This document shows, one piece after another, positions 1 to 64,000 of a stretch of 64,000 nucleotides of DNA. The notes beneath the pieces are model-generated. The model searched no databases and had not been told where the DNA came from. It saw nothing but the letters and a program-made list of their open reading frames with translations. The number at the start of each line of letters is the position of its first letter. Within the stretch, counting starts at the first letter, position 1. The stretch covers positions 118,564 through 182,563 of the forward strand of contig CBFFRP010000186.1 in NCBI GenBank assembly GCA_965644295.1, given 5' to 3'. This DNA is from Paraphysomonas bandaiensis (taxonomy: Eukaryota > Protista > Chrysophyceae). A program made the translations under genes and the position numbers.

Positions 1-7
1 TTATTCA

Positions 8-329
8 TCATACAGATCGTGGTCGTACTTTAGTGACAGTAGCAGTCTCTTTCTCCACTGCAGCTGCTCTGGCCAAGTCCTCTTTAATGCTCTTATAGTA
101 ATACAGCTTCTCATGATATGTTAATATCTTTGTATTCTTCGTTGGAGATACCGGATCTGCCGTACAGGTGATATATAGTGGTATAATACAAGAGATATGT
201 ACCTATCGACTGCCTGTGCTTCGATACAGACGGGGTGATAGATAGACTGTCATCAGAGGGGATGATTGTACGCTCTTCATATGATTCTTGCCATAATTGA
301 GGACGAGGAAGATGATGAGAAGATTTCAT
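8..329 (-). CDS. 3' end of a hypothetical spliced gene
   Basis: ORF MKSSHHLPR...RQSI joins in frame across a 46-nt GT-AG intron (157-202) to DPVSPTKNTKILTYHEKLYYYKSIKEDLARAAAVEKETATVTKVRPRSV*. No family recognised. Confidence 0.4.
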
Positions 330-586
330 TGCATTGATTGGAGAGATAATGACGTTAATGATTGTGAGATGTGATATAGTGAGAGGTTAGAGATGGAGTT
401 ACAGAGAGATGGAGTTGAGAAGTACGTGATGGGGTGGGCAGGTACGATGGTTACTATGATATGTGATGTATAGTGTACCTTGCGATGTGACCTTGTTGTA
501 TAGTAGTACAGAAGAGAGAAGTACAACATCCATACACACACCCCTACAACACCCATCACATGAAACGACTGTACTCGTATACTACC

Positions 587-1163
587 GTATGTATGTATGT
601 ATGTATGTATGTATGTATGTATGTATGTATGTATGTATGTATGTATGTATGTATGTATGTATGTATGTATGTATGTGTATGTATGTATGTATGTATGTAT
701 GTATGTATGTATGTATGTATGTATGTCTGTATGTATGTATGTCTGTATGTATGTATGTATGTATGTATGTATGTATGTACAGTATGTATGTATGTATGTA
801 TGTATGTATGTATGTATGTATGTATGTATGTATGTATGTATGTATGTATGTATGTATGTATGTATGTATGTATGTATGTATGTATGTATGTATGTATGTA
901 TGTATGTATGTATGTATGTATGTATGTATGTATGTATGTATGTATGTATGTATGTATGTATGTATGTATGTATGTATGTATGTAGGTATGTATGTAGGTA
1001 TGTAGGTATGTATGTATGTATGTATGTATGTATGTATGTATGTACAGTATGTATGTATGTATGTATGTATGTATGTATGTATGTATGTATGTATGTATGT
1101 ATGTATGTATGTATGTATGTATGTATGTATGTCTGTATGTATGTATGTATGTATGTATGTATG

Positions 1164-1197
<34 letters not shown>

Positions 1198-1926
1198 TGT
1201 ATGTATGTATGTATGTATGTATGTATGTGTATGTATGTATGTATGTATGTATGTATGTATGTATGTATGTATGTATGTATGTCTGTATGTATGTATGTCT
1301 GTATGTATGTATGTATGTATGTATGTATGTATGTACAGTATGTATGTATGTATGTATGTATGTATGTATGTATGTATGTATGTATGTATGTATGTATGTA
1401 TGTATGTATGTATGTATGTATGTATGTATGTATGTATGTATGTATGTATGTATGTATGTATGTATGTATGTATGTATGTATGTATGTATGTATGTATGTA
1501 TGTATGTATGTATGTATGTATGTATGTATGTATGTATGTAGGTATGTATGTAGGTATGTAGGTATGTATGTATGTATGTATGTATGTATGTATGTATGTA
1601 CAGTATGTATGTATGTATGTATGTATGTATGTATGTATGTATGTATGTATGTATGTATGTATGTATGTATGTATGTATGTATGTCTGTATGTATGTATGT
1701 ATGTATGTATGTATGTATGTATGTATGTATGTATGTATGTATGTATGTATGTATGTATGTATGTATGTATGTATGTATGTATGTATGTATGTATGTATGT
1801 ATGTATGTATGTATGTATGTATGTATGTATGTATGTATGTTTGTATGTATGTATGTATGTATGTATGTATGTATGTATGTATGTATGTAGGTAGGTAGGT
1901 AGGTAGGTAGGTAGGTAGGTAGGTAT
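587..1926. repeat. (TATG)n microsatellite ending in (TAGG)n, with an internal ~556-bp higher-order duplication
   Basis: Directly visible tetranucleotide array; variant units recur at a 552-556 bp offset. Confidence 0.98.
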
Positions 1927-1928
1927 GT

Positions 1929-2205
1929 TGCCCCATTCTGAGAGCATACCCTTGTGAAGTATAACGTATAGATTATTAATAAAAATCTCAGCGTATTCTT
2001 TGTGTGTCGGCATCAAGAAAACTCTATAGCCTATATGAGATTACGAGAAACCCCGCGCATTCTAGGGGAGGGAGGGGGGGCGGCCAATGTCACACTGGAC
2101 CTAAACTGAGTCATGCATGGTCACGAGAATCCCCGCGTAATCTTTGTTAGGTAATGATGGGAAGGTAGAAGGTACACATGGTCCTACTAGAATCTGCGCG
2201 AATTA
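1929..2205 (+). repeat. Dispersed repeat, copy 1 (near-identical to 5352-5645)
   Basis: TGCCCCATTCTGAGAGC...AGATTATTAATAAAAATCTCAGCG...GAATCTGCGCGAAT occurs in both copies; a diverged inverted relative lies at ~10790-10906. Confidence 0.85.
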
Positions 2206-2278
2206 CATATATAAAAGTCATGCATAGTTATGAGAAATCCCGTCTAGGACTATCCACCTATATACAGAGTATATATAA

Positions 2279-2470
2279 CACACAAGAAGGACGGAAGGGA
2301 AGCCGGACGCTTGTGTCGCTTAGGCATTCTTCCTGGGCCAGAAGGGCCCTCCTATCGTAATAAAACATTCGTTTTATTACTCTTCCTTTCCACTCAGAGT
2401 TTATAAATATAATATAATAATTATCTTATATATAATAATATTAATAATACTATACTTTAAATAATAATAT
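2279..2470 (+). mobile_element. Isolated terminal fragment homologous to the left end of the virus-like element at 55551
   Basis: CACACA start, then GCTTAGGCATTCTTCCTG.GCCAGAA.GGC.CTC.TATCGTAATAAAAC..TCGTTTTATTACTCT and TATTAATAATACTATACTTTAAATAA, all shared with 55551-55760. Confidence 0.75.
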
Positions 2471-2755
2471 TTTTAAGTTATCCACTTTATACACCCAAAA
2501 AGTAACACAGACAACAACATGGATAATATTTTAAAAGATAATACATGTAGTGGACAAAGAATATGACTGGCTGTGAATGAATAAGTACCCAAAATGTTTC
2601 GACATTATTAATAGACAATTAAGGAGCGACGGCTACTTATTCTATATGAAAAAGGCTGCTGCTCCACACTTGTGTGTCAATATATTCGTTGATTTGCAGT
2701 AACGACTACTGAAGATTCAATATTGAAATCTCAAAAATATCCGCTACAACAAAAG

Positions 2756-4261
2756 CTACGTAGTACGCCCTAGCATCAAATAAGTAACATTCTTAGGAGA
2801 AAAAAGCTTAGTATCACCGCGATTAGCACCATCCAAACTGTCCATACCATCTTTACCATCAACACCATCCTTGCCATCCCTACCGTCAACACCATCCTTA
2901 CCATCAACACCATCTTTACCATTCACACCATCCCTACCGTCAACACCATCCCTACCATCCACACCATCTTTACCGTCCATGCCATCTTTACCATCAACTC
3001 CATCCTTACCATCAACACCATCGATACCATCCACACCATCGATACCATCCACGCCATCGATACCATCAACACCATCCCTACCGTCAACACCATCCCTACC
3101 GTCAACACCATCCTTACCATCAACACCATCAACACCATCAACACCATCGATACCATCAACACCATCCCTACCATACACACCATCCTTACCATCAACACCA
3201 TCGATGCCATCCACACCATCCTTACCATCAACACCATCGATACCATCCACGCCATCGATACCATCAACACCATCCCTACCGTCAACACCATCCTTACCAT
3301 CAACACCATCCTTACCATCCACACCATCGATACCATCCACGCCATCGATACCATCAACACCATCCCTACCGTCAACACCATCCCTACCGTCAACACCATC
3401 CTTACCATCAACACCATCGATACCATCAACACCATCCCTACCATCCACACCATCCTTACCATCAACACCATCGATGCCATCCACACCATCCTTACCATCA
3501 ACACCATCGATACCATCCTTACCATCCACGCCATCGATACCATCAACACCATCCCTACCGTCAACACCATCCTTACCATCAACACCATCGATACCATCCC
3601 TACCATCAACACCATCCCTACCATCCACACCATCCCTACCATCAACACCATCCCTACCGTCAACACCATCCTTACCATCAACACCATCCCTACCATCCAC
3701 ACCATCGATACCGTCAACACCATCCTTACCATCAACACCATCCCTACCATCCACACCATCGATACCATCCCTACCGTCAACACCATCCTTACCATCTACA
3801 CCATCCCTACCGTCAACACCATGCTTACCATCCACACCATCCCTACCGTCGATACCATCAACACCATCCCTACCATCCTTACCATCTACACCATCCCTAC
3901 CGTCGATACCATCCTTGCCATCTCCACCGTCTTGTCCTGGAGGCCCTTGAGGACCTGTCGACCCCCCCCCCAAGAATGACCTGGCGACATTAGACAGTAA
4001 CGCCCCTGACAGGACCCCATTAAGGTACCCCCCAAAGTTAACCGCTACATTGAGATTGTCGATTTGAACAAAAGCATATTGAGTGATTTGATTAACAGTT
4101 TCTTGTACTGCTTCAGGGGCAGCCATACCAACACCAGCTGCAGCAGCTGCACCTGCACCAGCTGCTATCCCTCCTATATTAGCATTCTGAAGAAGAGATT
4201 GAAAAGCATTAGAAGCTGCATTTACTCTAACAGCTTGCACTACCACTTCTGCCATTGCCAT
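2756..4261 (-). CDS. Intronless collagen-like protein (Gly-X-Asp triplets), 501 aa
   Basis: About 100-aa Ala/Gly-rich N-terminus, then GPQGPPGQD and >120 uninterrupted G-[V/K/R/I]-D triplets, then a short C-tail. Confidence 0.8.
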   Translation of the reverse strand: MAMAEVVVQAVRVNAASNAFQSLLQNANIGGIAAGAGAAAAAGVGMAAPEAVQETVNQITQYAFVQIDNLNVAVNFGGYLNGVLSGALLSNVARSFLGGGSTGPQGPPGQDGGDGKDGIDGRDGVDGKDGRDGVDGIDGRDGVDGKHGVDGRDGVDGKDGVDGRDGIDGVDGRDGVDGKDGVDGIDGVDGRDGVDGKDGVDGRDGVDGRDGVDGRDGVDGRDGIDGVDGKDGVDGRDGVDGIDGVDGKDGIDGVDGKDGVDGIDGVDGKDGVDGRDGVDGIDGVDGKDGVDGRDGVDGRDGVDGIDGVDGIDGVDGKDGVDGKDGVDGRDGVDGIDGVDGIDGVDGKDGVDGIDGVDGKDGVYGRDGVDGIDGVDGVDGVDGKDGVDGRDGVDGRDGVDGIDGVDGIDGVDGIDGVDGKDGVDGKDGMDGKDGVDGRDGVDGRDGVNGKDGVDGKDGVDGRDGKDGVDGKDGMDSLDGANRGDTKLFSPKNVTYLMLGRTT

Positions 4262-4394
4262 GATTAAGTATACGACTATTTAGAATTAATTAGCTGTTCT
4301 ATGAATGGAATAGTGACAATACCATGCATGGAATAGTGACAATGCTATACTGTATATCTGTACCTGCTATAGCCAGACTCGTATCCTAAATTAC

Positions 4395-4512
4395 TAGTGA
4401 TGGTGGCCGAGCCGAATGGGGCCGAACTTAGGCCGGCTTGACTCCAAAACCCGGCCGGCCTAAAATATCCGACGCCCGGCTACGGCCTATATCGTATCGG
4501 CCACCATCACTA
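4395..4512. mobile_element. hAT-type MITE (118 bp)
   Basis: Perfect 16-bp TIR TAGTGATGGTGGCCGA/TCGGCCACCATCACTA flanked by an exact 8-bp TSD TAAATTAC (4387-4394 and 4513-4520). Confidence 0.92.
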
Positions 4513-5351
4513 TAAATTACGTATGAAACCACTAGGAATTACAGTGAGACAAAAGTCATTTTTGGTGGCAAAAAAGTCTTCCTGTGCATGAAAAGCAGGA
4601 ATTATAGGAGGACAAAAGACAGAAATCTTCGGGACAAAAAGTTGTGATATCCTGCGTACGGTAGTACACTGTACAGGAGTACATAGGTACACGGTACATA
4701 GGTACACAGTACGTACAGGATATACAGTACCGTATAGAGTATAGTGTACAGTACGACGTAGCTTGGTAGGTGGTGGATACTCATGTGATGACCAAAGCCC
4801 CCTTTGAATTCCCATTCAGCTGCTCTATCAACTCCTCCAACTCCTCCACTTCCTCCACTACTGGTGGGTAGTCCATATCAACCTTCAAAAGGCCTAGATT
4901 AAGAACCTGCCCCTCCTCGGGATGTTCCGGTACAGCATCACTGGTACTCATATCTCTATACATAGTGATACATAAGGCACTTTAAGGTGCATATATGGGT
5001 ATAAAACAGTGATAAATTCAGTATTCAGTCGTCCGAAACCATGACTGAAAAGCATTTTATTTCAGTGATCGACACTGCTGAACACTGAATTTTATCCCTA
5101 TATTCAGTGTTCAGAATTCAGTTTTCCATTCGGCATGGTCTCTTTAGGTTATCGCAGCAGACAGACAGACAGATAGACGGTCAGTTGAGGTGCATTTTGG
5201 TCCCACAAACAGCGACAATAGATATAAAGGCAAGCTTTTTGGAGATAGTCCTGAGATATGTAGAGGTTTGGATGCATATGGCTTCTCATATCTGAAGCTC
5301 AGCATGAACTACAACATTGCACCATCTTCTCGATATCCAGTCGGTGATATC

Positions 5352-5645
5352 TGCCCCATTCTGAGAGCGTACCCTAGTGAAGTATAAGTGTTGACTAAGC
5401 TAAGTAACGTATAGATTATTAATAAAAATCTCAGCGTATTCTTTGTGTGTCGGCATCAAGAAAACTCTATAGCTTATATGAGATTACGAGAAACCCCGCG
5501 CATTCTAGGGGAGGGAGGGGGGGCGGCCAATGTCACACTAGACCTAAACTGAGTCATGCATGGTCACGAGAATCCCCGCGTAATCTTTGTTAGGTAATGA
5601 TGGAAGGTAGAAGGTACACATGGTCCTACTAGAATCTGCGCGAAT
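5352..5645 (+). repeat. Dispersed repeat, copy 2 of 1929-2205
   Basis: Near-identical sequence with a small insertion (GTGTTGACTAAGCTAAGTAA). Confidence 0.85.
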
Positions 5646-6475
5646 ATGTATGTATGCATGGACTGCATATGTGAAACTTTTATGGTTTTTGTCCTCATCT
5701 AAACCCCCCCCCTGTGAAAGGAAGTGCTTCACCATGCCTCGAATATGGACAAATATACCGTAGTAGAATATCATATTCAATGCATATGTGAAACATTTCC
5801 TTTCACGCAAAAACTGGCACTTTTATATAACAAAAATACCATTTTATATGGAAATAGCCACTTTATTAGTTGTAAAACACTGTTAGAATACTCTACTATT
5901 CTCCTTGAACATGACAGCCGTTAGTGGTATATCAATATTCGACCACAGTAACTGCAAACTTAGTAACACTTACTTCTATTCACACTTAGTAACACTATGT
6001 CATTATCTACTGACTACGTATGCGGCTCACGTTAGTTTCCCCCAGAACACCACTTTTTTTAAATTTTAAACGAGCAGCAGCATGTGGCACGAGACAGATT
6101 CAGGGAGGGAGGAAGAGTAACCTCAAAGGGGAAGAAGAAGTGACCGTAAACACCGACAGCCGGTTGTGTCTGTTGACTCCAATACTGATAATATATCTGA
6201 CTATAAGAAGAAACGAACAATAGCAAGAAAGAAAGCAGCATACAAGAAAAGGTTGGCCATATTGTAGCGTGGTATAGAACAGAGTACCCTTGTGGCCTTG
6301 TGGGTACTTATATGCATCTATGTATAAAGCACCACTCATATAAGAGATAAAAGAAGTGATTATTATATGAAAGTGAATTATGAATAATATACATCTATAC
6401 AATATCAACGGCTAAACTTAAACCCAACGATCACATTTCCCTACATTGTATTCCTTACTACAAGTATATACCGTA

Positions 6476-7505
6476 CTACAATAGTTTATTACGTTTAGTA
6501 ACAATATCTTGAAGAATATATTTATCTCCAACAACATTGACTACTCGCATTAGACCTTTAAGATATGGTAATAACTCACTAGTAGGTCCTGGGCGTAGAG
6601 AATTTTGTCTATGCTCAACTAAAACATAAGAATTTATACGAAATTCCTTAGTATGTTCTCTTGGTGCAGTTGACATATGAATTTCATCATGTTTACGCAA
6701 ATTTCTTCTTGCAATATCCATAATGACAGACTGAACATTTTGCATTTTATCTATCCAATTTGATAGACGTTGTTCCTTTTCGCCTAAGCTTTCATTATAA
6801 TCAATGAACAAGCTTCTATCTAAATCAACTGTGTTTCCAAAGAGTATACTAGCGGGAGTTACACCAGTGCTTCTATGTTTAGAAGAATTCATACTTCGTT
6901 GTACTATCGGTAGGTACATTGGCCATTGATCTAGTACTGATTTGTCGAAAATAATATTTCTTAAGTGTCGTAACACTTCTTGTTAGCACGCTCTACGATA
7001 GCATTCTCCTCTTTAGAATATGCCATCGAAAACGATTGATTACTTCCGACTAATGTTATTAATGATTTTATTAGATCATCGACAAAAGCTGGTCCAAGGT
7101 CAGAATGAATCTCATTAGGTGCCCCGTATCTGCCTAGATACTGAAGCAAACCCTTTGCCGCTGCCTGCCATGGCAGTAAGATCCTTAGTAGGGATTAATT
7201 CTATCCACCTAGAAAAGGAATCGATAATCACTAATATATTTGTGTATCCATCCTCATCAGATTGTAGACCTTGAATAAAATCCACCGCTATTCTCTGCAT
7301 CGAACCGTAAGTAGAGACAGTAAAGGGATGAGCATTTATTATTGGCTTAATCCTACTCATCTTCTGACAACATGGACAAGTTTTAATAAATTCTGATACA
7401 TGTGCCCCCTGTTTAGACCACGTATGACCATTGTCTCTTAACTTTTGTAATGTACGATCAATTCCATGATGACCCGTAACATTGTTATGAAATCGTTTAA
7501 TGATT
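6476..7505 (-). pseudogene. Degenerate Ty3/Gypsy integrase fragment
   Basis: HHCC zinc motif (FHNNVTGHHG...CPCCQK), IAVDFI, IIDSFSRW, IHSDLG, NAIVERANK and RSTGVTPA motifs split over three frames by frameshifts. Confidence 0.88.
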
Positions 7506-7781
7506 TCCTCCCATTGTTAGGAACAATGCTATTTCCAGTAGGGTTGTAAGGATTGTAAAAAATGGGGGATTTTATTCTACAGGATTTTCCATATGATAGT
7601 GGTGATTTCCGAACCACGGGGGAATTAGGTCTACAACCCAACTATAACGTATTTTCCCATACCACTATAGAAACTCCTGCTTTTGGGGAATAGAAGTGCG
7701 TATTATATTAGAGCACAAGATCCAGTCGGTCCGTTCTGCTGAAGTACAAGATACACTGTATATGTGATGGTCCGATATAGT

Positions 7782-7782
<1 letters not shown>

Positions 7783-7813
<31 letters not shown>

Positions 7814-8380
7814 TGTATGTATGTATGTATGTATGTATGTATGTATGTATGTATGTATGTATGTATGTATGTATGTATGTACATGTACGTATGTATGTAT
7901 GTATGTATGTATGTATGTATGTATGTATGTATGTATGTATGTATGTATGTATGTATGTATGTATGTATGTATGTATGTATGTATGTATGTATGTATGTAT
8001 GTATGTATGTATGTATGTATGTATGTATGTATGTATGTATGTATGTATGTATGTATGTATGTATGTATGTATGTATGTATGTATGTATGTATGTATGTAT
8101 GTATGTATGTATGTATGTATGTATGTATGTATGTATGTATGTATGTATGTATGTATGTATGTATGTATGTATGTATGTATGTATGTATGTATGTATGTAT
8201 GTATGTATGTATGTATGTATGTATGTATGTATGTATGTATGTATGTATGTATGTATGTATGTATGTATGTATGTGTGTATGTATGTATGTATGTATGTAT
8301 GTATGTATGTATGTATGTATGTATGTATGTATGTATGTATGTATGTATGTATGTATGTATGTATGTATGTGTATGTATAT
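7783..8380. repeat. (TATG)n microsatellite, probably in a RAD9 5'-UTR intron
   Basis: Tetranucleotide array followed by a pyrimidine tract and CAG just before the ATG at 8436. Confidence 0.95.
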
Positions 8381-8435
8381 GTTTGTGTTATATGTGGGTT
8401 GGTTAGGTTAGTGTTGGGTGTATATCTTCTCCAGT

Positions 8436-10433
8436 ATGTCGTCTAAGGGATTCGATGTGACTCTTTCGAAGGAGATGTTGTTGACTTTCTTCAACATCAC
8501 TCAGTTTGTTAATAAGATCGGGAAGGAAGTGATTCTAGAAGTAGACGAAGAGACGGTACACACACACATACATACATACATAGACATGATATGATAGAGA
8601 CGGTATATGCATATACATACACGTGCATGTGGTGTGTTGATTTGTAAATAGCATCGTTTGTATATACAGTCTGTAGATGTGTGTACGGATAGATGGTGAT
8701 CTAGCTGTACAGGGCTGTGGGTGTAGACCTACAGTGTATACATACATACATGCATACATACATACATGCATACGAGGTGGTTACTTATGGTATAGCGATC
8801 TATCTACCTCTGAATGACTGTGTCCTTGTCTGCGTATATACAGTCTAGCTATAGCTAGAAGTGTTTGGAATTGATGTAGCGTATGTTTTTTGGCAAATGT
8901 AAGGAGTGAATGCAGGTCACTTTACGAGCATTAAACGATGCCAAAAGCGCCTTTGCGAGTGTGGAGTTCACCTCACGTATGAAAAATCCTCTTCTTGAGA
9001 CGGTGCCTCACTGTTATCTGCCGCATGGCGCTATGTGTTGTCAATGTAGAGTGCTTTGATTCATTTTCGTTGAGCTCGTCGGATGGGGAAGCATTTGCTT
9101 GCAAAGTTCCCATAAGGGTATGTTGAAAAGTTTGTATCATTAGTAAATCACGTTGTGTGTAGCCCCTCTGTGTGATTCTCAAAAGTGCGAAGCGGATGCA
9201 GAGTTTGCGGATACATACAAATGTTCAATCTGACGGGGAACATGAGATTATATTCTCCATGAGATGCAGTCACGGTAGGGGGCAGTCATGGTGCTTTGAC
9301 GCTACTAAGCTCTCATGAATGTATATAGGCATTCTTCGTACACATCGGTTTAACTATCAGGACAGTGAAATAGTAAATGCAATGTTCAATGAAGCTGAGT
9401 GCTCCACCTTGCGGTGCCTTCCAAAGGTACGCGTACTTTACATAATCCATGCGATATAGACTATTACTATATGCACAATTCGTTATGTCTGTATAACTAC
9501 CTAGTATGAAGCTGTATACATTCATCGCGTTGTTTGTTATTTTTTCGTAGGTTCTTAGCAATGTGTTCAACCACATTCATAATTGGGCTGGTGAGATTGA
9601 GATCGCAATCGGTCCACGCACCCTCAAAGTGAAGACTTTTCACCAAGATGCTTATAATCAAGCGGCATCCTTGGACAGCAACTCAAAAGCCTTTCTAAGC
9701 AGTGAGATGTTGTTGGACCCTGTACACGAGTTTGAGGTATACGAGTATAAGGAAACGGACGAACAGCAAATTATTATATGCTTCAAAGAGGTGCGTAGAA
9801 GTTTCTACGTTGTGTAGTATGGACACCTCCCATGCCGAAGTAAAATTTTTGAGTGGCTTAATCTAATATTCCGTGCGCAGCTTCGAGCGTTGCTCTGGTT
9901 GTGTGAAGTGTGTGAAATTGAGGTGCTCTCTTTCTTATTAACGCAGGGGGGAAGGTGATGTGAACAGCGCAGTGTTAGTGTAGCTGTATATATGTAGGAG
10001 ACATGCCAATATATCTTGCTTTATATATGCCTACGTACCTACTTTTATGTGTGTATGCAGACCGATTAAATTCAGCTGCGTAATTCCTTTCACTGGAGTT
10101 GATGTAACCCTTGTCATGGCTTCATTTGAGACTCCATCTTCCCAAACAGATACCAGCAGTGACGGTGCTTCTCAACTTCAACCATCTCAAGAAGTGCTCC
10201 TTGATCGCAACTCCCAACCAAATGGTGGAATATTTTCGTCTAATCGATCACAGGCAAGATGTAGCGAAGGCACAGATCAAGACTTAACACAAGATGCATC
10301 TGAATTACGGCCAACGAAAAGACGTCATATAGAGGTGGATGAAGACCGTCATGTAGATTCCTCTAGCGGAGCCCATAGCAGTAGACTGAGGAGAATTATA
10401 TGTGACGACAGTGATGATGATTTTGATGCATGA
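8436..10433 (+). CDS. RAD9: Rad9 checkpoint clamp subunit (9-1-1 complex), multi-exon
   Basis: Spliced exons read MSSKGFDVTLSKEMLLTFFNITQFVNKIGKEVILEVDEET / VTLRALNDAKSAFASVEF ... IIICFKE / LRALLWLCE ... RPIKFSCVIPFTGVDVTLVMAS, then an SQ/TQ-rich acidic tail with an NLS (RPTKRRH). These match Rad9 family motifs. Confidence 0.85.
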
Positions 10434-10906
10434 GCCCAGGTGCCATAACTACTGCATATTTCTAGGCTAGGCTCCACAGTATGATGTAGTTGCAATGTAC
10501 ATAGACTTCCATCTTTTTGATTTTGCTTTGGTGTGGATTTGACAATTGCTCTGTTTCAAATAGACTGTATCTAGTACATTCATGAATCTGTTTAGGAAAA
10601 CTGTACAAGATACGTTTATATGTAAATACTGGATAGTTCATGGCGATTAGGTGCTGTTATCTTTCAATAACACATTTTTTAACCAAATGTCACTAACAGA
10701 GAGTGTATTCCCAAAATTATGCGAAATAAATTTTGTAGATTCTCTTAAAATCATGTTCTCTCTCTAACCCCTTGTTGTAGATGAACAGTACGCGGGAATT
10801 TGTAGTATCTCCCATGTATGTATTGTGAGGCCTTGACTTACCGCTCCACTAGGATGCGCGGTATTCTCAGTAATGTTGAGTTTCGCTGTTTAAGCAATTA
10901 TTAATC

Positions 10907-11494
10907 TGTAACGACTACGGGTGATCGAGCCTCGCTATCATGACTAACATTGCTGGTCTTATCATCCCTGTCCATGTGCACAGGTGATGTGGGGTAGGAT
11001 AGTCTTCTCACAACACTCTTCACTTAACTTCCTCTTCTTACTCTTTACTTCGCTACTTCTTAACTTTCAACTCAACTACGATATCAACTTTCACTATTAT
11101 ATCTAAAACTCCATATCCTTCTACCTATATCCCCATAGTTAATTCTAGAAGTGGTTTCCCAGCCATAAATAGCTAGTTTTCTACTTCCAGAAATAATCAT
11201 ATAGAAATCCCTTAACATCCTGCTATCTACTCCTATATCATCCTACAGAATACCTACGTATACCATCATAATACTGTACGGGTTACCATGAACGTCCGTT
11301 ACATCCGTATGTACGGGTAGTTCCGGTACACTCCAACCCTATATCTGGCCTTAATACTCGTATCTTCTAATCTAATCATAACTACCATCTACATCTCATC
11401 TCATCTCATACTACAACCTACATCACTTCATCTTATTCTTCAGCCATAACAACCTCCTAAATCACCCATACTTGTCATACCCAATTTTGCTACA
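10907..11494 (-). repeat. 3' LTR (588 bp)
   Basis: Differs from the 5' LTR by about one substitution and two small indels; PPT is adjacent. Confidence 0.93.
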
Positions 11495-11584
11495 CTTCCC
11501 CCTAATCCAAGACCTGAATAGGTCCAACAACATAACGATCTGGCTTCATATTGACCACTTGAACTCTTACAGATTCATCCTGCA

Positions 11585-14500
11585 TCATTGTCTTACACAA
11601 TACTGGTTAGGGCATTGTCTTGTCTTCCAAACAGTATTGACCCTCCGTTCTTCCGTCATATTATCTTGATACACTGGATGTTCTGCTACCCGATGTCTCG
11701 TTTTAGCCATCCATTTCATTGTTTCTGCGTATGACTTCCCTTTCATGACAACAGGTATACCCTCTGGTGTTCTCACCACAAAAGCACGATGCTCTTTCAA
11801 CTCCTTCACTTCCGCTCCTCCCCATAAGCATGAAGCCGTCATATTAGGTATCAGATCAAACTTACACTTCCATATGCTCTGTATCGGATGTCCAGTCTTC
11901 AATTCTCCCAACATTTCACCATAATACTCCACTCCGTCTATCCGCATACATAGATATACATACTTTGTCACTCGTTCCGGACATCTTCCTTGTCCTGTAG
12001 CTCCCATCACCAGGTATTGTTGATCCCTTGGATACTCATGAACTTCTAAACCCATTTCCTCTGCTAGCCCTTCATGCATGAATGCTCCTTCTGATCCACC
12101 ATCCACATGAATTGCCATCGGTATTGTCTCTCCTCTTACAATCGCTTCTCCACACCACCAAGTTAAAGTATCCATCCTTTTCTTCTTATCATCATGTTGT
12201 GCCGGTGACGTCATTGTATCTGCCCCACTGACTTTTCTATTAGACACTTGCTGGTTTCCATCCTCTGACTTCACCGTCTCTAATCCTCTGGTTTCTTCTA
12301 CCCTTTCCTTGGTCGGCTCTCCTACGGTCCGCACATGATGTAAAACATTCCTCATGCTCTTCACCTGCTCTTCTTTTGCATCGGCTACCATTTGTACGAA
12401 TTTTCTTTTCAACACATCTCCAAGTTCTTGCCACGCCTTGCTATTTTGTTTCATGACCTCAAATATCTTCTCCAAAGTCTTCGCCTCAAACTTAGCAAAT
12501 CTCCATGGCTTATATCCGTTAAACTCCGCACATTTCATATATGTCCCGTCATCTTTCTTCCTATCATCTCTAAATGGACAAAAACGGTTCATGTAGTGTT
12601 TAAACCCACATGTCTCACACTTAAGGAACTTCCATGGTCGAGTACTTCTATCTAGTCCATCTATCCTTCGTTCACACTTTTCTGGAGCTGCTCTTCCCGC
12701 ATACACTCCATGCGACCTTACCACCTTCTCACTCTTACTGTTAAGACTGTCTTGATCCACTATCCGAGGTACAATCTGTGCAACAGTAGACACTAAAAAG
12801 TTCCGATCATATTGCACGTTCCTCACTCCCATACACTGCTTTATTTGGATAATGCTCTCCACTTCATCTGCTACTCTTTTACCTACTCGTGGCATATCTA
12901 TAGTCTTCACCTTGAACTTGTGATATAACTCTCTCTCTGGCTCAGTTACTCCCGCTTGCGTAATTAAATATCTTAACTCCATCAGAGACTTCTCAAACGC
13001 CTGTGGTGATTCGTCGGATAACTCGAACCTATCGATCTCCATCATTAATACTGCAGGATCCATCTTTACCCCGAAGGCTTCTGTAAACAATATGGAGAAC
13101 TGATACAGTGCATATCCCCATGCCACAACATCCGTCTCAGGGGTATCCTCTGCTCGTCTGTTCCTATCTATGTCCATTTCGAAGTCACCTGATGCCATTC
13201 TCCATCTTACCTCTTCAGCTAACTCTCCTTTGAATACTGTTCCTCCTCTTATCTCCGCTAATATTCTCATGGGTGACATATTCGCAGTATGCGCTGCTGC
13301 ATAAAGACTATCAAAGAACTGGACACAATCCACTCTCTTCACCATTCCTGTTGAGCGTCCTAAAGCATCAAAGTCTATAGGTTGGAATCTCAGCTTTCCT
13401 GCGGTCTCTATCCTCATCCATCGAGGTATGGGTATCTTCCCTAACAAGTCAAACACATGCTGCGCAACATTCCGAGTCCTCAGAAAACTCTGACACTTTT
13501 CCTCTAACTGCCTATCCAGACTACTCTTGTACTCCTTTCCCACCATATTACACCAGCGGCAGAATGTCTTATATCCACATGTCTCTGCTTCTTCCCGTGT
13601 CATAGTTTGTATTCCTGATAAAGGCCCTCTCATCACTCCCTTCCTATATACTCCTGCGCTGTTCTCCCAGTCATCACTATCTGTTTCATCAACTTCCTCC
13701 ACTACACGCATCCTGTCTGAGGTCCTTCCATTGCTATCACACATGCTCTCTCCTTTCTGTATCCACAACATCCTTGCCTTCTCTGATAACTCCTTCCTAG
13801 CAGCTAACAGCGCCTCTTGCTGAGCCTCCACATACTGTATCCTCTCCCCTATTCGGTTTAGTTCAGTCAGCTGGCTGAGCATCTTTATACCCGTCTCCAT
13901 ACTACCACTCAATAGTTTACTTCGATTCCGGAGCCAATATTCACACGCCTGACGGTGCGCTGCAGTCAACCCTTCATTCCCTACTCCTATCTCTAATTCT
14001 CTCATCAACAGTCGATGCAACTCTCTTTCACTCTGTACACTTCTACTTAATCTCCCAATCTGTCCTTTTACACTCCGTTCTCTACTAGGCTCCACCAGCC
14101 ATTCAGGTACTCTCATCTGCTTTTCTATCTCTTCACCAAGACCTCTGGATAGGTCCCTAAAATTCACTTCTCTCACATAATCCTCTCTTTTACTATATCC
14201 AGGACCTCCTGATGGGCCCCTCAAATCTTCATCTTTCATATAATCATCTCTTCTACTATATCTAGGACCTCCTGATGGGCCCCTCAAATCTTCATCTTTC
14301 ATATAATCATCTCTTCTGTCATATCCAAGACCTCCTAATGGGCCCCTTAAATCTTCATCTTTCATATAATCATCTCCAGGACCTCCTAATGGGCCCCTTA
14401 CATCTTCATCTGTTGCATAATCCTTTCTTCTAATATATCCAGGACCTCCTGATGGGCCCCTCACATCATCTGCTCTTGCGTAAACATCTCTTCTTTTAAT

Positions 14501-14968
14501 CTTCTCTTCTCTTCCTGTGCTCCTCCACGAGCTCTTCATATCATCTCTACTACTCCTATCCCCCATCTCCAGGTCTCTGCCTCCAAGAATAGGATCACGC
14601 ATCCATTCTATCTGCTCTGTAGACCTTCCAGACCAATTGGGTTGGGTTCCACCTTTCCTGTCATCCATACTCTGCATCCTCAGCCCGTGCTCCAATAGGT
14701 CCTTCTGTGCATGGGACCGCAGTTCCTCCTTAGTCTCCTGTCTCTCCTCTCCCTCATGGTCTAGGCTGATACTCTCAATGTCTCCTTCTTCTGGCAAAGG
14801 CTCTCTCTGAGATCGTGCCGATAGTGCGCTGGGTGACGCATGGCTGAGTTGATCACTCTCAACCACTGTACCCAGCCCACGTTGTCCACCAAGTGTAACG
14901 ACTACGGGTGATTGAGCCTCGCTATCATGACTAACATTGCTGGTCTTATCATCCCTGTCCATGTGCAC
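11585..14968 (-). CDS. Gag-aspartic protease polyprotein (1127 aa), no RT/RNase H/integrase
   Basis: Tandem ~19-aa repeats (DYMKDEDLRGPSGGPGY), zinc-knuckle-like CETCGFKHYMNRFC, protease-like IHVDGGSEGAFM. Confidence 0.8.
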   Translation of the reverse strand: MHMDRDDKTSNVSHDSEAQSPVVVTLGGQRGLGTVVESDQLSHASPSALSARSQREPLPEEGDIESISLDHEGEERQETKEELRSHAQKDLLEHGLRMQSMDDRKGGTQPNWSGRSTEQIEWMRDPILGGRDLEMGDRSSRDDMKSSWRSTGREEKIKRRDVYARADDVRGPSGGPGYIRRKDYATDEDVRGPLGGPGDDYMKDEDLRGPLGGLGYDRRDDYMKDEDLRGPSGGPRYSRRDDYMKDEDLRGPSGGPGYSKREDYVREVNFRDLSRGLGEEIEKQMRVPEWLVEPSRERSVKGQIGRLSRSVQSERELHRLLMRELEIGVGNEGLTAAHRQACEYWLRNRSKLLSGSMETGIKMLSQLTELNRIGERIQYVEAQQEALLAARKELSEKARMLWIQKGESMCDSNGRTSDRMRVVEEVDETDSDDWENSAGVYRKGVMRGPLSGIQTMTREEAETCGYKTFCRWCNMVGKEYKSSLDRQLEEKCQSFLRTRNVAQHVFDLLGKIPIPRWMRIETAGKLRFQPIDFDALGRSTGMVKRVDCVQFFDSLYAAAHTANMSPMRILAEIRGGTVFKGELAEEVRWRMASGDFEMDIDRNRRAEDTPETDVVAWGYALYQFSILFTEAFGVKMDPAVLMMEIDRFELSDESPQAFEKSLMELRYLITQAGVTEPERELYHKFKVKTIDMPRVGKRVADEVESIIQIKQCMGVRNVQYDRNFLVSTVAQIVPRIVDQDSLNSKSEKVVRSHGVYAGRAAPEKCERRIDGLDRSTRPWKFLKCETCGFKHYMNRFCPFRDDRKKDDGTYMKCAEFNGYKPWRFAKFEAKTLEKIFEVMKQNSKAWQELGDVLKRKFVQMVADAKEEQVKSMRNVLHHVRTVGEPTKERVEETRGLETVKSEDGNQQVSNRKVSGADTMTSPAQHDDKKKRMDTLTWWCGEAIVRGETIPMAIHVDGGSEGAFMHEGLAEEMGLEVHEYPRDQQYLVMGATGQGRCPERVTKYVYLCMRIDGVEYYGEMLGELKTGHPIQSIWKCKFDLIPNMTASCLWGGAEVKELKEHRAFVVRTPEGIPVVMKGKSYAETMKWMAKTRHRVAEHPVYQDNMTEERRVNTVWKTRQCPNQYCVRQ

Positions 14969-15475
14969 AGGTGATGTGGGTAGGATAGTCTTCTCACAAC
15001 ACTCTTCACTTAACTTCCTCTTCTTACTCTTTACTTCGCTACTTCTTAACTTTCAACTCAACTACGATATCAACTTTCACTATTATATCTAAAACTCCAT
15101 ATCCTTCTACCTATATCCCCATAGTTAATTCTAGAAGTGGTTTCCCAGCCATAAATAGCTAGTTTTCTACTTCCAGAAATAATCATATAGAAATCCCTTA
15201 ACATCCTGCTATCTACTCCTATATCATCCTACAGAATACCTACGTATACCATCATAATACTGTACGGGTTACCATGAACGTCCGTTACATCCGTATGTAC
15301 GGGTAGTTCCGGTACACTCCAACCCTATATCTGGCCTTAATACTCGTATCTTCTAATCTAATCATAACTACCATCTACATCTCATCTCATACTACAACCT
15401 ACATCACTTCATCTTATTCTTCAGCCATAACAACCTCCTAAATCACCCATACTTGTCATACCCAATTTTGCTACA
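14894..15475 (-). repeat. 5' LTR (582 bp)
   Basis: Paired LTR followed on the minus strand by a tRNA-like PBS. Confidence 0.93.
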
Positions 15476-16187
15476 AATCATCTCTGGGCCGTGCACAAGC
15501 AGGGCTGCATAACAATTACTTGTCAACTAATTGACGCAGGTTATAGTCAATATAAATTGCAAGTATTTGCATGCTGAGCCAGTGGGTCATCCTGCTTATC
15601 TCTGTCACTGATATAATATTCTCTGCATTCCCATTTCTGATGACCATCATCAAAGTTCTCGAGTTGAATAGAAACACCCTTGAAATGGATTCTGGTTTTA
15701 AGTTGTCAGACTAGACTATAATACACACTCACGCTATAGTATGATCATGATGATACAATAGCATGATATATATGACCTAAACCATAAATATATAAATATC
15801 CAGGTTTTCGAATGCAGAAAACAGTAAAAAGCCCTGATAATACCATATCCCATATCTAATATTCCCTCCAACATCGGAGTCCTTAGTTGATAGTTGAAGA
15901 CTACTATTTCATCAATGTTCACACATCTAATAGACTTTTACTACTATGCATACATAAAATCGAAATCAAGCACTTCTTATATAACCATTACCATTATTCA
16001 AGGGTATATTTTAGGCATACACTTTACTGCGGAGACAACAATCATTGGTAAGTGTATTCGAGTGTAAAAATTAGGAATTCTTAATTTATCATAATTTGTC
16101 GATTCAACAATTCAATTATATGGCCTCAATAAATGCAGACTATCAAAATCAAAAAGCGCAGCTACTGTTTACTTTGGGAGTCGGCGA

Positions 16188-18320
16188 CTAGGCTGTGTAA
16201 ATGGCAGTGAAGGTTACCTCAGCAGATCCTATGGTGAATACCATACGTTCCCCCAGACTAGACCTGTAATATACTTTACACAAAACACCACATTGCTAAT
16301 TGATATACGTAAATACATTCATACTTCTATCACAATTGTCAAATAAAATGAAGGAGATAATTTGTTTATCTTCCAGTGCATAGATCGTGACATCACATGC
16401 CATATGAGATAGACAAATCTTACTTGAAAGTGGAAATCTGAAGGTCTTTTCTCTCTCCCAAGACTTTGTCATCTCCGAACGTGTTCTTCTCCATTACTCT
16501 TATACAAAGGAAGCCATCACTGTCAGGGAGTGGAGAAAGTATAATCTGCCATACAAATCAGTTTACTAGCGCTCACATACTATATTCCTACCTTTTTCTG
16601 AAATGCAATATTGATACCTTCTACAGTATCTGTTTTAAAGAAGGTTCCCTCGACTCCAGAAGGCTGTCTCCCATCCTTCGGGTGAGCGCATAACTCAACA
16701 TACACCGGAACCTGTTATCCATCCCGCATTTCAGTATATTTCACACATCAACCATGATAAATAATTAACACACACACTGTAACACTTGTAACTAATACTA
16801 CAATATAGAAACTTTCATTTTGATCCGCATTTACCATCAGCTTTCATTTATATATTACCTTTTCTTCCTCAGTCTCAATGGAAACCTTTTCCACTGTTAC
16901 TTCGAGTTTGGAAGGAGGTGGGGCGGTTTTCGCAGCAGCAGTGGCGTATGTGAAGGGCGTAGCTGCATAAAAGTATCAAGTATCAGCACAACTCATATAC
17001 ATTGCTAACCCAAATATACGTGCGGTTCGGTAGAGCGTTACCAAGTATGGTATACAACTACCACATCCAGAATACATTAGTCGCAACATAAATTCAGCTT
17101 ACCGCTGATTCCAAGAACAGGTAGGACGTGCTCTTTGATGATGATATCGTAGAGAACAGTCGCGCCCTGCACATGCATATATTATATCAGATACAACCAA
17201 TAACCCAATGAAGTATATTAAATCATATAGTATCAAGATTTGTAACAATGAAACAATCGACTGGTTTCGCATACATTAAAGGATGGGTGGTAGCACCACA
17301 CAAGAAATGCAATCTTGATCAAGAAGTAGAGCGGAATAAATGAGATGAGGAAATCAGCCACTGATTCGATGATCTAGAGAGCACATACAACACTAATTAG
17401 AAAAACTATATGCAAATATAACAAAAAAACTCAAAAATATACACTTCCGTACAAAACATACATACACATACATACATACACATACATACATACACATACA
17501 TACATACACATACATACAAACACATACATACATACACATACATACATACACAGTACTCATCTGCTTGTATAGGTGTGTGTGCATACTTTGAATTGAGTGA
17601 ATATAATCCAGTAAGTTAACCACTGCTTATCGTCTGCTGTGTCTGCACTCTCAATGGCTTTAACAGAGGCATACAGAGGATACACGAATCCAGCGATATC
17701 CCTATCGGGGTGTTAGTAGATGATATGGTGTGTGTATGCGTATATATGTACAGGCCTCACTGTGTGTGTAGTGTCGTACAGTACATGCGTAGTACAAGGC
17801 AGCGTAGTATGGTATGAAGTTTATAGTATGGAGTGTATAGTGTGAAGTGTATGGTGTGAAGTGTATAGTATGGAGTGTGTAGTATGGAGTGTATAGTATG
17901 GAGTGTATGGTGTGAAGTGTATAGTACGGAGTGTATGGTGTGAAGTGTATAGTATGGAGTGTATGGTGTGAAGTGTATAGTATGGCTTCACACAGAGCAG
18001 TATACATTCTATGATATAGAGTATATAGCTTAGTACAGTACAGTACAGGTGAAGTATAGTATCATGAAGTACAAGGCCAGTACGTGTACTTACACCAACA
18101 GATTGACCCCACAGACCAATAGCAGTATCAGCCCCACTCCGCTTACTATAGAGACAAACAGGATCTCCTTATCAATCGAAGTCTTCTTTGAGACCGCATC
18201 GAGCAAACTATTGGCTGGAGAGTGTTCAATAAATTGGCGTACTTTCAGCTAAAAAAAGTCAATGACGAAGTTAATAAATAGTTTTACGGTTACCTTTAGC
18301 TCAGTTAAGTCGAGACCCAT
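16188..18320 (-). CDS. REEP/Yop1/HVA22 (TB2/DP1) ER-shaping protein with a C-terminal C2-like domain, multi-exon (3' end approximate)
   Basis: Exons read MGLDLTELK / ...DIAGFVYPLYASVKAIESADTADDKQWLTYWIIF / IIESVADFLISFIPLYFLIKIAFLVWCYHPSFN / GATVLYDIII. Later exons give LEVTVEKV, VYVEL, FKTDTV, LCIRVMEKNTFGDDKVLGE. Confidence 0.82.
17805..17985. repeat. 14-bp minisatellite in a REEP intron
   Basis: Alternating GTGTATAGTATGGA / GTGTATGGTGTGAA units. Confidence 0.85.
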
Positions 18321-18362
18321 TGTTAATATACCGTATGATGTAATGCTGTGGTTATGGTCGCT

Positions 18363-18780
18363 ATGACTTCAATTGACTACTCGAATCACATGTTGGTTAT
18401 TATATAAACATATCATGCATATGCATATGGGGGTGGTTCTTGTGTAAATCGATTTTATATCGTTTTTTTCATTGCAAAGTCCTTATTTTTTATGTGAAAA
18501 GTGACTTTTCAACGAAAAAAAACGACAATCTAATCAATTGCGCACAACCATATCGATATTCATGTAGGACGGGCCGTATGAGGTTCATCTCATGGAACGT
18601 CGAGAATTTCAACAGTTTTTCAAGTGTTTTTAATTAGAATTTTTACAAACCCGGGATTTGGTCTATGAAACAGTTTTTATACAGAAAACATGTACTCTGT
18701 ATGTGTTGATCACTTTTGTATGAGTATACTCTTTTTTGTCCATATGTAATTCCAGGATTTTTTACAGAATGCTATTGTAT
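18363..18780 (+). repeat. Diverged direct repeat upstream of the ankyrin array (partner 30717-31015), containing a decayed foldback MITE (18429-18550)
   Basis: ATGACTTCAATTGA...CATATCATGCAT...TGTAGGAC...TCAAGTGTT...TTAGAATTTTT...CCGGGATTTGGT...GAAACAGTTTTT...TTTTTGTCCAT is shared in order with 30717-31015. Confidence 0.7.
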
Positions 18781-19175
18781 ACGTAGGTTTCTGCGCAGAG
18801 ACGTTTTTCGACAAAGATTTTGTAACATGAGCTGTCAAAATGACCACAATTTTATCACAACGAGCTACAGTCCGACACGTGGAGGGCTGGTGTTGAAAAA
18901 CGTCTCCTCGTAGGAATTCCTAGTGGTTTCTGCGGTGGTGTAGAAAAAATCACCTTTTTTGTTGATTGTGCAAAATGTGTTCGTCGAAAACAGAATATAG
19001 ACATATTCCGCATACAGACACTATTGTCCCTTCAAGATACGAAGTGTGGGATACTAGTATTACAGCTACTATGAAGTTGTGGTATGCTGACAATATGCAT
19101 CACAATAAAGTCACATCTGCTGCATATACATACACTTCACTTCACTTCACTTCACTTCTGTTATCAGATACAAAG

Positions 19176-22100
19176 ATGGATGATATTATTACAGCTGCTG
19201 AGAGGGGTGATTCCAATGGTGTGAGGGCGTGTGTTGAGAGGGGTGACAACATACATGAACGAGATACGGTAATAACCATACATACATTCCTTCATGCATA
19301 CATACATGCATATGTAGAGTGTTATGAGGGCATGAGCATATGTGATAATTGTTATTGTTTTATAGAGTGACCGCACAGCTCTTCACTGGGCTGCCATTAG
19401 AGGTCACGGAGATGTAGCTGAGTATCTTTTGGGAGAAGGAGCAGATACAAATATACGAGACAATGTAAGTAACTCCTCTATACATACATATATAAGTAGA
19501 GTGTTATGAGGGCTCATATGTGATTGTTTTTATTGTTTTATAGGGTGGCCGTACAGCTCTTAACTGGGCTGTCTCTAATGGTCATAGCGATATAGCTATG
19601 AGTATTTTGGAAGCAGGAGCAAATGCTAATATACGAGACAATGTAAGTAACCCCTCTATACATACAGACATACATACATGCATGCAGTGTTATGAGGGCT
19701 CATATGTGATTATTGTTATTGTTTTATAGAGTGGCCACACAGCTCTTCACTGGGCTGCCATTAGAGGTCACGGAGAAATATCTGAGTATCTTATGGGAGA
19801 AGGAGCAGATACAAATATACGAGACAGTGTAAGTAACCCCTCGATACATACATACATACATAACATAAGTAGAGTGTTATGAGGGCTCATATGTGATTAT
19901 TGTATTTGTTTTATAGGGTGGCCGTACAGCGCTTCACTGGGCTGTTTCTAATGGTCACAGAGATATAGCTATGTATCTTATGAGAGCAGGAGCAGAGACA
20001 ACTATACGAGACAATGTAAGTAACTCCTCTATACATACATGCATGCATACATGCAGTGTTCTGAGGGTTCATATATGATTTGTATGATTGTTTTGTAGGG
20101 TGGTGATACAGCTCTTCACTGGGCTGTCTCTAGAGGCTATACAGAAATAGCAGAGTATCTTATGAGAGCAGGAGCAGATACTAATATACGAAACAATGTA
20201 TGTTACCCTTCTATGCATACATACATACATAAGTAGAGCGCTGTGAGGGCTCATATGTGATTTGTATTATTGTTTTATAGGATGGGCGTACAGCTCTTCA
20301 CTGGGCTGTCTCTAGAGGTTATAAAGAAATAGCAGATTATCTTTTGAGGGCAGGAGCAGATACTAATATACGAAACAATGTATGTAATTCTTCTATACAT
20401 ACATACATACATAAGTAGAGTGTTATGAGGGCTCATATGTGATTTTTTGTATTGTTGTATAGAAAGGTGAGACAGCTCTTCACTGGGCTGCCATTAGAGG
20501 TCACAGAGATGTAGCTGAGTATCTTTTGAGAGCAAGAGCAGATACAACTATACGAGACAATGTAAGTAACTCCTCTAGACATACATAAATACGTGCAGTG
20601 TTATGAGGTCTCATGTGTGATTTGTATTATTGTTTTATAGGGTGGCCGTACAGCTCTTCACGTGGCTATATCTAGAGGTCACAGTGATATATCAGAGTAT
20701 CTTATAAGGGCAGGAGCTGATATTAATGTACGAGACAATGTAAGTAACCCCTCTATACATACATATATACTTAACTATATGGATATATGGTGATGCAGTG
20801 TGTCACTTGCTTTTATGATGCTTCTTGTTACTTTTGCAGGAGGGAAGGACTCCTGTTGATGTGGCTAAGGATAATGCGATGCGTGAGCTCATCAGAAACG
20901 CACATGTTAGTATGTGTACTGTATGCTTCATCGTATTCTCAGAACCAGAGACATAACTTCACTGGAATCATATGTGTATTGTATAGGCTGAGAGGCAGAG
21001 ACAGCAAGAGGAGGACGCTGCTACCGCTGCAGAGGTATGTGTGTAATGATGTAGTTTTATGATATTGATGCAGTTATATGGTATGATATGTTGGAGTGCC
21101 TTGACTGCGACCATATATGTATGTGTATGTTTGGCGGTGCTGTTAAGATGAGTAGCACCCACTTCTATATGTGCTCAAGCTTCCATATGTGCCGCAGATG
21201 ATGAATTCAAACGAGGTGTTCGAACATAAGATGGATGGTATTATTAGAGCTGCTGAGAGGGGTGATATCAATGGTGTGAGGAGGTGTGTTGAGAGGGGCG
21301 ATAACGTACATGAACGAGACGAGGTAACCCACACACATAAACACATACATTCATTCATACGTACATACATAAGTAGAGTGTTATGAGGGCTCCTATGTGA
21401 TAATTGTTATTGTTTTATAGGATGGGCATACAGCTCTTCACTGGGCTGCCATTAGAGGTCACGGAGATGTAGCTGAGTATCTTATGGGAGAAGGAGCAGA
21501 TACAAGAATACGAGACAATGTACGTAACTCCTCTGTACATACATATATACATACATACACACATAAAGTTGAGTGTTATGAGGGCTCATATGTGATTAAT
21601 ATTATTTTTTTATAGGATGGCCGTACATCTCTTCACTGGGCTGTCTCTAGAGGTTATAAAGATATTGTTCAGTATCTTATGTTGGCAGGAGCAGATACTA
21701 ATATACGAGACAATGTAAGTAACCCCTCTATACATACATACATGCAGTGTTATGAGGGCTCATATGTAATTTGTATTATTGTTTCATAGGATGGGCGTAC
21801 AGCTCTTCACTGGGCTGTCTCTAGAGGTTATAAAGAAATAGCAGAGTATCTTTTGAGGGCAGGAGCAGAGACTAATATACGAAACAATGTATGTAATTCT
21901 TCTATACATACATACATACATAAGTAGAGTGTTATGAGGGCTCATATGTGATTTTTTGTATTGTTGTATAGGGTGGCCGTACAGCTCTTCACTGGGCTGC
22001 CATTAGAGGTCACGAAGATGTAACTGAGTATCTTTTGAGAGCAGGAGCAGATACAACTATACGAGACAATGTAAGTAACTCCTATATACATACATACATA

Positions 22101-25100
22101 CATACATACATACATACATACATACATACATACATACATACATACATACATACATACAAACATACATAAATAAGTAGAGTGTTATGAGGTCTCATGTGTG
22201 ATTTGTATTATTGTTTTATAGGGTGGCCGTACAGCTCTTCACGTGGCTATATCTAGAGGTCACAGTGATATATCAGAGTATCTTATATGGGCAGGAGCTG
22301 ATATTAATGTACGAGACAATGTAAGTAACCCCTCTATACATACATATATACTTAACTATATGGATATATGGTGATGCAGTGTGTCACTTGCTTTTATGAT
22401 GCTTCTTGTTATTTTTGCAGGAGGGAAGGACTCCTGTTGATGTGGCTAAGGATAGTGCGATGCGTGAGCTCATCAGAAACGCACATGTTAGTATGTGTAC
22501 TGTATGCTTCATCGTATTCTCAGAACCAGAGACATAACTTCACTGGAATCATATGTGTATTGTATAGGCTGAGAGGCAGAGACAGCAAGAGGAGGACGCT
22601 GCTACCGCTGCAGAGGTATGTGTGTAATGATGTAGTTTTATGATATTGATGCAGTTATATGGTATGATATGTTGGAGTGCCTTGACTGCGACCATATATG
22701 TATGTGTATGTTTGGCGGTGCTGTTAAGATGAGTAGCACCCACTTCTATATGTGCTCAAGCTTCCATATGTGCCGCAGATGATGAATTCGAACGAGGTGT
22801 TCGAACATAAGATGGATGGTATTATTAGAGCTGCTGAGAGGGGTGATATCAATGGTGTGAGGAGGTGTGTTGAGAGGGGCGATAACATACATGAACGAGA
22901 CGAGGTAACCCACACACATAAACACATACATTCATTCATACGTACATACATAAGTAGAGTGTTATGAGGGCTCATATGTGATAATTGTTATTGTTTTATA
23001 GAGTGGCCACACAGCTCTTCACTGGGCTGCCATTAGAGGTCACGGAGATGTAGCTGAGTATCTTATGGGAGCAGGAGCAGATACAAGAATACGAGACAAT
23101 GTAAGTAACCCTTCTATACATACATACATACATACATACATACATACATACATGCATACAGTGCTATGTTGGCTCATATGTGATTGTTATTATTGTTTTA
23201 TAGGATGGCCGTACATCTCTTCACTGGGCTGCCGTTAGAGGTCACAGTAATATATCAGAGTATCTTATGTTGGCAGGAGCAGATACTAATATACGAGACA
23301 ATGTAAGTAACCCCTCTATACATACATACGTGCAGTGTTATGAGGTCTCATGTGTGATTTGTATTTGTTTTATAGGGTGGCCGTACAGCTCTTCACGTGG
23401 CTATATCTAGAGGTCACAGAGATATATCAGAGTATCTTATGTGGGCAGGAGCTGATATTAATGTACGAGACAATGTAAGTAACTCCTCTGTACATACATA
23501 TATACTTAACCATATGGATATGTGGTGATGCAGTGTGTCACTTGCTTTTATAATGCTTCTTGTTACTTTTGCAGGAGGGAAGGACTCCTGTTGATGTGGC
23601 TAAGGATAATGCGATGCGTGAGCTCATCAGAAACGCACATGTTAGTATGTGTACTGTATGCTTCATCGTATTCTCAGAACCAGAGACATAACTTCACTGG
23701 AATCATATGTGTATTGTATAGGCTGAGAGGCAGAGACAGCAAGAGGAGGACGCTGCTACCGCTGCAGAGGTATGTATGTAATGATGTAGTTTTATGATAT
23801 TGATGCAGTTATATAGTATGATATGTTGGAGTGCCTTGACTGCGACCATATATGTATGTGTATGTTTGGCGGTGCTGTTAAGATGAGTAGCACCCACTTC
23901 TATATGTGCTCAAGCTTCCATATGTGTCACAGATGATGAATTCGAACGAGGTGTTCGAACATAAGATGGATGGTATTATTAGAGCTGCTGAGAGGGGTGA
24001 TATCAATGGTGTGAGGAGGTGTGTTGAGAGGGGCGATAACATACATGAACGAGACGAGGTAACCCACACACATAAACACATACATTCATTCATACGTACA
24101 TACATAAGTAGAGTGTTATGAGGGCTCATATGTGAGTTTTTGTATTGTTGTATAGAGTGGTGCTACAGCTCTTCACTGGACTGCCATTAGAGGTCACAGA
24201 GATGTAGCTGAGTATCTTATGGGAGCAGGAGCAGATACAAGAATACGAGACAATGTAAGTAACCCTTCTATACATACATACATACATACATACATGCATA
24301 CAGTGCTATGTTGGCTCATATGTGATTGTTATTATTGTTTTATAGGATGGCCGTACATCTCTTCACTGGGCTACCATTAGAGGTCACAGTGATATATCAG
24401 AGTATCTTATAAGGGCAGGAGCAGATACAACTATACGAGACAATGTAAGTAACTCCTCTAGACATACATAAATACGTGCAGTGTTATGAGGTCTCATATG
24501 TGATTGATATTATTATTTTATAGGATGGCCGTACAGCTCTTCACTGGGCTGCCATTAGAGGTCACGGAGAAATAGCTATGTGTCTTTTGAGAGCAAGAGC
24601 AGATACTAATATACGAGACAATGTAAGTAACTCCTCTATACATATACATACATACGTGCAGTGTTATGAGGTCTCATGTGTGATTTGTATTTGTTTTATA
24701 GGGTGGCCGTACAGCTCTTCACGTGGCTATATCTAGAGGTCACAGAGATATATCAGAGTATCTTATGTGGGCAGGAGCTGATATTAATGTACGAGACAAT
24801 GTAAGTAACTCCTCTGTACATACATATATACTTAACCATATGGATATGTGGTGATGCAGTGTGTCACTTGCTTTTATAATGCTTCTTGTTACTTTTGCAG
24901 GAGGGAAGGACTCCTGTTGATGTGGCTAAGGATAATGCGATGCGTGAGCTCATCAGAAACGCACATGTTAGTATGTGTACTGTATGCTTCATCGTATTCT
25001 CAGAACCAGAGACATAACTTCACTGGAATCATATGTGTATTGTATAGGCTGAGAGGCAGAGACAGCAAGAGGAGGACGCTGCTACCGCTGCAGAGGTATG

Positions 25101-28100
25101 TGTGTAATGATGTAGTTTTATGATATTGATGCAGTTATATGGTATGATATGTTGGAGTGCCTTGACTGCGACCATATATGTATGTGTATGTTTGGCGGTG
25201 CTGTTAAGATGAGTAGCACCCACTTCTATATGTGCTCAAGCTTCCATATGTGCCGCAGATGATGAATTCGAACGAGGTGTTCGAACATAAGATGGATGGT
25301 ATTATTAGAGCTGCTGAGAGGGGTGATATCAATGGTGTGAGGAGGTGTGTTGAGAGGGGCGATAACATACATGAACGAGACGAGGTAACCCACACACATA
25401 AACACATACATTCATTCATACGTACATACATAAGTAGAGTGTTATGAGGGCTCATATGTGATAATTGTTATTGTTTTATAGAGTGGCCACACAGCTCTTC
25501 ACTGGGCTGCCATTAGAGGTCACGGAGATGTAGCTGAGTATCTTATGGGAGCAGGAGCAGATACAAGAATACGAGACAATGTAAGTAACCCTTCTATACA
25601 TACATACATACATACATACATACATACATACATACATACATACATGCATACAGTGCTATGTTGGCTCATATGTGATTGTTATTATTGTTTTATAGGATGG
25701 CCGTACATCTCTTCACTGGGCTGCCGTTAGAGGTCACAGTAATATATCAGAGTATCTTATGTTGGCAGGAGCAGATACTAATATACGAGACAATGTAAGT
25801 AACCCCTCTATACATACATACGTGCAGTGTTATGAGGTCTCATGTGTGATTTGTATTTGTTTTATAGGGTGGCCGTACAGCTCTTCACGTGGCTATATCT
25901 AGAGGTCACAGAGATATATCAGAGTATCTTATGTGGGCAGGAGCTGATATTAATGTACGAGACAATGTAAGTAACTCCTCTGTACATACATATATACTTA
26001 ACCATATGGATATGTGGTGATGCAGTGTGTCACTTGCTTTTATAATGCTTCTTGTTACTTTTGCAGGAGGGAAGGACTCCTGTTGATGTGGCTAAGGATA
26101 ATGCGATGCGTGAGCTCATCAGAAACGCACATGTTAGTATGTGTACTGTATGCTTCATCGTATTCTCAGAACCAGAGACATAACTTCACTGGAATCATAT
26201 GTGTATTGTATAGGCTGAGAGGCAGAGACAGCAAGAGGAGGACGCTGCTACCGCTGCAGAGGTATGTATGTAATGATGTAGTTTTATGATATTGATGCAG
26301 TTATATAGTATGATATGTTGGAGTGCCTTGACTGCGACCATATATGTATGTGTATGTTTGGCGGTGCTGTTAAGATGAGTAGCACCCACTTCTATATGTG
26401 CTCAAGCTTCCATATGTGTCACAGATGATGAATTCGAACGAGGTGTTCGAACATAAGATGGATGGTATTATTAGAGCTGCTGAGAGGGGTGATATCAATG
26501 GTGTGAGGAGGTGTGTTGAGAGGGGCGATAACATACATGAACGAGACGAGGTAACCCACACACATAAACACATACATTCTCATTCATACGTACATACATA
26601 AGTAGAGTGTTATGAGGGCTCATATGTGAGTTTTTGTATTGTTGTATAGAGTGGTGCTACAGCTCTTCACTGGACTGCCATTAGAGGTCACAGAGATGTA
26701 GCTGAGTATCTTATGGGAGCAGGAGCAGATACAAGAATACGGGACAATGTAAGTAACCCCTCTATACATACATACCTACATAAAGTAGAGTGTTATGAGG
26801 GTTCATATGTTTTGATAATTGTTATTGTTTTATAGGATGGCCACACAGCTCTTCACTGGGCTACCATTAGAGGTCACGAAGATGTAGCTGAGTATCTTAT
26901 AAGGGCAGGAGCAGATACAACTATACGAGACAATGTACGTAACTCCTCTATACAAACATACATACATACATACATAAATAGAGTGTTATGAGGACTTTTA
27001 TGCAATTTGTATTATTGTTTTATAGGGTGGCCGTACAGCTCTTCACTGGGCTGCCATTAATGGTCACGAAGATGTAGCTGAGTATCTTTTGAGAGCAGGA
27101 GCAGATACAACTATACGAGACAATGTAAGTAACTCCTCTAGACATATACATACATACATACAAACATACATGAGTAGAGTGTTATGAGGGTTCAGATGTG
27201 ATTTTTATTATTGTTTTATAGGGTGGCCGTACAGCTCTTCACTGGGCTGTCTCTAATGGTTATAGAGATATAGCTATGCATCTTTTGGGAGAAGGAGCAG
27301 ATACAAGTATACGGGACAATGTAAGTAAATCCTCTATAGATACATACATACATATATACATACATACATAAAGTAGAGTGTTATGAGGGCTCGTATGTGA
27401 CTTGTATTATTGTTTTATAGGATGGGCGTACAGCTCTTCACTGGGCTGTCTCTAAGGGTTATAACGATATAGTTCAGTGTTTATTTTTTTGGGCAGGAGC
27501 AGATACAAGAATACGGGACAATGTAAGTAACCCCTCTATACATACATACCTACATAGAGTAGAGTGTCATGATGGCTCATATGTGATTTTTATTATTGTT
27601 TTATAGGATGGCCGTACAGCTCTTCACTGGGCTGCCATTAGAGGTCACGGAGATGTAGCAGAGTATCTTTTAAGAGATGGAGGAGATACTAATATACGAG
27701 ACAGTGTAAGTAACTCATACATACATACATACATACATACATAAGTTGAGTGTTATGAGGGCTCATATGTGATTTGTATTATTGTTTCATAGGATGGCCG
27801 AACAGCTCTTCATTGGGCTGCCATTAGAGGCTATAGAGATGTAGTTGAGTATCTTATGTTGGCAGTAGCAGATACTAATATACAAAACAATGTAAGTAAC
27901 CACTCTATACATACATACATAAATATATATATACGTGCAGTGTTATGAGGGCTCATATGTGATTGATATTATTATTTTATAGGATGGGCGTACAGCTCTT
28001 CACTGGGCTGCCATTAGAGGTCACGGAGAAATAGCTATGTGTCTTTTGAGAGCAAGAGCAGATACTAATATACGAGACAATGTAAGTAACTCCTCTATAC

Positions 28101-30730
28101 ATATACATACATACGTGCAGTGTTATGAGGTCTCATGTGTGATTTGTATTTGTTTTATAGGGTGGCCGTACAGCTCTTCACGTGGCTATATCTAGAGGTC
28201 ACAGAGATATATCAGAGTATCTTATGTGGGCAGGAGCTGATATTAATGTACGAGACAATGTAAGTAACTCCTCTGTACATACATATATACTTAACCATAT
28301 GGATATGTGGTGATGCAGTGTGTCACTTGCTTTTATAATGCTTCTTGTTACTTTTGCAGGAGGGAAGGACTCCTGTTGATGTGGCTAAGGATAATGCGAT
28401 GCGTGAGCTCATCAGAAACGCACATGTTAGTATGTGTACTGTATGCTTCATCGTATTCTCAGAACCAGAGACATAACTTCACTGGAATCATATGTGTATT
28501 GTATAGGCTGAGAGGCAGAGACAGCAAGAGGAGGACGCTGCTACCGCTGCAGAGGTATGTGTGTAATGATGTAGTTTTATGATATTGATGCAGTTATATG
28601 GTATGATATGTTGGAGTGCCTTGACTGCGACCATATATGTATGTGTATGTTTGGCGGTGCTGTTAAGATGAGTAGCACCCACTTCTATATGTGCTCAAGC
28701 TTCCATATGTGCCGCAGATGATGAATTCGAACGAGGTGTTCGAACATAAGATGGATGGTATTATTAGAGCTGCTGAGAGGGGTGATATCAATGGTGTGAG
28801 GAGGTGTGTTGAGAGGGGCGATAACATACATGAACGAGACGAGGTAACCCACACACATAAACACATACATTACCATTCATACGTACATACATAAGTAGAG
28901 TGTTATGAGGGTTCATATGTTTTGATAATTGTTATTGTTTTATAGAGTGGCCACACAGCTCTTCACTGGGCTGCCATTAGAGGTCACGGAGATGTAGCTG
29001 AGTATCTTATGGGAGAAGGAGCAGATACAAATATACGAGACAATGTAAGTAACCCCTCTATACATACATACATACATACATACATACATAGGTTGAGTGT
29101 TATGAGAGCTCGTATGTGATTTGTATTATTGTTTTATAGGATGGCCGTACAGCTCTTCGCTATGCTGTTTCTTATGGTTATAGAGATATAGCTATGTATC
29201 TTATGAGAGCAGGAGCAGATACTAATATACGAGACAATGTAAGTAACTCCTCCGTACATACATACATACATACATACATATATGAATGCAGTGCTATGCG
29301 GGCTCCTATGTGATAATTGTTATTGTTTCATAGAGTGACCGCACAGCTCTTCACTGGGCTGCGATTAGAGGTCACGGAGATATAGCTGAGTATCTTTTGA
29401 GAGAAGGAGCAGATACTAATATACGATACAGTGTAAGTAACTCCTCTATACATACATACATACATACATACATACATACATACATACATACATACATACA
29501 TACAACATACATGCATACATACATACATAAGTAGAGTGTTATGAGGGCTCATGTGTGATTTTATTATTGTTTTATAGGATGGGCGTACAGCTCTTCACTA
29601 TGCTGTCTCTAATGGTTATAGAGATATAGCTATGTATCTTATGAGAGCAGGAGCAGACACTAATATACGAGGCAATGTAAGTAACTCCTCTATACATACT
29701 AACATACATACATACATACATACATACATACATACATGAATGCAGTGCTATGTGGGATCATATGTGATTGTTATTATTGTTTTATAGGATGGGCTTACAG
29801 CTCTTCACTGGGCTGTCTCTAGAGGTTATAGAGATATAGCTATGTATCTTTTGAGAGCAGGAGCAGACACTAATATACGAGGCAATGTAAGTAACTCCGC
29901 TATACATACAAACATACATACATACATACATACATGAATGCAGTGCTATGTGGGATCATATGTGATTGTTATTATTGTTTTATAGGATGGGCGTACAGCT
30001 CTTCACTGGGCTGTCTCTAGAGGTTATAGAGATATAGCTATGTATCTTCTGAGAGCAGGAGCAGATACAAGAATACGAGACAATGTAAGTAACCCCTCTA
30101 TACATACATACATGAATCATACATAAGTAGAGTGTTATGAGGGCTCATATGTGATTGTTATTATTGTTTCACAGAATGGTGAGACAGCTCTTCACTGGGC
30201 TGCCATTAGAGGTCACAGAGATGTATCTGAGTATCTTATGGGAGAAGGAGCAGATACTAATATACGAGACAATGTAAGTAACTCCTCTATACATACATAC
30301 ATACATACATACATACATACGTGCAGTGTTATGAGGTCTCATGTGTAATTTGTATTTGTTTTATAGGGTGGCCGTACAGCTCTTCACGTGGCTATATCTA
30401 GAGGTCACAGAGATATATCAGAGTATCTTATAAGGGCAGGAGCAGATATTAATGTACGAGACAATGTAAGTAACCCCTCTAGACATATGGATATGTGGTG
30501 ATGCAGTGTGTCACTTCCTTTTATGATGCTTCTTGTTATTTTTGCAGGAGGGAAGGACTCCTGTTGATGTGGCTAAGGATAATGCGATGCGTGAGCTCAT
30601 CAGAAACGCACATGTTAGTATGTGTACTGTATGCTTCATCGTATTCTCAGAACCAGAGACATAACTTCACTGGAATCATATGTGTATTGTATAGGCTGAG
30701 AGGCAGAGACAGCAAGATGACTTCAATTGA
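19176..30730 (+). CDS. Modular ankyrin-repeat locus: 7 tandem N-cap/ANKn/C-cap/linker modules, 40 single-repeat exons (about 1865 aa if spliced as one mRNA)
   Basis: Modules 19176-21034, 21198-22615, 22779-23769, 23933-25095, 25259-26261, 26425-28554 and 28718-30730 carry 8, 5, 3, 4, 3, 9 and 8 internal exons. Each exon is 99 nt (one is 102 nt), phase 0, consensus [33 protein letters not shown]. No stops seen in the exons; terminal exon [11 protein letters not shown]. Confidence 0.92.
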
Positions 30731-31015
30731 ATACTATCAGACGTGTTGTTGAATTGGAAGTTGGTTGTTTACACACATATCATGCATCTGTATATTCATG
30801 TCTGAATGTAGGACATGCTATGCTGGTCATCGGAGTAGTATGTCGGAGAGAATGTCAAGTGTTATAAATTAGAATTTTTAAAAATCCGGGATTTGGTATA
30901 ACGAAACAGTTTTTCTCTATAGAAATCATGTTTTGATTACACTTTAGCATAAAGTATACTACTGTATTTCTTTTTGTCCATTATGCAATTCCTGAATTTT
31001 TACAGAGTGTTGATG
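30717..31015 (+). repeat. Diverged direct repeat downstream of the ankyrin array; supplies the stop codon
   Basis: The linker exon breaks at CAGCAAG|ATGACTTCAATTGA; the sequence is homologous to 18363-18780. Confidence 0.7.
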
Positions 31016-31174
31016 TGTTCATTATCAATATCAGAATACAGGGCTAGAAAATAATATATTGCACTATATTAGTATGACTAATCAGAAACAACACCATACG
31101 AAGGAGGATGGATACTTTTGCGCAACTCTGATATAATATGTTTAGCTGCGCTGAACAGACTTTCCCATGTATTG

Positions 31175-33270
31175 TGTTGAGCTCTGCAATATGATGTGAT
31201 ATATATTGTGCAATTGAAGTGAGTTAACAGTGTGCAATAGGTAAAGTCAACTCATAGGTGTAACGGGCGATTATAGGCACAAAGGAATTAAATTCAGTAC
31301 TGATGTGTGACTATACAAGATATAGATCTGACTGATGAACATATGATAAACAGATGTTGCTGAGGACAGATGTTTCAACATATGTTACACGAATATGTAG
31401 TGAAGTGTTCAGAATAATAGTTATAATTTCTTACTTGAAAGTGCGTTGTGTTTAACATATAGCAAGGTTAAGGTTACATGTAGAGCAAAGTTAACTTCAG
31501 TAAAATGTCCAATTCCAACATGGTAGCGAGTGGTAGCTCTGATGAGGCGAAGGAGGACAGCAAGGTGTTGAAGTTTGACAAGTGAAACGACACGTGTGTT
31601 GTAACGATTTGGGAGGAATGTGAACGTGACGCAGATGTATTGGAGGGTGCCAACCGATGCATGGAGGCGACTACCAGATGATGATCCCAACAAGGAAGTT
31701 TTGCCCAATGAAATGCTTCAAACGCTGGTGGATAGGTTTAGGAGTGAGTTGGGAGTAATACTCCAAAAGACTACGCAAAATACCAGCTTGTAAATATTGG
31801 CCAATGATATGGTCGAAATAGATATTGATTGACTGAAATGTATTTTCTTCTAAAACTGACTTCTACACTGAGCAGCAGAGCAGTGGAGCTTTTCATAGTT
31901 AACGAGCAGAGAGTGCTAAGACATACACATGAACAGAGACAGAGAGTTCATCGGCGGAATGGCGCTAATATGTAGATGATGATGTCTCATCTGGAGGGGA
32001 GTCCAACATGATAAATGGTGAAGTGCTTATGACTGAAACAGTAGACAAACGAGTGTATCTAGACAGTTGTGCCGGAAAGCAGCTATTCATGGTTGAAGAT
32101 CATAGAGTGCTAGAGAAATATTATGAAGCAGAGCCAGGAGTCATATCTCTGACGAAGAAGGGGTCAGCAATGGAGACTCAAGGAGTAGGAAACTTTCAAC
32201 ACTGGCAAAAGAGAAGGCATCAAAGTATGTGAATATGCCGTGAAGAATATTGTCTCAGGCGGAATGCTGCGGGCACTGGTGTGTGGATTGGAACTACTTA
32301 GAGTACCGAGAATTGTAGAGTTAAACACTGGTAGAGAGGTGCTGGCTGGAGACTATGATGAGCATGGAGGAATGCCATGGGAGGCACTATATAATATTAT
32401 GACGTTTTGAATTCGCCAATTATTACGTCATCGTGCCATCATGTAATGGAGGAAAATGCCAAGGAGGGAAGTAAAGTTAGTGGATGTTGCCTTATGAGTG
32501 TGTTTCTGGGAGGAAAGGTGCCCGAGTTATCCTGGTTGAGGAAATGGGGGTGCAAGGCGTATGTATTAGTCCCGAAGGCCGATAGACGGAAAGACTGGGA
32601 GGAAAAGGCACAAACAGGATATTTTGTGGGTTTCCCAGATGAGCAGATGGGGTATCAAGTGTTGATAGAAGATATAATAGTCACGTCTGTTCATGTCCTG
32701 TTTGATGTATCGGTGCCCGAGAGATCGGCTGATTACTACCGAGAAATACACTATAAGCCACTACGGTGGCAGTGGTTCCTCAGAGAGGAGTGTTATCGAC
32801 AAAACCCATGTGAAGATGGCGGCCAACTGTACAACAAGACCACGCGAATATAGATTCGGAAAGAGGTCTAAATGTGGGATATAGATTCCTGATGTCAGGT
32901 GGTGAGGAGCAACTGGTAGTTAAGACTCCTATTCACATCAACGCGGATGAGTGAAGACCTTGTGACAAGAGTATCTGCTAGTTCTGGATCTCGTGACGAC
33001 GGAACCAGCGGACATTTATTACAGCAGTTGACTGGGACGGTTCCATCCCCTTCTGACTTCGTAATTGCTCCGGGAGAGGAAGCTCCATCAGATCGCTCAA
33101 CTAGGGGCAGGCGCACAAGGGCTCCAATGGTGGTGACGAATGTGTCAGTAGTAGGTGAGAAGCACGTATTACCTTCATGTAACGAAGTGGAGTGCAGCCT
33201 ACTAGAGGAGGCAGATTCCATCTGGTGCTCGTCAGCGGGACCTACGTCGTAAGGTGCCTCAGACATATAA
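31175..33270 (+). pseudogene. Degenerate Ty1/Copia element (relative of 35299-37035)
   Basis: Possible TGTTGA...TCAACA LTR (31175-31380). Broken gag (TIWEECERDADVLE), protease VYLDSCAG, and integrase C-terminal region (WLRKWGCKAYV...GYFVGF) with stops and deletions. Confidence 0.8.
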
Positions 33271-33465
33271 CAGCGATATTTGACGAAAAAAAACCGTAAG
33301 CGAGAGAAAGCAGAGAAGCGAATAATGCTTAATTATGAGCTGATCAACAAACACACATGCAACATCAGACTAACGAAATGACTCCAAGGGCAAAAATCAG
33401 TCATAACTCTATACGATACTGTATATCATGTATGACTCAGTATGCAAGACATGACTGTATACTCT

Positions 33466-33638
33466 GGGGGTGGTTGTGCATATCGATTTCATCGATTTGT
33501 TCATCGTTTATTTCATCGAAAAATCATCGTTTTTTCATTAAAAAGTCACTTTTTTTCACTTTTCACTGAAAAAACGATGATTTTTCGATGAAATAAACGA
33601 TGAACAAATCGATGAAATCGATATGCACAACCACCCCC
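33466..33638. mobile_element. Foldback MITE with perfect 72-bp inverted arms
   Basis: GGGGGTGGTTGTGCATATCG...TTTTTTCA / TGAAAAAA...CGATATGCACAACCACCCCC with a 29-bp spacer. Confidence 0.9.
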
Positions 33639-34099
33639 TGTACTGTATACCACTGTACTGTATACCACTGTACTCCTGTACAGTGTACTGCAGTACCGTG
33701 TACTACCGTACGCAGGATATCACAATCCAAGTGCCTCCCTATATCCTAGCGTGCGCAAGGATACAGTGCAGTACAAGTCGTCACATGTGAAGATCAACTT
33801 CAACAATACCTAAACGTTTATAACGAAAACCCAAATATGCTCATCATTAAGGGAAAAATAAAATAACGCAGGTATATATATATATTGTAATCACGAGAAT
33901 ATACTGTATGTATGAATAGACGCACGAGATCAACGGGCAGACCGTTTACATCAATTACGCTCCCGTCTAAGTATACCATTTCAAATATAGATAATAATAT
34001 GATGGTATATAATGCACTTTACAAACATAGCACTCAAATACTTAAGTATGTAGTATAATATATCAATCCCTTTAAGTATGACATCAAACACTCAATCAC

Positions 34100-35290
34100 A
34101 AACCACCGAAGTTTCTCTTAAAAAAACGGTTAGCAAGGGATTTAGTGAATAGATCAGTCAGATTTTCCTCATAGTAGAAATATATTGGAAATCCACAATC
34201 CCACTCGCGAATAATCGTCTAATAGAAAATTGATGTCGTATCGCCATATGTGCTATCTTTGATCTCATGTTGTTAGCAATGTGCTTCATTCTCCTCTGAA
34301 AATACATAAAATTTTGGCCAACTTAATCGCTGACGTGTTATCAATATGAATAATTGTAGGTTTATCACCTTTAATTTCTCTGTCACATTCTTGTTAGCGA
34401 TAACTCTCTTGATATATTATGTCTCTCTCAATGACATTAATTTCTTATGGCATCTTAGCTTAATACTCGGAATCCTTCGGTGAAAATAAATCGAAATCTT
34501 TTAATTCGGACTTTGACACAATCGTAGTCCATTCAGTATCACAATAGGCACTAATAATTGACACTGCTTCAGATTGTTTCATGAAAGGAATATGGAGATC
34601 TATATAATTCACCCAATATTTGAAAAATGTTCACAATTACACCCCAGTATTGCCTGTCAGAGTTAGATAACAAACTAACAACTGAACATATAACAAATAT
34701 AATATATCTTGTTGCATACATACCATTTTAAACCCAATTTTCAATGTGCTCATCTTAGAAACGATATTCTCCATTCATATAATCATTGTCATCATCATTT
34801 CTCAAAGAAAATGGAATAATAACTGTAGTACTCATAATAATATATAGTATAGTACTAATATATATCGAGATCAACATACAGTTCGTTCACTCATAACTAA
34901 CTGCTCCTACTATCAGCAAGTATATTTCTAGAACTAGACATAAGTCTTAAGAAGTAAGCATATGCACTGAAAGCTTATGTCACAAAGATATATGAGACAA
35001 ATTTTTAGCTTCTACCTACTAGCCGTTTTACTATACCGTTAAGATAAGTGAAAGTGAACAGTTCAAAATTCGTGATTTTTACACTTACAAAATATGGCCC
35101 TAATCCATATCACCATTCCTGTGAATAGTGAAGTGTACAGCCACCTCAGATGGGTTCTGTATATCTTCCATTTCTTTTTCAGACATAAACTTAGGGTTAT
35201 TTGCTAGTATATTCTCTCAAATGTCATCGTCAGGTACAGTTACATTGTCATACACACCACCCAACAAATTATCCTGTCTGAGCCAGATAT
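34100..35290 (-). pseudogene. Highly decayed Copia RT/RNase H remnant
   Basis: Minus-strand GDKPTIIHIDNTSAIKLAK and ENLTDLFTKSL motifs of Ty1-type RNase H, with stops. Confidence 0.6.
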
Positions 35291-35298
35291 TCATACAA

Positions 35299-37035
35299 TC
35301 ATGCGCATGTCTCCAGAAACCTGACTGCGCTTAGCTCTTCGTTGTCCCGTGATTTGAACGAATGCCTGGTTATCTTTGCCTTGGCACACCATTTACACAG
35401 GGGTTTCTTGCAACTCTTCTCCTTTGCCTTCGAAAGGTGATGTCGTTGTAGTCCTGATCCTCTGAATAACATGTGTCGGTGAGCTTCTAATAACTTCGAT
35501 TTCGAGACATGTCCAGTACGCTCATGTAAGCGATCCAACGCATCTTGTCCTGTATTATCCGACAAATTTACCTCCTCCATCTGATTGCACATAGACACAT
35601 TTGGCAGATTTAACACCTCCATCAAGTCCACATACGGCATTCCTCCATGCTCATCGTACTCTCCAGTCAACACCTCGTTTCCAGAGTCCAATTCCACGAT
35701 TTTAGGCTTTCGAAGCAGTTGTAATCCGTATCCCATTGATCTCAGCATTCCTCCTGACACAATGTTCTTCACCGCTTCTTCACTAACTCTGATGTCTCTC
35801 CATTCCCCGAATGTACCAGCCCCCTGTGTCTCCAATTGAGAACCCTTTCTAGTTAGTTGGATTGCCCCAAACTCAGGAGTAAATGACTCCAGTGCAATTT
35901 TATCCTTTACTATAAACAGTCTTTTACTTGCACAACTGTCCAGATATACACGAGGTTCTTCCGACGTATCCACCGATAGCAAAACCTCTTCTCCAAACAT
36001 ATTCGCTTCATCATCCGACGACTCTCCGTCGTTGACGTATTTCTTCCATTCTGTCTCGAATTTCCTGTTCGATTTTCGAGGATTCTCATTATCCGGGTTT
36101 TTTATGTTCTTCCGTTTTTTCGACTTGCACTGTCGGGCTTTATGACTAAAATCTCCACAGATATGACAACCAGTATAATCCTTTGATCCTGGCTGCTGCA
36201 CACTCTTCGAAGCCTTTTCCTTTGTCTTCCCTTTTCTTTTGAACTTATCCATTTTTCTTTGTCGTTCCTTAGCATAACAATTCGCTGCTACGTGTCCCTT
36301 CTTCCGACAAAATGAACAAACCACTGGCTCCTTCGACGCCGTAAAATTGATCTCTTCAGATTTGTCTCCCTTTAGTTTCTTCAGCTGCGTCATAGCCTCG
36401 TCATACTCTTCACAAGCCTCTTTCACCGAATCAAATGTAGTTGTTGCTTTAGGCATCATCGCTACCGACATCCATAAATCATGTAATTCCTCTATCTGCA
36501 GCGCTGCTTTTATCTTTGCTAATTTACTTGCCTCTGTCTGCGGTTGTCCCAATTTTATGAGCTTCTGGATTATACCGTTCAGTCGATCTACCCCAACAGA
36601 CACCTTTTCCCCCGGCCTTATTTTGAACGAATGGTATTCTGCCGTAGTCTTCTCCAATACAGTCCCAATCTCGCCTCTGAACCTATCAACCAGTGTCTGA
36701 AGGAGCTCACTGGATAACACCTCCTTAGCAGGATCATCAGCAGGTAAAATTGCCTTCCCCTCCAAATATTGATTGGCTACCTCCAACACATCAGGGTCAT
36801 GCTCGCAAGCCTCCCAAATAGTACTAACACAGGTATCATTACGCTCTCTCCATGACTCTAAATTCCTTCCTCCGGCTGGCGGGTCCTCCAAGCCAAGATG
36901 GTTTCGGTTTTTCTTCATTAGATGCATCTTGATTTTTCTCGCTGAATAGTCTGCTTGGTTCTTGTCAAACCGTAGCTTCTTGTCATCTTCCCCATCCCTA
37001 CAACTAGCATTCGCTACCATAACAGAAGTTGACAT
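35299..37035 (-). mobile_element. Ty1/Copia gag-protease-GAG-pre-integrase ORF, truncated at the integrase
   Basis: Two CCHC knuckles (CSFCRKKGHVAANC, CHICGDFSHKARQC), protease VYLDSCAS, LHERTGH...CKWCAKAK. Confidence 0.9.
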
Positions 37036-37817
37036 TATTTGCTAAGGTTTACTATTCTCAACTGATAAGATGAAATTATAAACATTACATGATAAAGAAC
37101 CTAAGTTGTGTTCGATGTGTTCAACACCATTCATTTACTACTATAGTGTACAAACCACCCACTCAGTGATCGTATCCTGTATAGTCATCCACTTCTACTT
37201 CAGTTTCATACTACATAATATAATGTACTAATTACATATATATCTTTCGATCCTTGCATCTCACATAATACTGCACTCAATTGCAAGTATATAGAATCTT
37301 CAGATCTCAACATTTGGTATTTCATTGTATATGTGTGTTGTATTCACGCGTTAAGAGATATACGTGAATCAATGACTCCTAATAAGATCAATGCAACTTT
37401 TCTGCACATACTCTACTACTATTGTAATGAAATACACATACACGCCTATTGTATTGTTAAGTTTATATTTTGACCTAAAAATATGACGGTGATAGGACAA
37501 TGATATAGGCAACAGGCAATCGAGCACAGTGTTATAAGTGGACGGTATTGTCATAAGGAAACGACCTTAACATTAGCAAGGGTACTTCATCATCACTATT
37601 ATTATCCGCAATTACCTCAAAGCAATTATATCAAAATTCTTAAGCGAACCGAGCAATAACCATATTGGCATTTACATATCTAAGAAAAATCACCGACATC
37701 CAATTGATAGCTACTGATTCACCATTGAAAAATCTTAAACCTTGTATACTTTATAGGAAATATCTGTGAGCTGAGTGCACGTCACGAGACAACTGAGAAA
37801 TGAGTGCGAGTTAAGCT

Positions 37818-38348
37818 TTAATTGAACTGGGGGCGAAGTTGTAGTCTCCACTCAACTTCATCTCTGAAATCCAATGCTCGACCGGGGATATTCAAGTCGG
37901 TACTCGGTACGCTCTGAAGAAGCCGAGTTGCTGCAAGAGGGTTGCGACAATAGTCACCCCCAGCATTTTTATTGGAATTTTGAAACCGATTCTTATAGAG
38001 ACCGGTAAATGTGTCAATCTTTGAAAGTCGTTGTTGGGCTGGATTACAAAGGTCACCAGCTTGTACACCCTTTACCTGTACCATGGTGAGAACACGAATA
38101 TATTGAAATAGTGTCTCACCTCATGAGGCAGGTATGAAGGGAGCTCTTTGTACTTCACAGCTCGCACTGGGGGTCTACTTTTGGAGGAAATTGGGGCCAG
38201 TTGACGAACTTTCCGCTTACGGTTCTGAGCTCCCTGGCGCTCACTATAGGCCTGTCCGATCTCTTCACGATCTATAGCCGCGCGGTACTATAAAACACAG
38301 TGACATCACATTTCTATATAATAGCATGCGAGTTACCTTATGGCTCAT
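37818..38348 (-). CDS. Hypothetical protein, 3 exons
   Basis: MSHK / YRAAIDREEIGQAY...YLPHE / VQVKGVQAG...EWRLQLRPQFN* joined through canonical GT-AG introns. Confidence 0.55.
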
Positions 38349-40244
38349 TCTTACTACAAATCAAACTCTAATCAATGTGCAGGAAATAACACTGAGAAGG
38401 GGTTCAAAGCGTCGTTCGGTCTACTCCATTGATTGATATCGCAGTGGTGTATCAGTGAGAATGTTAGACGTTAATGGAGTAAGATACAGAGGGAGTTATC
38501 TGGCGAAACTATCTATCGTTCTCTCCATACCCCACTAAATGTTCCGTTCGGCAAGTTACGTATGTATATGTACAGCACAGTACATACTCTAGCAGTATAT
38601 GGAGAGTTCTGTATGTAGAATGTAGTAGTATATTCTTCATAGCTAATTTACGTAGAGAATACATCATATACAACCCGCCTACATCGTGTGCTTATATTAT
38701 AGAAGTCGTTATACACTTGAAGTCTCACAAAAATTTCATACATCTTTACCTGTTTTTTGTGGTGGGTAAGGCTAAAAACAGGGGATTTTAACTGTTTTCT
38801 TCTAGAAAAAAGAGGTATTGGGTATTGGTACCTATACCTGCTGTATGTCGTACGTATGCACACAGTTCTTCGTAGTATGTGAACTCTGTCACGGTTTCAG
38901 AGATTGTTGTCCCTTAAGGACACACTTATATCGATGCAATTATAATAATCATTATAAAAGTAATCTACAACAAAACCATTGTGGTGCTCGTAAAAAAGGG
39001 AACGGTTTATAACTATAGTTCTACTTGGACGGGAGTGACGGGATCTGTCATCATTTCTGGTATGGCAACGAACTTTGACTCGCTATCAACCAAATTAAAT
39101 TACAGTGTGCGCTTTGATAAAAATTATACATTAAATAGACGTTTTATTACAATCACCGAAATGCCCTATCTTTATTAGTTGAATTACATGTTTCGAAGCT
39201 GAATTCTTTGAATAATCTAAACGATTATCAATAGTACTTTACCTTGTATATCAACAAAGTTTTAAAATATCTCCAATAATTTACGATCCGTATTAATATA
39301 TTAACATACTGTAACGCGTATGGTAAATCCATACTGAATTCAACCTTCAGACATCAGGAATTTTTTAATCAACCCTCTTGACTATATAGCTATAATATCG
39401 AAAACTGAAGTAATTTACCATGACGATTCAAGATGCGGAAGTTGAGTAGTGGTTGACATGAAATAAATTATCATGTTGTTGACATGTTTTACATGATAAC
39501 ACACACAATTGTGTATGCAATATAATAAAGTGTCTACCTAGTTTGATTACTATTAGGATTCAGCTTAATACATGATTGTATCTGTGAGTTATAATGTTCA
39601 ATGAAATATACCATGAACTGAATTAGAGAGAGTATCTGTCGAAGATACGTAATCGTCATCATAACGTCGTCATTATCAGTTACACTTCTAACTATTCCGT
39701 TGTGCATGATAGTACGTTCTATAGTGTTATTCATAATTTTCACTCTATCGTGTTCATTACTTACACTCTAATAATCACAACATTGTTTTACTATTATAAA
39801 GATCAATTCTTTATTATTACAAAAAACTTCTCTTAATGATCTTAATTTTGAAAATGACCAATAGGCAATACCGTAGTTATATCTAATACTCTTGGTAATT
39901 GGCATGCGAGCTACTACCTAGCAGACTAAATCGTAAATCTATTACTGGATACTGTCTTGAGGGCTGTCAACACACTATCCCGGGCTTGAACAAAACCACA
40001 TATCTGAACTACGCTATTCGTTTTAACACAATGGGGTTGCACGGTTGCATATATCATATATTTAGAACTGCGCCATCTAATTCGTTATTATAATACGACG
40101 AATAGATTCCGGATGCTACATGCTACTATCTTCTGATCGATAATGGAAACTCGACTTTTGAAGTACAAGCACATGCTGCCTCGCTATCTAGAGTCCATAG
40201 CATCGACAGTCTACATACAACCCGGATTTGTACATATAATTACA

Positions 40245-43200
40245 TTAATTAATATTTCTAGCTACAGCGGCATCTCCATTGCCCCCTTGCTCTCGTAGCC
40301 TCTCCGCTCTCCTCCTCGCACGACCACGCTGGCGATAAACATCTAGCACAACAAGAAAAAGGGAAGTGAGCACTAAGATGACGAGCGTCTCGGTGGTTCC
40401 ATCTCCATCCCCTTTCTTGTTTCCACCCCCACCTAAATTTTCCGATGGCAAGTCTTCCTCCTTAGGATGAGCAGACGTGCTCTCCACGTTAAATGATATT
40501 TTCATAGTTTCAAGAGGGGACTTCAGAAACCTGTCAATGAATCTCTCAAGATATTCACGAGCGCGTAAAGCCTGGTTATGCAATATTTCGAACATATCGC
40601 AAAGAGAATCAGGAAGGTTGCGCTGTTTCATTTGTCCAGATCTTCCATGCCCCCCCCTACCCTTAGATGTAGATAGCGCACTTAGTGGTGATATCATTGT
40701 AAGTATAATATCCCCTATGGTAGAAGTGAGTTCCCGTCCTACACAGTCCTGGACATATTTGTGTATCTGCGATAACATTTCAATTAGTATATATGACTAC
40801 AGGGAACCTAGACACTTGCACCTGTAGAAAGTGAACAGCCAGTACACTTGGGAGCTTAGCACTGTGGTCAAACTCTGCAACCTGGTCATAGTATCGCTTG
40901 GCTAAGTGGAAGTCTTGATCGACACCATCTCCTACTTCGTGCATCACACCAAGGTTGAAAAGTGCATGTGTATGTCTTAGCTCAGCAGCCATCTGCGATA
41001 TGTATCAAATGTGTATATATAATTTCACATCATGGTGTTTTCGTGTATCGCCGAGTACACATAATGAAGTACCTGGTAGAATTCAGCTGCATTTCTCTTG
41101 CTTGGAGGGAGCCCTCCTTGGCCATAATAGTGCATGTCTCCAACTTTTAAAAAACCCTCCGCGTTACCTTGCATTGCACTTTGCCGATACAACGACAACG
41201 CCCTGTGCCACACACAAACTCGTCAGCACACGAAAACACAAGAGGCTACAAATAGCACTGGCATGAAAAATATACCTCGCCTCACAGGCTGCAGCGTTCA
41301 GCTGCACAGTGGAAGTCATATTTCCACTAGGTTCTTTAACACCATCGTTGCCATGTTTCGACAACTCTTCAAGATTTTCTTTGTGAACTCCCATGATACT
41401 GGAATCGACCAGTTTCCACTGGTCTTTGGAAAGAAAGGCCCCGTATGAAATATGGCCAGATGATGGGTTTGAAAATGTAGGATTGCTATAATCATCGGTC
41501 TGGGTATCTGGCTGTGCAATCGGAGAAGGACACATTCCCTTAGCCAAAATGAATGCTGCATTGGCCTGATATACACATTTCCTCAGATATCACAAAAATG
41601 ACACGTACCACGGTACCTGTGCGACTTCAACACCCATTGCGGCTTGACTGGCATACAACCTAAGGGCACCCACGCTGCATCGCACGTCAGTGAAAAGTAA
41701 TACACATGAATACCACTGATGTCATACCTGTCGCCGTCTTCGTAAAGTCTATGTGCAGCAGTTAAAGTTGATGCCCAGTCTCCTTGCTCAGCCACTAGCT
41801 TGTAGTATTGCACAGCGTGAAAGCACGATCGCTGGACGCCATTCCCGGTGCTGTGCAGATGAGCAAGTCTGCGAATATAGCGGCGGTAATTAAAAAGAAA
41901 ATGATAGTATTACCGTTCTTGACGGACCTGTGGGACGCCAGCACATGGCCTCTGGATGATGCTTGGGAATAGAACTGGGATGCCGACACCGGGTCCGCCT
42001 TAGATATATGTTATGCAAATCATGAGTCAAATAGTCAATATGTGGTAGAAATATACTACCATGATAACAGCCTCTTTCGCTAAGGAGTCATCGGATGATC
42101 CAGAAAATTTAAAACTTCCACCAGCACCCATGAGGATTTCCCCCATGTAAAATGCAGCATCCATGTGTTTTCCTGTTACCCGTTGTAGCAGGTCAATGGC
42201 TCGAGATATATTCACCTCAACCTGAAATATATAGGAAACGTCATATCTGAGTTGGATCAGCAGAACGTAAACGCACCCCGACTCCTTTGAAATAACAGTA
42301 CCCGAGTCCGAGCGCTCCAAATGCATCTTGTCGCTTTTCAGCGGCTGTGAGAAGCTCAATCGCAGTTTTAGGATCTCTCTCTACACCTCCCATTCCTGTG
42401 GCAAGTAAATATCCAAGCTGTCCTTGTGCATTGGCCCATCTGCACTCACAAGTTATAGCCGGCAATCAATACATAAGCTAAAAGCTCATACCCTGCATCC
42501 GCCGCCATACGCAGATAACGAGCTGCTCTAGGAATATCGACGTCAATACTCTTATGTCCATAGGAGTATATGCTGGCGAGAGACATAATCGAGTTGATAT
42601 CACCCTCCTCCTCAGCCAAGTGGGTATAGTAGCCAAGTGTCTGTACAATGTCAATGTCGGCAGAATTAGAACATGTAAGAAGTTACAGGGTTCGACATCG
42701 TCCACATAGCGCTCAAATATACCTCAGATGATATTTCATGACTAGATCCGGCAGTACGTACTACTGCTGCTGTATCATCAGAGAGTCTGCTCCTGTCGGC
42801 GTAAACAGCGTGACCACGCTTCTCCACCTGCGCCGCTGCTTCATTGGCGGCGTATTCGTAGAACTGTAGCGCCTGTTCACATGACTCAGGAACACCTTCA
42901 CCTATAAGATATCTGTGTAGAATTAATATTGACGCAAAAACAAACGGAATATTCACCTGTATCCCATGCCCATATGAGCCTCCGGCAATCCAGCAAGAGA
43001 TGAAAAGAGCTCGAGCACTAGGGATCTAGGTGGATATTACACATGCTACTCATCTCATAGTCTGATTTTACCTGCCCATATCAATGGGGACCAGTCCATG
43101 CCCAACTCCAGTGTAGTAGGCAACTGCTAACTCGTGTTGGGCTGAGTGGTGGCCAAGGTTGGCAGCCCTGTACAGAATGAGCCACTCCAGATAGATTTTT

Positions 43201-43527
43201 ACCGTCATGCACTTACTGTGAGAGAAGTCTAAAATCCTCATCGGCTGATTGTGTCCGAAGCTCAGAAAGCTCGTAGAGAGCTTCAATACGTGCTTGTCCT
43301 TCTCCATTCTCCACTGCCTCTTTGTAGTACTTCGTCGCTTTGATTGGATCCGGTGAACGTCCAACGCCTCTCTTGAGGTCTCTAGCTACCTTAACAACAG
43401 CACCAGTCTCCTCAGGAGTCAAGGATAAATGTACACCCAATACATCTGGAGGATAACAAGTGAGTATAGTTAAGATATACATGCGATAGATACCAAATAA
43501 GAGAAGAGATACGAGGATAACACTCAT
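40245..43527 (-). CDS. SEL1L: SEL1-repeat ER membrane protein (SEL1L/Hrd3-like ERAD component), multi-exon
   Basis: Signal peptide; many Sel1 repeats ([82 protein letters not shown]); C-terminal TM followed by a basic tail. Confidence 0.82.
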
Positions 43528-43704
43528 TCAGTAATATATTAGAGTGACACACTTGTTTCGGGGGGAAAAATCAATTAAACACTATACAAATATAAGGAAC
43601 ATGACTGCGACTCACTGGAATTTCATCTACTTTACGACAAGTGCTGATATAGCTGTCGGATTATATAGTGCACTGCATATCTCGTGTTGGCTTGCTGTGT
43701 ACAC

Positions 43705-43835
43705 GTATGTATGTATGTATGTATGTATGTATGTATGTATGTATGTATGTATGTATGTATGTATGTATGTATGTATGTATGTATGTATGTATGTATGTAT
43801 GTATGTATGTATGTATGTATGTATGTATGTATGTA
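43705..43835. repeat. (TATG)n microsatellite
   Basis: Directly visible array. Confidence 0.95.
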
Positions 43836-44530
43836 CTTGTGTACTGCTGTGTTATAGGAACAGTAAAGTATGGGGCTGTCTATATATGTGTACTGATGTA
43901 TGTATCATCGCTATATATCTAGCCTACAGAAACCTCATACTGTACATTATATTCCATAGAGCATGTACTGTAGCTGTAGTAGAGGGAATACCGGAATACA
44001 GGCATCTTTTTTAGAAGGATAAAAAGTACCAATATATATTCCAATATTTTTATGTTGAACTACAACTTGAACACATACATTCTACAGAAATCGATAGAAA
44101 ATCCATATTTTTCTATACATTTTCCAGATATTTCAGTCATCGGTTGTGAAGAGGTGGGTGGATGGGATTTATAGAGTTTCTAATACATGGCCTTGAATAT
44201 ATCCGCTAGATTCCATACGTTATATACATGTGTATGTCCATATAGGTATGTATGTGTACGTAGTCTATATGTATGTATGTATGTATGTGTATGTGTATGT
44301 GTATGTATGTATGTGTATGTATGTATAGGAGTGGACTCCTAGAGCACCACTCACAACTCCCATAAGCCACAACAACATACCAATACACTCATCTTTCCAT
44401 CCCCCATCCTCATTGAATGTATCTCTAGTATAATGTATGGTCAACACACCTCTGAAGTCGATCTAGGTATACATACACACACATATGCATACATATCTGA
44501 CTGTTGTTGTGTATATATACAGATAACTGC

Positions 44531-46618
44531 ATGGCTGAAATGAGCCTCCAAGACTACACTATACATACAAACGGCCACTCTCATTCGAATCAAGGGTCAG
44601 CATTAGATGCGGAGGACAAGTACTCTCGCGGGATAGGGAGTTATTCACAGGGGGGGTATGGTGTCCCGTATGAGGGATATGATAACCCAGCTCTTAGGAG
44701 GATTAGAGAGGACCCGCCCTCTATGCAGAGACACTTCTCAGACTCGCAAATACTTATGGGAAGGAAGGTATCTGCGATGGGGAGTAACTCGCCTCTGCCA
44801 GTATCGTCTGTTCGACGCAATGAGTCGACTTTTGTTATGGACATTTCACCTAGTGTAGTTGGTTGGATCATTGGTCGGGCTGGTATCAGGATCAAGGAAA
44901 TTCAAGCACAGACTGGATGCAAGATGTGGGTTGACCAGGATGTACCTAATGATCAGCCCCGCAAGATATACTTCCATGGGACGAAACAAAATATTGATGC
45001 CGCTGTGAATCGCGTTTCTGAGCTCGTACAGACGGCCCCTATTCTTGCTAGCGCTAATGCCACCTCAGGGAAGGGCCTTACGAGTACAATTGTTGACTGT
45101 CCTGTATCGCTTGTGGGTTTACTAATTGGAAAGCGTGGTTGGACCATTAAGAAGATACAGCAGGCCAGCGGAGCACAGATCTCCATCAACCAGTCGGTCC
45201 GCGAAGGTCTGCCCCGCAAAATTATTGTCTCCGGTGATGAAGCAGCAGTTGCTACCGCGCTTCATCTTATTGATGAGGTTCTCCGCGAGAAGCCATTCAC
45301 TATAGAGAATGATCCACGGGATTCCACAATGGGTGGAGGCCAGTACGTGCCGCAGTTGGCTCCACCAATGGACTATGTGGGTACCAGGGACGGGCGCAGT
45401 GACCCCCATGTTTACAATACTGCTTCCCATAACAGCGGCCAAATAAGCCATATATACCGACAGCATGCTCAGCCCCACTCGTCCTCTCCTCCCTCCCAAG
45501 GCATGCAAAACGTTGCTGGTCGATATTCATCATCCTTGCGACCCCAAGACCCTTATACTGAGTACGGCGACCATTCACACCGAGTGTCTTCTATGCCACA
45601 GTCTAAATATGAGCAGCAAGGCGTTGATCGCGGTAACCCCTCCACATACGGGAAGCATCATCAGGGCCAGTCTGACTTTAGCTACCCGCAAGGGTACGAG
45701 TCTCGACCTCAGCAGAGACATTTCGAGGACGTCCGCAGCATGTCAATCATAAGAAACCGGGATATAGAAGGCGATGAACGCTGGTTGGGTTCACGGGAGT
45801 CTCATTCCTCACTTTCTGGAGACAATCGAATATCTCGGCCATCTGAGCCTAGCCTGCTATCTTTTCATTTGAAGCAGCAGTATCACCGCTCGGTCCAGCA
45901 ACAAGGCCCACCCGTGGGATATCCGCAGCGCCACCAGGACTCAACGTCTGCGTACTGCACATCTAACTCGAGTTCCCTTGAGTTAGGTACGGGCTTTTCT
46001 CCCATAGAGCATAGGAATAGCGATCCTCTAGTGCACACATTTGATATTCCTCATCAGCAGAAAAAGCAGCAACAATCCTCGTCGCCGTCGCAGCAGCTAG
46101 CCTCTTCACCTGCGTCGACAGGAAGTTTGAGAGTGTATGGATCTGCCGGTGACCAGGGCTTGGGACCCGACTCTTCTGACCCTGTATTCGACCCTCAAGG
46201 TCAACTGCAACACCCACCACATGTGAATGTACCTTTCCTCAACGATACGTATGGCGGTAGGATGGATCACTTTCAGCCGCTGTATTCACATTTAAAAGGG
46301 GAGAGGCCCGCCCCGGGTATACCTGTATCTACTGAGTTATCCACCGCCGCTGATCACAATCGTGCCCCAAGCCACTATGATGTGAATATGTACAATAACC
46401 ACTTTTCTGGCTCTGAGCACCGCATGTTTGACCAGCAGCTTGAACCTGGCATCAGTGATCTGTCTACATCTTCGCAACAGATCGCATCCGCCGGGCAGAA
46501 TGATGCCCTGTCACAACCTGTCGGCACTGGCGTCTCGTCTTCTAACTTTGAGTGCGACCAACTGCAGCAGCCACGTTATCTGCCACCAGACCTATCCACC
46601 ACTGAGGATGTGGAGTAG
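44531..46618 (+). CDS. Two-KH-domain RNA-binding protein with a low-complexity Q/S/P-rich tail
   Basis: VGWIIGRAGIRIKEIQAQTG and VGLLIGKRGWTIKKIQQASG GxxG KH motifs in a single long exon. Confidence 0.9.
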   Translation: MAEMSLQDYTIHTNGHSHSNQGSALDAEDKYSRGIGSYSQGGYGVPYEGYDNPALRRIREDPPSMQRHFSDSQILMGRKVSAMGSNSPLPVSSVRRNESTFVMDISPSVVGWIIGRAGIRIKEIQAQTGCKMWVDQDVPNDQPRKIYFHGTKQNIDAAVNRVSELVQTAPILASANATSGKGLTSTIVDCPVSLVGLLIGKRGWTIKKIQQASGAQISINQSVREGLPRKIIVSGDEAAVATALHLIDEVLREKPFTIENDPRDSTMGGGQYVPQLAPPMDYVGTRDGRSDPHVYNTASHNSGQISHIYRQHAQPHSSSPPSQGMQNVAGRYSSSLRPQDPYTEYGDHSHRVSSMPQSKYEQQGVDRGNPSTYGKHHQGQSDFSYPQGYESRPQQRHFEDVRSMSIIRNRDIEGDERWLGSRESHSSLSGDNRISRPSEPSLLSFHLKQQYHRSVQQQGPPVGYPQRHQDSTSAYCTSNSSSLELGTGFSPIEHRNSDPLVHTFDIPHQQKKQQQSSSPSQQLASSPASTGSLRVYGSAGDQGLGPDSSDPVFDPQGQLQHPPHVNVPFLNDTYGGRMDHFQPLYSHLKGERPAPGIPVSTELSTAADHNRAPSHYDVNMYNNHFSGSEHRMFDQQLEPGISDLSTSSQQIASAGQNDALSQPVGTGVSSSNFECDQLQQPRYLPPDLSTTEDVE

Positions 46619-47379
46619 GTGTTTTAGCAGATTGCTGTTACTTGCAGTGGTATCAATAGAGTTCCGCTTTTCTACAAGTACAACATATGATTATGTTTTT
46701 ATTTTGTTCCAAGTGATGCAGATAATTGCAGCAATAAACGAGACTATCAACCCTTCGATATCTCCACACATCTCGATGTTTGGAATGGGTGATCAGTTTT
46801 TTTGACTATTTTGAATTATTTGCGTGTTATAACAGTTTTATCATACTCTCCAAGAGCATAGGAGTATATACAAGAAGGTGGTAAAAGTATTTTTTCCATA
46901 CATTGTGTTGCCTTTGGGTTAATGAAGTTACAACAGTATATCTTACTATAATAATATATTATCTGTGGTATGTAACGCAGTTCGAATAGCAAAAGCTACA
47001 AGTATTAGTCCTTGCACGTAGTATCTTTTGCTTTGGCTGGTGTAGTTCATTAACCAGTACGAAGTGAGTGGGTGTAAGTTTACAATATTACGGAAAGGGA
47101 CAATGCAAGTGCTCGAGAAACGTACGTCCAGCATCATGCAGATTCAATACTTCTTGTTGTTGCTGAACTTCTTCAGGAAAAGCTGTGCGTAATTGAGTAT
47201 TGGTCCTTTTTACTGTAAAAATGGTACTCGGCCATGTTTTTACACAATAAGATCATTAAGAAGTTTACTGTAATCAAACTAGATAGATTATTTTATTACA
47301 TTTGACGCACAATCAAATGATCGTATAGTTTTTTGTCTGCTTGTACTTGTTGGACCTCTGCACCAATGCATCTATGCAT

Positions 47380-49240
47380 CTATTATTACTGGTAAAAACG
47401 TGCCAGAAGTTTAGTTGATTATAGCTTGTAAATATTTTTCATAATGATTAGTCAATAGAACTTTATAATATTATACATAGCACTACATGGTAGTATGCAT
47501 ATTATATCATTATATAATATTATATATATACATTATGTAACCGTTACATTTTCTCACGTTTTTGATCTGTAACTAATATAATATTTATTAATTGACGTCA
47601 TTAGAAACATGTTGTTTTCATTACATCCACTACGTTATTTGTTGCTAAAAGCATCAAAAACACAATTAAATCAACTTTTACAAAATTTCACCAGGTTTCT
47701 ACCGTCTTACCAAGTTTCTTGATCACATCGCAAGTTTCTTCAATAGGGTCATCCCTTGTCGCAAGTGTGTCATGATTATCTTGGCACTGCTGAACAAAGT
47801 TTGTTGTAATGCATATGTGCTTGGTCGATCGATACTGGGTGTCAACTGTTGTCGTAACTTCTTACTGGCTCTGCGGCTTTCAGAAGCAGCAGCAGCGTTT
47901 CTTACATTTGCCACTTCGACGGCACTATCTAGTGAATCAGCTTCATTCGAAATCTCGCAACCGCTGCTCTCTCTTGACGAGTCAGAGATTCCTCGTGTAC
48001 ATTTTAAATCTTCACAATCAAGTCATCTTTTTATATTTCAGAGTTAAATTTCTTCAATTCTTCTCGCAACTTCTAAATTCATGAATGCTCCGCTCTCGAG
48101 GGGATCAGAAGCAAAACTTAATCATTCAAGCTGCAGTCGGACACAGTGTCTCTTCAATCTTCACGTAGCGATTCAAAGAACACCATTTTTTATGCTGCTG
48201 AGAAGAGCTCTCTTGGTTCTTTGTTTCCTCACAGTTTACTGCTGTACTTGAGTGTTCTCATATAGCGATAGAGAGAGTTGATATTTTGTTGATGAGCCCT
48301 TGTTAATGAGTTTCAATGAAAGTCAACAGTGCTGATGCAGCTATATCGTGTGAAGCACAGTCAACCAGAGGAACTACTTTTCTAATCTTAAGTCCAATAA
48401 GTCTTGCCAATATAGAGTTAGTTGCTGTGTTATCGCCTCTGATATAAAGTCGATGGAGTCAAAGTTATGGCCAACCAACTAATATTGAATGTAGCCCACC
48501 AGGATAACTACTTTTATCCTCATAATATTCCGAGGTGGAGTTATATCCAGGAACCCACTAAGGAGTGGGTAGACACAGGTGCAGTTGATTCTGCTTCTAT
48601 TATTACTGGTAAACGTACCAGAACTTCTGTTGATTATCGCTTGTAAGTATAGATAGCACTTTGATATATATATATATATATATATAATAGTACTATAGTA
48701 TGCATGTATCAACCGTTACATTCTCACTTTTAGGACCTCCTGTAACTAATATAAAATTTATTATAAATGTCTCTAAAAACATGAATGTTCTCTTTACACC
48801 TACTACATTATACACTAGTGAAATGGAGAAGTTCAAAAGAAGTTCATAAGGTAGTTCGATTAAGTTCAAAAGCAGTTCATACGGTAGTTCATTTTTTCAT
48901 GAACTACCTTATGAACTATCTTATGAACTTTTCGACAAAATGTTTACAGGTTTGCACATTTTTAACTACCTTATAAACTACTTTATGAACTACCTTTTCT
49001 ACTTTCACACTCTACACGTTTTTTACGAACTACCTTTTGAAGTACCTTTTGAACGTTTTCGCAGGACGTACTACCTTTTGAACTACCTCTTATGAACTAC
49101 CTTTTGAACTCTTGCTTATTTCACTAGTGTTACTTATTGCAAAAAACATCAAAAACACAACTCAAATCGACATTTTTAAAATTTCACTAGTAGGTTTAGA
49201 GCGTTTCTCCAGATTTGTTCATCACATCAACTTCAAAGTA
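47380..49240. repeat. Diverged tandem duplication (47380-47730 and 48595-49230)
   Basis: TATTACTGGTAAA...CCAGAA...GTTGATTAT.GCTTGTAA...AACCGTTACATT...CTGTAACTAATATAA...CATCAAAAACACAA occurs twice. Confidence 0.7.
48813..49129. mobile_element. Non-autonomous CACTA-type element
   Basis: TIR CACTAGTGAAAT/ATTTCACTAGTG, many subterminal GAACTACCTT repeats in both orientations, 3-bp flanks ATA/TTA; absent from the paralogous site at ~47635. Confidence 0.85.
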
Positions 49241-50831
49241 TAAGTTCATCAAGGATGTAATCACCACCAGAGCGATCGTATTCGAAGCACCTCCATGAGC
49301 GCGATCATTAGCTTTTCCCAGCCGCTATGAAACTTAACACGAGCAAGGAGATTGCTGTAGCCTGTCCCTTTCAGGATGTACCAGCATCATCTGAAGACCA
49401 TTACTTACGCTATTCTGAGGGCGATGCAGACAGAATTGTGTGTACATCATGTTTTTATTGCATATAAGTCACTCTCCATTATTGCGCTACTGTCTGTTCT
49501 CCGTAGAACAATCATACATGCAACAGACCGACTCCATAAACTTGAGTGGCTTGATGTTGATTACTGTCTAACTCTAGTAGAGTGTGGACGTCTTTGTTAC
49601 ACGTGTAATATATAGCAGTGAGTGAGAAGAGTTGTTTGTTCCGTATTCATTGTTGTCTTGATACTCTCTTGTAAATAATTGTATATTCTTTTGATGTCTC
49701 TCCTAATATTGCTGAACGTTTTGTTTTGCTACTATATATATATATAACCCCATCCAGAGGGTTAAAGGAGCCCGAATATATGGCTGAGTATGCAAGAATT
49801 GGTCTGGCTCCGAAGCGTGCTACACGCGAACTAGAGGACTACCGCGCTAACGAAGCCAACTCCATTCTTCATGAGGACAGAAAGAAGAGCGCCAAAGTCC
49901 TGTCGGCAAATCCAGTTTACCATAAACGATATAAAAAATCAAGTATTGCTGTTTCCAGCAGCTAGGTGAATACATGTAGTATCAACCAAAAGACATGACC
50001 GCCAATAACTTCACGAAAGCGTTATCTTCGAAGAAGCAAAACAGGATCCACGAAGAAAGGATGAGAGGGGTGAAGAGGAGTATTTCAAATGAGAAGGAGA
50101 GGTGAACCAGAAGGAGCGCTCAAAGAGAGGTTAGGGTGTGGTCTAACCCCACCTCGGAGTACTGTCACTACTACTGGAAGGGATATGAGGCTTACCCTAG
50201 TGGGCTACATTATTCAATACTAGGTACATTACACAATCATAATCTTGCGATCTAATATGTCTGATAGCACTACAGTAGACCGACTTTTAGTGGGTAAAAT
50301 CGTACATATTATAACTGTGCTACAGCGAAGAGTGATGTACATATAGTGTCTTTATATTTCACACCCGTTTTATCCTATAATATTAATTAGAGAGATATTG
50401 GAAAAATAACTGTCAGGGCCAATCATCAAATATTATTGCAAGCAAAAATAAATAATAATATTTTCAAGACCAATAATAATAATTAGTGAATATGTTGCAA
50501 TATATTGTTGAGTAGCATTAAATATGTAGTTATAACGTATTTAAATTATAACCGTTACTCAAAGAATACAGTAACAGCTAAAACCGTATTCAGTACACAG
50601 CTAAATTCAGTATATTAAGTAGATGATAGTAATGATGGTGCAAGTGAACGAATACTTATTCAAATAGCATCTTGTTAGAATTCTAAACATACGATTATGA
50701 GCCTAGTCATACATCTACTACAGTCATATGTAGTGAGAAAGCAATCTACTTATCTTATCAATATATGACGGGGTCATTTACTATCCACTGATACATGCAG
50801 TCTGTACAATACATAATTCAATTCCAGCTAT

Positions 50832-53142
50832 TCAAGAGACAGAGTGCTCAGCAGGGAGTGATGTAGATGAAGAAAACTTTCCCTTCCACATTGTGTCACA
50901 TAAGGGCGAATTGCTATGACTATTTTGTACTACATATCTACCAACTCTTTTGTATCCTTTCTTAGGAAGGCTTCGGGAATTCCACCCTTCATGTTCGTTG
51001 GTAGCTGCACATAATATATACAAGTTATGTCAAGTCAAATATACAGATGTCAATGGGTACCGTTAGTGGTCGCTTCGACTATCTCATTGCTCGGCAGCAT
51101 TGAAGTGTCGGCAATACACCACTGCATGAATATCTGCAACAATGTCACAAATAATCTAAGAGGCATACTTCGCATACTTCCGTTTCTCGCGAGAAAAGGG
51201 TTGTCCAACCAGACTCTTTGCTTTTATGGCCTGTTATACCCACATGAAGGATATAACCTGAGGTGACACATGGCGTTAATAAATCTCTGATACGAAAAAG
51301 AATATTACCGGGTCTCCAGGGTTGCATATGACGAAACATTGCACTTCTCAAATCTTGAATAGGACCTATACGCATGTTAACCGGAGCTATTCAAATCAAT
51401 ACCAGTGAAATGTACCTCCATTATCTACACCACGTGCCCCATACGTAGCAAAAATCTTTTCGACAGTTGTGCTACAAAATACTTAAGAATATACGGAAAG
51501 CGCCACACGCATTCTCCCCACCTGCCTTTACCCTTTTCTAGAGTAATTTGGCGACTGTACTTATCGTACATGATGAAGTTCGGTCCACTGAGGTACTTTA
51601 TGACGTCTTCATCGACGGAAAGAGACAGCCAGTACAGATGTTGCTTTTCTTCAGATAAAGACATGAGCTTCATTGCGATGATCTAGTAGCTTAGTGAAAA
51701 TACGGCATACTACCCACATGACATTGTGTACCTCCTCTATCTGATCTCTCTCTAGCGGAAGGTAAGGTACGACTTCAGACACCAGCTGTAGAATGGTTCA
51801 ACGTTACAGTAGGCCATATAGAGTAAACAGTACATACACTCCCAAATTTCAGACGCTCCCATTGATCATCGAGGCTCTTCTTTACCTAGCACAATATTAC
51901 ATCAAAATCAAAAGCCGAAATGACGCATTCAAAGGATTAACCTCTGTGCGAAGAATATGTTGTGGAACTTGACTTCTATCATAGGCTAACAAAAGCTTAA
52001 TCATGCGGTCCGCGCCTGAGACATACATCAAACTAGCGGGTGGGAAAAACACTGCTTACCAATGTCAGAGGTCAGAATAAATATTAAGTCCGAAGTGGAA
52101 TACGACAAGGTTCGCTCATCCTTTGTGCCGGTATTCTTGTGCACAGTAAACTCACCGCGTTCTTTCAGACCAGAAACAAGTACCTATACAGACCATAAAA
52201 TTATAAATGTGTTTTTTTACAGACTTAGAAAAACTGCTGCCTAACATGATATGCCACACGGCAGTGGTGTGAACTTACATCAAGAGTTCCGGGAACAACC
52301 TTTTGGACCTCATCAAATACAACCACCCCTCCACCATCACACGTTTTCACGTGTTCAGCCACTCTCATATTGAGCCGTCGATGGATCTACAGATATGGTA
52401 TATGACCCGTCAGACCGTAACAGAACTTGAGTACATACCTCTGGGAGCCCTCCAGACACGTATGCATCTGATGTATTCGAATACTCTTCTCCCCTTAACA
52501 CCAAGTATCCGAGTGGGCGATACCTACAAATGAACACACGCAATGATGCTTGTGAATTGGCCAGATGAATAACATAGGTACAAATATTTACCGTCTGCTA
52601 ACCCCGATTCTCTCCTTAGAAGCCAACACCGCCTCGGCAATAATGAACCCGCTCTCACTCTTTCCAACACCTTTAAAACAACATGACACCACAATACATA
52701 TACATATGCACAATAGATGCATACCTGTTGGCCCAGTAATAGCAAGCACAAGAGGTACTCCATGTCCTGCCTGACGAGAAAACTGCCAAGCTGCAATAGC
52801 ATTCGTAATGGCATCAACTCCATGATCTTGTCCCCGTATATATGCAGGCAGCCTGTATACAGACATCACATACAGCGGACTCATATGTATACAGCCGCAT
52901 CACATCTGATTCATATTACGGATCGGGTCTTCTACAAATGGACAAGCTTGAGTCACACCCGTCTTTCGAGAGATCCAGCTGAAGGTGTCTCCAAGTACAT
53001 CAGGAATAGTCTCGAGCATGGACCTGCGTATGTATGTATGTAGATGTATGTATGTGTTAAGGGGGCTCTTAAGTATGAGATATACGTACAGTGGTTGTCC
53101 AAATGCCGCCATGAGAGTGATAGTGAATATAAATAGACGCAT
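50832..53142 (-). CDS. Torsin-like ER AAA+ ATPase, multi-exon (3' end approximate)
   Basis: Signal peptide MRLFIFTITLMAAFGQ; IRGQDHGVDAITNAI, PLVLAITGPT/GVGKS (Walker A), FDEVQKVVPG (Walker B), IFILTSDIG, VVPYLPLER. Confidence 0.78.
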
Positions 53143-53369
53143 TGTGAGATATGTCTGGATGTATGTCTATCTTACTGGATGTTACGTGACTGTGACTGTG
53201 GTTATGGTACATATACATATACATATACATGTACCATACATCGACTCAGATTACTAGTCAGATATCCGTACTGTACTTTGCTGCTGTACATAACAATCTG
53301 GCCAGAAATGGAAATAGTCTAGAAATCCACAATACTTAGCAATAAATGCAGTCAAAGTTGCCAGTTTTA

Positions 53370-53545
53370 GAGCAACATACCTACGTACCTACTGTACCTA
53401 CCTACATACAGCAGGACATGCATACCTACCTACATACATACATACATACATACACCTACATACATACATACATACATACACCTACATACATACATACATA
53501 CATACATACATACATACATACATACATACATACATACATACATAC
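53370..53545. repeat. (TACA)n microsatellite
   Basis: Directly visible array. Confidence 0.9.
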
Positions 53546-53844
53546 CGTAGAGGAATGAGAGGATGTTCTTTTCAGTTTAGTACTTGAAGTGACTGTATAA
53601 GATATGCATAGGGCACATAGAGGTGTATGGTGTTATATTATGCAGTGTGTAGTGTACGGCTGTAGAATAGAGGCATAATTTCCTCTTACTGAGAAGTTCT
53701 GTAGTAACTATAAAGAGAACCTTGCTTTGACTACCTGTAGTGTAGACTGTGTGAAAGCAACGGGGGTATTCCGTCCGTTTATTGATTTGTGACATCCGTA
53801 ACATTCGACCGAGTACCGTATTTTTCTCTGCGTAAGAGGAAATT

Positions 53845-55550
53845 ATGAAGAAGACAACGAACGACAAGCCAACAAGATTTGCAAGATTCGGCAAGAAACC
53901 GAGCACCGATAGACCAGAACATGTACCGACTTTAAGATACGGTGCCAACTCGAACTTCGCCACATTCAAACAGAGGCTTGTAGTGGTGGGCATGCAAAAG
54001 TACGGTGATCTTGCACGCCTAGTAGAGCTGGACAAATATTATGAGCCCGATGCGATAAACCCAGAGGATTTTGATTTGGAAGACGACCCCTATGGAGTTA
54101 ACCTCGACCTGATGAAGGACAAGACCAAGACCAGAGGGAGATTAATAGACAAGATGCGGAACGATAGATCGGCATTCTACTCATTCATGGTAGACCATCT
54201 GAGCCACGAATCAATGGATGCAGTCAAGCTATTAGATGAATACGAGCTCATGAACAGGACTAAGGATCCTCTACTACTATGGCTGGCTATCAAACAAACC
54301 CACAAAGTATCCACTAACTCCAGCGTAAGTACAGTGGTACGAGCAGAAGCGAGGAAGAGGTACAAAGACGCTAAACAGGGAGCATATGAGAGTATAGTTA
54401 CTTATAAGGAGAGGTTTGATCATCTATTGGAAGCCTACAAAGACATGAACAACGCGGAAATGAATGAAGAGGACATCGCGATGGATTTCTTCGAAGGGCT
54501 GGACGACACGAGATATGGCGAGTTCAAAACTAGCTATCTCAACGATCTAACAATGGGAACGCAAACAGCACCTACGCATGTAAATGAAATATATACTAAA
54601 GCATCAAAATATCTAACGCCGAAGAGAGCAACGAGAGCAGGCGGCGGATCCGCATTCGTGAGCAAATCGAAGTCTGACAAAGGCAAGAAATCAGCAGATA
54701 GCGATGATACACCAGAGCAGCAACAAGGGAACGACACGAAGTCGCACAACAGCAAACGTGGTCAGAAAAAAAGGCAGCTCATATGTTGGGGCTGCGGTGA
54801 GCCAGGCCACAGAATGAACGAATGCCCAGACAGTAGCCAAGAATCAGAAAACAAGCACTGCACGACAACAATGTTGAACGCCTTCACGTCAGGAAGCGAG
54901 CCATTCCAATGGTACGAAGTATTACTCGACAATCAGGCGGATGTCTCGGTAGTACACCCAGGACTACTGAACAATGTAAGACCGGCGTCCAGAGGATGCA
55001 CCGTGGCGGGATTATCGGGACACGCACTGGAACTACCGAATGTAGGCGAGCTAGACCAATTCTTCACCTGTAAGACAGCAGATGAGCTAAGGGCAAGCGT
55101 ACTATGTCAGGCGGACGTAGAAGACATATATGAAGTGACATATAGGCAGGGAGAGTCTTTCACTGTCCACTTACCTGACAGTGATTTGACTTTCTATCGA
55201 AAGAACAAGATGTATGTGGCCGACATGCGCGACTGGGCGACGGCCAAAGTCAACGTAACGACTGTAGCGGAGCGCGAAGCCCAATATTCGAAAGTAGAAG
55301 TCGCGAGAGCGCGAGAAGCACGAGACCTGATCCGAAACTCGGGCTTCGACTCGGAGAGAGATGCTGTGCAGCTAGTGAGCGACGGAAACGTTACAGGGGT
55401 GCGACTTACCCCGAGTGATATCAGAAGAGCTTTTGACATATATGGGAGACCGTTCGAAGCGGTGAGAGGCAAGCAGACGAATAAGAAAGTCAGCCGGCAA
55501 TACGCGGATCCGGAACTGAAGGCAGAACAGCAGAAGGAGCAAAGGCTGTA
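53845..55550 (+). mobile_element. Ty1/Copia-like gag-protease ORF interrupted at the start of integrase
   Basis: Gag, CWGCGEPGHRMNEC knuckle, protease VLLDNQADVS, DIRRAFDIYG...VRGK pre-integrase motif; coding character ends abruptly at 55550. Confidence 0.85.
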
Positions 55551-55904
55551 CACACACAGAGAGGCGGAGGGCCGAGGGGTCGCTCTAAGCCGCTTAGGCA
55601 TTCTTCCTGAGCCAGAAAGGCTCTCGTATCGTAATAAAACTTCGTTTTATTACTCTTTCCTTTTCACTCAATCTTTCTTCCTTTTCACTCTATCTTTAAA
55701 TATAATTATTATGGCCTATATAATTATATTAATAATACTATACTTTAAATAAAAATTAATTACTTTATATAATATTAAATAATTATCTTATAATAATATT
55801 AATAATACTATACTTTAAATAAATATTAATAATACTATACTTTAAATAAAAATTAATTACTTTATATAATATTAAATAATTATCTTATAATAAAATAAAA
55901 ATAT

Positions 55905-56170
55905 GATTTTGGCATTTTGGCTTTCTGGCATTTTGGCTTTTATGAAAATTAGAAAAAGTTATAAAATAAAATTTATTATATAGTTTATGTTATAAAAATC
56001 CAGTGCCATAATGCCAGTTGTGGTGGTGATGATTTTGGCTTTCTGGCATTTTGGCTTTCTGGCATTTTGGCTTTTATGAAAATTAGAAAAAGTTATAAAA
56101 TAAAATTTATTATATAGTTTATGTTATAAAAATCCAGTGCCATAATGCCAGTTGTGGTGGTGATGATGAT
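55905..56170. repeat. 134-bp tandem duplication with (TTTTGGC/TTTCTGGC) subrepeats
   Basis: TATGAAAATTAGAAAAAG... at 55941 and 56075. Confidence 0.9.
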
Positions 56171-56210
56171 GGTGGTGTTGTAACAGTGATGATGATCGTG
56201 ATGATGATGA

Positions 56211-56273
56211 TATATTGATATACGGGGACTCTGTGACACTTTAGTGTCACATAGTTCCCCGTATATCAATATA
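56211..56273. other. 63-nt near-perfect palindrome
   Basis: TATATTGATATACGGGGA/TCCCCGTATATCAATATA outer stem and TGTGACACT-TT-AGTGTCACA inner stem. Confidence 0.9.
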
Positions 56274-56598
56274 GACCCCTTCCATCAATTTATAGGCGAT
56301 AGCACTTACTGAAAATTGGTGGGAGCACATACCGAAAGAAGGGTGGTTCAGTCAAAGGTTTTGGCAAGTGTCAACAACTGCAAAGCGTTTTTCGAAGTCG
56401 ATTTCTAAGGTCCCTCACTTGTGAAATTAACCAACATTGAATAATCCGTGGGTGTGAATCCGCGTGACGTACGAGTGTCACAGAATCCCCTACCATAATT
56501 TGTGTGGGTGACACAGAATTACAAGATCGCAATTTACCCGGAAAATAAATTCGTTTAATTTCCTCGGATTATTTTCTTAACTATAATAAAAACAAAAT

Positions 56599-56958
56599 AT
56601 GGAAAATTTCATTGTGTACAAAATTACCGGAAAGCATACAAATAAAACATATTATGGAAAAACAATGCTACCTGTAGAAGAACGCCTTTCCCTTCATCTA
56701 TCATCTTATAGACACCACAAAGAGACATATTGTTTATCTCCCTATCTCCCAGTTTTTGATATAATTCGAGAAAATAATAATAGCGATATTAAAATTACAA
56801 CATTAACACCTGGTTCAACTAATTATTTCAATGCAACAGCAATCGAGAAACACTATATTGAACAAGATAAAAACTGTTGTAATAAGAATGGATCAGATTA
56901 TACCGTGGAGGAATATCTGATTGAATATTCAAAAAAACACAGTGAAATTAATAAATGA
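56599..56958 (+). CDS. Stand-alone GIY-YIG endonuclease, copy 1
   Basis: IVYKIT...KTYYGKT...EERLSLH...AIEKHYI...CCN follows the GIY-YIG pattern (Y, YxG, R, E, N). Confidence 0.8.
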   Translation: MENFIVYKITGKHTNKTYYGKTMLPVEERLSLHLSSYRHHKETYCLSPYLPVFDIIRENNNSDIKITTLTPGSTNYFNATAIEKHYIEQDKNCCNKNGSDYTVEEYLIEYSKKHSEINK

Positions 56959-57023
56959 AACGTGAGAAATATACCCGGAAAATAAATTCAGATTATTTTT
57001 TCTTAACTATAATAAAAACAAAT

Positions 57024-57443
57024 ATGAACAATTTCATTGTATACAAAATTACCGGAAAGCATACAAATAAAACATATTTTGGAAAAACATCGCTACCTGT
57101 AAAAAAGCGTCTTTCCCTTCATCTATCAGCTTATAGATTTTACAAAGAGTCATATGGTTTATCTTCTTATTTCTCAGTTTTTGATATATTTCGAGAAAGC
57201 AATGATCTTAAAAGCGATATTGAAATTACAATATTAACACCTGGTTTAAGTAATTACAATGCAGCAGCAATCGAGGATCACTATATTCAGCGAGATAAAA
57301 ACTGTTGTAATAAAAATAGATCAGGTTTTACCACGAGCAACATGAAGGAATATCAAAAAGATTATTGGGAAAAACATAAAAATAAAATTAATAAAATGAG
57401 ACGTGAGAAATATGCTCAAAATAAAAAATCTTGTGTACATTAA
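57024..57443 (+). CDS. Stand-alone GIY-YIG endonuclease, copy 2
   Basis: MNNFIVYKITGKHTNKTYFGKT...KKRLSLH...AIEDHYI...CCN with a basic helical tail KEYQKDYWEKHKNKI. Confidence 0.82.
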   Translation: MNNFIVYKITGKHTNKTYFGKTSLPVKKRLSLHLSAYRFYKESYGLSSYFSVFDIFRESNDLKSDIEITILTPGLSNYNAAAIEDHYIQRDKNCCNKNRSGFTTSNMKEYQKDYWEKHKNKINKMRREKYAQNKKSCVH

Positions 57444-57447
57444 AAAC

Positions 57448-57723
57448 ATGGAAAATAAAAAACGCGGACGTCCCATAAAATATAACTCCGAAGAAGAGCG
57501 AAAGCAAGCAAAGCGGATACAAGATCAACTTTCATATAAACGAAGAAAATCACAACAGAATGAAATTTTAGAAATATTATCTAATGATGGATCATCATCA
57601 TCGATTTATGAACCCTCGGAAACTGAAACACCAGTGTACACAAATACAGAAATCCGTCAAGAAGAGATAAAAATTGAAATTTACTCGGATAATTTTAATT
57701 TGTGTTTGAATATAAAGAAATAA
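57448..57723 (+). CDS. Small basic protein with an AT-hook-like KKRGRP motif
   Basis: MENKKRGRPIKYNSEEERKQAKRIQDQLSYKRRK. Confidence 0.65.
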   Translation: MENKKRGRPIKYNSEEERKQAKRIQDQLSYKRRKSQQNEILEILSNDGSSSSIYEPSETETPVYTNTEIRQEEIKIEIYSDNFNLCLNIKK

Positions 57724-57747
57724 ATATTAGGTATATTAAAAAGAAAA

Positions 57748-58056
57748 ATGTCTGAATCCTCCATCAACACCAACAACCTAACAACTCTCCCACAAACTGA
57801 GGAAGAATGGCGTAGAGCGATGACTGAATATGAACAAGCCAACGATTTGTTACCCCTCCCACGAACTCTTGAAGAAGCGTATATGCTACACGAAGCCTCT
57901 GAAAATGATTACAGTAATCTTATTGATGATTATGAAGATTACTTGAATGGATATGATGATGACTTCGATGAATCTGAGGTATCCGACGATGAAGAATTCC
58001 CACCTCGTGAAAATTCCCCGGTGTCAATTATAGATCATCCAAATCTTTTAGATTAA
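57748..58056 (+). CDS. Small acidic hypothetical protein
   Basis: 102-aa ORF preceded by the shared AT-rich motif. Confidence 0.6.
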   Translation: MSESSINTNNLTTLPQTEEEWRRAMTEYEQANDLLPLPRTLEEAYMLHEASENDYSNLIDDYEDYLNGYDDDFDESEVSDDEEFPPRENSPVSIIDHPNLLD

Positions 58057-58102
58057 TAAAAGAGTATAAAGAAAATAAAATATTAGTTATATTAAATAAA
58101 AA

Positions 58103-58294
58103 ATGTCTTATTTTTATGAAGATGAGTGGAACACATCCTCCGATGATGAATGGAATAATTATGAAGATTACATTGGGTTTAGAATAACTGATTCACCACC
58201 ACCACCACCACAAAAACGTAAACGAGCAACTAAAAACACTCGGAAGAATAAACAACATCAAACAAACAAAGATCAAAAACACCCAGATGTATAA
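58103..58294 (+). CDS. Hypothetical protein, probably truncated by the Gypsy LTR
   Basis: Same upstream motif as 57748; the last codons (GAT GTA TAA) overlap the inferred LTR edge TGTA at 58288. Confidence 0.5.
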   Translation: MSYFYEDEWNTSSDDEWNNYEDYIGFRITDSPPPPPQKRKRATKNTRKNKQHQTNKDQKHPDV

Positions 58295-59480
58295 ACAACT
58301 CAGGTCTTGCAACCTAAGATCACTGAAAAGATATGAAATGGTTGTTTATCGAAACAACAAAACAGAATGCTATAATAATAACTCTTTAAGAAACCAACAG
58401 CCAGAGATACGAGCTCCCAAGTATCCTGCAATCTAAAGCTCCCAATAGACAGATCAGTCAACCAACTATGTTAATTTCATAGAGAATTATTATTAAAACT
58501 AAGTTACAAGCGAAACAAAAGACAGACCCCTAGTCTAAAGACTCCTCCTCATACACAGGACATTGAATGCAACCACAACCGTACAATATGCTCATACATG
58601 TACTACACTACATACGATTCATATCCTACATCGTTTATAGTCAAAAACGCCCTGAAATACGCCTAAATAGGTCCTTTCCAAAAACCTCCGATTTTTGAGT
58701 CCCAAAACCCCAAAAATCCCCAATTTTTTGAGAATTGCAGAAAATCGCCGATTTTCGAGCCACAAACACCCAAAATGACAATATTCGAATCCACAAAAAT
58801 TGCAAGCACATTTCATGACAACGTGAAATACACAATCGCCAACTCATGCATAATACCGACAAAATGCAATCGGGTTCAAAAGCTTACAATCGAACGGTTA
58901 AATATCATTTCCTTGCAAGAGTGTGTACTTTAGACTGGACCATACAAATACACTCATATTCAGATCACTAACATGCCCATGACACCTCTGCATCTGCGTC
59001 CAATGGCACCTTACGAATTCCTCCCCATTCCGGAGAAAATCGATGGTGTGTGGCAATGGAAAAATAATCGTATATCATAGTCCGGAACGATGAGCAAGCA
59101 CATAGAGCTGTTCAAAACCATCAGAAAGCTTCTCATAATGATGAATGGACTACGAATATCGCACATGCGGTACCAATCAATGCTTCCTAACTCAAAACGC
59201 TATGACACCGACTACCGTATGGATATAGGCGTAAACCGACGGGTAGCAATCGCGTAGATCAAAGAAAACGTGTGTTCGAGGGTAAATCCTAGTTGTCTGT
59301 CGTCTTGCCCTCGTAATAATAATCTGTATCTCTTGTTGTCACCAATCTTATACAAAACAAGCTACATATACCCTACATATTATGTTATCATATCGTTATT
59401 GCATTAATATAGTTATCAATATTATTATGATGATGTCATTAAACGTGTTAAAGGGTGTTATAAAAGCCCACGGCTTTACA
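58288..59480 (-). repeat. Putative 3' LTR of the Gypsy element
   Basis: The minus strand begins TGTAAAG directly after the PPT GGGGGGGGAGAAAGGG (59484-59499); the far end ...TATACA at 58288 is inferred. Confidence 0.6.
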
Positions 59481-59510
59481 TTACCCTTTCTCCCCCCCCG
59501 GATGCCGTAG

Positions 59511-62500
59511 CTACTCCTGAATAATTTTGGGATAAGCCGCAGCGAGCGACGCATCAACCAAAATCATGCGAGCAGGGTCAAAATCCTTCTGGGACCCCCA
59601 ACAATAGACCAAATAGTTGTCGAAGGCATAGTTGGAACCGTTGAGATTAAAACGGGCGCTAATCTTGCGTTTGGAATTCTTGTGATACCAATGGGTGTAC
59701 GTGAATTCCATGACATACGCGGCCGTGGCATAATCCGGTAAACCAAGACTCTCGTACCACAGGTCACCGTAGAACCTGAGATCAACATAGACAGTATCTC
59801 CAACCGAAACTGTTGTGATATTCTCCTTCCTCATTGAAGAGATAAAACGCTTCGCAGTAAACGAGTCGTACGCGAGGTGTCGCAAGTAAGGCCTAGACTC
59901 ACAAAAATCGTAATATGCCTCACACTGAATATCCGGTGTCCATGGAATGTCCAAGATATCGCCGTCCGCATACTTCACCTTGAAGACCATCGTAGATTTG
60001 GTTCGTGAATCTCCCGTATATGAAAGAATTTCCTCCACCTTAAATTGTTCATGGTCTCGCATCGCCGCCTCAATAGCCGATTCCTTATCTCCGAAAAATG
60101 GCTCAAGATCAGAGACAAAGTATTCCCGAATTCCCCCGGTAAGAATATTACGAATTTGAACATCGTTCTTGTATTGTCGCACCACTTCGAAAGGACCCTT
60201 CATCCTCGAGGATAATTTCGGATGTGGTTTAGCACCAGCGTCGAACATAACAAAATCGCCTGGACAATACTGGTTTTGTTTGGCAGGATCCAAACCCGCT
60301 TCCGCTCGTTTCTCAACTAGAGACTTCTGGTAATCTGCTGATATCTGGCGAACTAGAGCTAAGTAATCGTTCAGCCTTTTCAACAGCTGATGAGACGGAT
60401 CATTGTCTCTCCCCTGGGCGGCCAGAAGATTCTTATAAATGGAATCCTGGGACCCAAACGTCAGTTCGAATGCAGAATACCCCGTCTCACTACTCTCGTG
60501 GGTATTCAGAATGAACATGATAGTGGCAAGTAACAGTTCGTCCTCCAAAACAGCATCGGCCTCAATTCGCTTGTCAAAACAAATAGCACGGATGTGACGA
60601 ACCACTTCCTTAATAATACGCTCACATCCATTGACATGCCTGTTGGCAATACTAAAAACATGACGAAGTCCTGACAACTTAACCAGTTCTGCGAAAAGTT
60701 CTGATTTGAGATCAGGACCCATATCTGATATAATCATATCCGTGAGCCCGTATGTACACCAGCACTTCCACACTGCTGTAGCTAAATTGATAGCTGTCAT
60801 TCCTTTCACCGCATATAGGTACACCAATTTCGTAAACAAATTAACCATGACCACAATATGCGTGTAACCAGATTTAGAAACAGGTGTAATAGCAACCGCG
60901 TCAATTCCCAAAGCACTCCTGGAATGAGGCGGTTTTAAATGTCTAGTAATAGGAATCAATCGCTGCTTCAGCTCTCGCCTATTCTTCTGACAGTTGATAC
61001 ATTCGTCCACGAAGTCTGCAACCACCTTGAAAGGCACGCCGTGTCCCGGAAATTGCTTACACAGACGCTTCCACGTCTCTTTCGCACCCCAGTGTCCTGC
61101 TTGCGCGTTGTGAACCTCTTTGATAGCCTGATAATAATCTATCCTCTGTACCTCCGTAGGCGGCGCGATCTCTTGAACGTCGTCCTCAAAATCATCCTTT
61201 TCAAAGATGTTATGCAGTGTCACGAAGTTCACTTCATCTGAGTCGAAATCGTCACTTTCGTCCACAAATCCGGACAAATACAGCAATCTTGACAAGCAAT
61301 CCGCAACCACATTGTTCTTCCCTGGGATATGACGAATCAAAAAGTCAAAATCCTGCAAATAAATTCTCCATCGAATTATCTTCGCAACTTCTGATGCCTC
61401 CATCCACACAAGGTTGTTGTGGTCCGTCTCGATTGTAAATTTCTTTCCTCTCAAATAAAACGAAAATTTCTTGACTGAATAGAATATACCAAAACCCTCC
61501 TTCTCAATAGTACACCACTTCAAGGCTTGCTCTGACAATTTCTTGGAACAGATAGCAATAGTTTGCTGTTGAATCGGACTAGACCCAGTTCCCTCAACAG
61601 TCTGGAAAAGAATGCCTGCCACTCCATAGTCACTAGCATCTGTCCTAAGTGTCCACTCAAGATCATAATTCGGATAAAACAAAGCACAAGACTGTTGCAA
61701 ACCACTCTTATAGTTTTCAAACTCCTGCCTATAATCGTGCTGCCATGTCGTTTCTTCCCAATTAAAACTACTCTTAGTCATATCCGTAAGATGTTTAACC
61801 AAATCTGAGTAATTCTGAACAAATGGAGCAAAGAATACTCCCAGACCCAACAAAGATCTAATCTTCTTACATCTATTTCCATTCTCTGGAAAAGGAATCT
61901 TCAATAAAGCCTCTTTCCTATCGTCCGTGAGCTCGAAACTATTGTGCCTTACCAAATAGCCAAAAAACTTGATCTCCCTAAATCCTAACCAGGTCTTTGC
62001 AAATTTCAACACAACTCCATGTTCAATGCATCTATCCAGGAAAATCTCCAGCTTCTTATACGCATCATCAAAATCATGTGCCAATAACAGAACATTATCA
62101 AATATACACAGCGCCCATTCCAGATCTCCAAACAATTTGACTACCGCTTCTTGCAACACACTAATCCCTGGAGACACTCCCTCCGGAAGGAATAAAGGCT
62201 GAAATTGGCCCCACGGTGTTTGAACTGACAATTTTTCAGATGTGTTCTCATGCAACCTGATCTGATGGAACGCATTCGTGAGGTCAATGTCCATAAATAT
62301 CTTATAGCCAATAATACGATCCAACTCATGTCTTACATTAGGAACTGTATAGTGTGGACTTGGAATGTACTTGTTGATTTGCACGTAATCCCCACAAATC
62401 CTAATAAAAGGTTTCGTGGCTTTTGGCGCGATCACCAAACAAGAAGCCCATGGCGACCTACTAGGAACATAGATGTAACCACACAGTCTCCTAAACTCCT

Positions 62501-63449
62501 TCTCCGCATCCTCATATAATCTAGGATTTACGGGTCTTGCCTTCGGCTTGATCCTAGGAGGCAAATTCTCAGCGAACTTGATGTTCAACGGATCCACTCC
62601 TTTTATACCTTCCCACCGCTCTGGAACAAATACCTCTACTCCCTTAGTCCTCAATAACTCCAGCACCGGTCGCGCTGCTGAGAACTCTGGAGACACGTGC
62701 TCACCAAACATATCCTCGAACTCGCTCAAAGCTTCCTCTCTAGTTTTTCCAAGAAAACTTGAGGCAAATCCGAACTGCGAAGGGTCCGGAACATCCAATT
62801 CTTCAGGTGCTACCTCCCTACTACTGTCACACCACGGCTGCAATAATTCTTCAACCGCATTCAACAACAAATCATCCTCGGTAACATCGTCCTCACGCCT
62901 TTTAATAAAACTTACTTCTGATTCAATTCGTTCAATAGTCCTTCCTTTAAGCATAAATAGAAAATAATCCCATAGATCCTTAACGATAGCCGGAAGTCCA
63001 ATAATAATATCGTTGCTACCCATATCAGCAACAATGAAATCCCCGTCATATAACACGAACTCTCCCTTGGAGTCTTCTCTCTCAAACCTCAATTTTAATT
63101 TCACTACAAAACTACACTTCATTCTCGACGTTTTATCGGCAAATCCTATAACTGTTTCTTTTTTTATGACTTTGTTTTCACACACATGATTTCTAAACGT
63201 CTCAAACAAATCCTTGGAAATGAAGTTAGATGTTAGGGCTCCAGTGTCGAACAATATTCCACGCACAGATATTATATAGTTATCATCACATACAATGCTT
63301 CCCCCAGAATGAGCCAATGTCAAGTCTTTTCGTTCTCGCGTATTACAGACATTCATCAAATTTCTGAGGAAAACTCGACTAACAGTCTCAGGATCATTCA
63401 AACCGTACAATATTTCTTCGTGATCCTGCGAACCATTAGCCTCGCACAT
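59511..63449 (-). mobile_element. Ty3/Gypsy pol (PR-RT-RNaseH-INT-chromodomain-like), intact 1312-aa ORF
   Basis: LFDTGA; IDLTNAFHQ, LPEG, CIFDNVL; TDASDYG, EKE, TDH, ADCLSR; HxxxGHWG...CINC, ISDMG, NGCER; FKVEEILSY...FKVKYADG...PW. Confidence 0.95.
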
Positions 63450-63452
63450 TTG

Positions 63453-64000
63453 TCAAGTCACTCCACCAGGCCTCGGCAAAATCTTTCGCGGCCCTTTGGA
63501 ATCATCTGCCATCATCTGAGACAGCTTCTTCATCATCCATTTCCGGGTTTCCGTTGCAACTGCTCCATTATGACCCTGGACATGCTTACATTCCTTCCCT
63601 TTGTAGCAGTTCCCATACAACGCATACGCAGCAACCACGGGTTGGATTAACAGTCTTCTCCAGGTTCATCACCTGTTCTATAGCTTCCTTATCAGACTCT
63701 GGTTCGCCGAGCAACATCTCCTCAACCTCATTCTCGAAATCATCATCTGACATCCCGTCATCCTTGACCACAACTATCGGGTCAACCTCCTTGTCATCTA
63801 AATCACTGTAGAAATCATCCTCAACTCGGTCCGCAAACTGCACGTTGTTTAAAGATTTCGGTTTCTCCTTTGCAACGTATCCATTGTCCCGATTCCTCGA
63901 ACTCCTTTGAATTTGCTTCCTACTGAAATCGGACCCTTCATAAGGCACCAATCTGATGTTCTTGGACGCCTCATAATGCTCACTCGCCTTGGAAACGTAT
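63453..64000 (-). mobile_element. 3' part of Gypsy gag (frameshift near 63630; runs off the window)
   Basis: Acidic region, then a Cys/His finger (C...NCYKGKECKHVQGH) split between frames; ends at a TGA in frame with pol. Confidence 0.7.

What the first reader, a model, noticed from the sequence alone, without database searches (positions are those of the whole stretch)
19176..30730. Natural DARPin-like library: one ankyrin repeat per symmetric exon, in 7 capped modules of variable length
Seen: 40 phase-0 exons each encode exactly one ankyrin repeat (33 aa; one is 34 aa). They are grouped into modules of N-cap exon, 8/5/3/4/3/9/8 repeats, C-cap exon ([22 protein letters not shown]) and helical linker ([16 protein letters not shown]). 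Caps are nearly invariant, internal exons differ, and I found no stops or frameshifts. Known: this is the cap-repeat-cap layout of ankyrin binders, and one-repeat-per-exon shuffling is described for LRR-ROCO and NB-ARC-TPR genes of the brown alga Ectocarpus. Inference: a combinatorial recognition system, possibly for intracellular immunity, in which any exon can be gained, lost, swapped or skipped without breaking frame.
Basis: partly seen in the sequence, partly recalled or inferred. Interest (0 to 1): 0.92.

Follow-up and report, generated by a model that had tools for sequence, protein, structure and literature searches.

The report
Seven-domain exon-per-repeat ankyrin binder gene
A marine chrysophyte protist has fused seven small ankyrin binding domains, each built one repeat per exon, into one spliced gene with no enzyme part; it is an unusually uniform member of a fast-diversifying, probably defensive family whose other members carry a kinase, ADP-ribosyltransferase or ubiquitin-ligase domain, and its target is unknown.

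Summary
In detail: 40 phase-0 ankyrin exons in seven capped modules (8/5/3/4/3/9/8), 61 exons, one open frame of 1,865 aa. The joint between modules is spliced in two metatranscriptomes and present in two other data sets, so it is neither an artefact nor seven separate genes. The host is a Paraphysomonas-like chrysophyte. About 25 other loci use the same exon kit but hold one module, ending in a kinase, PARP-like, RING or zinc-finger domain, or nothing; these ends appear to be exchanged. Family-wide, the binding face is hypervariable (pN/pS about 2.8). This locus is not: its groove is mostly Arg/Trp/Arg (pN/pS 1.0-1.2, not significant), modules 3 and 5 are twins, and exon skipping is not shown. 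So it is a recently amplified, effector-less, multivalent binder rather than a library. It arose when the first eight codons of a SAM-kinase exon fused in frame to an N-cap. A defence role is inferred. The design is known from brown algae, Tetrahymena and fungi, and this scan already found such arrays elsewhere in this genome; the seven-domain build and the PARP-like ends are additions.

The parts
19176..21034 (+). Module 1: N-cap exon 19176-19268 from the start ATG (preceded by the family's CACTT-rich leader), 8 ANK exons 19366-20739, C-cap 20840-20905, charged helical linker 20987-21034
21035..21230 (+). Inter-module joint (6 copies, 0-6 differences in 484 nt): a 163-nt intron and the first 8 codons of the SAM exon of the SAM-kinase paralogues, fused at about 21221-21228 to the 5' end of an N-cap. 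Found only at this locus in the genome search
   Evidence: spliced in RNA
21198..22615 (+). Module 2: 126-nt N-cap exon, 5 ANK exons, C-cap, linker; M2.2 (21616-21714) is a mosaic exon
22779..23769 (+). Module 3: 3 ANK exons; twin of module 5
23933..25095 (+). Module 4: 4 ANK exons; shares its first and last two repeats with module 6 (1 substitution at each end); M4.2 is a mosaic
25259..26261 (+). Module 5: 3 ANK exons; 0 substitutions against module 3, one 12-nt microsatellite difference
26425..28554 (+). Module 6: 9 ANK exons, including the 102-nt (34-aa) exon 27421-27522
28718..30730 (+). Module 7: 8 ANK exons, C-cap 30548-30613, terminal linker exon 30695-30730 with the stop codon; no effector domain follows. 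The 3' end is shared with the paralogue on contig C5 (L001, 94%)

Best explanation
One expressed gene for a cytosolic polyprotein of seven ankyrin domains (N-cap, 3-9 repeats, C-cap), spaced by charged helical linkers and lacking a catalytic domain. It is a derived member of a family of sensor-effector proteins: ANK array, linker, then kinase, PARP-like, RING or zinc-finger domain. Shown: exon structure, splicing across modules, paralogue architectures, binding-face hypervariability in the family. Inferred history: an ANK gene carrying the intron and start of a SAM-kinase exon broke after 8 codons and joined an N-cap in frame; unequal crossing-over then multiplied the unit and, with gene conversion, changed repeat number and made mosaic exons. 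Diversity is generated at the DNA level. Inferred function: the family recognises fast-changing foreign ligands (most plausibly viral or parasite proteins) and answers by phosphorylation, ADP-ribosylation or ubiquitination. This member, with seven similar Arg/Trp-rich grooves and no enzyme, most likely binds one repetitive target by avidity, as a trap, decoy or adaptor.
For: Linker-to-N-cap splice of 163 nt (GT..AG) in two RNA studies (X9 depth 88.5; X12), plus five neighbouring-exon splices in X9; the joint is in unspliced form in X5 (613 nt, no substitutions) and X6 (11 substitutions in 298 nt). The joint's two halves match SAM-kinase loci and N-caps separately; only this locus holds both. 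Paralogue ends: kinase, PARP and RING over Pfam cut-off, SAM weak. C-cap tree mixes effector classes: RING with SAM-kinase 99/95, kinase with PARP 99/96. Two outside sequences join other C-cap types to the PARP exon (X9 record 22; P0155). Family binding-face pN/pS 2.8-2.9, p about 1e-32 on 89 disjoint pairs; 168 distinct faces in 178 exons. No stop among 88 variants (3.0 expected, P 0.045), no frameshift, all splice sites intact.
Against: No ligand, infection data or protein evidence. At this locus pN/pS is about 1 overall, which also fits relaxed selection. RNA data are short contigs from wild mixed samples: they show pairs of joined exons, not one transcript with seven modules. The module count is not independently verified. 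Pairwise counts are disturbed by gene conversion, so p-values are optimistic. Contigs that join other caps to PARP could be mis-assembled. No signal peptide or localisation tool was run; 'cytosolic' rests on the visible lack of a hydrophobic leader.
Confidence: 0.5

Rival explanations
1. Nearly neutral runaway amplification: an effector-less by-product of a recombination-prone family, still transcribed, kept in frame only because it is young and its exons are symmetric; it may serve as a reservoir of exons.
For: pN/pS about 1.0 on both binding and other sites at this locus; spacers differ by 0-6 of 484 nt; several paralogues are broken or truncated (L001 lacks an N-cap, L004, L005, L010 and L015 carry stops); transposon-rich flanks.
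Against: ANK exons differ by 18% on average with no stop or frameshift; core positions T6, L8, G15 are invariant; the fusion exists in a 96%-identical lineage (X6) and is spliced in wild RNA.
Confidence: 0.27
2. One reading: a combinatorial library in which exon skipping or somatic rearrangement yields many binders from this locus.
For: All exons are phase 0; one X9 joint skips 858 nt (26748 to 27607, depth 26.4) beside the neighbouring joint (19.7); alternative splicing of LRR exons is reported for Ectocarpus ROCO genes (PMC11378527).
Against: That joint rests on 23 nt that several exons share and comes from a mixed population, so a different allele order explains it equally. The exons have similar binding faces (21 distinct of 34; W at 30 of 39, R at 33 of 39), so skipping would add little diversity. 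No recombinase or signal was found.
Confidence: 0.12
3. A non-immune multivalent scaffold, for example in silica-scale formation, by analogy to diatom dAnk proteins.
For: Uniform binding face and no enzyme; ankyrin proteins shape silica pores in diatoms (PMC9894196); Paraphysomonas makes silica scales (own knowledge).
Against: No homology to dAnk was tested or found; the family shows rapid birth, death and diversifying change, unlike a structural gene; the gene is young.
Confidence: 0.07
4. Seven separate mini-genes, or an assembly artefact.
For: Each internal N-cap exon has in-frame ATGs; a retained C-cap intron would stop translation after one module and is seen in two shallow contigs; modules 3 and 5 are identical.
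Against: Internal modules lack the family's 5' leader; the linker-to-N-cap splice is the deepest joint seen; the joint occurs in four outside data sets; spacers fall into distinct haplotypes.
Confidence: 0.04

Closest known systems
Ectocarpus LRR-ROCO and NB-ARC-TPR genes (PMC3341825; PMC11378527)
   Same: One repeat per symmetric exon, exon shuffling, diversifying selection on the binding face (in the family), candidate intracellular immune receptors in a stramenopile; repeat-only loci proposed as reservoirs.
   Different: Ankyrin, not LRR or TPR; no ROC-COR or NB-ARC; several unrelated effector ends; seven complete capped domains in one gene.
Fungal NLRs with highly conserved ANK repeats (PMC4986451)
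   Same: ANK repeats with high internal identity, repeat-number variation, positive selection on the concave face, combinatorial effector domains.
   Different: No NACHT or NB-ARC; sensor is N-terminal; repeats are separated by introns; this locus has no effector and no selection signal.
Tetrahymena 90-bp-exon LRR genes (PMC6564038)
   Same: Arrays of equal-length single-phase exons expanded by unequal crossing-over in a phagotrophic protist.
   Different: LRR, phase 2, thousands of genes; here ANK, phase 0, tens of loci.
Multi-domain DARPins (PMC8683736)
   Same: N-cap, 33-aa internal repeats, C-cap; several domains on one chain.
   Different: Engineered; each domain selected for a different target. 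Here natural, and the seven faces are similar.

Membership tests
Ankyrin repeat (PF00023) | 33-aa repeat scoring over the Pfam cut-off | tested here: met
   32.1 and 34.5 bits against 21.1 for two single exons
DARPin-like library | Dedicated N- and C-terminal capping units around internal repeats | tested here: met
   Distinct first and last exons in all 7 modules and in paralogues; that they seal the core was not modelled
DARPin-like library | Variation concentrated at paratope positions, this locus | tested here: not met
   Entropy 0.97 vs 0.78; pN/pS 1.0-1.2, p 0.28-0.54 on 17 disjoint pairs (1.8-1.9 over all pairs, which are not independent). Position numbering from own knowledge
DARPin-like library | Variation concentrated at paratope positions, whole family | tested here: met
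   Entropy 2.59 vs 0.88; pN/pS 2.8-2.9
Ectocarpus-type exon-shuffling receptors | One repeat per equal-length symmetric exon | tested here: met
Ectocarpus-type exon-shuffling receptors | Exon gain, loss and exchange between copies | tested here: met
   Module 4 vs 6; mosaic exons; a two-repeat variant of the L020/L021 gene in L030
Ectocarpus-type exon-shuffling receptors | ROC-COR or NB-ARC signalling domain | tested here: not met
   The gene ends in a stop after the last linker; paralogue ends are kinase, PARP, RING
Ectocarpus-type exon-shuffling receptors | Alternative splicing of repeat exons | tested here: inconclusive
   One skip joint with a 23-nt anchor in a mixed sample
Fungal NLR with HiC ANK repeats | Central NACHT or NB-ARC domain | tested here: not met
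   None in the gene or in the paralogue ends scanned
Fungal NLR with HiC ANK repeats | High internal conservation (over 85% over 100 aa) | tested here: met
   Modules 3 and 5 identical over 179 aa
Immune receptor (functional) | Binds a pathogen ligand or responds to infection | not testable with these tools
   No data

The most novel reading that the evidence does not exclude
Chrysophytes run a NOD-less, NLR-like surveillance system in which exon-cassette ankyrin sensors are swapped among kinase, mono-ADP-ribosyltransferase and E3-ligase ends, and this locus is its natural multivalent DARPin: a seven-arm, enzyme-free binder of a repetitive foreign structure such as a viral capsid, possibly varied further within a clone by exon skipping.
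Probability: 0.2. Interest if true: 0.8.

Novelty: new variant of a known kind. Interest (0 to 1): 0.52.

Why it matters
Immunity in free-living protists is poorly known. This family gives a testable candidate: a hypervariable ankyrin sensor joined to three kinds of enzymes used in animal and plant defence, with signs that the ends are exchanged. The locus itself records how a new multidomain gene arises (a borrowed splice acceptor, in-frame fusion, tandem amplification, exon gain and conversion), and it is a natural counterpart of engineered multi-DARPin chains. It also warns that a one-repeat-per-exon array is not by itself a diversity generator: this one is close to monospecific.

Tried and rejected
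Library at this locus: rejected by entropy and pN/pS. Seven separate genes: rejected by RNA joints and missing leaders. Patatin as an effector: the patatin ORF near L019 lies behind a stop and is a neighbour, not a fusion. A 17-nt micro-exon in the joint intron: would break the frame, and RNA skips the whole 163 nt. Four-gamete test: 197 of 595 site pairs incompatible but no rise with distance (p 0.69), so it adds nothing beyond the mosaic exons. 18S search failed; actin loci could not be cut out, so the taxon rests on one neighbouring gene. N-cap search of 1.84 billion proteins: generic ankyrins and one family fragment, P0150. SAM-kinase search: one distant hit. Paper searches found no description of this family.

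Full report
Observation. From the ATG at 19176 to the stop at 30730 there are 61 exons: 7 N-caps, 40 ANK exons (39 of 99 nt, one of 102 nt), 7 C-caps and 7 linkers, in modules of 8/5/3/4/3/9/8. All 60 introns (73-163 nt) are GT..AG and phase 0, and the joined frame is 1,865 aa with one terminal stop. Single exons are complete Pfam ankyrin repeats. The 40 repeats give 33 distinct peptides; mean DNA identity is 82%.

Organism. The genome is 62.6 Mb in 669 contigs. A neighbouring KH-domain gene (44504-46618) is closest to Paraphysomonas (85% over the region searched), so the host is a Paraphysomonas-like chrysophyte; this rests on one gene. Runs holding the stretch include marine metatranscriptomes.

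One gene, and real. Laying four runs on 24850-30840 shows the 163-nt linker-to-N-cap intron removed in two independent RNA studies (X9, depth 88.5; X12, one contig running linker, N-cap, first repeat), and N-cap-to-repeat and repeat-to-repeat splices at the predicted sites. The unspliced joint is present in X5 (613 nt, no substitutions; it may be the same strain) and in X6 (11 substitutions and 3 gaps in 298 nt, a different lineage). Internal modules lack the CACTT-rich leader found before most true start codons of the family. These are short contigs from mixed samples: they prove joints between neighbouring modules, not a seven-module transcript or the module count. One joint skips 858 nt, but its 23-nt anchor is not unique, so exon skipping is not shown.

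A family. Exons and caps match many other contigs (lower bounds). In 29 fetched stretches, about 25 genes, I found 196 further ANK exons; every complete gene has one module: N-cap, 1-23 repeats, C-cap, 1-10 linker exons. What follows the linker differs: SAM plus kinase (L018, L023, L024; broken in L009; SAM only weak in Pfam), a 1,000-aa kinase exon (L012, L014, L016, L017), a PARP-like domain (L013, L022, L027; nearest named relatives PARP12-like at 30%), a C3HC4 RING (L025, L026, L028; broken in L010), a Cys-rich domain that looks RBR-like by eye but has no Pfam hit (L021), or a stop (window, L001-L004, L019). A tree of the C-cap region mixes these classes with strong support in two places. 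Two outside sequences point the same way: an X9 contig joins a window-type C-cap and linker (2 differences in 145 nt; this genome's PARP loci differ by 17-22) to the PARP exon, and P0155 joins a C-cap of the SAM-kinase/RING type to PARP. Either could be mis-assembled, but together with the tree they indicate exchange of ends.

Origin of the array. The six internal joints consist of the intron and first eight codons of the SAM exon of the SAM-kinase paralogues, joined at about 21221-21228 to the 5' end of an N-cap; only this locus holds both halves. The C-cap and the 3' end group with the effector-less paralogue L001 (100/96). After the fusion the unit was amplified recently: spacers differ by 0-6 of 484 nt, modules 3 and 5 have no substitution in 1,154 nt, and modules 4 and 6 differ by one substitution at each end yet hold 4 and 9 repeats. 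M2.2 equals M3.2 except for a tract at nt 29-55, and M4.2 is a patchwork whose 3' half equals M6.2. These are the marks of unequal crossing-over and gene conversion through near-identical introns (inference).

Is it a library? Using the six DARPin-randomised positions plus repeat position 10 (numbering from own knowledge), the 178 distinct family exons show entropy 2.59 bits against 0.88 elsewhere, 168 distinct faces, and pN/pS 2.8-2.9 on 89 disjoint closest pairs (p about 1e-32, optimistic because of conversion). The 34 distinct window exons show 0.97 against 0.78 bits, 21 faces, and pN/pS 1.0-1.2 (p 0.28-0.54); six paralogues of 9-21 exons each have higher binding-face entropy (1.2-1.9). The window groove is mostly Arg/His, Trp, Ile/Ser, Arg. 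So the family is library-like and this locus is its most uniform member among those compared. Evidence that it is kept functional is moderate: no stop among 88 variants (3.0 expected, P 0.045), no frameshift, intact splice sites and invariant core residues, but overall pN/pS near 1.

How it most likely works. Family (inferred): the ankyrin array binds a variable foreign ligand, a charged helix spaces it from an enzyme, and the enzyme phosphorylates, ADP-ribosylates or ubiquitinates. This locus (inferred, about 0.5): seven similar domains on helical spacers and no enzyme bind one repetitive target by avidity, as a trap, decoy or adaptor. Rivals: a nearly neutral amplified by-product or exon reservoir (0.27), a splice-generated library (0.12), a non-immune scaffold (0.07), separate genes or artefact (0.04).

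Comparison. It works like the Ectocarpus LRR-ROCO and NB-ARC-TPR genes (one repeat per exon, shuffling, selection on the binding face; PMC3341825, PMC11378527), the Tetrahymena 90-bp-exon LRR genes (PMC6564038) and fungal NLRs with conserved ANK repeats and combinatorial effectors (PMC4986451). It is a member of none: no ROC-COR, NB-ARC or NACHT, and a different repeat or exon structure. Several capped domains on one chain resemble engineered multi-DARPins (PMC8683736). Three paper searches found no account of this family. This scan had already noted one-exon-per-repeat ankyrin arrays, some with kinase or RBR-type ends, on other pieces of this genome; I did not test whether those are the same family. 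Not met in those notes, as far as the look-ups show: the fusion origin, the RNA proof of the joint, the lack of hypervariability here, and the PARP-like ends.

Left out. The joined spliced protein was not searched or folded; exons were searched one by one.

Verdict. Interest 0.52.

Noticed in passing
G000:C461 (L020 and L021): An N-cap with three repeats (near 8,600-9,600) and a last repeat with C-cap, seven linkers and a Cys-rich end (near 37,600-40,200) lie 28 kb apart. Contig L030 from an outside sample joins the two types in a two-repeat gene, so a large insertion may have split one gene.
   Followed up: partly
L030:1123-2043: Partly spliced contig: introns around the ANK exons are retained while C-cap and linker exons are joined, confirming those splices in a paralogue.
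   Followed up: partly
window:24967-25047 (C-cap to linker intron): In-frame 81-nt intron with a GTTAGT donor, retained in two shallow RNA contigs; retention would stop translation 16 codons after a C-cap and give a shorter protein.
   Followed up: partly
introns before ANK exons: A palindrome ATGAG-NN-CTCAT lies about 25-40 nt before the acceptor in 23 of 40 window introns and 45 of 196 family introns; meaning unknown.
   Followed up: partly
L012, L014, L021, L023, L024, L028: The linker exons form their own tandem arrays (up to 10 copies) of phase-0 charged-helix exons, so spacer length also varies by exon number.
   Followed up: partly
window:55551-58294: AT-rich, virus-like cassette with two tandem related small ORFs (about 56580-56930 and 56955-57443) inside a retrotransposon gag region; a similar AT-rich stretch follows L004. 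Observed only.
   Followed up: no
window:2756-4261 (-): ORF with about 60 copies of an 18-nt Gly-X-Asp collagen-like unit.
   Followed up: no
window:33466-33638: 81-nt inverted repeat, 98% complementary, with partial copies near 18460-18520; probably a MITE.
   Followed up: no
window:11585-14968, 32400-37035, 53845-55752, 59511-63449: LTR-retrotransposon ORFs (gag, protease, RT, integrase by eye) flank the gene on both sides.
   Followed up: no
L003 and L007; L018 and L023: Pairs 99.6-99.9% identical over 1.5-2.8 kb of flank; L018 and L023 differ in ANK and linker exon number and order. Possibly alleles or very recent duplicates.
   Followed up: no

What the first reader, a model, noticed from the sequence alone, without database searches (positions are those of the whole stretch)
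55551..58294. Virus-like AT-rich gene cassette nested between two retrotransposons
Composition switches abruptly inside a Copia ORF to about 1 kb of structured non-coding DNA. Five tightly packed, intronless, co-oriented ORFs follow (two GIY-YIG, a KKRGRP protein, two acidic proteins), unlike the intron-rich host genes. Stand-alone GIY-YIG genes and long repeat-containing termini are typical of Polinton-like viruses, virophages and NCLDV. Inference: the left end of an endogenous DNA virus or novel linear element, inserted in a Copia and later hit by a Gypsy; the remainder should lie beyond the window.
Basis: partly seen in the sequence, partly recalled or inferred. Interest (0 to 1): 0.78.

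Follow-up and report, generated by a model that had tools for sequence, protein, structure and literature searches.

The report
Virus end wedged between two retrotransposons
This is one end of a mobile DNA element with five tightly packed virus-like genes, which jumped into one retrotransposon and was later hit by another; it is likely a small DNA virus integrated in a marine single-celled eukaryote, a known and common kind of insert, although its capsid genes lie outside the sequence that could be read.

Summary
A 31% GC block (55553-58289) interrupts a Copia-like ORF. Public contigs show the uninterrupted Copia, the same terminus (5'-CACACAG) joined to other flanks, and the element running on past 58289 without the Gypsy. 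Two intact GIY-YIG genes fold best like the mavirus nuclease. The three best-matching relatives in viral contigs lie in 15-17 kb contigs with polinton-like or virophage genes. All five ORFs carry one upstream motif, TAYAWTAAAWA, found once more in 64 kb. The segment 56214-56519 has about twice the depth of the ORFs and ends at one branch point, a hint of a ~970-bp terminal inverted repeat (TIR) with an internal 63-bp palindrome. Its outer ~600 bp is far more abundant, and a solo copy lies at 2279-2490. Best reading: left arm of an endogenous polinton-like virus or virophage (0.55; about 0.72 including the variant whose end is the palindrome). No capsid, ATPase, polymerase, integrase, right end or target-site duplication could be seen. 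New member of a known kind. A small capsid-less element with many miniature derivatives is not excluded.

The parts
53845..55552 (+). Copia-like gag-protease-(pre)integrase ORF, broken just before what is likely the first Asp of the integrase core (context: the target)
   Evidence: ORF; weak zf-CCHC hit; uninterrupted alleles continue past the junction (loose ends at 55553 and 55558)
55553..55559 (+). Left terminus 5'-CACACAG (uncertain by a few bases, 55550-55555)
   Evidence: Other flanks join at 55549, 55552 and 55553 (table 7); the copy at 2279 starts CACACAA
55553..56210 (.). Outer, high-copy part of the presumed TIR: small hairpins at 55609-55623 and 55631-55653, AT-rich array 55719-55901, 134-bp duplication 55910-56167, GAT tract
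   Evidence: depth at 55905 is 116/307/103/24 against about 5-12 on ORF contigs in X8/X9/X11/X13
56211..56273 (.). 63-bp near-perfect palindrome (18-bp perfect outer arms, two mismatches); likely a replication or recombination signal
56474..56523 (.). Two further copies of the palindrome's core motif (56474-56490, 56508-56519), then the presumed inner TIR boundary at about 56519-56523
   Evidence: Inverted match I21, motif positions; 4 of 4 runs have a contig ending at 56519
56599..56958 (+). GIY-YIG nuclease 1, 119 aa; Y7, Y18, G20, R29, H33, E83, N95 kept; motif at 56582
   Evidence: Pfam PF01541 E 6.6e-5
57024..57443 (+). GIY-YIG nuclease 2, 139 aa, tandem duplicate of nuclease 1 with a basic C-terminal helix; E84 and N96 kept; motif at 57008
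   Evidence: Pfam E 1.3e-4; model pLDDT 89; best fold match is the mavirus GIY-YIG, E 1.8e-8
57448..57723 (+). 91-aa protein with a KKRGRP (AT-hook-like) basic N-terminus, probably DNA-binding; motif at 57436
   Evidence: no Pfam or PHROG hit; Atlas result weak, recognition 2044
57748..58056 (+). 102-aa acidic protein, orphan; motif at 57732
   Evidence: 7 cluster members, all 102 aa; no family
58103..58289 (+). ORF5, likely a paralogue of the acidic protein, cut at codon 63 by the Gypsy; motif at 58088
   Evidence: The 88-aa relative P0184 ends in the same C-terminal motif as ORF4; shared 38-bp upstream repeat D14
58290..59480 (-). 3' LTR of a Gypsy element inserted into ORF5 (context)
   Evidence: Loose ends at 58290; polypurine tract next to 59480
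59511..63449 (-). Gypsy pol (RT, RNase H, integrase) (context)
2279..2490 (+). Solo, diverged copy of the terminus (78% over 167 nt) with no inverted partner in the window; one hairpin stem is kept through a two-sided change

Best explanation
The block is likely the left arm of a small integrated DNA virus of the polinton-like or virophage kind, which inserted into a Copia-like retrotransposon and was later interrupted by a Gypsy retrotransposon. Shown: it is mobile (one terminus, several flanks), it disrupted the Copia, it continues beyond 58289 in other copies, and it carries two intact GIY-YIG genes plus three small genes that share one upstream motif. Inferred: 55553-~56523 is a TIR present at both ends; an integrase or tyrosine recombinase encoded further right inserted it; the palindrome and its repeated core motif are protein-binding sites for excision or replication; the AT-rich motif is a promoter, probably read by a co-infecting giant virus, as in mavirus; the nucleases are free-standing homing-type accessory genes that grew by tandem duplication; and the abundant copies of the outer terminus are deleted derivatives or sister subtypes moved in trans.
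For: GIY-YIG affinity: the nearest Atlas clusters are 100% viral, commonest Preplasmiviricota, though phylum is known for only 2-5 members each. The best fold match is the mavirus protein. A profile of the subfamily hit 14 of 83 fetched loci; the three best lie in 15-17 kb contigs carrying pPolB plus lipase (L004, E 1.9e-22), an SF3 helicase DUF5906 (L021, E 3.8e-17), or a weak A32-like ATPase with a tandem GIY-YIG pair (L008). Motif upstream of 5 of 5 ORFs, 1 other site on both strands of 64 kb, 0 of 1000 shuffles reach 5. TIR hint: the 56214-56519 contig has depth 18.0, 20.2, 14.9, 17.4 against ORF contigs mostly 5-12 in X8, X9, X11, X13 and ends at 56519 in 4 of 4; 1266 against 622-1001 in X5. 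Its length matches EMALE TIRs (0.2-2.3 kb, median 0.9 kb; PMC8547959). Palindrome internal to the TIR: the X13 contig starts at 56180, where a unitig would start if the palindrome is joined to the GAT array, and the X11 contig keeps the doubled depth over 702 nt, 396 nt past the palindrome. ORF2 and ORF4 variants lie on ENA contigs of 5.8-7.3 kb, so several kb more exist. Low GC, stand-alone GIY-YIG genes and Gypsy insertions are reported for endogenous PLVs.
Against: No hallmark gene (capsid, penton, ATPase, pPolB, integrase), right end or TSD was seen. GIY-YIG genes move freely: fold matches ranked 2-13 include giant-virus and phage proteins, and sequence identity to all outside relatives is only about 24-46%. 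The viral loci were fetched with a relative (P0055), not with the window protein, which itself found nothing in viral, metagenome, genome or phage collections. The tool warns that contig depth is not copy number; some ORF contigs are as deep as the 'TIR' contig (19.2 in X8, 15.1 and 13.4 in X9), and X1 and X12 show no clear doubling. The motif was fitted to these same five sites, and only three are independent. The longest contigs cluster at 6.6-7.3 kb, which could mean an element too small for a full virus (14-40 kb, PMC12220804). In X5, X8 and X9 the contig starts at 56209-56213, which also fits an end at the palindrome. dN/dS between the two nucleases is about 1 (0.14/0.16 and 0.14/0.12, 99 codons), so no purifying selection between them is shown.
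Confidence: 0.55

Rival explanations
1. Same kind of virus, but its true end is the palindrome at 56211. The stretch 55553-56210 is then a separate high-copy non-autonomous host element into whose GAT tract the virus inserted, giving four nested layers; the hairpin would prime replication after excision.
For: Terminal palindromes next to the TSD are reported in Halocafeteria virophages and one PLV subtype. Copy number changes sharply at the palindrome. Contigs begin at 56209-56213 in X5, X8 and X9. The copy at 2279 has no palindrome and no inverted partner.
Against: X13's contig starts at 56180 with no branch at the palindrome edge; X11's contig keeps doubled depth across 702 nt, so both ends seem to share sequence outside the palindrome. 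Repeat slippage at the GAT/AT junction explains the 56209-56213 starts as well.
Confidence: 0.17
2. A capsid-less linear element of about 9-10 kb with long TIRs (transpoviron-like or an internally deleted virus) that replicates or integrates with the help of a virus and has spawned many miniature derivatives.
For: The longest contigs with these genes cluster at 6582, 6752, 6964 and 7308 nt, as if capped by a right TIR. Truncated EMALEs with TIRs exist, down to 5.5 kb. Complete pPolB elements without structural genes are reported. The outer terminus is far more abundant than the genes.
Against: Contig ends may mark any internal repeat or a coverage drop (5758, 2212 and shorter also occur). The neighbours of related nucleases are full-size small viruses.
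Confidence: 0.15
3. A cut-and-paste DNA transposon with long, internally repetitive TIRs that captured a viral gene cassette.
For: A CAC start recalls Transib, Chapaev and CACTA ends (recalled, not tested); many non-autonomous copies are typical of such transposons.
Against: The end is CACAC, not CACTA/G. The AT-rich, intronless, tightly packed genes with one shared upstream motif look like a viral transcription unit. No transposase is seen in 2.7 kb.
Confidence: 0.08
4. A fragment of an endogenous giant virus (NCLDV).
For: Faunusvirus and Klosneuvirus GIY-YIG proteins rank 2, 5 and 6 in the fold search.
Against: A discrete mobile terminus with several flanks and an apparent ~1 kb TIR; host retroelements directly on both sides.
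Confidence: 0.05

Closest known systems
Endogenous mavirus-like elements (EMALEs) of Cafeteria burkhardae (PMC8547959)
   Same: Low-GC insert, TIR of about 0.9 kb, type-specific upstream motifs, retrotransposons inserted inside, some truncated yet TIR-flanked copies; the mavirus GIY-YIG is the best fold match.
   Different: The motif is TAYAWTAAAWA, not TCTA; the nuclease lacks the zinc ribbon fused to MV06; the invader is a Gypsy, not Ngaro; no virophage capsid was seen.
Endogenous PLVs of protists (PMC10120064, PMC12220804) and PgVV/Gezel-14T (10.1101/2022.07.28.501842)
   Same: Stand-alone GIY-YIG genes (two in PgVV), co-oriented ORFs, TIRs built of repeated units, GC shift, Ty3/Gypsy insertions.
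   Different: No AAAATTGA-type motif defines these genes; the two nucleases here are recent tandem duplicates; MCP type, replicase and integrase are unknown.
Palindrome-ended virophages and PLV subtype 4 of Halocafeteria seosinensis (10.64898/2026.07.28.741278)
   Same: A long palindrome (52 nt there, 63 here) within the TIR.
   Different: There it abuts the TSD; here it lies 658 bp inside the apparent end.
Transpovirons and other capsid-less linear elements
   Same: Possible small size and long TIRs (size about 7 kb recalled).
   Different: No SF1 helicase or pPolB could be looked for; this element is integrated in a eukaryote genome.

Membership tests
GIY-YIG nuclease superfamily | Fold and catalytic set Tyr, Tyr, Gly, Arg, His, Glu, Asn | tested here: met
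   Pfam; invariant columns Y7 Y18 G20 R29 H33 E84 N96; kept in both copies; I-TevI matches
Polinton-like viruses / virophages | Double-jelly-roll major capsid protein and penton | not testable with these tools
   They would lie beyond the Gypsy; no genome held, genome index gave no close copy
Polinton-like viruses / virophages | A32-type packaging ATPase | not testable with these tools
   As above
Polinton-like viruses / virophages | Integrase (rve or tyrosine recombinase) and replicase (pPolB or primase-helicase) | not testable with these tools
Polinton-like viruses / virophages | Terminal inverted repeats of hundreds of bp | tested here: inconclusive
   About twice the depth and a common contig end at 56519 in 4 of 4 runs; the second end was never seen directly; X1 and X12 unclear
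Polinton-like viruses / virophages | 4-6 bp target-site duplication | not testable with these tools
   The right junction is outside the window
Polinton-like viruses / virophages | Length 14-40 kb | tested here: inconclusive
   Only a lower bound: the genes sit on contigs up to 7308 nt
Polinton-like viruses / virophages | GC shift from the host, dense intronless genes, shared upstream motif (typical, not defining) | tested here: met
Halocafeteria-type palindrome-ended elements | Palindrome at the extreme end, next to the TSD | tested here: inconclusive
   658 bp inside the mobile terminus in the window; X11 and X13 argue internal, X5, X8 and X9 are ambiguous
CACTA transposons | Terminus CACTA/CACTG (recalled) | tested here: not met
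   The terminus reads CACACAG
Transpovirons | pPolB-SF1 helicase fusion, no capsid | not testable with these tools

The most novel reading that the evidence does not exclude
A capsid-less, 9-10 kb, virus-derived linear element integrated in a marine protist genome, with ~1 kb TIRs holding an internal palindrome origin, expressed from a giant-virus-type promoter, carrying an expanding pair of nucleases, and mobilising a much larger family of miniature copies that keep only the terminus: a MITE-like family driven by a virus-derived element.
Probability: 0.15. Interest if true: 0.7.

Novelty: new member of a known kind. Interest (0 to 1): 0.36.

Why it matters
Endogenous polinton-like viruses and virophages are common in protist genomes and often nested with retrotransposons, so the main reading adds one more family. 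What is useful is the detail: a defined terminus, a likely TIR with an internal palindrome and repeated core motif, a clean candidate promoter that could point to a helper giant virus, and a terminus roughly ten times more abundant than the genes. If the last reflects miniature derivatives moved by the virus, it would show such viruses seeding host repeat families. Two searches for this listed no paper that, by title or abstract start, describes it for PLVs, but the library lacks most subscription papers, and non-autonomous Polintons are recalled from the older literature.

Tried and rejected
No whole genome is held. The genome index answered once with AT-rich low-complexity fungal matches only, rejected; its other calls did not complete. 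The window's GIY-YIG 2 found nothing in viral contigs, metagenome contigs, genome contigs or GenBank phages. Terminal and palindrome DNA patterns gave 0 matches in viral contigs and metagenome contigs. The acidic ORF gave nothing in genome contigs and three tailed-phage loci by a chance acidic match, rejected. P0166 found nothing in viral contigs. No longer form of ORF5 was found (weak evidence). Rfam: 0 matches in 55400-58400. PHROG: 0 of 5 element proteins. The Atlas result for the KKRGRP protein is below the recognition threshold, a lead only. Ordinary host genes: rejected on GC3, lack of introns, mobility and absence of named cellular homologues. A Helitron reading of the terminus was considered; the end does not fit the recalled CTRR rule. 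In one search, 69 of 83 loci had no hit to the GIY-YIG profile (most matched P0055 only through its charged tail) and were dropped; 4 of the 14 hits were annotated (39 of 42 ORFs, three overlapping ones left out), and L009 gave no family.

Full report
1. Observation. A Copia-like ORF starts at 53845 (weak zinc knuckle) at 48% GC. At about 55553 the sequence turns AT-rich (31% GC to 58287). About 1 kb of non-coding DNA follows, with small hairpins, an AT-rich array, a 134-bp duplication, a GAT tract and a 63-bp palindrome at 56211-56273. Then come five co-oriented intronless ORFs. The first two are GIY-YIG nucleases, the other three have no family. A Gypsy LTR begins at 58290 and its pol is at 59511-63449 on the minus strand.

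2. The block is a mobile insert. No genome was held, so I used public runs: 20 of 24 listed rows hold the stretch or part of it, 13 hold half or more, under four organism labels and marine metagenomes (one may be the source sample). I laid 7 of these runs. Uninterrupted Copia alleles continue past the junction in X1, X8, X9, X11, X12 and X13; one allele shows the Asp codon directly after the break. Three loose-end rows show other flanks joining at 55549, 55552 and 55553, which puts the terminus at 5'-CACACAG. Contigs of X5, X8, X9 and X11 run 56 nt past 58289 without the Gypsy. So the order is Copia, then element, then Gypsy. Variants of ORF2 and ORF4 lie on ENA contigs of matching lengths, 7308, 6752 and 6582 nt, and also 6964 and 5758. 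The window holds only about 1.3 kb from ORF2 to the Gypsy, so several further kb exist. That they are element sequence is inferred: a high-copy Gypsy would break a contig.

3. The terminus. In X8, X9, X11 and X13 one contig spans 56214-56519 at depth 18.0, 20.2, 14.9 and 17.4, while ORF contigs are mostly 5-12, and all four end at 56519. X5 gives 1266 against 622-1001. The simplest reading is a repeat present twice per element, a TIR ending near 56523. Against it: the tool warns that depth is not copy number, a few ORF contigs are as deep (19.2 in X8), and X1 and X12 are unclear. The outer part is much deeper (116, 307, 103 and 24 at 55905), so many more loci carry the outer terminus than carry the genes. 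One such copy is in the window at 2279-2490 (78% over 167 nt); it keeps two hairpins, one through a two-sided change, and has no inverted partner in the window. This leaves two readings: one TIR from 55553 with an internal palindrome, or a virus ending at the palindrome inside a separate repeat. X13 (contig start 56180) and X11 (doubled depth over 702 nt) favour the first; X5, X8 and X9 (starts 56209-56213) fit both.

4. The genes. Both nucleases keep the catalytic residues invariant across 30 aligned sequences, the two window proteins included. The model is confident (pLDDT 89) and matches the mavirus GIY-YIG best (E 1.8e-8), then giant-virus and phage proteins. The search of representatives gave 251 hits, none close except the paralogue. 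The nearest Atlas clusters are viral. Using the relative P0055 I fetched 80 viral loci; a profile of the nuclease domain hit 14 of the 83 loci held. Of the four best, L004 encodes a pPolB and a lipase, L021 an SF3 helicase, L008 a weak A32-like ATPase and its own tandem GIY-YIG pair, and L009 gave no family. I take the first three as polinton-like or virophage contigs; no capsid was confirmed in them by any search. GIY1/GIY2 and ORF4/ORF5 are tandem duplications that include their upstream DNA; an X9 contig skips 57724-58130, removing ORF4. dN/dS between the nucleases is about 1 on 99 codons. The motif TAYAWTAAAWA lies 12-17 nt before all five start codons and at one other site in the window; shuffles give 0.11 on average. 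It was fitted after the fact and only three sites are independent, but the per-site chance rate is about 0.02.

5. Mechanism. Most likely a small DNA virus integrated through its TIRs by its own integrase, silent until a helper giant virus reads its promoters, as described for mavirus and related elements. The palindrome and the repeated core motif would be binding sites for excision or replication proteins. The nucleases are accessory homing-type genes. The Gypsy hit a duplicated small gene, which may or may not disable this copy. Only mobility, nesting order, gene content and the shared motif are shown; the rest is inference from known families.

6. Comparison. PLVs are 14-40 kb, TIR-flanked, and carry mostly stand-alone GIY-YIG genes (PMC12220804). 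A Gypsy inside a PLV and Gypsy elements near inserts are reported (PMC10120064). EMALE TIRs have a median of 0.9 kb (PMC8547959). Terminal palindromes are reported in Halocafeteria. Membership cannot be confirmed, because every defining gene lies outside reach; no defining feature was tested and failed.

7. Papers. I saw search passages only, not whole texts, of PMC10120064, PMC12220804, 10.64898/2026.07.28.741278 (61), 10.1101/2022.07.28.501842 (62), PMC8547959, PMC3671162, 10.1101/2025.10.09.676808 (82), PMC13215967 and 10.64898/2026.10.13.758929 (99). Others were seen only in listings. No supplements or figures were read; the EMALE and Halocafeteria promoter-motif figures and tables could show whether this motif is already known. 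Transposon end rules, transpoviron size and non-autonomous Polintons are recalled.

8. Verdict. A real, well-supported nested insertion; most likely a new family of an already known kind of endogenous virus. Interest 0.36. The open novel reading, a small capsid-less element with a swarm of miniature derivatives, has about 15% probability.

Noticed in passing
window 1929-2203 and 5352-5645: A 92% identical direct repeat of about 290 bp encloses the solo terminus copy (2279-2490) and an intronless 501-aa collagen-like ORF (2756-4261, minus). It may be a non-autonomous LTR-type element carrying a collagen-like gene; the PHROG tail-fibre hits are driven by the repeats.
   Followed up: partly
   Followed up: partly
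window 19270-30600: A long gene of near-identical ~180-200 bp exon-intron units, with larger blocks repeated at 97-100% identity; looks like an ankyrin-type repeat gene expanding by intron-containing duplications.
   Followed up: no
window 11585-15052 (minus): A 1155-aa stop-free frame with internal GPSGGPG-type repeats, a cysteine/histidine cluster and a protease-like motif near the end; probably the gag-protease of another LTR element.
   Followed up: no
window 35299-37041 (minus) and 6476-7516 (minus): A second Copia-like gag-pol fragment and a Gypsy integrase fragment; the window is dense in retroelements.
   Followed up: no
window 57525-57688, 57037-57192, 57724-58130 in Logan contigs: Diverged variants (about 86-89% identity) and a deletion variant lacking ORF4 show more than one subfamily of the element.
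   Followed up: partly
L008:9980-11027: A viral contig with its own tandem pair of same-subfamily GIY-YIG genes and a third copy at 2158-2829.
   Followed up: partly
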